Positions 1-64,000 of a stretch of 64,000 nucleotides of DNA are shown here, piece after piece. The stretch's first letter is position 1. The number at the start of each line of letters is the position of its first letter. Under the pieces are notes generated by a model. It did no database searches. It was given only the letters and a program-made list of their open reading frames with translations, and was not told where the DNA came from. The position numbers were made by a program, and so were the translations under genes. Source of the DNA: Tubulanus polymorphus (lineage: Eukaryota > Animalia > Nemertea); NCBI RefSeq assembly GCF_964204645.1, contig NC_134027.1, forward strand, positions 21,972,560-22,036,559. The letters run 5' to 3'.

Positions 1-1315
1 GGCACTGATCGATGAATGCCAATGTTATCACAGGCCGCGCAAAATTGATTGCTGGGATCTCGTCATAGTTTTCGACTTGACGAGACCCGGGGAGCGCGAT
101 GTTCACTTTTTGTTTTCAAAAAGTTGAAATAAAAATGAAAACCTTAACCTTTAAATTTTGACGAGGGCGACGCAATAATAATTTTCTTCAGATAAAAAGG
201 ATATGCATTATTAAAGAATGAGTGTGAGGGTTTCATTAACATTTTTTGTTTCTTTATTTTTCAGTCAAACATCACAAACATTGTTTCTCATTCTTTAATA
301 TTTCGGTTTGAACCTTATTCCCTGACCGGAACAAAATTGAAAACTCTAGAAGTTTGAATCACAATGGGCGCATGAGGATTTTATTTTTGATCGATATGAT
401 TTTACGATGCTCGATGCATAGGCTATATTCAAAATTCACGTGAGATCAGTCGTGACAGGTTTCTAATAAACGGATAAGTCCTCTTTACTTTTCTATCGGA
501 TAAGAGTTAGGCCCAGGGTGCAGGATAGTTTGATGCTGCTGAAATACTGAGGACTCCTAAAAGCGTTGTCAGCAGAAACAGTCGAAGTGAGAGGCCACGT
601 AAGTTTGGCGGGCACCAGCTCGTATATTGAAATAAGCTGTTTGTTGAGCATTTCAAAGCGTGGTGTCCTCGGTCCCTAGTTAAGTAACGTTATTCCCTTC
701 AAAATCCTGATTTAACACCCCTATTCGAACAAACTATGATGTCTGGAAAATTACTGCAACCGCAACTAAGGCCAGTTGCTCGGAAGTTGGTTACTTATCC
801 GCCGGTTTATTCTGGTGTCTGTGGTTCATGGTCAATTATGGATGTTTCAGGTGAACAGGTTTGAGGTTTTTTTTTCTATAAAAAGAAGAAAAAATTCCCC
901 ACCTACCTACCCATTTTGGTGATTGCCCCGCCGAGAAACAGGATTTTTTTTGGTGTGGCCTGGGCTGTAGATTGACACCTGTAATAGTTCAGGCAAGCCT
1001 AGATAACTCATATTGATACCTTAAATTGAATAGAATTCTATTCAATCGGTGAGGTGACGTGGTTTGCGTGAGAGAGATATTTATCGAAAGTTCCCACTAC
1101 ATGTAGAAAGATATTTCGGGGAGCATTCTTTGGAAAATGGCTTTTAGTAATAAAACCAAAAATTTAAGTTCTACTTTGACTTTTTGATTATTTATCTTTT
1201 AATCTCGTCGGTGGTTCGTCATAAAACGCGTACGCATAATAGACATGTTTACGCTTATTAGCCATAGCGTGAATATTTAACTTCCACATTGAAGTTAGTA
1301 ACGTTCGCTGCAAAA

Positions 1316-2347
1316 TTATCTATTTCTGCATCTTTGTAAAGCATGAAAAAAACCAAGCGTTTTCAGACTGAGTCGGAATTTAGAATTCATCGACAAATAA
1401 ACGAGGAAATTCAACGCCGAATCGAGAACAACCAAAAGGAGTCCAGTTTTCCTCGTGTATTGTTTGAAATCGTCCGATTTGAATTCAAAACCTGCTATAT
1501 CTGCAACTCGGTCGATGCAAGCCGGCGTTTCACAAATAGTAAAAATCAGTAAAATCGCCGTCACCATTTTATCGGCTTGTCGTTCGCTACGGCTGACTTT
1601 TTGCGGCGGAGAGCTTGCTAGAAACCCCGAACGCCGCGAACGAGCGGAGTAAACTGAACTGAGCAAGCCGACATTAGTAACGTAAAGAATAAGCATCGGA
1701 AACCCGACGAGAGTTCCGAAATAGGTCGTCACATCGTAATGAGTGAATACAACTGGAGCAGCATTCATTATTAGCGAGGTAACTTCATTCAGTGCGCAAT
1801 CTCGAAGAAACTCATATTCAACATTCAAAAACACGTAACGTGGACAACAACAGGCGATAGAAAATATAAACATGAAAAAGATATTGCATTTGCAAAATTT
1901 CCACGTCAAAACTCGTCTGGACCAGAACGGGAATTTAATATTCAGAAAACGATTCACGGAGATGAAAGCGGTTATCCAGTTTCTGGTTTGTTGCATTATG
2001 AAATAGAAAACGACTGAGTGATACGCTATTTGTGCACCGATTCTGAAGCTACCATACCTAAATATTAAATCCCCGTATCGGATCCTGTGTATGACGTGCC
2101 TGAGGTAAAAGTACACGAAACACACGATTAGAAACGCTATGTCGCAACACGCCAAAACTTTCAGGATTTTGATCGATAGCAACGCGTGTTTATCAAGACT
2201 GAACACGATCAAATTCAGGACGTTACCAAACACACCAAATATGCAAATCCCTCCTATTCCATAGACAAACAAGTAATGAACGAACTTGTAACTAGTTTTT
2301 ATCGGTGGGCAGTACACTTCTGTCGATGTATTGGCCTTATCATCCAT
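1316..2347 (-). CDS. Intronless class A GPCR (FMRFamide-receptor/Srw-like), copy 1
   Basis: 343-aa ORF with seven hydrophobic segments: TM1 GxxGN (GVFGN), TM2 LAxxD (LACCD), DRY-position SVNRF, TM6 CETP, TM7 NFLVY, helix-8 KFR. Confidence 0.92.
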   Translation of the reverse strand: MDDKANTSTEVYCPPIKTSYKFVHYLFVYGIGGICIFGVFGNVLNLIVFSLDKHALLSIKILKVLACCDIAFLIVCFVYFYLRHVIHRIRYGDLIFRYGSFRIGAQIAYHSVVFYFIMQQTRNWITAFISVNRFLNIKFPFWSRRVLTWKFCKCNIFFMFIFSIACCCPRYVFLNVEYEFLRDCALNEVTSLIMNAAPVVFTHYDVTTYFGTLVGFPMLILYVTNVGLLSSVYSARSRRSGFLASSPPQKVSRSERQADKMVTAILLIFTICETPACIDRVADIAGFEFKSDDFKQYTRKTGLLLVVLDSALNFLVYLSMNSKFRLSLKTLGFFHALQRCRNR

Positions 2348-4178
2348 TTTGTTTATGTAAGTGAGCGGATTTACGCCGCATGCAACGCTATAGTTAGAAT
2401 GACTTCTGCGGGTAGAAGATGACTGACTCGTTTGGACGAATGAGCTATAAATGATGCTTTGAAAGATAACGAAAGAATGAATCCAAATCGCTAACTAATA
2501 AAAATCAATACAACGGCGGTCGTCTGCATAATACCTGATGGCTTTAAATTGTATAGTAGAATGTGATAGATTTACGTATTAAGTTTGTCAAACTGTTTCC
2601 GCTGCATTGTTTTGTCACATATTCTGCGTTATTCAATTTAGATTCAATTTACTCGAAAATAAAAATGGATTCAAATACGTATAGGCCTAATATATACATG
2701 TACCAAAAATGTCGATTCGAACACGATCAATTTCAATACCGTGGTACATATTATATGATATGTACAGTTAAAGCTTGTTATAACGCCAGCCCCAGGACTG
2801 TCAAAATTTTGGCGGTATTAACGAATATGGCGATCATGAGAGTTGACATAGTATACAAGACTCTTGACCAAATCCAGAATTGACATCAATCAATCTTAAT
2901 TTAGGAGGCGTAAAGGTCTTAGCTTATTTCATTTAGATAATAGAACAAGAAAACCAGCCTGAAAGTTTATTGGCGCATTGGAAAAAAAAACACAAATATT
3001 GGTCAATTATGTCGACAAAAAAGATGATATGAATTATATACACATGTGTTTCGGATATCAAGTATCCATTAAGTTATTTTCGATTTGAATGTATCAATGA
3101 TTGAATTGAATTGACCGGCAACCAGTTTAACCCCGATATATGGATGACGTAGCAAACATCCGCTCAAAAGTAATTATCAAAAATAAAATAAGAGTTATGA
3201 AATAGATTCAGTTAGGCCAAAAAAGATTATTTTATTTGTATTTTCTACATTAAAAAGTATGAAATTTGATACATTTCCACCAGGCCGGCCTTTTTTATTT
3301 TTATTTTAAAACAGTTTCCACTAGAAATTTTTAAAATTAAAAGAATAAAAAGTACAGGATATGGTTTTCAGAAGTTCTCGCTGTTTGTCAAATACCATTC
3401 TAATAGGCCTGTAGGTTTAGTTTCATTGCCAGATGTTGGATCATTCCTATCTTCCTGTTTTCCCAATTTTCGAGGGCATGTGAACTATTCAACTATTTTT
3501 CTAAATAGCCAGAATCGAAACAATAAGCAAGAGACTCTGCCTTATAGTTTAGCGGCCAGACCTTAGATCATTTCTAACTACCGTAGCTTCTTTCCCGTGG
3601 CTACAAAGCGTTCTATAAAATAAGCTTTAGTAAATATCAAAGAAACGCCATTAGAATGGGAAGTTATAATTCAATCACGTGAAAATTCTAATTAAGTGCA
3701 GCTATGAATTAAAAATATAAAAGTAAATGAAAATATATTCTCCAAATCCAAGACAAGAATCATTATCATCAGCATTCCCTACAAACTACATGTAATTCTG
3801 ATTTATTTTTAAAATTACAAATTCAAAAACAAGGATTTTCTTTTCAAAAGAGACAAGAGTACAAGTTATAATTGTTCGTTTGCCCTCTTTGCGAACAAAA
3901 AGTATACACAATCATTTCGACTTAGTTGGAATGATGCACATGGAGTTGACTAGCCTGATAACCAGTCGACGTTACGGAATAACGACTAGATACTAGACTA
4001 GGAGTATCGTAGTCGGTTCGAGTCCCGACCTCACGCTATTCGGCCTCTGATTTTAAACAAGTAAAATCGTTACCATATACTACTTGTATTGACCCACCCG
4101 GTATTTTTAAGTCACAAGCTACACCATTCTCAACGAAACACATATTTGATTCAGACGAATATAATTGATTTTCAACAA

Positions 4179-5186
4179 TTAATTAAATAAGGTTTGTCTG
4201 AATTGTTTGTTTACGATTATATAAAGTATGAAATTGACACATGAATTGAACAGTGATGTTACCCCGTAAATCTGATTCAACAAATCCTTGTAAAAACTCC
4301 GGTTTCCGAACTTACCGACAAAGCCTGGAATTTCAAGAACAAAAAACACTATACTCATTGAAAGCACCATTTTAGTTGCTTTAGTTTGATTATGAGATTT
4401 TGAGATTTTAGACGCCGAGAGAGTTTTGCGTTGATTACTTTTGGCGTATAAGACAATAATCAGAGCTATGTTTGCTACGAAAACTAGAATATTTGAAATA
4501 ATAATGCGGACAATGGGATCTACTATTTTGTTCATTACTTCGTAAAATTGTTTATAAACTACTTTAGACTCGTAATGAAGAAAGCGAAAGTCTTTATATT
4601 TTGTGGATGGTACTACATTCCGTGATATCGGATAGTAAATACTTAGACATATTGATAATGCGCCAGTTATGATGAAGAGTGGCTTTAAGCTGCGTTTCTC
4701 ATGTAATGGTAAAACGATAGCAACCAATCGTTCGCATTGAATTATGACGGTTAAATAATTCCGAAACAGCAGTAATGCTCTGGTAACAAAACTTCCCCAT
4801 ATGGTTAGGCGTAACGGCGAAATTCGGTAGTAAGGAAATCTTTTGATCGAATCACCAAATCGGGCATAGTGAATGTAAAAGCGAAGTGGATCCCGAATGA
4901 ACGTTGCCAACAAAAAGACGATTTCGACGAATGCGAGGAGTTTCAATAAATCGAAACAGCGACTTTTAGTTCTTAGTTTGTAAAATACAATGATCACCAT
5001 CATGTTCAATATAACACCAACGAAGATAAATGCAGGTACAATGTACGCTTGTCTAAACCATGACAACTCGTATATTGAACTGTAAACGTAAACTACAGTT
5101 GTGTTCCTTTTTATGAAAATCGTTCTGCAGCAGTGCTCCGGATCCGTAATCTGAACGGAAACATTTGCAGCGGCTCCTTCTGTCAT
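4179..5186 (-). CDS. Intronless class A GPCR (divergent, chemoreceptor-like), copy 2
   Basis: 335-aa ORF with 7TM pattern: GVILN, LAFVE, CERL, LEIP, NFILY, helix-8 QFR. Confidence 0.88.
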
Positions 5187-5327
5187 TTATTTTCAAAAGA
5201 TCTGGTTGGTCTGGAGCGGTTCTTTAAGTCCGTCAATATTGAAACATTCACACAATACATTGACAAATTTGCATCAATTTGTGTCGGAGTCGGAAAACCA
5301 TTTATCACGGGCAATCTGATATATACT

Positions 5328-5501
<174 letters not shown>

Positions 5502-5619
5502 AGTACCAGAATTGAATTATTCAGCATGTGTTTCCAGAATAATACATACAGAATAAGATACATAAGTAAATTGGTGGAGGAGTAGGTGTTGGTGCTCACA
5601 AAAGATGTTGTTCAAAAAA

Positions 5620-6657
5620 TTATCTATTTCTGCATATTTGTAAAGCATGAAAAAATCGTGAAAAAAGCGTTTTCAGATTGAGTCGGAATTTAGAGTTCAT
5701 CGACAAATAAACAAGGAAATTCAACGCCGAATCGAGAACAACCAAAAGGAGTCCAGTTTTCCTCGTGTATTGTTTAAAATCGTCCGATTTGAATTCAAAA
5801 CCTGCCACATTCGCCACTCGGTCGATGCAAGCCGGCGTTTCACAAATAGTAAAAATCAGTAAAATTGCCGTCACCATTTTATCGGCTTGTCGTTCGCTGC
5901 GGCTGACTTTTTGCGGCGGAGAGCTTGCTAGAAACTCCGAACGCCGCGAACGAGCGGAGTAAACAGAGCTGAGCAAGCCGAGATTAGTAGCGTAGAGGAT
6001 AAGAATCGGAAACCCGACGAGGAATCCGAAATAGATCGTCACATCGTAATGCGTGAATAAAACTGGGGCGACCTTTACTAACACCGATGTTACTTCATTC
6101 AATGCGCAATCGCGGAGAACCTCGTATTCGACATTCAGCAGCACATAACGTGGAACGTAACAGCCGATAGAAATCATAAATATAAAAACGATATTGACTT
6201 TACTAAATTTCCACGTCAAAAATCGTCTTGACCAGAATGGGAATTGAATATTCAGAAAACGTATCACGGAGATATAAGCCGTTATCCAGTTTCTGGTTTG
6301 TTGCATTATGTAATAGAATACGACAGAGTGATATGCTATTTGTGCACCGATTTTCATGTCATCATACCTAAATATCAAATCCCCGAATTTGAACCGAAAC
6401 AGCACATGCCTGACAAAGAAGTACACGAAACACACGATTAGAAACGCTATATCGCAACACGCCAAAACCTTCAGGATTTTGATCGACAGCAAGGCGTGTT
6501 TATCAAGACCGAACACGATCAGATTAAGAAGATTGCCGACAATGCCGAATAAGCAAATCATTCCTATTCCGCAGACGTATATAAAATGAACGAACTTATA
6601 ACTAGTTCTTATCGATGGACAATAAACGACTATCGAAGAGTTTAGCATTTCATCCAT
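5620..6657 (-). CDS. Intronless class A GPCR, copy 3 (close paralog of 1316-2347)
   Basis: Colinear with copy 1 along the whole protein. The ATG at 6657 (MDEM...) aligns with the copy 1 start (MDDK...). Motifs GIVGN, LACCD, SVIRF, CETP, NFLVY. Confidence 0.92.
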   Translation of the reverse strand: MDEMLNSSIVVYCPSIRTSYKFVHFIYVCGIGMICLFGIVGNLLNLIVFGLDKHALLSIKILKVLACCDIAFLIVCFVYFFVRHVLFRFKFGDLIFRYDDMKIGAQIAYHSVVFYYIMQQTRNWITAYISVIRFLNIQFPFWSRRFLTWKFSKVNIVFIFMISIGCYVPRYVLLNVEYEVLRDCALNEVTSVLVKVAPVLFTHYDVTIYFGFLVGFPILILYATNLGLLSSVYSARSRRSEFLASSPPQKVSRSERQADKMVTAILLIFTICETPACIDRVANVAGFEFKSDDFKQYTRKTGLLLVVLDSALNFLVYLSMNSKFRLNLKTLFSRFFHALQICRNR

Positions 6658-7593
6658 TTTGTGTACGCAGTGATGGTACTCGCGCAAGTCAGAAGCACCT
6701 TGCGAATAATATGACTGATACGATATTTCGCTGGAGAGGTAGAGCTACAAACTATGTATTGAAAACTAGAGAAATCAAGGAATTCTTGTGATAGTTTGCT
6801 TACTAAAAGTCGATACCGATTACTTGGCGGCTGTAGTTCCAGGCGCATGCTTTTGTAAATTGAATCATATAGTTTATTACATTAGATTTGTAACTTACTA
6901 AAGACACTTAATGCATTATCGCCATTGAGGTTCAATTTACTAGCAACTAGATATATGATTTGTATGATACATTAGTAAGGCATTTTTCTTTAATTTCACA
7001 TTTCAACATCGTGCGTATATTACCATCCTAGCTCTGATAAGCCTAAATGTACCCCGTCCATCCTCGCTTGCCAGGGTTTGATTGCCGCCCGCTCGAGCTT
7101 ACGCCAACACAAAACTCTGGCCGCAAATTATTCATTGATTTTTTACATCGCCCACTATTTCGTGGGTGGACAGGTTCCCGCTCAGCACCCAAGAAATCGC
7201 GGGCGATGTAATAGACTAAACGGTTTGCGGCCGGGGTTTCTGTTGACGTGAATTGACTGGTTAAGGCAGCAGCGATTATGCAACTATTTTTTCTCGAGTC
7301 GCCACGAGTCCACTATATTCTACGAGATTCTAGGATGAAAGGCGCAGTACAATTATTGTTCCGCGAGCATAGTTGGGTGTGGACAACATTTACGGCGCAT
7401 ACCCCAGTTCTAGTGGTCGACCACTGCCGTATACGAGGCTTTCCGGCTGCTGTCGGCAATTTCCGCATGTATCCGAGTATGCTTGGTTACGAATGAGTTG
7501 CTAGGTAGCTGTTTCCACGTTGCTATGTCAGCATCAGTTCAATCGCTTTGCATTAACGCTTTTCACACGCGCTTTTCAATCATTTTCATTAAC

Positions 7594-10500
7594 ATGGAAA
7601 ATTCCGACGAAATTTTGTCCAATTTTATTGATCGGGATTTTAGATTGAGCGGTGAGACTCTAAAACATGGTTAAGACTTTGATGCATGCAAGTTCCTTCC
7701 TCATCCGATAGATGTAAGTTTTAACACAATATCGTTTCTTCATTTTCCAGATTCCGAAAACGAATTCTGCCTCAATGGCAAATGTTACACTGCTGAAAAC
7801 ATACACACACTTCCAGGTAATAAATATGGAGAATCAGATTTCATTTTAACTTCTTACTTAAACAACTATAGGCCTGCTTAAATCGTGCGAAATTCCTGCT
7901 TTCCTAGGCATTCCAAAATTATTCTGGTTGTCGTTCCGTCCTAAGTCCGCTGTAATATTAACCCATTATGAAACATCCCCGGGTGAAATGGTTAGAATAT
8001 TCGGCGAAACGATCGGTTGGAGTGATGGAATGTATATGCAAAGAATTCCAAACAGTGACTGGTGGCAGGCTTACTTGACCGATCAACAGCTCGGAACTGA
8101 GTTCAAATTTGCAGTCGTGGACGAAAATGGAAGCAAGAAATGGGAGCAGAGAGGAAATAGATATGTGCGATCGAAGGGCATTTACCTCTGCCAGTGGGGC
8201 CAGGCCTCCGTGACGCTCGATGGTAATCTTCGAGGTGTTGAGATGTTTTTCAAATATCTGAATTTTAGGAACACTGTACAAAGATCCGGTCATTTTCTAT
8301 TTCAGACAAATCGCCTAACCATAAAATGGAAGAAAAACCATCATTGGCTGCTTCACAGGTGGTTACCAAACCTACACTTGTAGTTGTTCCCCAATCTAAA
8401 ATAACCATAACGAAAAAGAACTCCATAGCTTTCAAAGGTAAGAAAGATGTTGACTTCGTGACATTCATAGAACTGGTGGAAATTCATCGTTTGATTACAT
8501 TACAGAGCAATTACACGAAGCTATCGAGACACGAGAACATAAAGTAGACAAGATTGCGGATGAAAGTACACGAAAAGACCGCAATTTCAATGAAATACCA
8601 GTCGGGGAAAGGCACAAAATACCATCGATTATACCGACACGGAAAATGAAATCGAAAAATCGTGATAAGAACTTCACCAACTTGAAGGGTGAGAAATCTG
8701 AATTTGCAGATGTTGATTTGTTTCTAATCTAGTTTGTCAGGGCTTTAGCATTTTCTGAGATGCCGAAGGACTTTTATTTATTTATTTATTTATTCTTTAT
8801 TCACGAATTAAATTACACTAGAAAATTACAACAAGATAATATAATAAAATAATGTAATTCAAGTCGATGGACACCAGGAGAAGTTACAAACTTATATCCA
8901 TGAAACATGGCCCTGGCGCCCATAGAAATCAAACACACGCACACACACACACACATGTACACAACCCTGCACCACAACACTCACGCATACGCATACGCAC
9001 GCACGCACGCACGCACGCACACACATCCATAATGACAAGTTAAGTTCAGATCGACCTATAAACGCATATTAAACAAATGTTAAATTACTATTGACCCGTT
9101 AACAGATACTGCTTGAAATTCTTTTTAAATACATAAACATTCTTCGACTGCTTTAAAGTTGAATCGAGTGAATTCCAAAGTTTTGGACCAGAAACCTTTA
9201 CCGAAAATTTATTTCTTCGAGTTTGAAATCGAGGGATTTCCATATTGTTTTGGCTACGAGTTTGATAATTGTGGATTTCATGTCGAAATTGAAAATAGTT
9301 ATTAAAAGAATCAGGTAGCATGGATTTGTTATAATTAAACATGAAGCATCCTAACTGTAATTTGTTCATTTCTTTAATTCTCAGTATTTTCAGTCTTTTA
9401 AAGAGTGGATCAGTATGTTCTAAATAATATGAATTTGTTATTATTCGAACCGCACGTTTTTGAAGTAGTAATAATGAATCTAAATAGACATTAAAATTTT
9501 GAGCCCAAACTATGTTACAATAACTTAAATACGGTTCCACTAAACTAAAATACAATTGAATAAGAGTTTTCTCAGGTAAAAATCGTTTTAATCTATTTAA
9601 CATACTGATACTCTTCGATACCTTGCGCTGAACATTATTGATATGATCAATCCATGAAAGTTTATCGTCAATATTTATACCCACAAAATTTGTGCTATGA
9701 ACTTGATCAATATTAATTCCGCTGATTTGAATCGAAATGTTAAGTGGTAGTTGTGAGCCAAATACCATGCAATGAGTTTTTGGCAAGTTTAAAGATAATT
9801 TATTAGCGTAAAACCACGTGGCTAGTTTATCAAGTTCACTAGACACGGTCAATGCAAGGTGATGAATATCGGAACCGCTCGCAAAGACATTAGTGTCATC
9901 TGCAAAAAGCGTAAATTTCAAAATGTTGCTGACATTAACGCAGTCATTTATGTATATTAAAAAAAGTAACGGTCCCAAAATGGAACCTTGAGGCACACCA
10001 GTAGATATATTCAAAAGTTGAGACTTACAATTTTCAATTTGAACAGTTTGTTGTCGGTTTTCCAAATAATTTCTAAACCAGCAAAGTGCGCGACCTTTAA
10101 TTCCATAAAAATCTAATTTTGACAATAATATTTCATGGTTGACTGTATCAAAGGCTTTAGATAAGTCCAAATAAACACCGATAGTGGGATTTTTATTTTC
10201 AAGATTATATGAAATTTCATAAATAATTTTGATGACTGCCATGGCAGAGGAGTGATTCTTTCTAAAACCGAATTGATTTGAATTTATGATAGAAAATTTA
10301 TCACAATAAGACATTAGTCTGTTGTACACGACTTTTTCAAGAATCTTTGAAAAGCAAGGCAAAATTGAGATAGGCCGGTAATTATTAAAGTTATCTTTGT
10401 CACCACTTTTGTATAAAGGTCGAATTCTAGCGATTTTTAATTTGTCCGGAACAATTCCAGTCTGTAGACTCATGTTAAAAACATGGCAGAGAGGATCTTT

Positions 10501-13500
10501 AATTAAGTCAAAAATTTTTTTAGTTACTTTCATGCTAATCTCATCGGTACCCAAACCTTTATTGGAGTCAAAATTTTTTACTATATTCATCAGTTCGACT
10601 GGTGTTGTTGGGAATAAAAAGAAGTTTTCATTTGGGCTGTTATGCAGGAAATCCTTAAAATTTATATTTGTGCTAGGGATCTTTTCGGCAAGCTTATTAC
10701 CGATGTTTACGAAGTACTCATTAAATTTATTAGCAATGTTAGCTTTTCCATTTATAGGTGTCCCATTAAGTTTGAATACGTCAGGTAATTCTTCCGAGTT
10801 TGATGACTTACCAAGAATATTGTTAATAATTTTCCATGTTTGTTTCATATCATTAGAAGCCGAAAATAATTGCACACCGTAATAGGATTTTTCTGCACAT
10901 TTTAACAAATTACCAAGAATATTTTTATATCTTGAATATTTATGCTTACGCGCTTCCGTAGGATTTCTTATGAATTTTTTGTATAAACAATTTTTACGTC
11001 TAATTGATTTTAAAAGACCAAGTGACACCCAGGGTTTATTACTATTTACTTTATTAGTTTTAGAATTTATTAATGGGAAAGATTCATCATAAAGTGATTT
11101 AAACATAGCAAGAAAAAGATCATAGGACTCATTGGCATCTAAACTATTTGATACTGTCGACCAGTCTACTGACTGCAGTTTCCGAATGAAAAAATCGATA
11201 TTGCGCTCACAAAAATTCCTTGTCTTGATATTGTTCACTGGAGTAGTGGGTTCTTTATCACCACATACAACAAAAATTGGGAAATGATCCGAGATATCGG
11301 TACATAAAATACCGGACTTAAAACTCCCGTCAAGGTTATTACAAAAAATATTATCTATTAATGTGGCTGACTCAGTAGTTACTCTAGTCGGTTTATCAAT
11401 CAAAGGACAAAAGGAATTTGCAATCAAAGTATTTATAAAAACATCAGTTGGATGATGCACATCAGACATGAGTAAGTTGATATTGAAATCTCCAAAAAGA
11501 TAGCAATTTTTGTTTTCACGATTTAATTTGTCCAGAAGTGTATTAAATTCATCTTGAAAACCTTGAATTTTTAATCCAGGTGGTCTGTATATAATTCCAA
11601 CTATAGTGTTTTTATGCTTCTTAGAGTTAATTTCTACAAATAAAGACTCAAACGTCGACTCATCTTTACTTAAATCAGAACGTAGATTAAAAACTAAATT
11701 ATGTTTGAGATACAAAGACACCCCACCCCCTCTTATCCCATTTTCCCTACATCTAAAAATACTTTTGTAACCGTTCTTGGCTAGCCCAAGTTTCAGAAAG
11801 ACCAATGACCGAAAATTCAAGTTTTAAAATATCCAGATAATGAGCTAGAGCGTCAAAATTTTTGTTGATACTTCGTATGTTAACGGATAAGATAGAAAAC
11901 TTCTCCTTACGAAAAGGAAAATCGTTATCACTATAATATTTACAATCTAAACAGTTTTGCGAAATATTATCAAAGTTTGTAGAAAAATCCATTATATATT
12001 GTGAGATAAACAGAGAAATTATACAACAGTTACCGGTGAGTCACCCGTAACAAGAATTTTACACGCCTGTACACTGTTCGGACTACCCGAGGACGACGAC
12101 TGACTGCGTAGTCTCTTTTTACTCGCTTCAGCGTTGACGCCTAAGACGTCCAAAAACGTGCGCGTCAGTTCCTTTGCTCCATCAATACCGATATGTACAC
12201 CCTTGGTGTCAGTAGAATCAAATAGCATTCGTACCACTGATCCATCTGGGCGGAATTTTTTATCATTATCAATATAATGGAGTCTGCTCTCGTTATCACA
12301 AAGTTTCTTTATGAATCTGTTTACGAGGGATGTGACGTCATTCAATGTCATTATGTTTTTACTTTTTCCCTTCCGAGGCAGGATGCTAGATATGTTTATA
12401 TTAGCAGATGGGAAATGGCCGAGAAGGATATTCACAGCTTTTGTCATATCAAGTATAACTTGGTCATGATCCTCTTTCTGGAGAGATATGTCATTTGTCC
12501 CCAAATGACAAATTACTGATTTTATTTCCTCACGAACTAATGACTTGTCAAGGTTCAACAGTTGTTGACTAATTTCGCGAGCAGTCGCACCCGATAACCC
12601 ATTCACACGGACTTTATTTGGGATATCAGTGAATATAAGGCGGTGGCAGTTCGAATCGCCGATTATCAGGCATTCAGACGATTTGACAGCTGAGCACACC
12701 TCAGCTACGGGTGGTTGAGTTTGTTCAGGCGCTGGATGGACGTTAGTTGGCGTGGATTCAACTATATCGGAGTTGAGATCACTAGTTGAGTTCGAATCCG
12801 GCTCAGTAAATAATTTCGTCTGTACTTCCCGCAGTTTAGGGCAATCAGTTTTTTTATGTCCTTCAGTCCGGCAATAAAAACATACAATGCCTAATGTGCA
12901 ATCCGCTGCCATATGATCTGCAGCTTTGCACTTGAAGCACAATTTCCGCGATCGCAAAAGACAACGGAAATATGGGTGATCGGTACCTCCGCAATATCGG
13001 CACTGTGTCTTGTTATTGTCGCAATAAATTCTAACATCAAATTTACCAAATTTCGTCTCAACTGGAACTATATCTTTTACATCAATCATTTTTGCATATA
13101 TCGTCCCATTCAAAATCTCAGTATTTTTTATCTTTCCACGACGAATGCTGCCATTAACTACTTTACCAAATCTGGACAGTTGAGCGGCGATGAACGTATC
13201 AGATAATTCAACCGGTGCGTCTTTTATGGTTACATTTGTAGTATTAGGCAATTCATCAACCACTTTATTTCGTTACAGGAGAAAGAGAAAAAATCAATCG
13301 GCCACACGAAGTCGAAGATGGCAATAAACCGGTGGTTCTACGTGAACAATGTCCCTCGAAACCTGGTTCAGCAGAAATTAATCTCGAATCAATGACAGTA
13401 ACACGTGTCGGGAGGTTCATCGGCTTCAACGGTACAAGATTCTGTTCATTAGAAGTTGTAGAATTCGTCATTCTAACTCACCGTACTATTACTTACATTC

Positions 13501-13598
13501 TCCATATCTTTTTCTTAGGAAAGATACAGCGATTTGCGAAATATTTGCATCGGGTTAACAGCTTCCAAATAACCGTAACCGATAACCAGCCTTCGTAA
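7594..13598 (+). CDS. Spliced gene (about 328 aa) with a CBM20 starch/glycogen-binding-like domain and a possible C-terminal KH-like motif
   Basis: Exons 7594-7651, 7751-7816, 7908-8222, 8306-8437, 8506-8688, 13279-13431, 13519-13598. All introns are GT-AG and phase 1, and the joined frame is open. Exon 3 reads T.PGE.V.I.G...GW...WW...EFKFAVVD...KWE...NR (CBM20 pattern). The 3' end is uncertain. Confidence 0.7.
9088..11992 (-). CDS. LINE ORF2 (APE endonuclease + reverse transcriptase), frameshifted near 11785
   Basis: NIRS and LSETW lie in ORF 11753-11992. GGGV, GDFN, SDHFP, YRPISIL, DLSKAFD, GVPQGSILGP and FADD lie in ORF 9088-11820. Confidence 0.93.
12019..13263 (-). CDS. LINE ORF1 (N-terminally truncated): RRM-like region, three CCHC zinc knuckles and an SGNH esterase-like domain
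   Basis: Knuckles CRYCGGTDHPYFRC, CFKCKAADHMAADC, CFYCRTEGHKKTDC. SGNH blocks IIGDSN, SGAT, HLGTND and KGVH. Confidence 0.88.
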   Translation of the reverse strand: MVDELPNTTNVTIKDAPVELSDTFIAAQLSRFGKVVNGSIRRGKIKNTEILNGTIYAKMIDVKDIVPVETKFGKFDVRIYCDNNKTQCRYCGGTDHPYFRCLLRSRKLCFKCKAADHMAADCTLGIVCFYCRTEGHKKTDCPKLREVQTKLFTEPDSNSTSDLNSDIVESTPTNVHPAPEQTQPPVAEVCSAVKSSECLIIGDSNCHRLIFTDIPNKVRVNGLSGATAREISQQLLNLDKSLVREEIKSVICHLGTNDISLQKEDHDQVILDMTKAVNILLGHFPSANINISSILPRKGKSKNIMTLNDVTSLVNRFIKKLCDNESRLHYIDNDKKFRPDGSVVRMLFDSTDTKGVHIGIDGAKELTRTFLDVLGVNAEASKKRLRSQSSSSGSPNSVQACKILVTGDSPVTVV

Positions 13599-15917
13599 TT
13601 TTGCATTACACTCACAGCCCACAATCTCAGCAAGATTGTGGAAGTTTCACTTACTTTTGCCTATATGAATATATGCCTCTCTCTATCATCGGACTGAAAA
13701 AAATCTATTCTATCTAACGGAATCTTTTAGAAAATTGATCATCAATAAATATAGGAACGATTTATTTTAGCTGATTTTATCTTATTAATTGTAACATGTC
13801 ACAAGAAACATTTCAAATCATTTTCGTCTACGTAATTATTCACCATGTTTCCAGTCTCAACACGGTGCTCTACGACGCCCAGCGATCGTGTGTACCCAAC
13901 CTTTGGTAACATCATCGCACACTAAGGTCCTAGGTGAACGAAGTAGCAACATTGCACCTTTCTAACAGGCGTTTCCGGTAAATCATCTCCCAATGCCACC
14001 ATGTCACCAAAGATTCAAGGCCACTCTTGTCATTCATTCGTGTTCGCCATGTAAAGTCATTCCGGGGCCAAAATTGTTTGTTTCTAAGGAAAAGTGCATT
14101 GGTCGTTACTAGCCAGCACAAAGTTTTTTTCCGCATCCGAACGCATTCAGCTCTTAGGTCCATGGTCGGATCAGTGACAGTCATACATAAAACGCAGAAG
14201 AGTTCTGACTTGGGAGTAAAACCGAACAGAATACTGTGGAGCTGGTTGCAAGACCCAAGTAAACATAGCAAACGGACTAATTTTATCCTACTGTGAAACT
14301 GAACCAAGAACTGTAGAACCGGATGCAGTAAAATCTAGAACAATCAAAGTGACTAGTTTTACTAAATCAAACGAAATAATTCCAAAAATATGTAATCAAT
14401 ATTAGACGATAAAATTTGACAGAAAAAAATCTTTTAAAAACTTGTATGCAGATTTTACCAAATGTCGAATAAGGCCGAGTTTTACAGAAAATTCTATAAA
14501 CATTTCTTTACAACTATTTCATCGTTTAAACTATTTCTAAGAACCTATCAATCGCAAATTCTAAGGAATTCTAATATTTCTAATGTTTCTAATGTTTCTC
14601 TGATACTAATAGTGCTACCTGAAGGAGAGGCTGGGGCTGGTGGTTAACAGAGAAAATCACTGAAACAGGCGCTATACATTTTTTAATCAATTTTTATTCG
14701 GTCACAATATCATCAAGAAATAAACACATTGTCTCATCAATTATGAAATATACATCCAATGAAATTATCTTTAATCGAAGCTTTGTTTTTTATTAGTCTG
14801 TCGAATCACTCAGTTTCAATATCGATTTGTTTCAGGGTTAGTAGTCAAGGACATAATTTACTTGTCACCGGTCCCAAAGCTGACAAGTCACTACGGCTTG
14901 CTTGGGTATTTTATGTGGCCATGCTCCATATGAAGATGATGGATAGCAACCTACACTTTCCGATAGATGGCGCACGTGAAATATGGTTCATTTTAGATCT
15001 TTGCCTTGCCTTACCTTGTGCAACTAAGGAGAGTAGTAACTCTGGTAGAAACCTTGGTTCTCTCCCCTCAAACATCTCAAGAATATCGACCAGGGTCGCT
15101 TCAGTTATGTACCCCATCGAAATCTGTGTATTTATCTTGATAAATACACAGATGTAATAGATCTTTACTATTCTCAAATTGCTGAAAATTGATAGTTCAA
15201 CAAAATCCAAATCGATGGCGCACATATCGATTTTGAATCTCCGCTCGGTTCAGCATCCATACCCGTAATCTCAGGACAACTATGACACACGTCAGCGACC
15301 AAACCATAAGATACCGCATCATCAGGACTATACACAGCCAGAAAATTACTTCAGTAGAACCTCGTTACGGAAAACTTCACGGGACCAGAAAATATGTTCG
15401 TTATAACCGTTAGTTCGTAATATCCAGCATGAAATTAGTGAAATTGTCATACTTGGGACGGAATTCTTTAGTTGTTATATCCGATGGATCGTTGTATACG
15501 AGTTCGTTATCCATTGTAGGATCTTTTTAGCCATCTATTGGAAATCAGTTCAGTACACCTCGGACTACATTATAACCATCGATGACGGCATCATCAGGAC
15601 CATATTTAGGATCTATTAAGCCATCTAAATTCATTATCACGTTTTTAATATCTATTTTGTTCATTTTGTAAAAATTGTTTACAAAAATAAGATCATATCG
15701 TATATCATCATGAACAGGATTGGAGTATTTATGGCAGGGATCTACTTCGGGCCTCACTTTACGGTGCGGATATGAGACACTTAAAACCGATATATCGAGA
15801 TCCAGGTCAATGGCGCTTGAGACAATTGACAATTTTATTCAGGTTCAATGTTTTTTCCATCCTTGTAATTCAAAAGTGGCTTTTTATTCATCATTTGGAC
15901 GACTCGGCGGTATCGAT

Positions 15918-17034
15918 TCAAACCTGGGGCACGCCTCTACATCTTCTTTTCATCAGTGCTTTTGCAGTCTGTCTAAACCGATCGTGTACCAAACAATAAA
16001 TGACAAAATTCGCCGACGAGTCCGCAATCGGGAACAACTCGGCGAAAAATATCTGCACATTTTTCGTCGCTCCGTGATAACGCACTTTCGGTAAATCGAC
16101 GAAAAGTCCGATAAATTTTTGATAACTTTGAAACGAACTGGGCAGTTCGAATACCAAAAATATAACCGAAACGGCTACGGTCAAACGAATAGCCTTCATA
16201 GAATTGACGAACTCATTTTCATTCGCCGCGATTTTTTTCTGATTTTGCGAAATTTGGCGAACTTTGCCGACGATGTAGATATTCAAAACGACGATAATCG
16301 TGAAAGGTAAAACTTCTTTTATCACCGGATTCAAATACGTGTAACTCACCGATAGCCATTTATCCCAAATATTAAACGTATGCACCATACCTCTTACCGG
16401 TCGACTTGTGCACGTATCATAGCCAGTGACATCGGTATAATAAGCGAGGCCGTAGATATGCGTAAGTAGATAAACGACATAATCATAGACGTTAAAATAT
16501 GCGCGCATAAGGCTCGCGTTTAGTTATTTTCGCTCGAGCGTAAAACGGAAATGCGAGCGATATGACTTTTTCGACGCTGATTAACACGGTCAACCAGTTC
16601 CGCGACACGTGCGTCGCGTAGCGTAAAAAATCGATCGACACGTATATATCCGGCTGGACGTGATGGATTTCCGTCCGATCGCGGTATTGCGGATACCGAT
16701 AACGCGGGTACAGATGAACTTTTTGTCGGAAGATGAAGTCGCCCTCGACGGCCCAGCCGACCCAATAACGCAGCGGTTCTCGAATACCGCGACTTAACAA
16801 AAACGCGATGTCCGTGTAAGCGAGGTATATGAGTAATTGAATGGATACGGAAATCACTGGTTGCTTTCGTAATATAACTATATTGAAAATGTTTAAAATG
16901 ATTCCCAATAAAGTTATCAAAGTTCCACCAGTGAGTCGAACGATAGCCTTGAAGAACCCATCAGTGCTGTACGTGCAGTCTACTGCGAGTAACTGCGACG
17001 CGTTGGTCGATTCACCTCCCATAGACGAGTTCAT
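15918..17034 (-). pseudogene. Intronless class A GPCR, copy 4, with frameshifts near 16516 and 16462 (pseudogene or consensus error)
   Basis: TM1-3 are in ORF 16492-17034 (GIILN, LAYTD, SVEKV). TM5-7 are in ORF 15918-16508 (FELP, NFVIY, RFR). A hydrophobic TM4 sits in the third frame between them. Confidence 0.85.
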
Positions 17035-18747
17035 GATTAAATTTCACATTTCATAAACCAGTTTATATCTAATTGGCTCCGATCATAAAATTTTCGGGTA
17101 AAAAGAAATCGAAGTCGGATTCTATTTCAAGTACGAATCAGTTTCTTTGCGAAAAAAATGGAAGTTGATCCATAGAAAAAGTTATTTTGAATGGGGAAAA
17201 GTGTAATTTACATCGCCATATCGAGTTCTGATATGATATTATTCTCATGATGTTGTTCTTATCGGTAACGTGATATGTAATGATTTTCTCACGCACAGGG
17301 ATCATCATACCGATTGATAGTTAGAACAGTCTTCAATCGTTGGTGTTAAGCTACAGTATTGACGTTTCAGAATCACACTAAGTTCCAGACTTACTCATGG
17401 CCATCCTCCCATGGAAGGGATTCGAACCTGATGACATCGCTACACTCAGCCACGGCACGAAACCCTGCCACACTAGACCGGGTGCGCAGGTACCTGCGCA
17501 GCTTTGCCGCGCGAAAACTTGCGGCACCAATCATATTGCTCATTGTATAGTCACTGAGATATCCAAAAGGAACTTTTTATCCTTATATCAAAAGGATATC
17601 CAAACGTTTGTGGTGAGTGAGAATGGCGCAATTCAAAAGTTATAAAGTTATACTAAGGAATCTTAACTTTTGGTAAAATGCTATTTGAGTGTTGTAAGTT
17701 TTTGGTATCAATGAGGGTTAAAAATCGGATTGATTTATTGCGTATTAGTCTTCTGGTCTATGATATACTGTTGATCCAATAAATCTTTTGTAGAAAACTT
17801 AGTTCGAACGCTGTGCGTGACAGGACGTAACAGAAATAATAATAATAACTGAAAATAATGACTAAATAAATTATTTTAGTATACTTTATTCAATCACATT
17901 CATACGACATGATGAGAAAGAAATAACTTCTAGGAAATAAGAATTTGCTTTTGCATATTTTATTTTTTCAAATGAACGATTTATAAAATTTCAAAACGTA
18001 TTTGTGAGCATTTACATAATATTGTATTCATATGTCTCAAATCAAATATTTACGTTAATGAAAATAGATGAATATGATAAGCGAAATCAATAAATATCAT
18101 TTTTAATGTTATCAGTACTCTATTTGAATTTAATCAATTCATTGAAATAAACAATAGCAAATTGGCACCGAAATGATGATAAAACATTACAGATATATTA
18201 TTCAATTATAATTACAATCACAGATAGAAATATTCATTACGGTTAGATTATTGCTCCACAAAAAAAAGATGATAACATATCAAAAAGCACAAAATCAGGT
18301 TCAGGTTCATACATGATATTAGCATTTACAGATTTGATACAAATATCGTTAAAGGGAGAAGAAATAATGAATAAAAACATTCAGAAAAAAAGATAAATGT
18401 TATGTGAATTGATGTTCTTCGGATTTGTATTATTATATGTATATCAAGTCTGAAGCCTGAGGAGTTGAGTGGAGAGCCCACCAAACTAAAGATAGCTTTA
18501 ATCGCATATATCCAGCTTAACGCGTCACTTATGTCAATCTCCTTGAGTATCAAATACTCAAGTCTGAACAGATCAGTGGAGCACCCACCGGTACTCAGAT
18601 GTTACCATGCGGGTATGTTTTACTCACTCTATGCCCAGGTAATAACCCTCGTCATACATATCGTATGCACGAGCGATAACCTAAATTAATCTGATATCTT
18701 TCATCTCTTTTCAGGCACGGTTTTATCATTGGTATTTCTAACACATT

Positions 18748-19260
18748 CTAGCTGTCCATTTGTCTATTTTGTTCTCTGTATTCATGATCTTGAAATTTCC
18801 TATAATGGTCGTTTCGTTCTGCGCTTGTTTTTGAGAACCACGTCATGTTTGGCACCCGAAATGAAATGACAGATTCTGCCAATGTATAATTTCCCTGCCC
18901 ATACAACGCGCGTCTAGTTTCCGCGTAATGCAATCGAACAATTTTATGAATTCCGTCGACTAAATCCATAATCTTATTTGGTCTTGGATCCAACCACGAT
19001 TTGAGGGTACGATTAATTGACTGAAAATTCGTATTCGTCCGGGCTAGTGGCAAACGGTCTGAATCGGAAAACCTCGGTTTCAAAACAAAATCCTTTAGAA
19101 ATGGTACCAATTCGCTTTCGAAATAACTCATAAAAGATGGTTGTTCGGCTTCAATTTTGGTGGCAACAGTTGCAGTTTTCTCGTCAAAACTAAGCATATC
19201 CTTTGATTGTATAAGACCGTATTTTCCAAAAATAGCATTAAGTATACGTTGCCTCGTATT
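18748..19260 (-). mobile_element. Degenerate Mutator/MULE-like transposase fragment
   Basis: TNTNFQSINRTLK...DLVD...YAETRRALYGQGNYTL resembles the TNNxxESxNxxLK region of invertebrate MULE transposases (recognised by eye). Confidence 0.55.
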
Positions 19261-19329
19261 TTTGTCTGCACCTCATCCTGGAGTCGGCGTTGAACATTTG
19301 CCTTCAATTTTCCAGTACGAATAATAACT

Positions 19330-19560
19330 TCGGAATCAAAAAATCGGCCCTCCATTTTTGAGTAAATTGGTCTTGAAGACGCTGTTTGATCAATTCACCA
19401 ATAAGTTCAGGATTAACTCGCTCGTGATTTACCCAGTAGTTCATTAAACCACACTCTTCTAGGGTGCATTTTATATAACTTAACCACTTGGTTGTTTTTC
19501 CATGGAGCAAGTGCATATTAAAAAGCATTTTATACATTTGACCCGATAATGTCGATACAT
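19330..19560 (-). mobile_element. LINE ORF2 C-terminal fragment
   Basis: KWLSYIKCTLEECGLMNYW...IKQRLQDQFTQKW is typical of the post-RT region of invertebrate non-LTR elements. Confidence 0.65.
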
Positions 19561-20122
19561 CGGAGTCGGGTTGCCGTCGCAAGCCGGCTTATGTCGAACC
19601 GATAGAGCAGCAATTGGCGGCCTCTCGTAGGAAAATTTATCTCCATGTAAAAAATTTCTTCGTATACGTAATGGAAAATGAATTTTCTTGCAGAAAATGT
19701 ATTTCTTGTAAGATTTTCTTGTATTCCCTGTATGCTTTAAAAGGAAACCTGAACTTAGAATAGAAATTCAATGTGGTTGGTGTACTTGTTGTTGTCACAT
19801 CGTATAGTAATTTTTTGTTTTCAGACATCGAATATTACAGCGTCACGAACACATGTATCCTCACAACATCTCTATCTACATTTGGCATTGATTGCGTATA
19901 TGCGCAGTATATATTCAAGTTTCGCGGCAATTCTAAATCGGTTCTAGTAAACTGGGCGCTGTTCATGTAACTTTCGGTGCGGCGTGTGAAATGCTGGGAT
20001 AATCATAGAGTCATGCAGCAGTGGGCTGCTCTTAACGCGGCGTGTGAAATGTTAGGATGATCATAGAGTCGTGGAACGGTGAGCAATAATTTGAGAGAAG
20101 CATTTCAGATTGTCACTGACGC

Positions 20123-21352
20123 ATGTTCTTCATGTTCTTCATGGATAATGTTACCACCATCAGCACTACAACTCGTAGAATATACCTCACAACTTTGAAG
20201 ACACCGGGTTATATCAAAGCCTTCAATACGATAACTTACTTCTTTTATGGATACAACAGACCATTCAAATACGTGATCTTGCTTCCATCGGGAAGTTTGT
20301 TTAACTTTCTGACAATAATTCTACTGGTTAAGTGTCGCAAATATCGGTCAGTTCGTTACACGTTCCCCTATCTCATAATTATCGCATTTTCTGACCAACT
20401 TGTCGTGTTGTTCGAGCTACAACATTTTCCATTTTATTTGAAAGACTTCGTGACATATCACCTAGGATTTAACAGCGGATGCGACGCTTCCTATTTGTCA
20501 TTCACTAAACACAGTAAACTATGTCCATCGCTTTACTATTTCTATTACTATTTCTACTATCGGGCGCGATTGTTTCCTTCTTGCATATTCTTAAATCTGC
20601 TTTATAACCAGTCACAATGTGTATCGAACTACACAGTTATAGTGATGGCTATCGAGAGATTTTTTTCCATTCGTTTTCCTTTCTTTCACATGAAACATTT
20701 CACCGTCACACGGCGTAAAATTGCAGTAGGTTTTGTCATCTTCTGGGCGTATCTTACAAACTTTGATTCTGCGATTATATTCAAAGTTTATCTTCGTAAA
20801 TCCCGCTTGCGCTACAATGAAACGTATTACTATTTTCAGTGTAAAACGTCAATCGACTTTATGAGTCTGTCCCACCTCGCAGAAATCGAAGCTACAAGAA
20901 TATTTTTACAAGATATATTTCCTGCTTTTGTTATTGTAATATTATCAGTGTCAACTGCTGCATTACGTAATGAGAAATCTGAGCTAAGAGCGACGAAACC
21001 AGATCATCATCAATCTTCAGCTAGTAAAACTCTTCTAGTCGTTGTTTTGGTGTACGTTTTACTCGTTTTCCCGTACGCTACAACTAAATGCATCAGCCAA
21101 ATGTTGATTTTCATTATAAATAAGCTTCGCCGTGATAACGGTATAAGGATCGACTACAAAAATCCTCATTTTAGGTTCTTTGTCAAGACTTTATGGTTAC
21201 GGTTAGAAAATTTCCTATTTACGTGTCGACAGTTTGTGTTCTGCGTTAACTTTTTTATATACATCGGAACATTAAAAGTTTTCAGAAGGCAATTCATTAA
21301 ATTATTTACTGGCCGTTATTTTTGTAGAATGAAATTGAAACGGAACAACTGA
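20123..21352 (+). CDS. Intronless class A GPCR, copy 5 (opposite strand, divergent)
   Basis: 409-aa ORF with GSLFN, IAFSD, MAIERFFSIRFPF, LVFP, NFFIY and VFR. Confidence 0.9.
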   Translation: MFFMFFMDNVTTISTTTRRIYLTTLKTPGYIKAFNTITYFFYGYNRPFKYVILLPSGSLFNFLTIILLVKCRKYRSVRYTFPYLIIIAFSDQLVVLFELQHFPFYLKDFVTYHLGFNSGCDASYLSFTKHSKLCPSLYYFYYYFYYRARLFPSCIFLNLLYNQSQCVSNYTVIVMAIERFFSIRFPFFHMKHFTVTRRKIAVGFVIFWAYLTNFDSAIIFKVYLRKSRLRYNETYYYFQCKTSIDFMSLSHLAEIEATRIFLQDIFPAFVIVILSVSTAALRNEKSELRATKPDHHQSSASKTLLVVVLVYVLLVFPYATTKCISQMLIFIINKLRRDNGIRIDYKNPHFRFFVKTLWLRLENFLFTCRQFVFCVNFFIYIGTLKVFRRQFIKLFTGRYFCRMKLKRNN

Positions 21353-21756
21353 AGTAGTTGGTAGCGTTATTTTCTGAACATTAATATATTTCCGGGATTG
21401 TACAGTGCGTCTAATGAACTATACTTCTCGATAAACCTACGTAAGTAGTAAAAAGACTAAAATAGCATTGCTTTTCAGTCGTATATAAAACCATAAAACA
21501 AAATAGCCTAAGGCTTTAGTTACTTTCAATAAATGGAATCACAAATTACGATGCGTTATACATTACAAATCAAACCGTCTTATTTTGCCTTCTTTTACAT
21601 CTCTTAGTCAAATCATACACTTTCAAATAATGATTTCTCATTCTTAATAACTTCAGCGACTTAGATAGCCATCTCATCTTTGCTCACTTAAAACGATGGT
21701 GATATTATGATTCACACTACGTGTCTAAATGATGTCTTCTCTTATCGTTATAAATA

Positions 21757-21901
21757 CAGTCAACCCCCGATATACCGCCCACATCGGCGCAGAGCGATTT
21801 TGGCGGTATAGAGAGTATGGCGTATATCAGGGGTGGTTTGCTATGTATTTGTATTGGGATCGGTGGCGGTAAATGGGGAGCGGTATATCGGGGGTTGACT
21901 G
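21757..21901. mobile_element. Tc1/pogo-type MITE
   Basis: Perfect TIRs CAGTCAACCCCCGATATACCGC / GCGGTATATCGGGGGTTGACTG, flanked by TA on both sides. Confidence 0.88.
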
Positions 21902-22309
21902 TATCAACCCTGTGAGCTTGGAGGACACTGACACTGAAGAATGCCCTTAATGCGTTAACAGTATCGCCACCTGGTGTGTAGAATGTCGACAATCCCAAAA
22001 TAATAACGAAAAGATTATTATTCTATAATTTCGGCGGCGAATACGTAGTTTGATAGTTTTTGGAGTTTAGTAAGGCGAGATATTATAGCACGATCTCTCG
22101 ATCATAAACGTGTTTACTAAATTCTATTCAGGTATTTCTGGGTCCCCTGCGTTGTACGACATTAGAAGAGTAAATTTATTTTTCATCGGGTAATTAGTTG
22201 TCGAAATAAAATAAAATTGAATTTAAACATTCCTCACTCAGAGCGCCGCCTTGCGGGCAACAGAACAGATTTTCACGGTCACCGTTTAACACAGCCATCA
22301 ATAACGGTC

Positions 22310-25300
22310 ATGGCGTCGGCGGCGGACGCTAATGCGGCAGCTTCGAGTCGGCACGAAAAAAGTCTCGGTTTACTCACTACGAAGTTTGTATCGTTATTAC
22401 AAGAGGCACAAGATGGAGTTCTCGATCTGAAGAAGGTGCGAAATAGTTTTTTAGAAACCTTCTCAACGTCGAAAAGTTAACAACGAAACGAGAATTAATT
22501 TTCTTATGTTGTTGAACAGAAAATTCAATTCAATAAAGAAATGTTCTTCAATAAAATTAGTCCATTCTCGCAATTTGTGTAATGTTGAAACCATCCACAA
22601 ATCAATCCAATGCGCATGCACGAATGCGCTGGACTTAGAAAATTCTAAGAAAGATCCACGAAAATTGGGATTCGAACACGCAAGCACTAGTCTAGAGTGC
22701 AAGCCTAACGTTCCCCCCCCCCCCCCGCAGCGCTATGGCGGTTGCTTCGTGCAGTCGTAACTTTTTAACTACTCATAGCCTCATCCTAACCCTACAATGT
22801 TATAATATGTAACGGAACCTAACCCTAACCCTAACCCTAATCCTTTCCGTAGCCCTAACCCTAACCCTCTTGACCTTAAACCCTACTGTCTGTCACACAT
22901 GCTCTTCGTGCGACGTTTTGGTCCGTAATTCCGTTAATAATCGGTTGATCTGTAAATATTATGCATCAATTTGTTCAGTAAGGAATTTGCATTCAGAAAT
23001 AAATCATGAACTGGCAGAAATTTGTTTGTGTTTTCTTCTATCAGCGATAGTTTACCTAGCATACGCTCGCGTAATGCCGAAAAACGGCTTTTATGGCCCG
23101 TCACTTGGCGCCACCTACAGTATTTTGATATGCTAATGAGCAGGTGATGACGTCACTGTAACGTTTCCGAGCGTCCGCGGAGCGGATTTTTCAGCATTAC
23201 GCGAGCGTATGCTGAGTAAACTATCGCTCATAAATGAAAACAAAAACAACTTAAGTGAAAATTGTTGTTTATTTCTGAATGCAAATTCCTCGCTGAACAA
23301 ATTGATGCATAATAAAGGTAGAAAAACCGATTATTAACGAAATTACGCACCAAAACGTCGCACGGAGAGTAGGTGTGACAGACAGTAGACCCTACCCCTT
23401 CTGCGATTCAAAAAGCCGCCATTTTGTCTCTTTTCAATATCACTTCCGTTTTGTGGATGGTTTCAACATTACCTAAATTGCTTCATTCTCGATTTTTCCT
23501 TTGCCCCTGGGGGCAAGCACATCTGAAATTTCGCTTGCAGTAAAAGTGCAGATCCGCACCTCTCGTAAATGGTTCAATATATTACATTAATTTAAAGAAA
23601 ACTTGTTTCAGAGTCCAAATGTCAGCAATTCAGTACATACAGTGGTTTATTTGATGATATTTTCACTAGAAAGTAGATTTTTGGTGAGATTTTTATCTCG
23701 GAATCGGGATGGTTTGTCAAAAGGACGCCATATTATTGGATTGGTAAATCTAAAGTGAAGATTTGCCTAAAGTATTTGCTGAAACGATGTGAGGGTAATC
23801 AGTGCATAAAACTAATCACTTTTTTGTCAACTGTCACTGGGTTATTAATTCTGCCAAATTGTCTAATATGTTCGTTGAAATAGATAAGAAATTTCTATTT
23901 TTCTTTCAGCAAATATTCTAAACAAATCTTCACTTCAGATTTACCCATCCAATATGGTGTCTGGTTCAAAAATCGTGACGATCTCAAGACAAAATCCAGG
24001 CTAAAAATCTACTTTCTAGTGAAGATATCATCAAATAAACCACTGTACTGAATTGCTTTTGACATTTCAACTCTGAAACAGTGTTATTTAATCTAATTTA
24101 TTGAACCATTTACGAGAGGTGCGGACCTGCACTTTTACCTCGCTTACCCCTCGAAAAATCAACTTGCCCTGCACAGCCAGTCTGATTGTGGGCACAATCA
24201 TCCGTTGTAACTTGTATTGTATCAAGTAGGAAAAAGCTTTTGCCTGACGACAGACTGGACATAAAATTACGAGTGCGTTAGCTCCGGTTACGGAGTATGG
24301 TAAGCGCATCATGCGCAATACAGTAGAATTCTGACTTGCAATATTGTGATTCAAAACCAAACGAAAAAATATAGTTGAGTGCTTTACCCACTGAGCCACA
24401 GCACACAACTGGAAGCTAGATGAGTTATAGCCTCACCTAACCCTAACCCTAGATTCTTCTTTCACGCATGCGCGTACGTAGATTATACTGCAGATTCTTG
24501 TAAAATTACACCAGCCCAGTGGGCAAGTGATAATGATAACTTAATTGCTCTAATGAAAATATAATTGTCTTAAAAGGCAATCGAACAAGCACTTATATCG
24601 CACCCTGTCTTACGTAGTTCTATTTCATACGACTGATCTTAAACGTCGTATGGCCAATTAGCGATGAGTATTGCGTCAAATTACTTTTATTACACTCGGC
24701 GATGATTGAGACAGAGTCTGAAAGAGCACTGTAGGTCGACTATGACTCATTCATCGCCTAAAAGTCATCTGACGCGATACCCATTGCTAATCATTTTCAC
24801 CCGTCAAGGGATTCGAACCCACTAAGCTAAAGCCGTCCCCGAACCCCTTGACCTCACAAGTCATTGGAGTCGTTACTAGCCAACCAGAATCAGGTTGTAC
24901 CTATCACAGCGCTTGTCACAAACAACATTACGCTTCTGTTGGTTTTCTTGTTAAATAAATCAATCAGCGAACGTATTACCAAACAAGTGACGTCATGCGC
25001 AACAGCGCCAGTAATGAAATCACGCGTCGTCGTGAGGCCAGGGGGTTGTTGGAAGGTCGAGTACCGGGATCGATACCGGACCCCTGGCAAGCGAGGATGG
25101 TTGCTAATTGGCTACGACGTTAAGATCAGTTGTATGAAATATAGCTTATTCTATCCATAAGACTCGGCTTAGGACCAGTCTGCGATCAATCCGTCGTGAT
25201 CGTAAGTACACTCGTGTCGAAAAAGATTCCCGATTAAAAGAACCGCAGATAGTTGACTGCACTTAGGATCTTACGATCTGATCGGATCTTAATTGATCTG

Positions 25301-28300
25301 ATTGAGGCTTTAGTCCACGTTTCAGACGGTTCTTTTTCTAATTGTTTGTTAATCGATTCGTTTTGTTGATTCCGTTTTCAGGCAGCAGACACGTTAGCGG
25401 TTCGACAGAAACGTCGAATTTACGATATTACCAATGTTCTCGAAGGAATCGGTTTGATCGAGAAAAAATCTAAAAACAGCATACAATGGAAGTACGTATT
25501 CGATAAATCAACCCTGATTCATTATTCGCTAAGGTCTGATTTTGCCACTATCCCAGTCTACCGAGGATAGTAAAAGCAATTGAGGATAGCTGTTGACTTA
25601 TAAGTGAAGTGTTTTGGCGGGATAGTGTAATGTAATCGATACTGAGATGGCCATGACCCAACTCCTTTGTACATAACAACCAGTGTTAATAAACTATTCT
25701 CAAGGAAAGGAAACATTGCGGACTTTATATTTTTTCATGTGGGTGGGTTCATTTTTAATCAGTCGAGACTAAGGTACGTCAATGTTTTCCCGGCCTCCGA
25801 GTGTTTTCCATTGATCTAATAAAGTGTTGACGTATAAGTGAAGTATTTTGGCGGGATAGTGTAATGTAATCGATACTGAGATGGCCATGACCCAACTCCT
25901 TAGTACACAACAACCTGTGTTAATAAACTATTCTCAAGGTAAGGAAACATTGCGGACTTTATATTTTTTCATGTGGGTGGGTTCATTTTTAATCAGTCGA
26001 GACTAAGGTACGTCAATGTTTTCCAGGCCTCTGAGTGTTTTCCATTGATCTAATAAATGTTTTATTAAGTAAATGAATTCTAATGCACACGTATGATGTT
26101 GTAATAGTTGCGCGTGTAACATTTCCGCTTATTATTTTCTGTTGAATTAAAACCAAACGGAACTAAATGTTTCGCGAAACCCCCACACGCTACTGCCCTG
26201 TTTAAGTCGTGTTAACGTGTTCGATCTATTCGCAGAGGAGCCGGGCCCGGTTGCAATACGACGGAAATAGCGAACAGATTGGTCGAGTTACAAGAGGAAA
26301 TCAGTCAACTTGAAGCGAAAGAGAAACTGCTCGATCTTCACAAAGATTGGGTTCAACAGAGCATCAAGAACGTTCAAGACGAAGTCGGCAACAGCGAGTA
26401 TCCTTTTAACGTTAAAAACAAGCTGATTAGACTTCTTGACTTGTGATTATTCCCGAAAACAGAAACTGCTTTTAAACAAAGGCGCTTCAGGGTCCCTACA
26501 ACTCCTTGATTCCTTGAAAACTCTTTCTAAACCAAAAATATTTTTCAAGGTATAAATATCCTTGAATTTGAGCAAAATGCCCTCGGAAGTCCTTGGAAAC
26601 TCCTTGAATTTTGAGAAATTGGCAATTTTTTGGCTCGAGGCCTAGTTATTATATACAAAAATGGTTTACTGAGTAAAACAGTACTGATTTAGGAGGTGTC
26701 AACAGTAGTTGTGATATGAAAGTGATACAAACACTCCTCGAAATTTGAAATTTTCTCCTTGAAAAGTCTTTGAATTCTGGAATGACTGGTTTGTAGGATC
26801 TTGCTGCGCTTGGAACTCCTTCGATTTGAGCAAAATGTCCAAAACTCTTTCGACAATTTTAAGGACTAGGCAACTAGAAATGTTTGTATTTGTGATCAGG
26901 ATATTTTCTTCACCTAATTTAGGCAGAGTGTAAAGATTCTGGCGGTGCTCTGGGTCCCTGTGATTCCTTGATCCGATGAAAATTCCTTCAAAATGATAAA
27001 TGCTTTTAAAGGTGCCTGAAGCGCCTTTTATTTGAACAAAATGCCCGAGACTCCTCAATTTTGAGAATGGGGCAATTAGAAATCTTTGTCTGGTTTGAAG
27101 TTGTACTGTGGATACCCCTTAATCGGTACGTTCAGTTGGGCCCAGGGCCCCAGTTTCACAAAAAAGTGTAACCGAAGTTTTTGGCCCAGGATTTGTTTTT
27201 AACCAATTAGTCAGTTACCGAATCAGAAACCGAGTTTAGGTATTATAAAGAATAATCTTAAAGAATAACTGATATGATTGTACCAAGATGAGCAGTACAA
27301 ATTTTTTCAGGAATCTACAGTAGTTTTGATATGAAAGTGATGCAGATGCCTACTTAACGATGAAAACCGACAATTACTTCTATAAAATCAGTTTATTGCC
27401 TTACAGTTTCCCTCATCATCAGAGGAACAAAAATACTATAATGATTTATTGTATTTTTTGTTTCTCTGATGATGAGGTTTATTTTGAACCTTGAAACTGT
27501 AAGGCAATAAACTGTTTTTACAGAAGTAACTGTCGGTTATATTTGTTAACTCTACACTGAGACTTACATCAGTTCACTGCAGTCAGACGACGCTTGCTTG
27601 ATTGAAATATGAAATTTGCCTTTTAACTCGATGTATTCAGATTAGCGTACGTGACTCATGAAGATATTTGTGAATGTTTCGACGGGGATACGTTACTGGC
27701 TATACAAGCGCCGTCCGGTACGCAGCTGGAAGTACCGATACCGGAAACAGTGGTACGTTCTCATTGCTGCGGTTACATTTCGAAATGCATGAAATAAAAG
27801 TGCAGACTATTGTATCGACGAGAATGGAGGTGGTGGTCGAAAAACTGATTTAATTTATGTAGTAAAGAATGTATTAAGCACCACATCCTCGCTTGCCAGG
27901 GACACTCCCAGAACTTCCACCAGCCCCCGGACCTCACAATGGGCGATTTCAATACTTGCCCTTTTGCGCATGACTACTTCCTTGTTCGGTAAAATGTTCG
28001 CTGATTGGTCCATTTAACAAGAAAACCAAGCGTAATGTTATTTGTGACAAGCGCTGTGATTGGCCCGACCTGATTCTGGTCGGCTAGTAACGACTCCAAC
28101 AACTTGTGAGAGGTCAAGCTGTTCGGGGAACAGCTTTAGCGTAGCGGGTTGGAATCCCCCTTCATGGTGAAGATGTAAACACCATGGAAAGAAGCCTCCC
28201 CATCGAACCCTTCACATTTTAGGCGTTTTGCCTTATCGACCTAGTGAAATCGCACGACAAATAATTTGTGGCTGTGAAGAGCAGTGAATTCTTAAGTAAT

Positions 28301-31300
28301 TATGCTAACCTTCAAGGCTATACACAATTTATCACCTTCATATCATCTAAACTCGTCACACTTCACTTTCCACATCATTTGATCAGCTATTAGTCAGGTT
28401 TCATTAGCTGTTCCTTCTTCTCATAGTCAGTCTATGGGGTCTGGCTTATAAGTATATTATAAACAACTGTGCTATCTTTTGTCTAAAGTTATTAACCCTT
28501 TCAGTGCTGAATAATCAATACCCCTATTATAGTGCTGTTAGATAATTTGAAAATTTTGAAAAATTCCACCCTAGTGTGTTGAATAACAGGAATACCACTA
28601 TAGTGCGTCTACACTACGCTGCGGTGTATCGTTAGTGACTAGTATTTCACTATGTTTGACAGGTGCTACCATCTTTTGATGGAGATGAAAATAATCACTA
28701 ATTACATCAAATACACCGCAGTGCAGTGTACTAGCAAATCTATCACCGATTCATACACCGCACTGAAAGGGTTAAGTGCTAACCGTGTTTGGTGACCTAC
28801 GTTCATTTTGTTCTAGCATTGTAACAAAAAAGTTCGACTTAAAAATTGTATTCTACGTTTTGATTTTCAGGGAATGGGTCAGAAGAAAAAATATCAGATA
28901 CACTTAAAAAGTCACTCGGGTCAAATCTATGTGTTATTAGTCAACAAGGACAACGACAGTAGCAATCCGATGGTCGTGCAGGTGCCGCCACCTGATGGTT
29001 TAAACGTGCAACAAAACGTCAAATCCGAACAGAATTCCTCATTCAACGTGTCCTCTCCGAAGGTTTGTCAACATCTGTTTGAATTATCTATTCAGTGGTC
29101 AGATTGATGTAAAAAAAAGTGGAAAAATTGATCTCTACTGTAACAAGAAAACTAACGTTGAAGATTTCTTGACGTCTTGTAACAGGTGTATTCCGTAATG
29201 TCAACAATGAGTAAAATGATATCATATTTTGGCGAGGATCGATGAATTCGGTTTGAATATATCGATCATTGAATTGAATTGACTGGCAACCAGTCCAGCC
29301 CGGATATATCGATGACGTAGTGCACATCCTCTCAAATAATATTATTAAAATTTATCAAAATTAGAATGGAGAGTTATGAAATTTATTCAATTGCAAAATA
29401 AACCCGAAAATTCTTATTTTGAAACGCCAATATTGATGACATCGACTGTATAACGCATACGAGGTATCAATCAATGTGTATAGACATTATTGTAACGGTT
29501 TTAACTACGTCAAAAAAAATGTGAACATTTTGGTAAATCTGTGCAAAAATCACGAAAATATGTGAAAACAATGTCTGTGTATCAGAATATTTTGATTCAT
29601 TTAAAAGCCACAGGCCTATACCACCCCAAAATTAATGAACAAGCTGTGTTAAAGTTAAATTACTTCTAATCTATCCACATTGTGATAAGTAACCGTAATC
29701 TTGGTTTGAAAAATCATGTGAATGTTCAAAATCCTGGTATTTTGTTGTGACAAAAGCCATGAATTGTAAGGATGTGAAACTTCCTGAGAGTTCATCAATC
29801 TGACTCCTGTTTATTTGTTTTATGAACGTTAACGAAATGTCGTGTTGAAACTTGTTTTTCGTTTGAAATTTCAGACTCGTAGCAGCGCGAAATCGTCGTC
29901 TGTCGTAGATGCGGCGCCACCTGCCACGCGAATGACGACTCGGTCATCACCTCGGCGACAAGATCCGGCCGCTAGTTACCAAGGTGATTTTCCCTTTTTT
30001 GTAAATGTGTCTGCGAAAATAACTGGTAGGCCACTTACCTAGAAATGAGGGTAAAGCCGGGAATTTTGTAAAATAGCTCGGTATCAGGGGGAAAGTCGGG
30101 TAAATTTGATGAGATTTTTAGTTTGCGCATAAAATCGAATAGTTTCTGTCTATGTCTTGCATGTTCGACTGTTAGTTGGTTGAACTCTTAGCAAATCTGT
30201 CGGGGAAAACAACGCGCTTGTCAGAAAATAGTCAGAGGAAAAGGGAAAATGACTACCCTGGATAATATGTAATGACTAATTATGTAAATGACCAATGGGG
30301 TACCGTTTCCACTGTGGCAAGTGAGCATCCGCCAGGTTTGCCATACTGAAGAAAAACAAACAGTATATAAAGCCAAAAAAATTATACCCTGTTTCTAGTC
30401 GTCGGTTAAGCCAAGCTCAGGTCGACTTACGACCGGACTAGATTGTCGTTTGAGAACGGCGGTAGTACACACGTGACTGCTCATTGCCGATTCATTTGTC
30501 TCACACGATCATCACCGAGTCTAAAAGTCATGTGACGCAAAACAGGTCGCTAATTGGCTACGACGATCTGATCGGGTCGCAGAAGATAGAACGATTTGTT
30601 CTATCCTTGAGAATTCGACTTACGATCCGTCTGCAATCTCAATCAGTCGCAGTCGTAAGTACATTCACGTCGAAAATTTTCCCGATTGAAAAATAGCAGA
30701 CTCGCCTCCTTCAGATCCGACGATCTGATCGGGTCGTTAGTTGAATTGAGCTTTACTTTAAACCGATCCGGATTAAGGGCGTTTCCCTGGAAATCACGGA
30801 ATTTCGTCTTAAAAAGAACTTATAAGAAAAAGGGTCGAGGTGGTTAAATTGCGCGTATAATTCAATAGTTCCCGCCTATGTTTCAAGTATTAGACTGACT
30901 ATTGTAAATTGTTATGATTCTTGGCATATGGTGTCAGGGAAAACGACGAACATGTCAGGGAATAGTCGGCAAAAACCGAATCAAATGAAAGTGGCCACTG
31001 GGTTTTTGATAGCGGGTTTGACTGAGTCTAGTATCGGTTGATAAATTGATCAGTGAATGAAATTCATCGACTTTGATTGGCAATATTTCCAACGGGTCTA
31101 AAATGCGCGCGTTCGTTATTATTGCAGTTGAGAATAAAGCACCGGTTGCTGTAGATCCGTTGAAAGATATATCGCCGATGGACACCGATTTCGATCCGAC
31201 TAAAGATCCGCTGTCCGGCGAATTGATCGATGAATTGATGTCGTCAGAAAGTAAGTTCAACCTTTCACCCTGTATTCAAGCAGAGGTCAGCGTGGGTGAA

Positions 31301-32400
31301 CTTGGAATAGGTCGACTGTAGGTTCACGCATTGACACACGGCTTTTTGAAGAGAAATTGAGAAGTTGTCTCAACTTCCCGATTTCTCAACTTCTGACCCA
31401 GTTAGAAAGATAAACAAAGTTATGTCCAGATGTTTGTTCACACACACACACGCACAATTCACGCAACTCCAGCTGAGCATAGATACAGCATTGCATTTAT
31501 CCAGCTGGATTTAACGAGAAATGAGTAGTATGCGGCGCAGTATATCGTTAGTTACTAATATTTCACTATGTTTGACAAGTGCTGCCATCTTTCAATAGAG
31601 ATAAAGGCTAATTACTAATTACATCAATACACCGCAGTGCGGTGTACTAGCAAAATCCATCACCGATTCATACACTGCACTGCGGAGTAGACGCACTGAA
31701 AGGGTTAATTTGATGAGATTTTATCAAAGGTTGATGGTAGAAATGTATTGCCTTCTCTTGCCACAAATGAAGACTATGAAAATGCGCGCGAATGTGCTGC
31801 ATGTTGATAGACTAGATTTCTCTCAACTAGTCGATCCTAGATTGTATCGAGGAAAATCGAGTAACTTTTTCGTTCACACACATGACTCACTTCAAAACAG
31901 AAGTGTGTTGCTCGATTCCTCGATGAAAAATCGTGTGTGTGAACCTAGCATTACTGAAACCGAATGCCAGCTAGTCTGAACTATAGTCCGGAAATGGTCG
32001 ACCACGCAGGATTGGAGAACGGTCGCTGTAGTTCGGACCTGTTTCCATAATGGCCGACACTGAAATTCATTACAACGGAAATAAGTGTGTTCTGTTATTA
32101 GCTCCGGCCACTGTTTGACTAACCATGAAAACCGATGTTTGCCCCGTCCTATAAAACATCCGACTTGATCAACTTTTACTTTTCCAAATTTATTCCTCAA
32201 AACATTTGTCAATTAGAAAAATGAAATTAATTTTTTTGCCCTGAAAGATAACATTTAAAATTTGTTTTTTTTTTCCGATTTCAGTGTTTTCGCCGTTGTT
32301 ACGACTGAGCCCGCCACCTAGTGATAAAGATTATTACTTCAATTTGGACGATACAGAAGGCGTTTGCGATTTATTCGACGGGGTACCTCTGATTATGTAG
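22310..32400 (+). CDS. E2F4/5: Transcription factor E2F4/5 (8 coding exons, 349 aa)
   Basis: Exons 22310-22435, 25382-25491, 26236-26397, 27641-27752, 28871-29062, 29875-29983, 31128-31250, 32285-32400. Motifs [37 protein letters not shown], marked box, and pocket-protein motif [17 protein letters not shown]. Phases are consistent throughout. Confidence 0.96.
22570..23482. mobile_element. MITE with internal (CCCTAA)n tract, carrying a nested ~500-bp foldback element (22883-23388)
   Basis: Outer TIR GCAATTTGTGTAATGTTGAAACCATCCACAAA with its reverse complement at ~23451-23482. Inner long inverted repeat CTACTGTCTGTCACAC...GTGTGACAGACAGTAG flanked by ACC. Confidence 0.75.
23540..24137. mobile_element. 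Long foldback (palindromic) MITE-like element in E2F intron 1
   Basis: GTAAAAGTGCAGATCCGCACCTCTCGTAAATGGTTCAATA... is mirrored by ...TATTGAACCATTTACGAGAGGTGCGGACCTGCACTTTTAC, with imperfect arms of roughly 250 bp. Confidence 0.8.
25591..26057. repeat. Tandem duplication, two ~234-bp units, in E2F intron 2
   Basis: Near-identical units start at 25591 and 25825. Confidence 0.95.
26398..27640 (+). other. U12-type (minor spliceosome) GT-AG intron of E2F4/5
   Basis: 5' site GTATCCTTTT; branch-like TGCCTTTTAAC about 14 nt before the AG; no long pyrimidine tract. E2F genes are known to carry a conserved U12 intron. Confidence 0.88.
27364..27540. mobile_element. Inverted-repeat remnant with hammerhead-like core (Penelope-like terminal repeat)
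   Basis: Inverted arms. The + arm reads CTGATGA-tGAGGTT(loop)AACCTT-GAAAC-T-GTA. Confidence 0.55.
28496..28771. mobile_element. piggyBac-type MITE family (TTAA TSD). Other copies at ~31520-31703, ~47280-47525, 49268-49541, 51324-51621, ~54358-54600 (inverted), 55620-~55910, ~59060-59268
   Basis: TTAA|CCCTTTCAGTGC...GCACTGAAAGGG|TTAA termini and a shared internal sequence across eight copies. Confidence 0.9.
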
Positions 32401-35400
32401 TGTCGAGACTTAACTGTCCAGCAATGTGCCGCCATCTGCTGGTCTTGAGATGAACTGAAATGGCGATTTTGTGAGAAGATCTGAGGCGTATTTGATTCCT
32501 ACACCCTTCACTTAGCCTTCAGTAGTCAATTCACTTTCAAACCGTTGCTTGTATGGTTTTATTCTGTTTACCAGACAAAACAAATCTGGTTTGAGCAGAT
32601 TAGTCTAATTTGCACCTTCGACTTATGGTTAATAAACAAGTTGCCGGAACAAATTTACACTATAATTTTGATTGCGTCCCGCAATTTTCATCATGGCAGC
32701 AGCTGCCTGCATATTAGGCGTTTTAAACCAATCGGTACGAACGATCCCAGCACTAACTGCCTGAAATTGACCGACACAACGTTATACCTGCAGATTTTAG
32801 TAAATCTTTTGCGTGGCTAACAACGTGCAATTTCAGAAAGTTAGTTTTTCAACAGTAGCTCTGCTAATAATGATGTTGTCTCACAGAATTGTCTTCTAGC
32901 CAACAACATCTCCGATATTGCCAGGGTTCAGTTACCAACTACCAGAACCAATGGACTGCAATCAGTTTAAATCTGTCTTTCCTTTGTTCGCCCAACATTT
33001 TGTTAGCGCTAGCTGGTTTGTGGCATTGCTCATTGCAGATAAGTCCATCTATTTAGTCTATTGGAAGCACCAGGTAATATTAGAATAATCAGCAAAATAA
33101 ATGCACGGTTGGCAAAGTTAAGAGCATTAAGCAAACAAAGGTCTAAACAGAAGCCGCTATTTTGGGGGTTAAGCTCGAATCAGGGGCAACTGATAATGTA
33201 TTAACATTTTTAAGCGAATGCGGAAATAATTGAATGTAGAATTTTGGAATGCATTTATTTGCTGGTAGAATCACACGCATTGCGGTGGTATATTTGTGTA
33301 TCATAAATTGTATATATTTGTATTTAAAAACACTCGTGTAGTTTATTATAATCCAGTCATTGTAAATATAATGTATTTCATATCAAATTATTTTTGTTTT
33401 TTTTAATGTTTCATAACTTAAACTTACAGAAGAAGAGCTCGATTTTGGCAGTTGCTGAGGAAACCAGAATTTTGATACCAGAATACTGAAACTTGAAATG
33501 ACAGGATACAAATACTTTTAACATTTTCAGATATCTATTAATTCAATTCTTTTCTCTGCGATCTGTCGATTAGAAACTTAAAAAGCAAACTGAGATGCCA
33601 AACTTCAAGTTGCGATACTCTCGATCATTGTTCAAATTGAATACCTTGGTCAACTTCAGTCGAGGACCAGAAATCATACTAAACATGCAGCGCCTTACGC
33701 TGCAGAGAATTCGGCAAAAAGTGGATTTTCGAACCAATTCCGATGGTTGCCCTTACTTGGTGAATGGTTGACGGTGACCTGTGCGTATTTTGATGCGCAA
33801 AAATAGCTATGTACCCTATCTACTGAAGAATCCATGGTATATTCTGCAGCCAGGCTTACTTCAGGTCAACTGTGACCAGATCGATGTAATCATTATGGAT
33901 TCATTACAGTGTACTTCAAGTGTACCAGCGAATCGCATTACATATTTATATGTGCATTTATTTCTGAGAAAGGTATTGGCGGACAAATTAATCCTAATGC
34001 AGGCTGTTAAGGGGTTTCTCTACCCCCTTGCATCATTCAGATGCTAGGTATGGCCCTGATGTGCATACAGAAACTAAAACAGAAGTGTTATCCTGGCAGG
34101 TTTTGGTTAATCGACAAAAATACACGTACATGTAGTCACAAAGCGAGCCAAAAAGCATTTTTCTGTTCCACGTTTGTCCTGATGTGCGTGCTTTGTTGAT
34201 CATTGTTTCAATTGATGTTGAATTTAATTTTTATAATTAGGAAATCAAAATGGTGGCAGATAATCAAGATTTTACTGCGTATTTGAAATCAATCAATTGT
34301 GGTGCATTAAGAAATTTACAACATGACTAGTTATTTCATTGTCGACTAATTCAGTTTCTTGTTATTTTTTCTACCAGTTCAAGGATTAATTCCAGGGTCA
34401 AATTAAAGGCGTTATAAAAATAGGCCCTATTGAGTATCAATTCAAACTGCTGAATGTAAATGCCGTACAAACAAGAGTAGAAAACACTACAAAACGTATT
34501 CCTGAAAAATATTTTATTCAAATTATGCGCTATTTACAAGATAGGAACTCCATAACATTTTTTTCTTAAGAAGGGACTTTTTGTTTAGGGGAATACATTC
34601 ATAGTAATAATTATATTTTCAACATAAAGTTTGTATTTGTATAGTAGAGTACACAACACGAGAAGGGTGCAAAAACAAACAACGAAAGGTTACTATTTGC
34701 TTAACAGAAAAATCATCAGCCATTCTAGAGTAGTCTTTATCAATATATGTACACTTCACTCGAAAACTATTTCATAAATATTTAAATAATGAATATAATT
34801 ATATTATCTATATAAACAATAATGTTATGTCGCTTTGAAAAGAACGTTTCGCGGAAAACCCGGTTTTATAAATCACCCGATAACGATTGCAATGTTGAGA
34901 AAATAATGGAAGAATAATATATCTCGAACCCTGATTATTCAACGACGCACGTGTAATTCAATCGATTGATATAAACTGATCAAAACGAAACAAATTTCGG
35001 CCGACTGAATCGTTTAAGCGGCAGAGACGAGGTAGAAAAACACCACAGACGACAGCTGTCTGAATCGATACGTGAATAAAGTGTATAATTACCACTACTG
35101 CACTCGCATATGTTTCGAAACTGAAATTTCTGTTCGATTCTGATTTTGAAATTCTTCTACATTTCGAAGTCCAACTCGTATAACATGCTGGCAATCACTC
35201 GTCGGTTTAAGCTAGAATGTTCGCGCAATATAATATACCGTACTGTCGTAACGTGAATGACGACTAAAACAGTTAGGAATAATTGCTTCATGCGTAAAAT
35301 TCATTACAATTTTTTTTTAGATTTTAAAGCTTTTTTTAAACGTTAAGACTGAAAGATATGATCTCATTCTTCCTTCGATCAGCAGAATTTTGTGCGCGTT

Positions 35401-38400
35401 CTCGATAAATGGGATTCTTCGGAGCCCCCCCACGCACGCTTCCATAATTTAACGAGAAGAGGTTTCATCGTCTCCAAGCACAGAAGGTAATTGACCAAAC
35501 ATTGGTTAAAGATAACCGGTGGATAAATACCACAGTTTTAAATTGTCACTATGTCAACTATCCACTTGTTAACTCTAAACAACTTTTCAGCAACTGGCCC
35601 CTGACTACCTAATATATCTAATTGTAGGCCTAGTAGTTTGACACCAAAAATAGTAGTTCAATTGAAAATGAACTAGGAATTATTCTGATTTTCAGAGCAT
35701 TTCGATCATAGATTTAATGAGTAGTTCAGCTCTTAAAGAGTAGAAATTACTCGGAAAACAACATATTTTTACAGCATTAGGTATATTTTCAATTGAAAAT
35801 GAACTACCGGAGTAGGAATTATTCTGATTTTAAGAGTATTTCAATAATCTTATGATTATCTGAGCTCTTCAACAGTATAAATTACTCAAAACACAACAAA
35901 CTTATGCAGCGTTTAATAATTCCACTGGTGAAGTTAAAATTAGCTCTTACGAATTGTAACGCACTATAGTCCTATAAATTGGTATAAAAGAGGTTATGGC
36001 AGTGTATTGTCAGAAGTCTACTAGTCTTTGTAACTGAACGTTGTCTAGGGTAACCACTTCTACGCTAGAGCTTATGTATTGTATATGTCTGGAGACGTGT
36101 TCTCGTAAACCGTGACATTGCATTTCATAACATGTTTTCACAATTCTAAAATGTGGATCTTCTTTATATGACCTGGCACAATTTTCAAACCCATGGCTAT
36201 GCTTTTATAGAGTCTATGCCGTTGCTTTCAAGAGTTTATCTTGATCAATAGCTTGATACAGTTAACCTCATTTAACTCGTACATAACTAACTTTGACTTC
36301 GGACTAGCTCAATCTTACTAACACAAAATCATTTTTTACTTCCTCACATATTTTACAATCCAAATTTGACTTAAATCGCTTAAGACAAATTTTGCCGATG
36401 CCAGGCGAGGTTTACTGTAGTCAAGCCTATGACCAATACCTAATAAATAAACCTTTAACTGCAGACACGGGGCCAGTATATTGGTATTTGATTAGACTCT
36501 TGAAAAACGATATGTTTCACATTCAAATTCGTACAAAAAACCAAGCAGCAAAAAAAAAAACTTGACAGATAATTTCTTTTTTTTCAAATATAAATATATG
36601 CGATATATATTCAGATACCATTTACAACATTTTACAATATATCATCTATCGTTATCATAAGATTTTTAAAAACAAATTTCATAAAAATTCAATCCGCACA
36701 AAAATATGTTGTACCGTCCAACATATACAACGCCATCTATATATTCACGCGTAGAGGTAGGATTTTACTTCGCTAGGACTGATCGCCTAAATATGGAAAA
36801 GATGACAGCTTTGAAAAATCGAAGTAAAAAAAACATGGTTAAAAGTCGATGAAATTTGATTACAAATCAAGTACGAATGAATCAGCCAGATCAGGAAGAT
36901 ATATAATATTCTTAAAAAGATTCTCAAAGCCAGAATGGTTCAATATAGAAGATAAAATAAATATCCTTAACATGATCACTTTTTATGTTTCGAAAGGGAG
37001 ATATGGACATTTTGCCTCGGATCCGACAAACCCGATACATTTTCTCTATTTCGGTACAATCGGAGCTATGACATCGTTTGAATTTCAGTAAACTCCACTA
37101 GCCTCTCGGATCTCTCGGGACCGATCATTATCGCGTGAAATTCATCGCCTGGTACACGCGATTATCCGAGGCAATCGCGGAGTCTGTACTAGATTTTTAA
37201 AAAAGTTTCGTCCCGAGCAATCGCGGAGTCTACAGCACACGTATATACACATACACAACGAAAAATACATCACATACTTCCGAGAATAACTTAAAAATTC
37301 ACAAGTGCATTTATATCGTCTACAATTAAAAAACAAAACACGAACTAAAACTAAGTTAAAACACACTGAAATTACGCTTCCGCGTTGTTTAAAGTTTACA
37401 TTCATTATTAATTGATTAAACAATGATCAATCGTATTGCAGTTTAATAGTATTCTGGATCCAGTTCCACAGTTCCCGAGTTAAATTTGACTCGATAAGAG
37501 TTAAAACATTGAAAACAAACTAATTTTAACTCAGAGTTAACTCAAACTCAAAACCGTGGAACCGGGCCCTGACGAGTTCGCTATGAAAAGTCCAGTTTCG
37601 TTCGAAGGTCCGGGTTTCACGAGCGCGAAAAAGTTAAAACTCAAATTTCTGGCTCGGTCAATGTTGTGGGTTTAGTTTTCACGAAACCGCACACAGGTGA
37701 CCAGAAAACGCATTTCTCACAACCGATAGTTTGTCGGTGATATGAAATGATTAGAATTCTATGTTTCCGATAAAAACTTAGCTACGACGAACTTCACAGC
37801 AGAGTGTTCTCCACTAAAGAAAAGGTTTTAGAGGGGTGGCCGCCCCTTTCGTTTTTACATCCACGCCTCTGATAATCAGCCATATATATTATATAATATC
37901 TACCGCCCCTACCAGAAATAGAAGCTCACACCAAAATTTTAAGTTCCTGTGCTTTAATTTTGCGGCATCTAAAGCCCTGCAACTTCAGCAGCCACAATGT
38001 CATACACAATTAACTATGAATGCAGCCGGACTTTAAAAATAATTCCAGCATTATGGAGAACACTGAGCAGCAGAATCGAAAAATGTGTTCGTTTTCAACC
38101 GATAGTTCGTTAAATTACAACAAGGTTATACCGTATATTCAGCTGTTAAAATCTGTTTCTTACGCGATCGGTGTTGGCTTTACGAACGAGCGACAACTTT
38201 CTCGGGATCACAGTGTTTTTTCTAAAACGTAAAACAAAAACAAAAAATAATACATTTAACGCAGTCACACTCACGTTGTGGTAAACGAATAAACAAAAGG
38301 AATGTACGTGTTGAACTTTTGGCCGACCGCGATTCCGACATTTCGAAATCGACTTCGCGCGAGATAAATCCGCGGATCAGCGCAATTCCAGTCAGCTTCG

Positions 38401-39060
38401 AAATAAATAGTGCTGTTTTCATTAAATAAAATTTACTTTTTTCACACGCGCGAATAAGTTCCTCGTAAACGGGTGACAATTATCCAGATCTTCTCCGTCT
38501 CGCCCAGGGTCCCTACGGATCTGGATATACTGGTAAGGAGGTTTCAAAGAGTTTTTTAAAGGGGAAAATTTTAAATCTTGAGCACCATGTATCCCAATTA
38601 CAGTAGACTCCTCCTAAATCGGTACTGGGCCCAGTTTTCACGAAAAAGCGCAAGCCTAAAATGGTTAAGTTTGGATTCTTTTCCTTATCGAAAACATGAA
38701 GTAACCAATAGCAATTACACAGAAAATTTGATTGAAAATTTTTTCGTGAAACTAGACCCAGTTTATTTCGGCAAACCGTTAGTTCAGTGGTTTTGGAAGC
38801 AATCTATCCTTAAACCTGGTTTCTTATTTGATAAACGTCTAATCGGGTGAAAAAAGATCCCGCTCCCAACTATTACCGATCCAGGTGTAGTCTATTGTAA
38901 ATTTCGATTTGCCTATTTCTCAAAATTGAATATTTCGGCATTTTGCTCAAACGAAAGGAGTTTCGAGCACGTTTAAAAGCATTTTCAATTTAAGAAGTAA
39001 TTTGAAATCAGTCGTAGGAACCCTGTCTCTCTAACTCCGCCCACCGAAGTCGACGCCGTT

Positions 39061-40017
39061 TTATTTGCTTACTTGAGTCCAGTCGAATACGTAGTCGAAC
39101 TGATAGTTCAACGTGCGAAACAAAATTCGGAACAACTGCCGCAGGTACATGTAGTCGGGCGCCTCCTCGAAACGAAGACCCTTGCAGTAATTCAAATACA
39201 TCGAGAACTCGGCCGGGAAACCCTTGCACAAAACCTCCACCGGCGTCGACATCTTCTTTTCGCTGATGCGCTCGTATTTTTGCTTTTTCGTTGCTGCCTT
39301 CAAGCCCTGCCACGGCAGATTGCTGCGGTTGAAGTACATCAACACGTAGCCGAGCGACTCCATGTCGTCGCGGCGGCTCTGCTCGATGCCGAGGTGCGCG
39401 TTGATGCTCGCGTAGCGCGCCGTGCCTGTCAGATTTTTATCCTCGCGATACGGTATGTGCTGCTTCGACCGGCTGTCGCGGTACTTTTTCGCGAGGCCGA
39501 AATCGATGAGGTAAAGTTTGTTGCAGTGCCGCCCGATGCCCATCAGAAAGTTATCGGGCTTGATGTCGCGGTGGATAAAGTTTTTCGTGTGCACGTACTC
39601 GATGCGTCCGATCATCTGATCGGCGAGCATTAGAACGGTTTTCATGTTGAATTTACGATGGCAGAAATTGAACAGATCTTCCAAACTCGGCCCGAGAAGG
39701 TCCATCACTAGCACGTTGTAGTCGCCTTGCTCGGCGCCAAAGAACTTCATATGCGGTATACCGACGCCCCCTTGCAGGATTTTGTAGAGTTTACTCTCGT
39801 ACAGTAATTGAGGGTGTCGCGCTTTCGTCGATTCCAATTTCACGGCGACCTCTTCGCCGTTGACCGTATTCACGCCCAGGTAAATATCGCCGAACGAACC
39901 GCTGCCGATTTTTCGAGTCAGACGATATTTCGATTTTTCGCCGACGATAAATTCGTTACGGCCGGACTTGCGGTCGGCGCCGCCGGCCATCGCCGACTTC
40001 TTTGTATATTCACTCAT
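39061..40017 (-). CDS. CSNK1A1: Casein kinase I alpha
   Basis: [41 protein letters not shown] (alpha-type), [37 protein letters not shown] 5'-UTR splice acceptor lies near 40258. The ORF end (CAA|GTAAGC) may be a splice donor. Confidence 0.96.
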
Positions 40018-43000
40018 GATTTTCGAAAAATCTTTACAGTTTTATCGGAAGACAGATTCTTTTACTTAAAGTTTCGTGGTTGCCATACTCGTTGTTAGGC
40101 AGTATATTGTGTTGAAAATTCCTCCCTAATTCCTGGACAGTTCTCTTCAAAACGATCGCTTTTCACTCGATTCCGAGGACGATCGACGTCAGAAAATCAA
40201 GGCGCAGTTTCCAGCGATTGTCGAAATACGTAAATCGAACTTCAATCGTAAGAATACCTGAACGAAAAACGGAAAAACGGATCGGTTTTCTGTACAAAAA
40301 ATTCGAGGAACAGCTGACTGGATTTACTCAGAACTAGGTGGCGACAGCGATGCTAGATGCGTCGGCGCATGCGTGAAATTCTTTGGAGACCTTGATTAAA
40401 ATCCGCCACCTACCGATGACGTCAGTTATGACTCACGGGTTCGAATCCCGATTAAAACTAACGTTTTCGCGCATTTAGAACTACAATCCTGGCCAAATTT
40501 CGCCGAATCTTAATGCCCAAGTCAATAAAACGGTGTGAAAATGCGGCTAAATCTTACGATTGAAAATTGGTATATGTACGATACGATAATGTGCTCCAAA
40601 CCGGGCCAGTTCGGGAAGCCTCCGTTGGTTGCAAGCGCTCTGCGGGAAAATCCGCCCAAAGGCCCCAGCTGCGTCAACCTTTAGATTGTGCCCTGATGTC
40701 ATGAATTCAATTAAGTAATTGCGAATATAGAATTCCAGCGTATCGGGTGCTGTTTGTATACAATGAGTGATGAAATGGGCCGGCCGGAAAAGCTATTGAA
40801 TTCAACTAATCAAAATTAAACATTAATGTTCACTAACAATCTACCAATTAGTCTCCAAAACTAATTTTAATCAGGAAAGAGTTGTTGTAACTCCCTGTCG
40901 CCAAAGCGCTATTATTCGCCAAATGACCCGGACACTTATCAGGTCACCGTCCGCCACAGTGACGGGCGATGATGAACGACCGGTTGGTAGTGGAATACTA
41001 ATGTTTTCGAAAAATAGATGTTGCAAATGCGACTATGTTTTTTGACACGTGTTCTCCCTCGAAAATTGACGCAGTTCCACTTCGCAAACTTCAGCAATGT
41101 TTCAAAGCAATTCTACAAGTATATTTGCAAAAAAAGGTTTTTGGCGGAATGTTGAGGGTGTCCCCATATTGTCAGATATATTTTTTGTCAGACATTGTCC
41201 CCCAGACATATTTTTTGTTGGGAATTTGATGAATGTGTGTTTGACCGTTATTCCTCACTAGTACACCCCTCGTCAACCTCTTGTCTGATTTATTGTCTAT
41301 TTAAATAATCATGATTATGGTTGAAAATAGCTTGTTTTGGGTTGATTTTTGACTGAAAATAGGACCCTCCTGGATACAGCCCCTGTTTTCCCATCATCGA
41401 CGAATCGTTGAGCAACTTAGACATTAAAGGGCAAGATTCTTCGAAGGGTTGGACCGGAGAATTGGGAATCCGAAAAAGTTAATACTTTATTTCAACAATT
41501 TTTCAGTCTAAGATTCCTATTTCAACTTTAGACCACACATTAGATGATCTGAAAATAGTCACCAGGGAAGGATTTTATAGACTGGTATTATCTTTAACCC
41601 GGGGATTAACTCAATTCGGGTTAAAGTAAACCGGTCTATAAAACTGGCCCCATGTATTAACTTTAACCCAAGGGCTAACTCAATTGAAACTAGCTAGCCC
41701 CTGGGTTTAAGTTAATATCAGTCTATGAAACTGGGCCTCAGGACGCGGTTCCACAGTAGTGAGTTTAAGTTGTCATTTTCAATATTTTTAACTCGTTGGT
41801 CAGATTTTAACCGAAATATGTTAAAAGTGGGTCCATAGATATTGAAATCTTTCAAATGTTCACCCTTTACTGTTTTTGTAAATTCCGTTTCGCAGCCGGA
41901 ATTGATAGAATCGAATGTACATTGTCGTTTCGTGTTTAAATCTATACGTGCCGGTGGCTTTCAGCCATATGCGTATATTTGCAAACGAACGGGCTTTCCA
42001 GATGTTACATTATACACATTAACTTTATTGATGCTAAAACGTTCACAATAAAATTTTCGAGCTGAACTTAATGATGTATTTATACAGATATTGATAAGAC
42101 CAACACAACATTGAATGTATCAATATATTTTACCATGGTGGTTGAATTATGTCGCTTGGATGGAAAACCTTGCTTACCAGTTCATAAATCACTTATTCGG
42201 CGTCGTAAGGGAAAGATATTATGTGAGGCATAAAAATCAGGGGCAGATCTAGCGTAGGTTTCTGTGTACAGATCAATTGTGGAAGGACATACATCTTAGC
42301 CTAATACAGGTCTGAAATGCCATCTGAACACATTTTGGGCATCCAATCTACCCTTCTGACCAAAACACGAAATATGGTATTTTTATATCATTCATAAAAG
42401 AAATTAGAAGTTTACCAATTCGGATTATTCAAATTGACCATAATTCAATCACTACGACGAACTTGAAAATTAGAAGGGCACCTCTACGAACCCGAGTACC
42501 GCTCAGTGCGGCGGCTAGACTGGATCCGCCTGTGAAAATAAGCATTGGATCAACAGTAAACAAATGAACCCCGATCCTTATCGCTATAATCAATGAATCT
42601 TCAAATTTATAATCCGTCGGAGAAGACTCAGAGTCCATGTAAAACTTGATGCAAACACTCTTTGGGTTGAAATGAAACGATGGTAAAAACAAATCCCGCA
42701 ATACAAACAAGAAAAAACAATCCGAAATAGTTTATTTCAACAATTTTTCCTTATCCTCTTTATCACTTCTTGATTCAGAGGCGGATCCAGGGGCTTATTC
42801 TGAAGAACTTGTCACATCCCAAAAGGGCACTTTGATATCCAAAAAGGTAAGCCTGACATCCGCCCCACCGCAAAATGAAAAAGTCGGGCACTCAAGAAAT
42901 TCGATGGACTCGTGCAAGTCTCACAAGTCCCCCTGGACCTCCGGCCCTGTGATAAGCCTATGGATTGTTGAATATTCCATGATTTCATCTGTAAGTCCTG

Positions 43001-43835
43001 AAGGCGACTTGGGTTTCACCAAAAACCTTAGAGTCGGACTGATGTACTGACACACGTGTATCGTAGAGCACGGAGAACTTACCGGGGCGTGGATACGCCG
43101 AGACCACACTTAAGAGCTGTGCCTGGTTAATTCATGCCGTAGTCAGAACGTTGAAATAAACTATGGCTCAAGGAAAGTTTTCGGACTGTATATCTTTTTC
43201 TTATGTATTGTGGATTTCTCCGTATTCTCGATATTTCAATTCAGTGTCTGGCAATCGGACCCGGATACTGGCCGGCGCCTCCAACAGTAATACCAGTCGT
43301 TGTTACGGGTTCCCTACTTAGTGTTTGGAACAACGGCTAGTACTAGACTACTCCAACAGCCGTTGCAAGCTGCAAGGAAATTTAACTTCTTCGCCACATA
43401 CGAGCTTGGAGTAATCATTTGACAAATCATTTTAGTCAAATGATTACTCCAAGATACGAGGAAGTCAATTTGTTTAGTTACAACGGAATTTCGGGTTAAT
43501 GATTCCAGGACTTTTCATCCCTAGATATATCAACAACCGAAAGGGCGTTACCGGCCCTTGAGGGCCGCAACTATACCAAAATACGCTGAAGCTTATCAGC
43601 TGGTGGCGCCCCGTAGTGGAGGTTGTATATACCGCCATTAAGCGACTGGAGATCGAGACTCCAGTAGTGAAACAGTGTGACTGTGTATATGCATGGATAA
43701 TTACACGATATAATGCGACAAATTCGATAACACTTCCTCCGTATAGGCCAATTTACTTGTAAATATCCGTAGAGAATTATGCTATAGAACCCCCGCACGA
43801 CCCGCGTTGCAGTTACCGGATAAAAAAACGAAACG

Positions 43836-46800
43836 ATGGATTGGATACCTCGAGTTCCGCGAAAAAATTCGCTGATTTTACCTGAAATAAAAAATCCATT
43901 CACGCACAGATTAAAACTGAGTTGGTGCGATTGGATTAAGGTAAGAAGATAGACTTCCAAAGACACTTAATTGAGTCTGTGGTGTCGGTAGCATCCTAGC
44001 CATTTTGCTCACTGTAAGTGTATAGGTATATAGCCTATATGCTGCGCTGGTGAGCAAGTGCAATCTTGATTTTTTATTCCAATTTTATGCCAAAAAAGAA
44101 GTAAATTTTGTCAATTTAACTTGAAAAAGTTTTTCACCAAACCTCATCATGAAAGCCTGTTTATATGGAACTAAATTCATGCACTATTTTAAACTTATGA
44201 TCTGACTTCGGGCCAAGACACAATTATTTCACCGCTAACAACAGAATGAGTAGTAGTTACAATTTGATGCCCTGGAAGGAAGGGTTCGGCTATGAAAAGG
44301 GGTCTCTATGAGTCGGCGTTGGTTTCTGCTTACAGATAGGGCAGGGATTCAAACCTAATGGTGTCGAGACTCGCCACGGTACGAAACCCTGCTACACTAG
44401 ACCGAGTGCCCAGCTACACGCATAGCTTAGATTATGTCATTATTAGTCAATCAGATATCCCGTTTTATTTTAGCCCAGGTTTTCCCGTTTATAGTTCTTC
44501 GGTGAAATTTACCTCAGCGATTATACAAGTAATCTGATTGGTGCCGCAAGTTTTCGCGCAGCTGCGCATGTACCTGGGCACCTGGTCTAGTGTGGCAGGG
44601 GTTCATGCCGTGGCTGGGTGTAACGATGGCATCTGATTCGAATCCCTGCCATGGAAGGATGGCTCTCTACGCTTGGTGAGGTTTAGTTGAGCCCACCTTA
44701 CCGTTAAGTAGGCGCCTATGGTGGTTAGTTTAACTAGGGTTAAGATTTAAGCGACATTTTTAAACCCAATTGGAAATTTCACTATTTAGGCCAGTTGTAA
44801 TGTAGGTGACACGCAATAGCAATATTGGACATGTTAGGTATTTCAAAGGATTAGTTAAAAGTTACAGGTTAGGTCATGTTCGGTGACTATATTCGGCTTA
44901 AAGTTAATTGACTAGCCTGTTGTTTTATTCAGTGGTATTTTTGTGTTGTCGGTGTTGTCAAGTCCTGTGACGAAATTTATGTCTGGTCATAAGGCACTGT
45001 AAACTCGGAGATGATTAGGTGTGTCAAATTGGCCCGAATCAAACTCGAATCAAATTTGGCCGGTGCTTAATCGAGAGAGCGCGTTCACGTGTAAACCACT
45101 CACTCGATACTAAACAATGCCGTGACTCACTTCTAACACCAGGATGTGTAGTCACAAGCAATAATTAAACCTCTACGCCCGGCTTGTGACATTTTTGGTC
45201 CTGTCAAATAGGCACGACAGGTTCGCTCACTTGGCAACTTAGTGAGCGGTTGGTCGCATCTAAAAACGCTTGCTTCTTTAGATCTAACCTGGCATTACTT
45301 ACCCTTGCACAGGCTAGGCCTATGCGTTTCCAATCATAGTCTGTCTTCTATCAAATATCTACGACATACCCCCTGATTCTATTAAAAAAGCTATAGGTAC
45401 TATTGGATTTTATTCAATTTAATGTAGCCAAGCTTAAATACTTCTGGTCAGAGTTTATGAAGCCAAAGCAAAGAGATACATTGAAGTATAATCATAATGA
45501 TTTATTTTCATTTCACTAAATTACGAAACAGGGTTATTTTCACGATTCGGAATAACTAGAAGACTTGTTAGATGAAGGGATCCAGTGCAAGCCTTTCAGG
45601 GCTGTACTCGCAAACACTCGCAAGGCACCTGACATATAAACGGTGTACATCTGACGCGGAAGTTGGTAGGCCAATGCCCAATGCGCAGTGGGGTCCATTG
45701 GGGAAGACAGTTTTGCTGCCCGATATCAAATGAGTAATCTATGAATGAGAGACTGGCATCTGGCTTCTAATGTGTGCTATTAGAGCTGGAATGAGTCATC
45801 ATATGTTCGAAATTTTGTGTCTATTCAACTAAATTCACACTGGTAAAAGGTCGAAATTGATGACTTAAAGACCCGCGGGATCGGCCGACTCCGAACGCCG
45901 TTCCCCCCGGGTCTGAAAGGCAGTTAGCCATTAGAGCCTTGCTCGCTCTAAAATCTCTAGACAAACTTATTTCGTATTGATGGGTTTCGATGTTTAGTTC
46001 GCGTGCCAACAGAAACAAGAAACGTAACTGGTCTTATTGAATCAAACCAACACAGGCCAGGGTCCCGGACAACTCCTTGATTCTGGTAGAATGGCACAAC
46101 GCTTTTAAAAGTGCTTGAAACTCCTTTACTTCAGAACTCTTTCAAATGTGAGAAAGGCAATTAGAATAGACATTTATGTCTGGTTTTGAGACCTAGTTGT
46201 CCATGCCTAAAATCCGGGTACAGTTGGGACCTGGATTCATGTTTACCCCAATAAGGCGGTTACTGAAACCGTATTTAATTAGTAAAGATCATAATACAAA
46301 TTTGCTTATGAAACCCCCGAACTCCCGTCTACTAACAACGAGTCTGCAGTAATTAGGATACATGAAAGTGATGCAGATGACTTCCTGGCAATAAGAAATT
46401 CTCCGCAATGATATACTGTAGTAGGTACCCCGCTACATCACCACTAGCGATGGGAAAAGTAGTTTCATCGTAATCATATGCCGTCATTATTTACCGTCAA
46501 AGAAGGCCATAGGCCTATGATGTACAGACAGCCACTTTTGTGCCTGATATGATATCGAAAATGGCTGTGATTTTGATAGTCGCGTCGAATTGCCGTGCAC
46601 GATAGCCGATGATCTAAACATCGAAACGCGTCGTTTTAAAAACAAAATTACCCTCCTCGTTGCAAGGTTTTCCTGCTAGGTGACTGGTCGCTATGTTTGT
46701 TCAGAAATTTTGACTCAATAATACTAACTATAGCAATGTGGATTGACGCCCAATGGTAGATGAAATTCAGTATATTTGGCTTTTTTGTGCAAAGGCACTT

Positions 46801-49800
46801 TCGACCCAACTCCAGATTTTGCTTGGAAAAACGTATTAGAAATTAAGAATTTATGGACATTCGAATTTTGTTTGGCGTAGGTCTATAGGCAATTTCATTG
46901 GCTAACTCAGTTCATCGTTTTGTTGCTCAACCCGTTACGATAACATATCATTTAAATACAAAATAGATCGACTCTAATTGGACTCTAATCCGGGATACTT
47001 AAAATAAAGTATGTGATGTGGTCGTTTGCCCTCATTTTGAAATCAGTGCCTGAACTATTTTGTAATTCAGATTATAAGCGTTTGTAGGTCTACGCGTGGT
47101 GAGGTGATATTGTGTGGTATAATATTAAATCCCCCTCGCGTGATAAATGTTAGGTTGAATTCAAATCGATAATATCCCGTGATATAATTCCAAATATTTC
47201 AGTGTCACTGACAACAATCTCCGCACTGCCAAATTGTGAAAAAATGCTTCTACGGGTGAAAAAGGCGAAATGATAAATACCCTAAAGTGCTGGAGATAAT
47301 TTGAAAATTTTGAAAAATTCCACCCTAGTGTGTTGAATATGGGAATATAGTGTGGCGGTGTATCGTAAGTTACTATTATTTCACTATGTTTGACAGGTAC
47401 TACCATCTTTCAATGGAGATAACTAATTACTAATTACACCAATACACTGCAGTGCGCTAGCGGTGTACTAGCAAAATCCATCACCGATTTATACACCGCA
47501 CTGCGGTGTAGATGCACTGAAAGGGTTAATGTTTGGTTTATCGGCTATTGCCAGCGTAGTAAAAGATAAGATTATTTCATTCTCAACTAACCAAAACTTT
47601 TGGTACATAGAGGATTTAAGCCTACAAAGATAAAATCGTCATATAAAAGAAAAATTGAGACAAACTCAATGCTGCTTATCCAATACTTGTTAAAAAACCA
47701 GGCTTTGAGCTCATATTTAATGATAATAATAATATTTATTTCTTATATACCGCGCTCCGTATACATTTCAGCGCGGTTTACAAATATAAATTAAATAAGA
47801 TAAAATAAGATATATAATATTTAAAACTTGATCAAGTCCAATTATCTAATCTATCTATCAATGGTCAACTGGGAAGGTTTTCCAATGTTTAGGCGCAGAT
47901 ACAAAGAAGGCACTATCGCCAAAATTAGATTTTGAGATGAGGGACGAGAGATCGTTAAGCGAACTTTTATTTAGAATCGCAGTCCTATTATTCCATGGAT
48001 CAGCGAGCTTCAGATCTGTTCCAATGTACTTTCTCGTCGTACCGATGCTATTCGGTTCGAATCCCCGTCGAGGGAGAATGCGTGAAACAGAAACAAGCGT
48101 CAGTTTCAAGCGGTGTTTCTTGTTTTTGCCGCAATGCGGGCTGCTTCTCAATAAACGTACAATTCTCTCCGAAAGTTACTAGATGTCACGATTTGGTGAC
48201 ATTTACTCGTGTATATATCGGATGAAGAAAAGATAATATTTGCACTAACGGCAGCAGGTTTTAATTGATTTTACACTGTTTGATACAAACTGCCACACAT
48301 GTGTCTATATATGTTCACACAGAGTCAGAGGAGTGTATTGTGTATTGTACAATATATAATATGCCCAGGCTTGATTTCCGCAGGAGACGTTGATTCATTC
48401 AACTAAGGCCTAGCATTTGCGGTATGGAATTTAGGCAGAAACCCGATGAGAAACCGAAAACAACTTTTACTTGTTTTGCTATGAAACGGGAAACGTTATT
48501 TATCCACACGGACAGTTTGAGAATACTTCGAAAGGAAGTCGTAATGAGTCAGTCATGCGTGTTCTACTTTCCGCGACGCGACCAGCTGCCAGTCGCGACT
48601 GATGTAGCCTACGCGTTGTGCGACTTGTCTCTGTCAATAGCGAAAGCGGCGAATGATCTCGGTGCCGGTTAACGACCGATTGCAACCGATCCGATCGCTC
48701 CGCAGGTCGACCTATGGGCGCCTTAAATGGCCGCTTACCTGGAATTCAGGGAAAATTTCGGGTATTATTTCGTAAAAAGAATAGAAAGTTAAAATTAGGG
48801 AAAAGTCAGGGGAATTTGTTTGTGATTGCTAGATCGGAGTAAAATCAAACAGTTTCTCTGTTTATGTCTTACGTATTTGACTGTGTTAAACGATTGGATT
48901 CTTAGCGTATCAGGTCAAGGCAAACAACATGTGGTCAAGGAAGAAGCAAGTCGAATATAAGTGGCCACCCTGATGAATTCGATTTCTGTACATTATTCTG
49001 TATATTATTGCAAAAATACGTAGTTGGAAGATTAGAGGGTTGTCTAGTACTCGTGTAGCTAGAAGTGATTGAATAATGCAGATCTGTAGAGGGCGATGTA
49101 AACAAGTGCGAGCGGTTAAGTGTCGAGTCGTAATTATTGTCGCACGAGAAAATTGTCCCGTAATTATAGGCCCTCATGAACTACATATCAGCCGCAGGCT
49201 TCAGATCTGTTCTCTGCTGGTAGCTAGGTATATATTAGCCCATAAGTAGTGGCCGTAGTATTTTTAACCCTTTCAGTGCTGACTAAATAATACCCTATAG
49301 TGCTGGAGATAATTTAAAAGAATTCCACCCTAGTGTGTTGAATAAGGGGAATACCACTATAGTGTGTCTACACCGCCGCGCAGTGTATCGTTAGTTACTA
49401 GTATTTCACTATGTTTGACAGGTGAGACTGCCATTTTTCAAGAGAGATAATCACTAATTACATCAATACGCCGCAGAGCAATGTATTAGCAAAAATCTAT
49501 CACTGATTTGTACACCGCACTGTGTAGACGCACTGAAAGGGTTAAGTAATTATAGTAATGATAATCGTTATAGAATATTCATATAGGGCCTTTCCATGTG
49601 GTTATGTCCAAAGTGCTACTGCTTATCCAAAATGCTTGTTGAATAACCAGGTTTTGAGCTGCTGTTGATCCGAGTCCAATGATCTATCTATCTATCAATG
49701 GTCAACTGGGAAGGAATTTGTATTCCAACATGTAAGTCAGGATGCTTAGAAGGCACTGTCGCCGAAATTAGATTTTAAAATTAGGGATGAGAGAAGATTG

Positions 49801-52800
49801 TTTAGGCGAATGGTAGCGTGTTAAAGCGCTGACTCCTTGAAGCAATTGTGGCAATCGAGGATTCCACCGGTGGAAAGGGAGGATCCAACAGGCCCGGTTG
49901 CGACAGTCGGTCGGGTACGCGTTAGGACGATGTCGATGCCGGTTTTCTCAGATTGAGTTAGAATCATGAATGATCCTCGAATTCAGTTCGATGAATGACT
50001 TGATCGGAATCGTGCCACATTGTGAACTGCGATTTGCTTCGAGTTTCCGCTTGTGGAAGGTTCGAGGAAGTCATGATGAAAGTAAATAGAAAATGATCTA
50101 GATTTTGATTTCTAGAGTTGTCCTATAATTGTGTCATGGATGACAATCGGATGCGATGGCTAGAGTACATGATAGATATAGAGTCCATAGTCATGGATTC
50201 ACGGTCCGACTCAATTTGCGAAATTGACCATTTCGTCGCTTAATGATATATTGTGACTAACTTTCACTTTCAAACTGGTTCCTAACAACAAGCTAACTTG
50301 ACGTACTCTCAACAAAATCTCGAGCCAAGTTATCAATTTACGATGTTGCAAATGTAAGATATGTGTCTATAAAGTACCCCTTGTCACCGGTGCAATGGGT
50401 ACATGATATAGTTGAGAAATTCTCGTGAAATTGATGTGAATTTCTCTTCATATTCCTTACTTGATTGAATCGTAGTGGATAAAATCGTTATGACCAGGTG
50501 TGAAGGATTTGCTCATATTAGTCATAGTCGTTGAATCGGGCTCAGCTAGGTTACCGCTGATCTGGTCAACTCGGGGAATCGGAAAGCGATGGAAAAATTT
50601 GCGGGAAACTCAGGGCGTACTTACCTAAAAAAAAACAACTTGGAAAACTCCACTTTTCGATTTGGATATGCTATGAATGGCCTGCGGGTGGGTTTCATAG
50701 ATGTGGAAGAAAAATATTCCCTGGGAACAATTTGGAAATTTACCCCTAGGGATAACTTTGACACATGGTCTATGAAACTGGGCCCTGCTGATTCAATTCG
50801 AGGGGGGATTTTGTGTTATAATGTGCACAACTGCGGGGATTTGTGAATGGGGAGGATTTTTTTTTTTAACGCGATGAATTACGCAATGCTTACTTATCGG
50901 CGGAGTGGCCGATTGAATTGTCCTACTACTAGATATCGGGCCCCTGTCGTCGGCGCCGTAAGACGCGCAGTAAGCCGTGGCTCGCTTCGTCGAGTGACAT
51001 CGATTTCCTGTCGAGGAAATTACCGTCTATCGGCGAAACTGTGTTAACTATCGCTATTAACGATACTACAGTTTGTGGATTTAACTCGTTGTGCATCCAA
51101 ATAATATAAAACCTGTTCAGCATCGGAGCCGCGCGCTCTCTCTCTCTGTCTCGCTGAGATCGTATACCGATTTTGTAATGCACTTACCCGATATTTTCGA
51201 GCGACGCTTCGAATCGAGCCCGTTCGCGGTTTTTGATCGCATCAACTCGAGTCGATATTCTTCGCTACGTTGTGTAGGAAACATATAGTTTTTAATGCCT
51301 TCGTTGAAACTCTTGTGAATTAACCCTTTCAGCGCTGACCAATTTTAATACCTCACAAGTGCTGGAGATGATTTGAAAATTTTGAAAAATCCCGCCTGTG
51401 GATTGTATAAGTTAATAACAGGCGTACTGCTATAGTGTGCCTACACCTCAGTGCAGTGTATTGTTAGCTACTTATATTTCACAATGTTTGACAGTTTCTG
51501 TCATCTTTTAATTGATAGAAATCAATAGGTAAATCACACGTATCACAATGTGAGGTGGTGTTTTAGCATTTGTCCATCACTGATTTATGCTCCACCATGC
51601 GATGTAGATGCACTGAAAGGGTTAAGCAGGATGCAACTGTTACAACTATTTTTTTCTGACGAGCAGTTCTGTCACGAGCCCAATCTGATGAACAACAAAT
51701 GACTTAAATTCCAGCGACACGCACATCCTAGATGATGTCATTATCAGCCAATCAGAAATCGTGGTTGATTTTAGCTCAGGTTATTCCACGCAATGATTTG
51801 TGAAATTTGCTTCAGCGATTATACAACGGGCAATCTGATCGGCGCCACGCGTTTTCGTGGGACAAACCTCCGTACCCGCCGGTTCTAGTGTCGCAAAGTT
51901 TCGTGCCATGAGCGATGCCATGCCATCGGGTTCAAACCGTGCCTACGGCCGATCAGATTGCCTGTGGTATTATCGCTGAGGTAACAACATACAGCGATAA
52001 CTATGAGTGCAATGATCCGGGCTAAAATAAAATCCCGGTGATTGTTGGCTAATAGTGAAAGTAGACTGTGACGTTTTGTAAGTTGCATGCGTACCCGCAC
52101 ACTCGAGGCTAATCAGGCACGGTTTGCTGACCGTGGCTGTCTAGGTTCAAATCCCCGCCGAGGGAGGAAATTAAACCCAAGGTTATGCATTCGACGACAG
52201 TCTGTAACCGGCTGGTTGTTGTATCGGCAGGCTGGCTGGGGAACTAGCATTTACACCAGCGGTACAGGATTCCATCCATCAGGAACAACAAGGCATTTAA
52301 ACCTTATATGTACAAACTAACACCTGGTGACATGTTTGAGACACACAAATTAATCAATGATGAGCACTGACTTATAGCTAATTACTTTGAATACATATTG
52401 AGTAGTCTGACGTGTTGATTATGATAAAGCACATATTGATACTATATTCATAAGTTATATTACATTATTAATACTATAATTATTATTATTAAGCATTTCA
52501 TGTAGTAAAAGATATGAAATATTATGAACCATTCGATATGAAATTGTAGATATGTATGATTATAGAATATGCAACTTATATCAGGGTGACATTTCTTCTC
52601 AGAATGCTACTGCTGCTAGGGACTCAAACCCACTGAGTGTTGATGATACACCGCAGGTGGTTGTAGTGGTGCTTATCTACCTGAGCTATCGGGCGACCAG
52701 CTTCTCCCTCCGGCTCGACTTCTTTTCACTCCTTTATAGTAGATGTCGGTCATTGCATCGTGACGGTGCAATTCCTGTTTACTATGTTTAAATCTAGTTT

Positions 52801-55800
52801 ACTTTGATTATCTCATAATACATATAAAGGGTCCTGGGGACGGAATGGAACGCATTGAAATGAAATCTGCCACCAGTTGGTGCAGCATCTACATTTATTG
52901 ACACCGGTACACTATAAAACAAGCACTTGCTAAAGTCGGGGTATTTTGTAAAAATGCTTTAAAAAAAATCGGGGGAAAGTTAAAGTGAGGGAAATTGATT
53001 GAGATTGCTACGTAAGGTGGCCACTTTTCTCTGACTTACTTTTTCCCTAAACTATTCCCCGTACGTAATGTAAAACGGTTTCCGTCTATGTTTCACGAAT
53101 CTGACTTTGTCAATTGATTGGATCCTTAGAATTGATAATGTCAGAAAAAAAACATGCACGGGGAATAGTTTAGGGAAAAAGTAAGTCAGAGAAAAGTGGC
53201 CACCTTGTAAAACTTATTTTATTGAATATGAAGTATTTGAGGTAGTCGCTTAAAGGTCAATCTTTAGGGGCGTATGTCGATGCATGGTCTGAACCATCCA
53301 AAATCCGCTTAACGTCCGAATAGTTTTCTGAGCGATATTTATCGCGGAATTTACACAACGCGGCTCCTTTTCACTTTGCTTGTCGCGAGATGATCAATTA
53401 ACGTGTAATAGTTTATCGATCGAAAGACTTGTGTTTTTAACCGAGCCCAAGAATTTCGTCTGGCGACGCCCTTTATCTAGAATACGATTGAGTCGTTAAA
53501 CTAAAGAAGTCAATTTCAGATTCGAAGGCCTATACACATTTTATTCCAAATTTTTGAACATTGTTCATTCCACCGCTGAGATGTTTTTTATGATGGTACG
53601 TCAAAAATATGTATTTAACGGAGTTTTCCCCTCCCCCGGAAATGTGGCTGTGAAAATCCGGCGACAAAGTTATTTCAAAAAAAGCCTAAAGATTCTTTGA
53701 TTACCAATAAATATTGAATTTAGCGCGTCCTACAAGAGATGTGAGAAAGACTTCCAAACAGGAGCCGAAAATGTACTGCATGGTAAAGCTGGAAAAAAAA
53801 GAAAACATCAAATTTTTTTCGCAAACAAAACCTGCTAAAATTGTGCGGATTATTGAACGTTTTCATTATTTTTCGTGTCATGCTAAAATTAGAAAAATTT
53901 TCTGTGAAAAAGTAAGAAGTGAGGAATTACATTAATCGACAATTCAAGTCTGATGCTGTCTGTACTCCACGTTTGCCTCGAGGCCGGGGGTATACGACTC
54001 GAGAGCGACCGTTCGTTCAGTAGAATAGCTCTTACGCTTATCGCGGGTTGATAAATTTATTATCGTCAAATTCAATTTGATATTCGATTCATGAGTTCTG
54101 CAGAGTTGAAGCGTCCTGACGCTGTTTATGAATAAAGCTGATGGTTATATGCAAAGTGATACATTTTTAATAACCCACATATCATTCAATTAATCAATTC
54201 AGTATATAGGGCCCTAACAGTATCGTATAGTGTATGATCTAGTTGTGTATGTATTTGCAATGTATCAACCTACCAACATCGTAATACGTATGCAGTCCTC
54301 TCTCAAATATTTACATTTTGCGATAATGGTCATGGCCCCAAATTATAGGTGATTTAACGCTTTCAGTGCGTCTACTCCGCAGTGCGGTGTATAAATCAGA
54401 GATAGATTTTGCTAGTACACTGCATTGCGGTGTATTGATGTAATTGGTAATTAGTAATTATCTCCTTGAAAAATGGCAGCATGTGTCAAACATAGTGAAA
54501 TACTAGTAACTAACGATACACCGCACCACAGTGTAGACGCACTATGGTGGTATTCCCGTTGTTCAACACACTAGGGTGGAATTTTTTAGAATTTTCAAAA
54601 CACATTCTTTGTCTGTTTATATCTAGCAGAAGATCCATCTTCCATCATGGGATTGGAAAGGGAGTCTTCAGTCATGGAGCCTAATGAGAGAAAACTCTAC
54701 TCCAAAGTTTATCGACAACTTGGAAAATAACAAATATTGCTAAATATTGTCTACAAACAATATAAATACTTACATATGGTATAATATTATGAGTAAATGA
54801 AAGTTATGTTGAATCATTGATTGAATTGAATTGACTGGCAACCAGTCTAGCCCTGATATATTTATGGGGTAGTGCACATCCTCTAAAATAATTTTTCAAA
54901 TTTATCAAATTAATATAAGCGTTATGAAATATAGGCCCTATATCATTAAAGAATAGATGCCAAAGTTCACAATTTTGATCGTTATTTTGAATTACCAATA
55001 TTGATGGCGTAGTGCACATAAACTCACACAGAACGCCTTAAATAATAGGGGCCTAGTAGTTATCAACTTGTGTATAACATGATTTCATGATTTTATAGCG
55101 TCAAAAAAAAAGTTAAGGCAATTCCAAGGTGCGAATACCCCCTACGTTCTGACGGGTTCGTGTACCGATAATATCTTGTATATATAATGGCTCAATCAAC
55201 CCTTGCCTTCTTCAAATTCGTTAATCTGGTCTCCGATCCATCCAGCTTTATTCAGCCTCGCCGCACGTTTGTTGGAAATGTACGGCTTACAACGAGCTGT
55301 CGGCATTATCTGACAAAACGTATGGACAGTATGGAAGTTAAGGATCCAATTACCAGTAATTCAGTGCTGGCTTGGTGTATAAAGGACACGTGACGCATCT
55401 TATTCTGGCTGCCTAAAGATGGTTAACGGACAATCTCGATACCTTTTACCTTAATGATATCAGTGTTCTCCATTTGCTGGGATTTTGGAGGGCTGCATTC
55501 ATTTTCAGTGTAACATGGCCACCAAACACCAATGGCGTGAAGCGTTTCGTAGGGTGCCGAGGTGTCCTTGCCTAAACTTGTTCAGCATCGATAGAACAAG
55601 ACTGACGTGTAACGTTTAACCCTTTCTGCGCTGACTAATTACGCAAATTGCTGGAGATAATTTGAAAATTGAGGAAAAAAAATTCCACCCCAGAGTGTTT
55701 AACAACGAGCATACTGCTGTAGGGCATTTACACCGTGGCGCGGTGTATCGTTAGTTGCTATTATTATTATTTCACTTCGTTCATCTTTCAATAGAGATTA

Positions 55801-58800
55801 AAAAACTTTACTAATTATTAAGTACTAATTACATCAATACACAGCGATGCAGTGTATAAGTAGTCCATGCTTGATTAATACACCGCACTGCGGTGTAGAT
55901 GCACTGAAAATAATTCATGCCGGGTGGCAGCAAAAAACTTTTACGAGTGTGTGGCCGATTTTCTGAGGGACGAATGTAAACCGGGGTGGCCATCCCTTTT
56001 TAAACAACCCTAGTTGAGTACAAAAGAATGTATTATATATTCGTACGTCGTTTTTGTATTTTCAGATAGCGATAATGACAGTGACTATATTCCCGTTGAG
56101 GTGTATGTTGATAATATTAATCGTGATAGCCGCGTGGCCGATCGGGTTCGTGTGTTTATACGGCGTAACCGAGGACGAGAACAGTAAACCGTTCGTCGGA
56201 TGGAGACGGTAAGATTTCCAATCTTCGAACTTTCGTCATTGCGGGGGATACGGGGGCCAGTCGCTCAGGATGAATATATGTTGACGGTGCGGTTTTAATT
56301 TTTCGACTAGCAACTGGTTAACTGTAACTAACTTTCGAGCGACTGGTTCCTGGTCTATTTATTATGCCCCCAGTTTGCCACTTTTTCCTGTTTTGCCCCT
56401 TTCGAGTATATTAAGAGTAAAAAACGGTTTGATTGTAGTTTGCCCCGCCGCGTTTCAACTAAAACACCTGCTGGGGCCGGTTGCATAGTCATGGCTTAGT
56501 CTTAAGACCAGTCTATAGCCAATCTAACAACTTAAGACCAGTCTTAAGATTTAAAGCCTAGCGCACATCGACACAGCGATTGGAGACAACTAGTTGCTAC
56601 CGAACGATTACCCCGCGCACATCGAAATCTAGTTACGGCCGGTCAGTTGCAGCAACTGCATGGCACGTGTCGATCGTCGAGATCCAGAGCGCGCACATCG
56701 ACGGATATGACTGCGATTGAGTACAACCAGTTGCTCAAAATTAGAACATGGGCAACTGGCTGGAACTGGAGATAGATCGACGCTTACCAATCGTAAGCTC
56801 GCTCACATCGACACATTCAAGCAACTGATCGTATCCAGCCAGTTGCTCTCGTGCGCCGAAAACTGCCTTGCAACTAGTTGTCTCCAATCGCAGTGTCGAT
56901 GTGCGCTAGGCTTAAGACCACTTTTGGACTTAAGTCACGACTGTGCAACTGGCCCCTGGTGCTAGTTCCATAGTCATGGCTTAGACATAAGACAAATTTA
57001 AGGCCATATTAGTTCTATTAGCTATTTTAACAACTTAAGAGTTAAGACCATTTTTGGACGAAAGTCTCGACTATGGTACCAGCCCCTGTGTTTTTTTGCC
57101 TATTTTGGATTTCGAGTGAAATGTAAGAAATTAAGTAGATTTATGGAGAAGGCCAACTGCGAGCGAACCTGCGTCGAATCTTCCAGAATCAGATGAGGAT
57201 GCGTCCATTTTGAGGTCACCAACAAGGGGCCAAGAGTCGTAAGACCATCTTGGTTTTTCAGGGAAGGGAATCAAACAACTTAAAACGGTCTTATGTTTGA
57301 AATTCATCTATGGATTTAACTCGTCAGTCCGGACTTGACTGCAACTTCTACTTGGGAGAAGCTGCTAAGAGCTCAATTGCTAATATGAAATATCAAGATA
57401 CACTTCCTAAAATCAGAATAATTTCCTGTTGATTTTCAACCGCTTCGTTTGATGTCAAATTACTCTCATTTTTTTAGGGGTAACTACTACAAATAGCGAT
57501 ATCAGGTAGTCAGTCCGGACCTGGCCCTGGAATGATAAGTGGCTATAGTAAAGCGGGTTTATGCCTTCTGAGTTGTTTTCTGGTTCACCGACTGAATGAG
57601 TCTCATGTTCTTAAATTAGCTCAATTCATAATCTTAAACTCTTTGCACAACGAATGTGTTATTAGCGCAGGGCTAATGCATTCGTTTAATACTCGTTTAA
57701 TACACAGCTCGCCTGTGGTGATAGTTATAGACAGGGTTTTAGTACATGAGCGATTAGCGATCAGGGTCAGGGACAATAATCATTAATGAATCGTGGCGGC
57801 GAATCAGAGTCATCGGTGAATCAGAGAATGATATTCATTCCTGCTATACTCAATATTGACACTACCGGTATGTGTGTATATATAATGAGGCTACTCGCTG
57901 AATGTGTTTACATCATCTGGGAGTTGATTCATTCTCGGTGTTCGTGTACTACTATCATCGGAGTGGACGAGTTTGTTACATCTACTCCTCAAAAACCTGT
58001 CGAGCCCAATGCGCATTACGCAGGGAAGCACACAAACATGGAATCCAATATGTTTCATCTCCTCGGAAACGTTTTTTTCTGGTTTCTCGTGAATGCGCAC
58101 AACGCCGGAAAATGCTCGTAAACATCGGATTCTGTTTCCTGTTTTTTGTGTTTGTCTGCAACATGTGCTTTTTTGGGCGAGTAATAATCTCGTGGTTTTG
58201 TAAAGCGTTCACTCCATTAGCAATAGATAGTAGATTCTGGGTAACATTTTCTCCGCGTGCATGAGGAAAGCGTATTTCATCGGTCTTCGTTGCCATCTTC
58301 ATTGCGTGCAAAGAAAATATTACCGAAAATCTAACGGTTCCTAACAAATAGTTTTGAGAAGTCGGCGTTCCTGTTCTCTTTGTAGTTCTACAGTCATCAT
58401 ACGGTTGTGGGGGTACGGGATATTCGGGGTTCTGCATCATATACCAGGATTGTAAAGGGGGCTTGTACAGAGTCGCGTATCCCTATAAAACTTCTTGTGA
58501 AGGGCAGTGCCCTAATACCGTGTTAGGACTGGCCAAATTTATTTGTGCTGTCTTCTGAACGGACAGTAGAGCCTAGCTTTTTGGAAAGGGAATGGCGCTT
58601 TCTTAATGGAAAACTGCGTAACCTTTTTTTTGTAAGGATGGTACGAAAAGAGCTGCACGATGTCTACAGCCCTCAGGAAATTATGAGAATAACAGTAATG
58701 ATGATAGTAAATCGAGCAATTCATAAAGCGCCTTCTACATCATATTACACGCCCGAAGCGCTTCTTCCTCAGGGAACGACTTGCGAAACAGCCGTCTTTT

Positions 58801-61800
58801 TAAATTGATCAATGCTGTTAGAAGATCTTATGTCGTTTGGTAAATTGGTTCACGATCCAAAATATGGACGTATCAAGGGGCATTCTGAGTGTATCTATAT
58901 GAAGTATCGTTTGGTTGGCAAAATTAGGGGGTGGCTATCTGCTGCCCCTACAAGAGTGGATATCAATATTCTATCAATGCTGATGATTGCTTTGAAATAG
59001 TCCTATATTGAAATGCATTGTATAGCTTATGCGACAAGTAGCCTGAGATACTCCATCCGAGTGTGTTGAACAACGGGAATACCACTATAGTGCGTCTACA
59101 CTGCGGTGCGGTGTATCGTTAGTTACTAGTATTTCACTATGTTTGACCCGTGCTGCCATTTTTCAAGAGAGATAATTACTAATTACATCAATACACCCCA
59201 GTGCGGTGTACTAGCAAAATCTATCACTGACTTATACACCGCACTGCGGTGTAGACGCACTTAAAGGGTTAATCCTTAACGCGCCTCAGTTTTTTTTTCT
59301 ATGTTCGTCGTACGAGTACGAATTCTTCTCTTTCTCGATCGGAACCGCCGTTTTCCGATTTTTGTTTTTTTTTCTCATCATGTTTTCTCTTCGCAGCGTT
59401 CTACGCCGATGCATCGAGATACTGTGGCGCAGCATGTTCTTCGTCGGCGGCTTCCACTGGATCACCGTCAAAGGGCAGCGGGCGAGCGCGCGACAGGCGC
59501 CGATCCTGGCCCTGGCGCCGCACTCTTCATTCCTCGACACGATGTTACCGGGCACCGTTCTGCAAGCTACGTCGCCCGTAGCGAAAGCCGCAGCCGCCGA
59601 TATATTTTTATTTGGACGTACGAACTAATTATCAGTCTTCGTTCGATTCGTTTTTAGCCCACTTGGGACTTTTGCGTTCACTTTTCGTCCGTCGTCCGTC
59701 CGTAGACGGAATCCAGTTATTTTGGGAAGTTTTGAAGACGCTTCAAGGTAATGTCTTGATATTTGGTTTATACATGTATCTACCCTAGACACATCTGCAG
59801 CCCAAAAACTGGCCCTGTCAGAATCAAGATGGTCGACTGGCAGCCATTGTTGTTCGCCACTTTTTACACATTTTCGAAGTTTACGAGGGAAATTTTGAAG
59901 ATGCATTGATCAATTACCTTGGTCTTGCGATTATATTTGAACCTACCAAGGGCCCATCAGCAAAAGAAAAATTGGTTCCATATGACTCAAGATGGCCGTC
60001 CTATGACCTTTTTAGTGCCCAAAAATGTCAATTTTGGCCAAAATTCTAGGTCCTGCAGCTTCCTACTGGTTTGCCATTTCTCATTGCAATTTGTGATGGG
60101 TATTCTTTGTAAAGGGATGTTTTTATCTGAGACCGGTATTTTTGATCCGCCAAATATGACGCAATTGGCGGCCATCTTGGTGTCATTAGTACTCATTCGT
60201 AGGTGGGAAAAAGTTTTCCGACATTATATTGATACCTAAGCATATTTTGTTACAGCAATGAATTAGAAAGTTATAGCATATAACGTGTTCTATGATTGGG
60301 GTGAGTTTCAAGTTCATTGTTTTTTGTATATGGCCACCAGGGGGTGTTGAATAATACAATATCTTAGTATTTCTATATTATATTCGTACCAATACATATT
60401 TTGTTACCGCAATCAATTGCAAAGTTGTGGCTCATGACATCATCTATGATTGTGGTGAGTTTTAAGGAAATTAGTTATTCTATATGGTCACCAGGGGGCG
60501 TTGAATAGTAGAATAACCTGGTATTTCCTTATTATATTGGTACCTAGGCATATTATGTTACCATGATCAATTGCAAAGTTGTAGTTCGTGACATGTTCTA
60601 TGAATATGGTGAGTAACAAGGTTATTGGGTTTTGAATATCGTCACCAGGGGGCATTGAATAGTAGAATAACTTAGTATTTCCATATTAAATTGGTAACGA
60701 GGCATTTTTTGTTATCACAATCAATTACAAAATCGTAGCTGCTGACATGTTTTATGATTGTATTGAGTTTCAAAGTCATTGGTATTTGTATATGGTCACC
60801 AGAGGGCGTCGAATATTGAAATTGTTAGATTGTTGAGCATTTGAAACCACTTCCCAAGTGGGCATGTGTCCCTGGACCCCTAGTTTGTTTTTGTTTTATT
60901 AGAGTACATATGTATGTATGCGCATGTGTGTTGGAGTGTGAATGAAATCAGTTCCAGAATATAGAACGATAACCGCACTCAAACGTGGTGAACGGATAAT
61001 AAGATAAAAACCCACTATCTACAGATTAAAAGAATTTAAAATCAAGAATTTATTTATTCGATCTAAAATATATAGAATACACGACGTTTCGATCTCACCC
61101 TAGACATCGTCGTCAGGTGCGTCACGCCTGACGATGATCTCTAGGGTGAGACCAAAACGTTTCGGCTGTTCACTAACAGTCATCATCAGGTGGAATGACC
61201 AAAAAAAACAATCTGGTCACGTTTTTCTGGTCATTCCACCTGATGATGGCTGTTAGTCAACAGCCGAAACGTGGTTTCATAATAATAAATTTGATCGTAT
61301 AATTTTTTAAATTCTAATTGTGGGATTTCTTCATTTAACCAGTGGATAGTTGACATAGTGATAATTAAAAGTTCATTGTTACTACGGTTGTATCTATACA
61401 CTGGTTATCTGTAACTGACTTTTGAGCTACTGGCCCCAGCAGGCGTATACTCGTAACATCCATATTTCGTTATAAAATCTGTTCTCAGTTTCGAACCATT
61501 TCGTTTCTTCCGTCAGCGAGAATCGCGTGCTGCGAGGGTTTAAAATCGAATTGAAGATCACTTTCAATTTTCACGCGATTTTTGCGTAGATTATTCATAT
61601 TATTATATCACGGGATTGTGGTTAAGAAAAAAATATGTTTGCATTGTTCATTTATGTTTTTAGTACCGGGTATTGATCACGTTTAAAGAATAACAATATC
61701 AGAAGCTATAGTTTATTATTAGTGATAGGGTGTGGTTGGCTTCTACTGGAGATGTATATGTACATATGTACGTGCGCCATGTTAAAAGGCTATGACCACT

Positions 61801-63606
61801 CTAGAGATTCCGGGCCTAGGAAATTACCGTGCACTTATAAATCTTATGTGCCACAATGGGGAACCGGCAACACCGGCTATCCCGCCAGATGGCGTAACGA
61901 GCGCCTGGTCTTATGTAGTGAAATAGATACATTTTCGATGAACTTTGACCTGAATTTTTTTACTCCAGAATCAATATCGCTATATCACAGGACCTTCCAA
62001 GTACAAATTCAGATATCTGAATAGTTTCCATAATATTAGATCTATTTAAGGGAGTTTAAGTTCATTCAGTTTTCATGGAAATGTAGAAGAAATCGAACGC
62101 AGAAGACAGAGTTACTAAAACTAGTGGACCTGCTGGATCCTCGCTTGCCACAGGAGGTCGCAGGTTAACCATTGCTCGAATGTACATAGCCATGTTCGCG
62201 TAATTCTGCGCTTAGTAAACCCGCTTTAGTTCTTCATTCAGTGAACATGAACATGCAAATTCTTGTCAAATCACGTGTCGTTTAAATTAAAAGTACTTTT
62301 GCGATTCTAATTGCGGGTCAATCAACAGCTGTGGTGAATGAACGACGTAAAATTGGGACGTAACACAACGGCGAATTTCGATTGAATAGATTAGAATTAA
62401 GTTCTATCGGGTGACCTCATTAAAGTTCTGTTGACCTTAAACAGCTATCGGGAAAAACTTGATAATAATATATCTAGATTATCTTTTACAGATTGTCCTA
62501 GGCCTATATATTAGCTGCGTTCACACTAGGTGAACTAGTAGTTCCGTACTGATATACACGGCTTATAAGCGCGGAATGCGATTCCACGCCCAAAAGCCGA
62601 TCTCAGTACGGCACTGAGCTGGCCACGTATTTTCTGTAGTGTGAACGCAGATTCGGCGCTTAGCTAGCCACGTATTCACATCCTCGTAGTACAAAACACT
62701 GAACACTAATTACACTCCCCTCTATTGGCACACTGGGTGACTACTATACTGGGCTTACTAAGTGCCGAATTGCTGACTCGTAGTGTGAATGTAACTGGCT
62801 GTATAAGTGCCGTATTTTGGTGAATTCGGCACCAGCGAAGTACAGGACTTCGTAAGCGCCGAATCTAGTGCGAACGCGGCTATTGAAATCGATAACGCGC
62901 ATATCTTTATTTACATTCATTTCAGAAAGACGTGCACTTCAATATTCGTTCTGACCCTTATCTATGTTCATCGAACTGATCATGCATTTGTTGAAAATTA
63001 TTTCTTTAGACCTAGCTGCCAACTGTTCTCGTTACTATTTCGTGATAAGAAGTACCGATTTTATTTGTTTGATGCTTTATTTGTTTGATGCACCGTATAC
63101 AGAAATATGAATGATGTCACCGAGGGTCTTACTGTTGATTACTGATCTAATGAGAACATTTTCTTTCATATTTCGATGAAATGTTACTGATAAGAATTCA
63201 ATTCGTTACTGATAGCATTTTTCAGAGGTCAGAAGCCCGGTTTCGTTAATCAGTTCCCAAGGCAATAATAGCTGAGTGGGAGTAGCATTGAAAGGGTTAA
63301 TTCCGTTTCGAACGCTAAAAACTGGCGTAGATACGAATGAATTTTATTGTAACTAATCGTACGACGTTTTTAATGATTTTTATAGGACTCTGATACGATT
63401 CTCGTTTAAACACGTCGGCCGAGCGGTGCTGTTTTTGTGCGGTTTTTATCGGATAAAGACGCGCGGTCGTCTGGCGACCAGCGCCGAAGCGCCGATCCTC
63501 TGCGTCGCGCCGCATTCGTCGTTCGTCAACGCGTTCGCGTATCTCGCCTGCGGATTGCCGACGGGTATATCGCGCGTCGAAAATCGCGACCTACCGATAC
63601 TAGGAA
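43836..63606 (+). CDS. LPCAT: Lysophosphatidylcholine acyltransferase LPCAT1/2-like, 5' part (continues beyond the window)
   Basis: Exon 1 43836-43940 (MDWIPRVPRKNSLILPEIKNPFTHRLKLSWCDWIK). Exon 2 56066-56208 (IAIMTVTIFPLR...AAWP...PFVGWRR). Alternative exon 3A 59397-59617 and 3B 63386-63606 (APIL..APHSSF.D/N). Phases 0, 2, 1 are consistent. Confidence 0.92.
47855..48030 (-). mobile_element. L2/CR1-type LINE 3' fragment (a second copy lies at ~49690-49810)
   Basis: SKSNFGDSAFFVSAPKHWKTFP resembles the GxRAFSxxAPxLWNxLP tail of L2/CR1 ORF2. The sequence recurs near 49.7 kb. Confidence 0.65.
56555..56912. mobile_element. PIF/Harbinger-type MITE nested in another MITE (~56473-56957)
   Basis: TIR AGCCTAGCGCACATCGACAC...TTGGAGACAACTAGTTGC with its reverse complement at the right end; TAA on both sides. 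Confidence 0.85.
59397..59617 (+). CDS. LPCAT: LPCAT exon 3A (221 nt; canonical motif PHSSFLD)
   Basis: Pyrimidine tract + CGCAG acceptor and GTACGA donor. Encodes VLRRCIEILWRSMFFVGGFHWITVKGQRASARQAPILALAPHSSFLDTML...ADIFLFG. Confidence 0.92.
59654..60884. mobile_element. Non-autonomous Helentron-type element (HINE/DINE-like) with a central 154-bp tandem array
   Basis: Starts in a T-run. Sub-terminal inverted repeats GCCCACTTGGGA (59657-59668) and TCCCAAGTGGGC (60852-60863). (CGTC)-type microsatellite near 59685-59703, about four 154-bp units at ~60220-60815, and a CTAG/T-rich end. Confidence 0.8.
61079..61120 (-). ncRNA. Minimal hammerhead ribozyme motif (Penelope-like element type)
   Basis: The minus strand reads GCAC-CUGACGA-cGAUgUC(loop)GAgAUC-GAAAC-GUC-GUGU: intact core, helix I GCAC/GUGU, helix II with one mismatch, palindromic ACGU in place of helix III. 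Confidence 0.65.
62513..62881. mobile_element. Harbinger-like MITE
   Basis: TIRs AGCTGCGTTCACACTAG / CTAGTGCGAACGCGGCT with a 3-bp ATT on both sides. Confidence 0.7.
63386..63606 (+). CDS. LPCAT: LPCAT exon 3B (221 nt; variant motif PHSSFVN)
   Basis: TTTTTATAG acceptor and GTATGA donor. Encodes TLIRFSFKHVGRAVLFLCGFYRIKTRGRLATSAEAPILCVAPHSSFVNAFAY...SRVENRDLPILG. Confidence 0.9.
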
Positions 63607-64000
63607 GTATGATTTAATACTACTGATCTTTGCTTGTAGCCGTCTTACGCATTTTGGTGACGGTTCTAACTTCGGTGACGTTGTCCCGGCCCAGTTTCAT
63701 GGACATGGCCAGTTCTTCGATGTTTTTTTTTTTCACGAAACAGTATTTGAAATTTTGGAATCAATTCGTTATTTTCTGAAGCGGTAATAAAATCTGTCCT
63801 ATTAAACTGGGGCCCTAGGTATGTTCTTTAGGTCCAGGTTCGAGATTAGGAAATGGGTCATACAATCGTAAAGTTGTTGTGAAAGTTGCCAGTGCAGTAG
63901 ATTCCCGAAGCAGGGCATGCAGCAAGGAATGAACACGAAACCTGTAAGTGTTTATGGGTTTCGCTACTTCACTTTGCCCGCTATGGCACACTGATTAAAA

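Follow-up and report, generated by a model that had tools for sequence, protein, structure and literature searches.

In Tubulanus polymorphus, a single gene of the LPCAT1/2 family carries tandem copies of its third exon, 3A and 3B, which are incompatible in frame. The two are probably spliced on an either/or basis, as a likely old arrangement that would swap the acyl-chain pocket of the enzyme and not its catalytic pair. The gene begins in a stretch of 64 kb (the window), in which tblastn with three full-length LPCAT queries found exon 1 once, exon 2 once and exon 3 twice, and no exon 4. The features are as follows, with positions counted from the first nucleotide of the window.

43836 to 43940, + strand: exon 1, coding part (35 aa), from the ATG to the donor (translated exons 1+2+3A against XP_074646514.1)
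56066 to 56208, + strand: exon 2, 143 nt, first membrane helix, phase-2 end, one copy in the window (frame check, tblastn)
59397 to 59617, + strand: exon 3A, type A (LPCAT1-like), present in the sole annotated protein of the gene (profile, trees, protein match)
59425 to 59427, + strand: Trp93 in 3A, putative match of mouse LPCAT2 Ala115 at the floor of the acyl pocket (offset mapping via crocodilian LPCAT2)
59521 to 59538, + strand: motif I of 3A, HSSFLD (HX4D) (sequence)
63386 to 63606, + strand: exon 3B, type B (LPCAT2-like), frame and splice sites intact (profile, trees)
63417 to 63419, + strand: Gly in 3B at the putative Ala115 position (offset mapping)
63513 to 63530, + strand: motif I of 3B, HSSFVN (HX4N), with the Asn codon AAC at 63528-63530 (sequence, short-read contigs)

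The preliminary description of this DNA had reported two homologous exons of 221 nt behind a lone exon 2, and this layout was recovered: both have AG..GT borders and one open frame each, and neither a second exon 2 nor an exon 4 was detected between them by tblastn. Exon 2 reads in frame into 3A and equally into 3B, and the frameshift foreseen for joint inclusion does occur, since exon 2+3A+3B reads a TGA two codons inside 3B. Translation of exons 1+2+3A is identical to residues 1-156 of XP_074646514.1, the RefSeq LPCAT2-like protein of T. polymorphus. Exon 3 spans the second membrane helix and motif I and ends at the PxxG kink; it had also been said to cover the region around motif II, the core of which (L186/V187/R189 of mouse, i.e. 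His+40 to His+43) is in fact located in the next, constant exon. Contigs of a short-read DNA run, which may be the assembly's own source, showed 0 differences over 59263-59698 and 63161-64000, and both exons stood at a single-copy depth of 31-36 in the DNA run. Exon joints were absent from three sequencing runs, the contigs of which include introns. No 3B protein of T. polymorphus, expected as the top match, was found in the protein collection, and a search with 3B alone returned no match.

Assignment to the LPCAT1/2 subfamily of AGPAT acyltransferases, with a predicted PlsC-like fold, relies on XP_074646514.1, which matches PF01553 at 67 bits (cut-off 23) followed by several EF-hand families, and on an AlphaFold2 model of the 3A isoform (pLDDT 77), the best Foldseek match of which is PlsC (5KYM, E 7.8e-6, TM 0.68 on target). 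A sequence search of the PDB gave 0 matches, so that no solved LPCAT1 or LPCAT2 structure came out of the PDB searches made here (none by sequence, only PlsC by Foldseek). Vertebrate LPCAT1 and LPCAT2/LPCAT4 likewise combine PF01553 with EF-hands, a PlsC fold and motifs I-IV; 3A differs from the vertebrate family by a Phe in place of the Pro of its PxxG. These enzymes belong to the AGPAT family and act in the Lands cycle and in PAF synthesis. Both LPCAT1 and LPCAT2 have been studied as drug targets and differ in donor preference, human LPCAT1 being associated with saturated, surfactant PC and LPCAT2 with inflammatory PAF and arachidonoyl donors. Vertebrates have separate LPCAT genes, whereas the ribbon worm has a single gene with two options for exon 3 and an Asn in motif I of 3B.

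Homology of 3A and 3B is far above chance, with a global alignment score of 79 against a mean of -32 and a maximum of 14 in 1000 shuffles. Only 6 of 73 residues are identical without gaps, and 22 once gaps are allowed. The identical length of 221 nt is coincidental, because the two align only with offsetting gaps and type-A segments are mostly 72 aa. Exon 3B has a coding-like GC3 of 0.66 (intron GC 0.38), retains 14 of 16 family-conserved columns and scores 74 bits against the B profile, the leave-one-out range being 74-102.

Since 221 is not a multiple of 3, inclusion of both exons or of neither breaks the frame and a full enzyme can come only from mRNAs with a single exon 3. Either 3A or 3B would thus be joined to exon 2, use of 3B in this species being a candidate event, and products of double inclusion would presumably be cleared by nonsense-mediated decay. 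Steric exclusion is ruled out by the 3768-nt intron that separates the two exons. RNA pairing of the docking/selector kind was sought in one species, in which 0 of 7 flank pairs exceeded the best of 15 shuffles; the inverted repeats around the exons are transposon-like.

Annotated protein pairs that are identical outside one block spanning exon 3 were found in 11 other spiralian species (7 of 17 pairs in one set, 3 of 11 in another, and Littorina), all of these pairs being gene-model annotations. Molluscs, a brachiopod and an annelid all have the exon choice in their annotations; in Pomacea and Crassostrea virginica the swap is accompanied by C-terminal differences. The amphioxus records are all of type B, and no deuterostome with both exon types was seen among the sampled records.

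In exon-3 trees, the spiralian pairs fall across a single A/B branch in 11 of 11 cases (98/93*) and, in a second tree, in 12 of 12 (99/98*); a clade uniting 3A with 3B is rejected (p-AU 0.008), and by these sequence comparisons the A/B pair is old. The exon-3 alignment has 73 columns, the bootstraps are unsettled, and the trees are unrooted and contain no named cnidarian or sponge outgroup. In an initial 60-row tree the A group was unstarred (96/78), with insect second copies and Fasciola between A and B; 24 of the 60 rows (unnamed, long-branch or redundant) were removed for the 11-pair tree, and the 12-pair tree was obtained after removing a wasp second copy, untyped by profile (-0.2 bits), and adding 6 rows. 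One record labelled LPCAT2 (P0133) clusters as LPCAT1, is mislabelled and was excluded from trees and counts.

Beyond the Asp/Asn difference, on which the preliminary description had centred, there is a larger point that it missed: type A corresponds to LPCAT1 of vertebrates and type B to their LPCAT2. The exon-3 trees place vertebrate LPCAT1 with the A exons and LPCAT2/4, hagfish and amphioxus with the B exons, whereas the protein sequence that follows exon 3 unites all 10 vertebrate rows in a single clade (100/99*). Profiles built from other spiralians only typed named LPCAT1 as A in 80 of 80 rows and LPCAT2/4/hagfish as B in 16 of 22; the six LPCAT4 rows score as A by about 5 bits. A single clade of chordate exons 3 is rejected (p-AU 0.013), and one of vertebrate exons 3 is borderline, with a p-AU of 0.0498 in the 11-pair tree and of 0.085, not rejected, in the 12-pair tree under LG+G4. 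As exon 3 splits LPCAT1 from LPCAT2 and the downstream protein unites the vertebrates, the data suggest splice-isoform separation after gene duplication, the AU support being borderline. The A/B arrangement probably predates the split of protostomes and chordates, and there is a good chance that an early-vertebrate gene duplication left A with LPCAT1 and B with LPCAT2/4. Alternatively, the pair may be restricted to spiralians (or protostomes), and LPCAT1 and LPCAT2 would resemble its two members by convergence or poor signal. The value of 0.085 under LG+G4, the position of jawed-vertebrate LPCAT2/4 near the A/B boundary in that tree, the A score of LPCAT4 and the lack of both exons in any sampled chordate are in keeping with this, as are the tandem exon duplications of fly and human reported as convergent in PMC9741552. 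It is nonetheless unlikely, given the starred A/B branch with LPCAT1 within A under two models, the rejected chordate clade and the uniform typing of LPCAT1; moreover, amphioxus is clearly B (profile score -36 bits), so that LPCAT1 would need to have converged on A from a B-like ancestor.

What the exchange is likely to alter is the acyl-chain pocket. In mouse LPCAT2, A115W/L shifts acyl-donor preference (PMC12315963). At the putative equivalent site, mapped by offset via crocodilian LPCAT2 and not by mouse sequence or coordinates, 3A has Trp and 3B has Gly. Gly occurs there in 9 of 14 B exons and 0 of 14 A exons, in 16 of 16 LPCAT2 and hagfish rows and in 7 of 7 amphioxus rows, and Met in 78 of 79 LPCAT1. 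The contrast in size is not clean, as Leu is found in 3 of 14 B exons and Cys or Ser in most mollusc A exons; the six LPCAT4 rows have Cys. This pocket-floor residue is a better candidate for the switch than the D/N of motif I. Given the larger residue of type A (Trp in 3A, Met in LPCAT1 of vertebrates) and the usual Gly of type B, it is predicted, with a slight leaning in favour, that type A accepts long polyunsaturated donors, among them 20:4-CoA, less readily than type B does.

The motif-I sequences had been given as PHSSFLD in 3A and PHSSFVN in 3B, and so they read; HX4D is thus present in isoform 3A and absent from 3B. A base-call error, GAC instead of AAC, had been raised as a concern, and the short-read contigs, from a run that may be the assembly's source, show AAC with no other allele. 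Asp was found in 243 of 243 motif matches and Asn in 0 (241 proteins with the segment, redundant and including many vertebrate LPCAT1), and type-B exons elsewhere, that of another nemertean included, keep Asp in all sampled species. The earlier idea of a motif-I exon swapped by splicing agrees with the either/or use annotated in relatives, but an exchange of D for N as its purpose is not supported: HX4N is not the conserved switch, Asn being private to T. polymorphus among the homologues sampled. In human AGPAT1, D109N abolishes activity (review PMC4280512), and in mouse LPCAT1/2 activity is abolished by D-to-A, the LPCAT2 change being D151A. Since Asp is kept elsewhere and such changes abolish activity, 3B is more likely recently damaged than tuned, and we favour, with some reserve, a recent private substitution, the B isoform being predicted dead or very weak. 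The 14 of 16 columns retained argue against long decay. Origin by CpG decay was considered, as a G>A change from GAC in CpG context; CpG observed/expected is 1.1-1.2, which gives no indication of decay driven by methylation, and the idea was dropped.

It is rather improbable that 3B is instead kept and expressed as a pseudo-enzyme or a weak enzyme, with splicing toggling, in this lineage only, between an active isoform and a catalytically muted, Ca2+-binding one. The intact frame and splice sites, the GC3, conserved columns and profile score given above, the DNA run with no other allele and a sole variant in a second sample that is synonymous (depth 3.9, possibly an error) would all suit such an enzyme, but a recent mutation predicts an equally intact exon, Asn occurs in no other homologue, the other nemertean's B exon included, and the protein collection holds no 3B protein. 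In a neutral exon the first disabling change is expected within about 1.8% divergence (95% bound 5.4%) and the haplotypes differ by about 1.1% (a rough estimate), so that "maintained" and "recently broken" are inseparable on these data. Of the "old, maintained duplicates" proposed earlier, "old" agrees with the exon trees, while for "maintained" recent breakage fits equally well. That 3B belongs to a second copy of the LPCAT gene, as a part or a remnant of it, or arose as an error of assembly or base calling, is very improbable and largely refuted: the gene does extend past the window, exon 4 lying outside, but tblastn found no first exons of 3B's own in the window (no second exon 1 or 2, no exon 4 between the copies), both exons have single-copy depth and no differences in short-read contigs, XP_074646514.1 joins 3A to an exon 4 necessarily beyond 3B, and 11 species have the same swap.

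Taken whole, it is conceivable, if somewhat doubtful, that the difference between human LPCAT1 and LPCAT2 originated as a splice switch in the ancestor of bilaterians, with one exon setting acyl-pocket depth, and was later frozen into two vertebrate genes, the worm B isoform being an HX4N pseudo-enzyme. If the partition is real, invertebrate A/B isoforms are natural single-exon chimeras that offer a direct test of the origin of LPCAT1 and LPCAT2; and if exon 3 is an ancient specificity cassette, these pairs, identical elsewhere, isolate its effect. The Asn copy would put the charge relay of motif I to a natural test, or would capture an ancient switch in the course of losing one arm.

The LPCAT pair resembles known mutually exclusive homologous exons (Lam et al. 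2021, PMC7954323; Martinez-Gomez et al. 2022, PMC9741552) in being a same-phase pair, used either/or, ancient and near a functional site. These surveys already list 9 events touching catalytic residues, and LPCAT is not named in their main text or text supplements, full gene lists perhaps being elsewhere. A literature search, with subscription journals and Drosophila databases of mutually exclusive exons outside its scope, gave no report of mutually exclusive or duplicated exons in LPCAT or CG32699, and nothing relevant on an HX4N/HXXXXN acyltransferase. A further parallel is isoform separation (Abascal et al. 2015, PMC4494069), as in CALU, PGM1/PGM5, U2AF1, MARVELD3 and the FYN family, where each paralogue has one ancestral exon and the exon tree departs from the gene tree. 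LPCAT is absent from that study, the 11 cases of which all come from human genes still with both exons; in contrast, no sampled vertebrate LPCAT gene has both, so that the LPCAT event would be visible only from invertebrates and, if true, would be a pre-vertebrate splice-isoform separation invisible to human-centred surveys.

The part of the LPCAT gene that lies in the window consists of the following features.

43836-43940, +, exon 1, coding part, upstream of both copies of exon 3
56066-56208, +, exon 2, single in the window, upstream of 3A and 3B
59397-59617, +, exon 3A, 221 nt, bounded by AG..GT, encoding PHSSFLD
63386-63606, +, exon 3B, 221 nt, bounded by AG..GT, encoding PHSSFVN

The two 221-nt copies of exon 3 are thus present with clean AG..GT splice sites, as the preliminary description had reported, and carry PHSSFLD and PHSSFVN, respectively, at acyltransferase motif I (HX4D in 3A, HX4N in 3B). 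Their homology, also claimed there, is borne out by 22 aligned identities and by a peptide score of 79 against a maximum of 14 in 1000 shuffles. Full-length LPCAT queries against the window retrieved exon 1 once, exon 2 once, exon 3 twice and exon 4 not at all, in agreement with the proposed arrangement of one exon 2 and no exon 4 between the copies. Exon 2 is in frame with either copy and joining 3A to 3B leads to a stop two codons into 3B, so that double inclusion breaks the frame as anticipated. The reading of the motif codon also held, the short-read contigs of one DNA run being identical to the window over both exons (0 differences, depth 31-36); this excludes a base-call error but is not independent evidence, since the run may be the assembly's own source. 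Exons 1, 2 and 3A translate to exactly the first 156 residues of the T. polymorphus LPCAT2-like protein XP_074646514.1, the single member of its protein cluster, and the 3B isoform of this species was absent from homologue searches in which it would be expected to rank first. In T. polymorphus, use of 3A is annotated and 3B is a putative alternative exon.

Unique-sequence contigs of DNA run X1 were ca. 1% off the window upstream of 3A and showed 0 differences in the roughly 2.9 kb that surround 3A and 3B (55900-58982 vs 59263-64000 compared); this latter tract is possibly homozygous or of low diversity. Exon 3A is itself peculiar in having Phe for the Pro of PxxG and in the loss of the Glu following Lys, and it has a one-residue insertion in common with the annotated Lineus isoform X2.

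The suggestion that the copies are old duplicates was confirmed by the isoforms of other species, taken from gene annotations among the fetched homologues and not from reads, and by exon-3 trees. Same-species protein pairs differ in a single block spanning exon 3, and nowhere else, in 7 of 17 and 3 of 11 cases as well as in Littorina, which amounts to 11 species (Lineus, Lingula, Owenia, Gigantopelta, Patella, Littorina, Biomphalaria, Saccostrea, Mya and two Octopus). Pairs from Pomacea and Crassostrea virginica have C-terminal differences besides the exon-3 swap, and the remaining ones differ elsewhere or represent alleles or separate genes. All pairs split across a starred branch that separates type A from type B, both under LG+C20 (11/11, support 98/93, 36 of 60 rows kept) and under LG+G4 (12/12, 99/98, 41 rows), with 3A grouped with Lineus X2 (99/95); with all 60 rows included, type A formed an unstarred group (96/78). 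Judged from these sequences, the A/B exon pair is real, ancient and common to relatives. A single clade of 3A and 3B was rejected by the AU test (p-AU 0.008).

A wasp gene model has two exon-3 copies in tandem, the first being type A by profile; the second could not be typed by the A/B profiles. The snail Babylonia areolata has two LPCAT genes, diverged from each other and located on different contigs (fetched proteins P0004 and P0073/P0243): one is annotated with type A proteins, and both annotated isoforms of the other are type B. Isoforms may have separated independently in a snail lineage. The 884-aa model of Anopheles atroparvus (P0057) resembles two fused tandem LPCAT genes, with an exon 3 that is weakly B-like in the first (-1.5 bits) and A-like in the second.

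The 3A isoform was modelled with AlphaFold2 (pLDDT 77), the model's best fold match being PlsC 5KYM; exon-3 residues 84-156 take in the greater part of helix 81-99, two strands, the loop and helix of motif I, and the strand-helix ahead of the kink. The exon had been said to carry motif I and the region around motif II: motif I does lie in exon 3, but the motif II core is in exon 4, outside the swapped exon. Mouse LPCAT2 is abolished by H146A, D151A and G176A, and the preference for donors depends on Ala115, which a model places at the floor of the acyl pocket, with A115L lowering 16:0 and A115W lowering 20:4, according to passages of Hamano 2021 (PMC12315963). Counting from the catalytic His of crocodilian LPCAT2, in which PxxG, Arg and Leu-Val-x-Arg are in register, puts the inferred Ala115 equivalent at the residue preceding the conserved Arg of exon 3. 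At this position 3A has Trp and 3B has Gly; Gly occurs in 9/14 B exons and 0/14 A exons, and the residue is larger in A than in B in 12 of 14 pairs, which are not phylogenetically independent. Among chordates it is Met in 78/79 LPCAT1, Gly in 16/16 LPCAT2 and hagfish sequences and in 7/7 amphioxus rows, and Cys in 6/6 LPCAT4. LPCAT1 prefers saturated donors (passage of the review PMC4280512). The exon-3 switch would, on this reading, tune acyl-chain choice.

The preliminary description had made D versus N the headline of the swap, a view that the motif-I census does not support. The segment is absent from 9 of the 250 proteins fetched, and the 243 matches in the others all have Asp (two further regex matches, C-terminal and spurious, were left out), as do 20/20 spiralian A and B exons. 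The contrast in T. polymorphus is likely a local accident. Human AGPAT1 is abolished by D109N (same review, PMC4280512). Of 16 columns conserved in the family, 3B departs from two, by its Asn and by a change of Val to Ile, and retains 14; its GC3 is coding-like, and its score against the B profile is low but within the normal range. By a rough count, a neutral exon of this size would be disabled before diverging by more than about 2%, so that 3B, if dead, died recently; that it is instead a maintained pseudo-enzyme isoform seems unlikely. One contig of a second sample (run X2, depth 3.9) stops at 63529, a single base after the codon for Asn begins. A mixed site could have cut the contig there, though as a sign of polymorphism this is weak and post hoc, and the end may be due to chance.

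Exclusive use of 3A and 3B would most simply be explained by frame incompatibility together with nonsense-mediated decay. As for RNA pairing between exon flanks, 0/7 region pairs scored above shuffles, and the inverted repeats around the exons are transposon-like. Steric exclusion is ruled out by the intervening intron of 3768 nt. Repeats present in high copy number and bounded by terminal inverted repeats fill the introns flanking both exons (56450-56990, 59030-59270, 59700-61330 and 62600-63230).

Elsewhere in the window, single-ORF receptor-like genes form a cluster at 1319-2494(-), 4182-5186(-), 5623-6744(-), 15921-17043(-) and 20120-21349(+), of which the first and third are close paralogues, the fourth is split across two frames and the last has a 7tm_1 match. 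A near-intact LINE-type element at 9091-13272(-) has a 911-aa endonuclease/reverse-transcriptase ORF preceded by an ORF with CCHC knuckles. A long uninterrupted kinase ORF with a Pkinase match (39064-40011, -) is presumably casein kinase 1-like; exons at about 22300-31300(+) we take, from their translations, to be an E2F4/5-like gene, and the ORF at 7862-8380(+) presumably resembles a starch-binding (CBM20-like) module. CpG observed/expected is 1.1-1.2 across the whole window, gene bodies included, and this lack of depletion hints at little CpG methylation.

In exon-3 trees, vertebrate LPCAT1 is nested within type A; LPCAT2, LPCAT4, hagfish and amphioxus go with type B. The tree of the part downstream of exon 3 unites 10/10 vertebrate rows in a single clade (100/99), whose sister is amphioxus (91/85). 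When profiles were made from exons of other spiralians, 10 of type A and 10 of type B, they typed named LPCAT1 as A in 80/80 and LPCAT2, LPCAT4 and hagfish as B in 16/22, the 6 exceptions being polypterid LPCAT4, typed A by about 5 bits. AU tests on exon 3 were mixed, with p 0.013 for chordates as one clade and, for vertebrates as one clade, 0.0498 (LG+C20 tree) and 0.085 (LG+G4 tree). The difference in exon 3 between LPCAT1 and LPCAT2 probably reflects isoform separation following a gene duplication early in vertebrate history.

Mutually exclusive tandem exons are of a known kind and LPCAT isoforms are already public as X1/X2 annotation records. The LPCAT case is undescribed in the literature searched, beyond which supplements and fly databases may list it, and LPCAT is unnamed in the searched passages and 6 supplements of Lam 2021 (PMC7954323). 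Isoform separation after gene duplication is likewise a known kind of event (Abascal 2015, PMC4494069; Martinez-Gomez 2022, PMC9741552); LPCAT is not among the cases found in the portions of these two papers covered, and it would be of the same kind as those cases.
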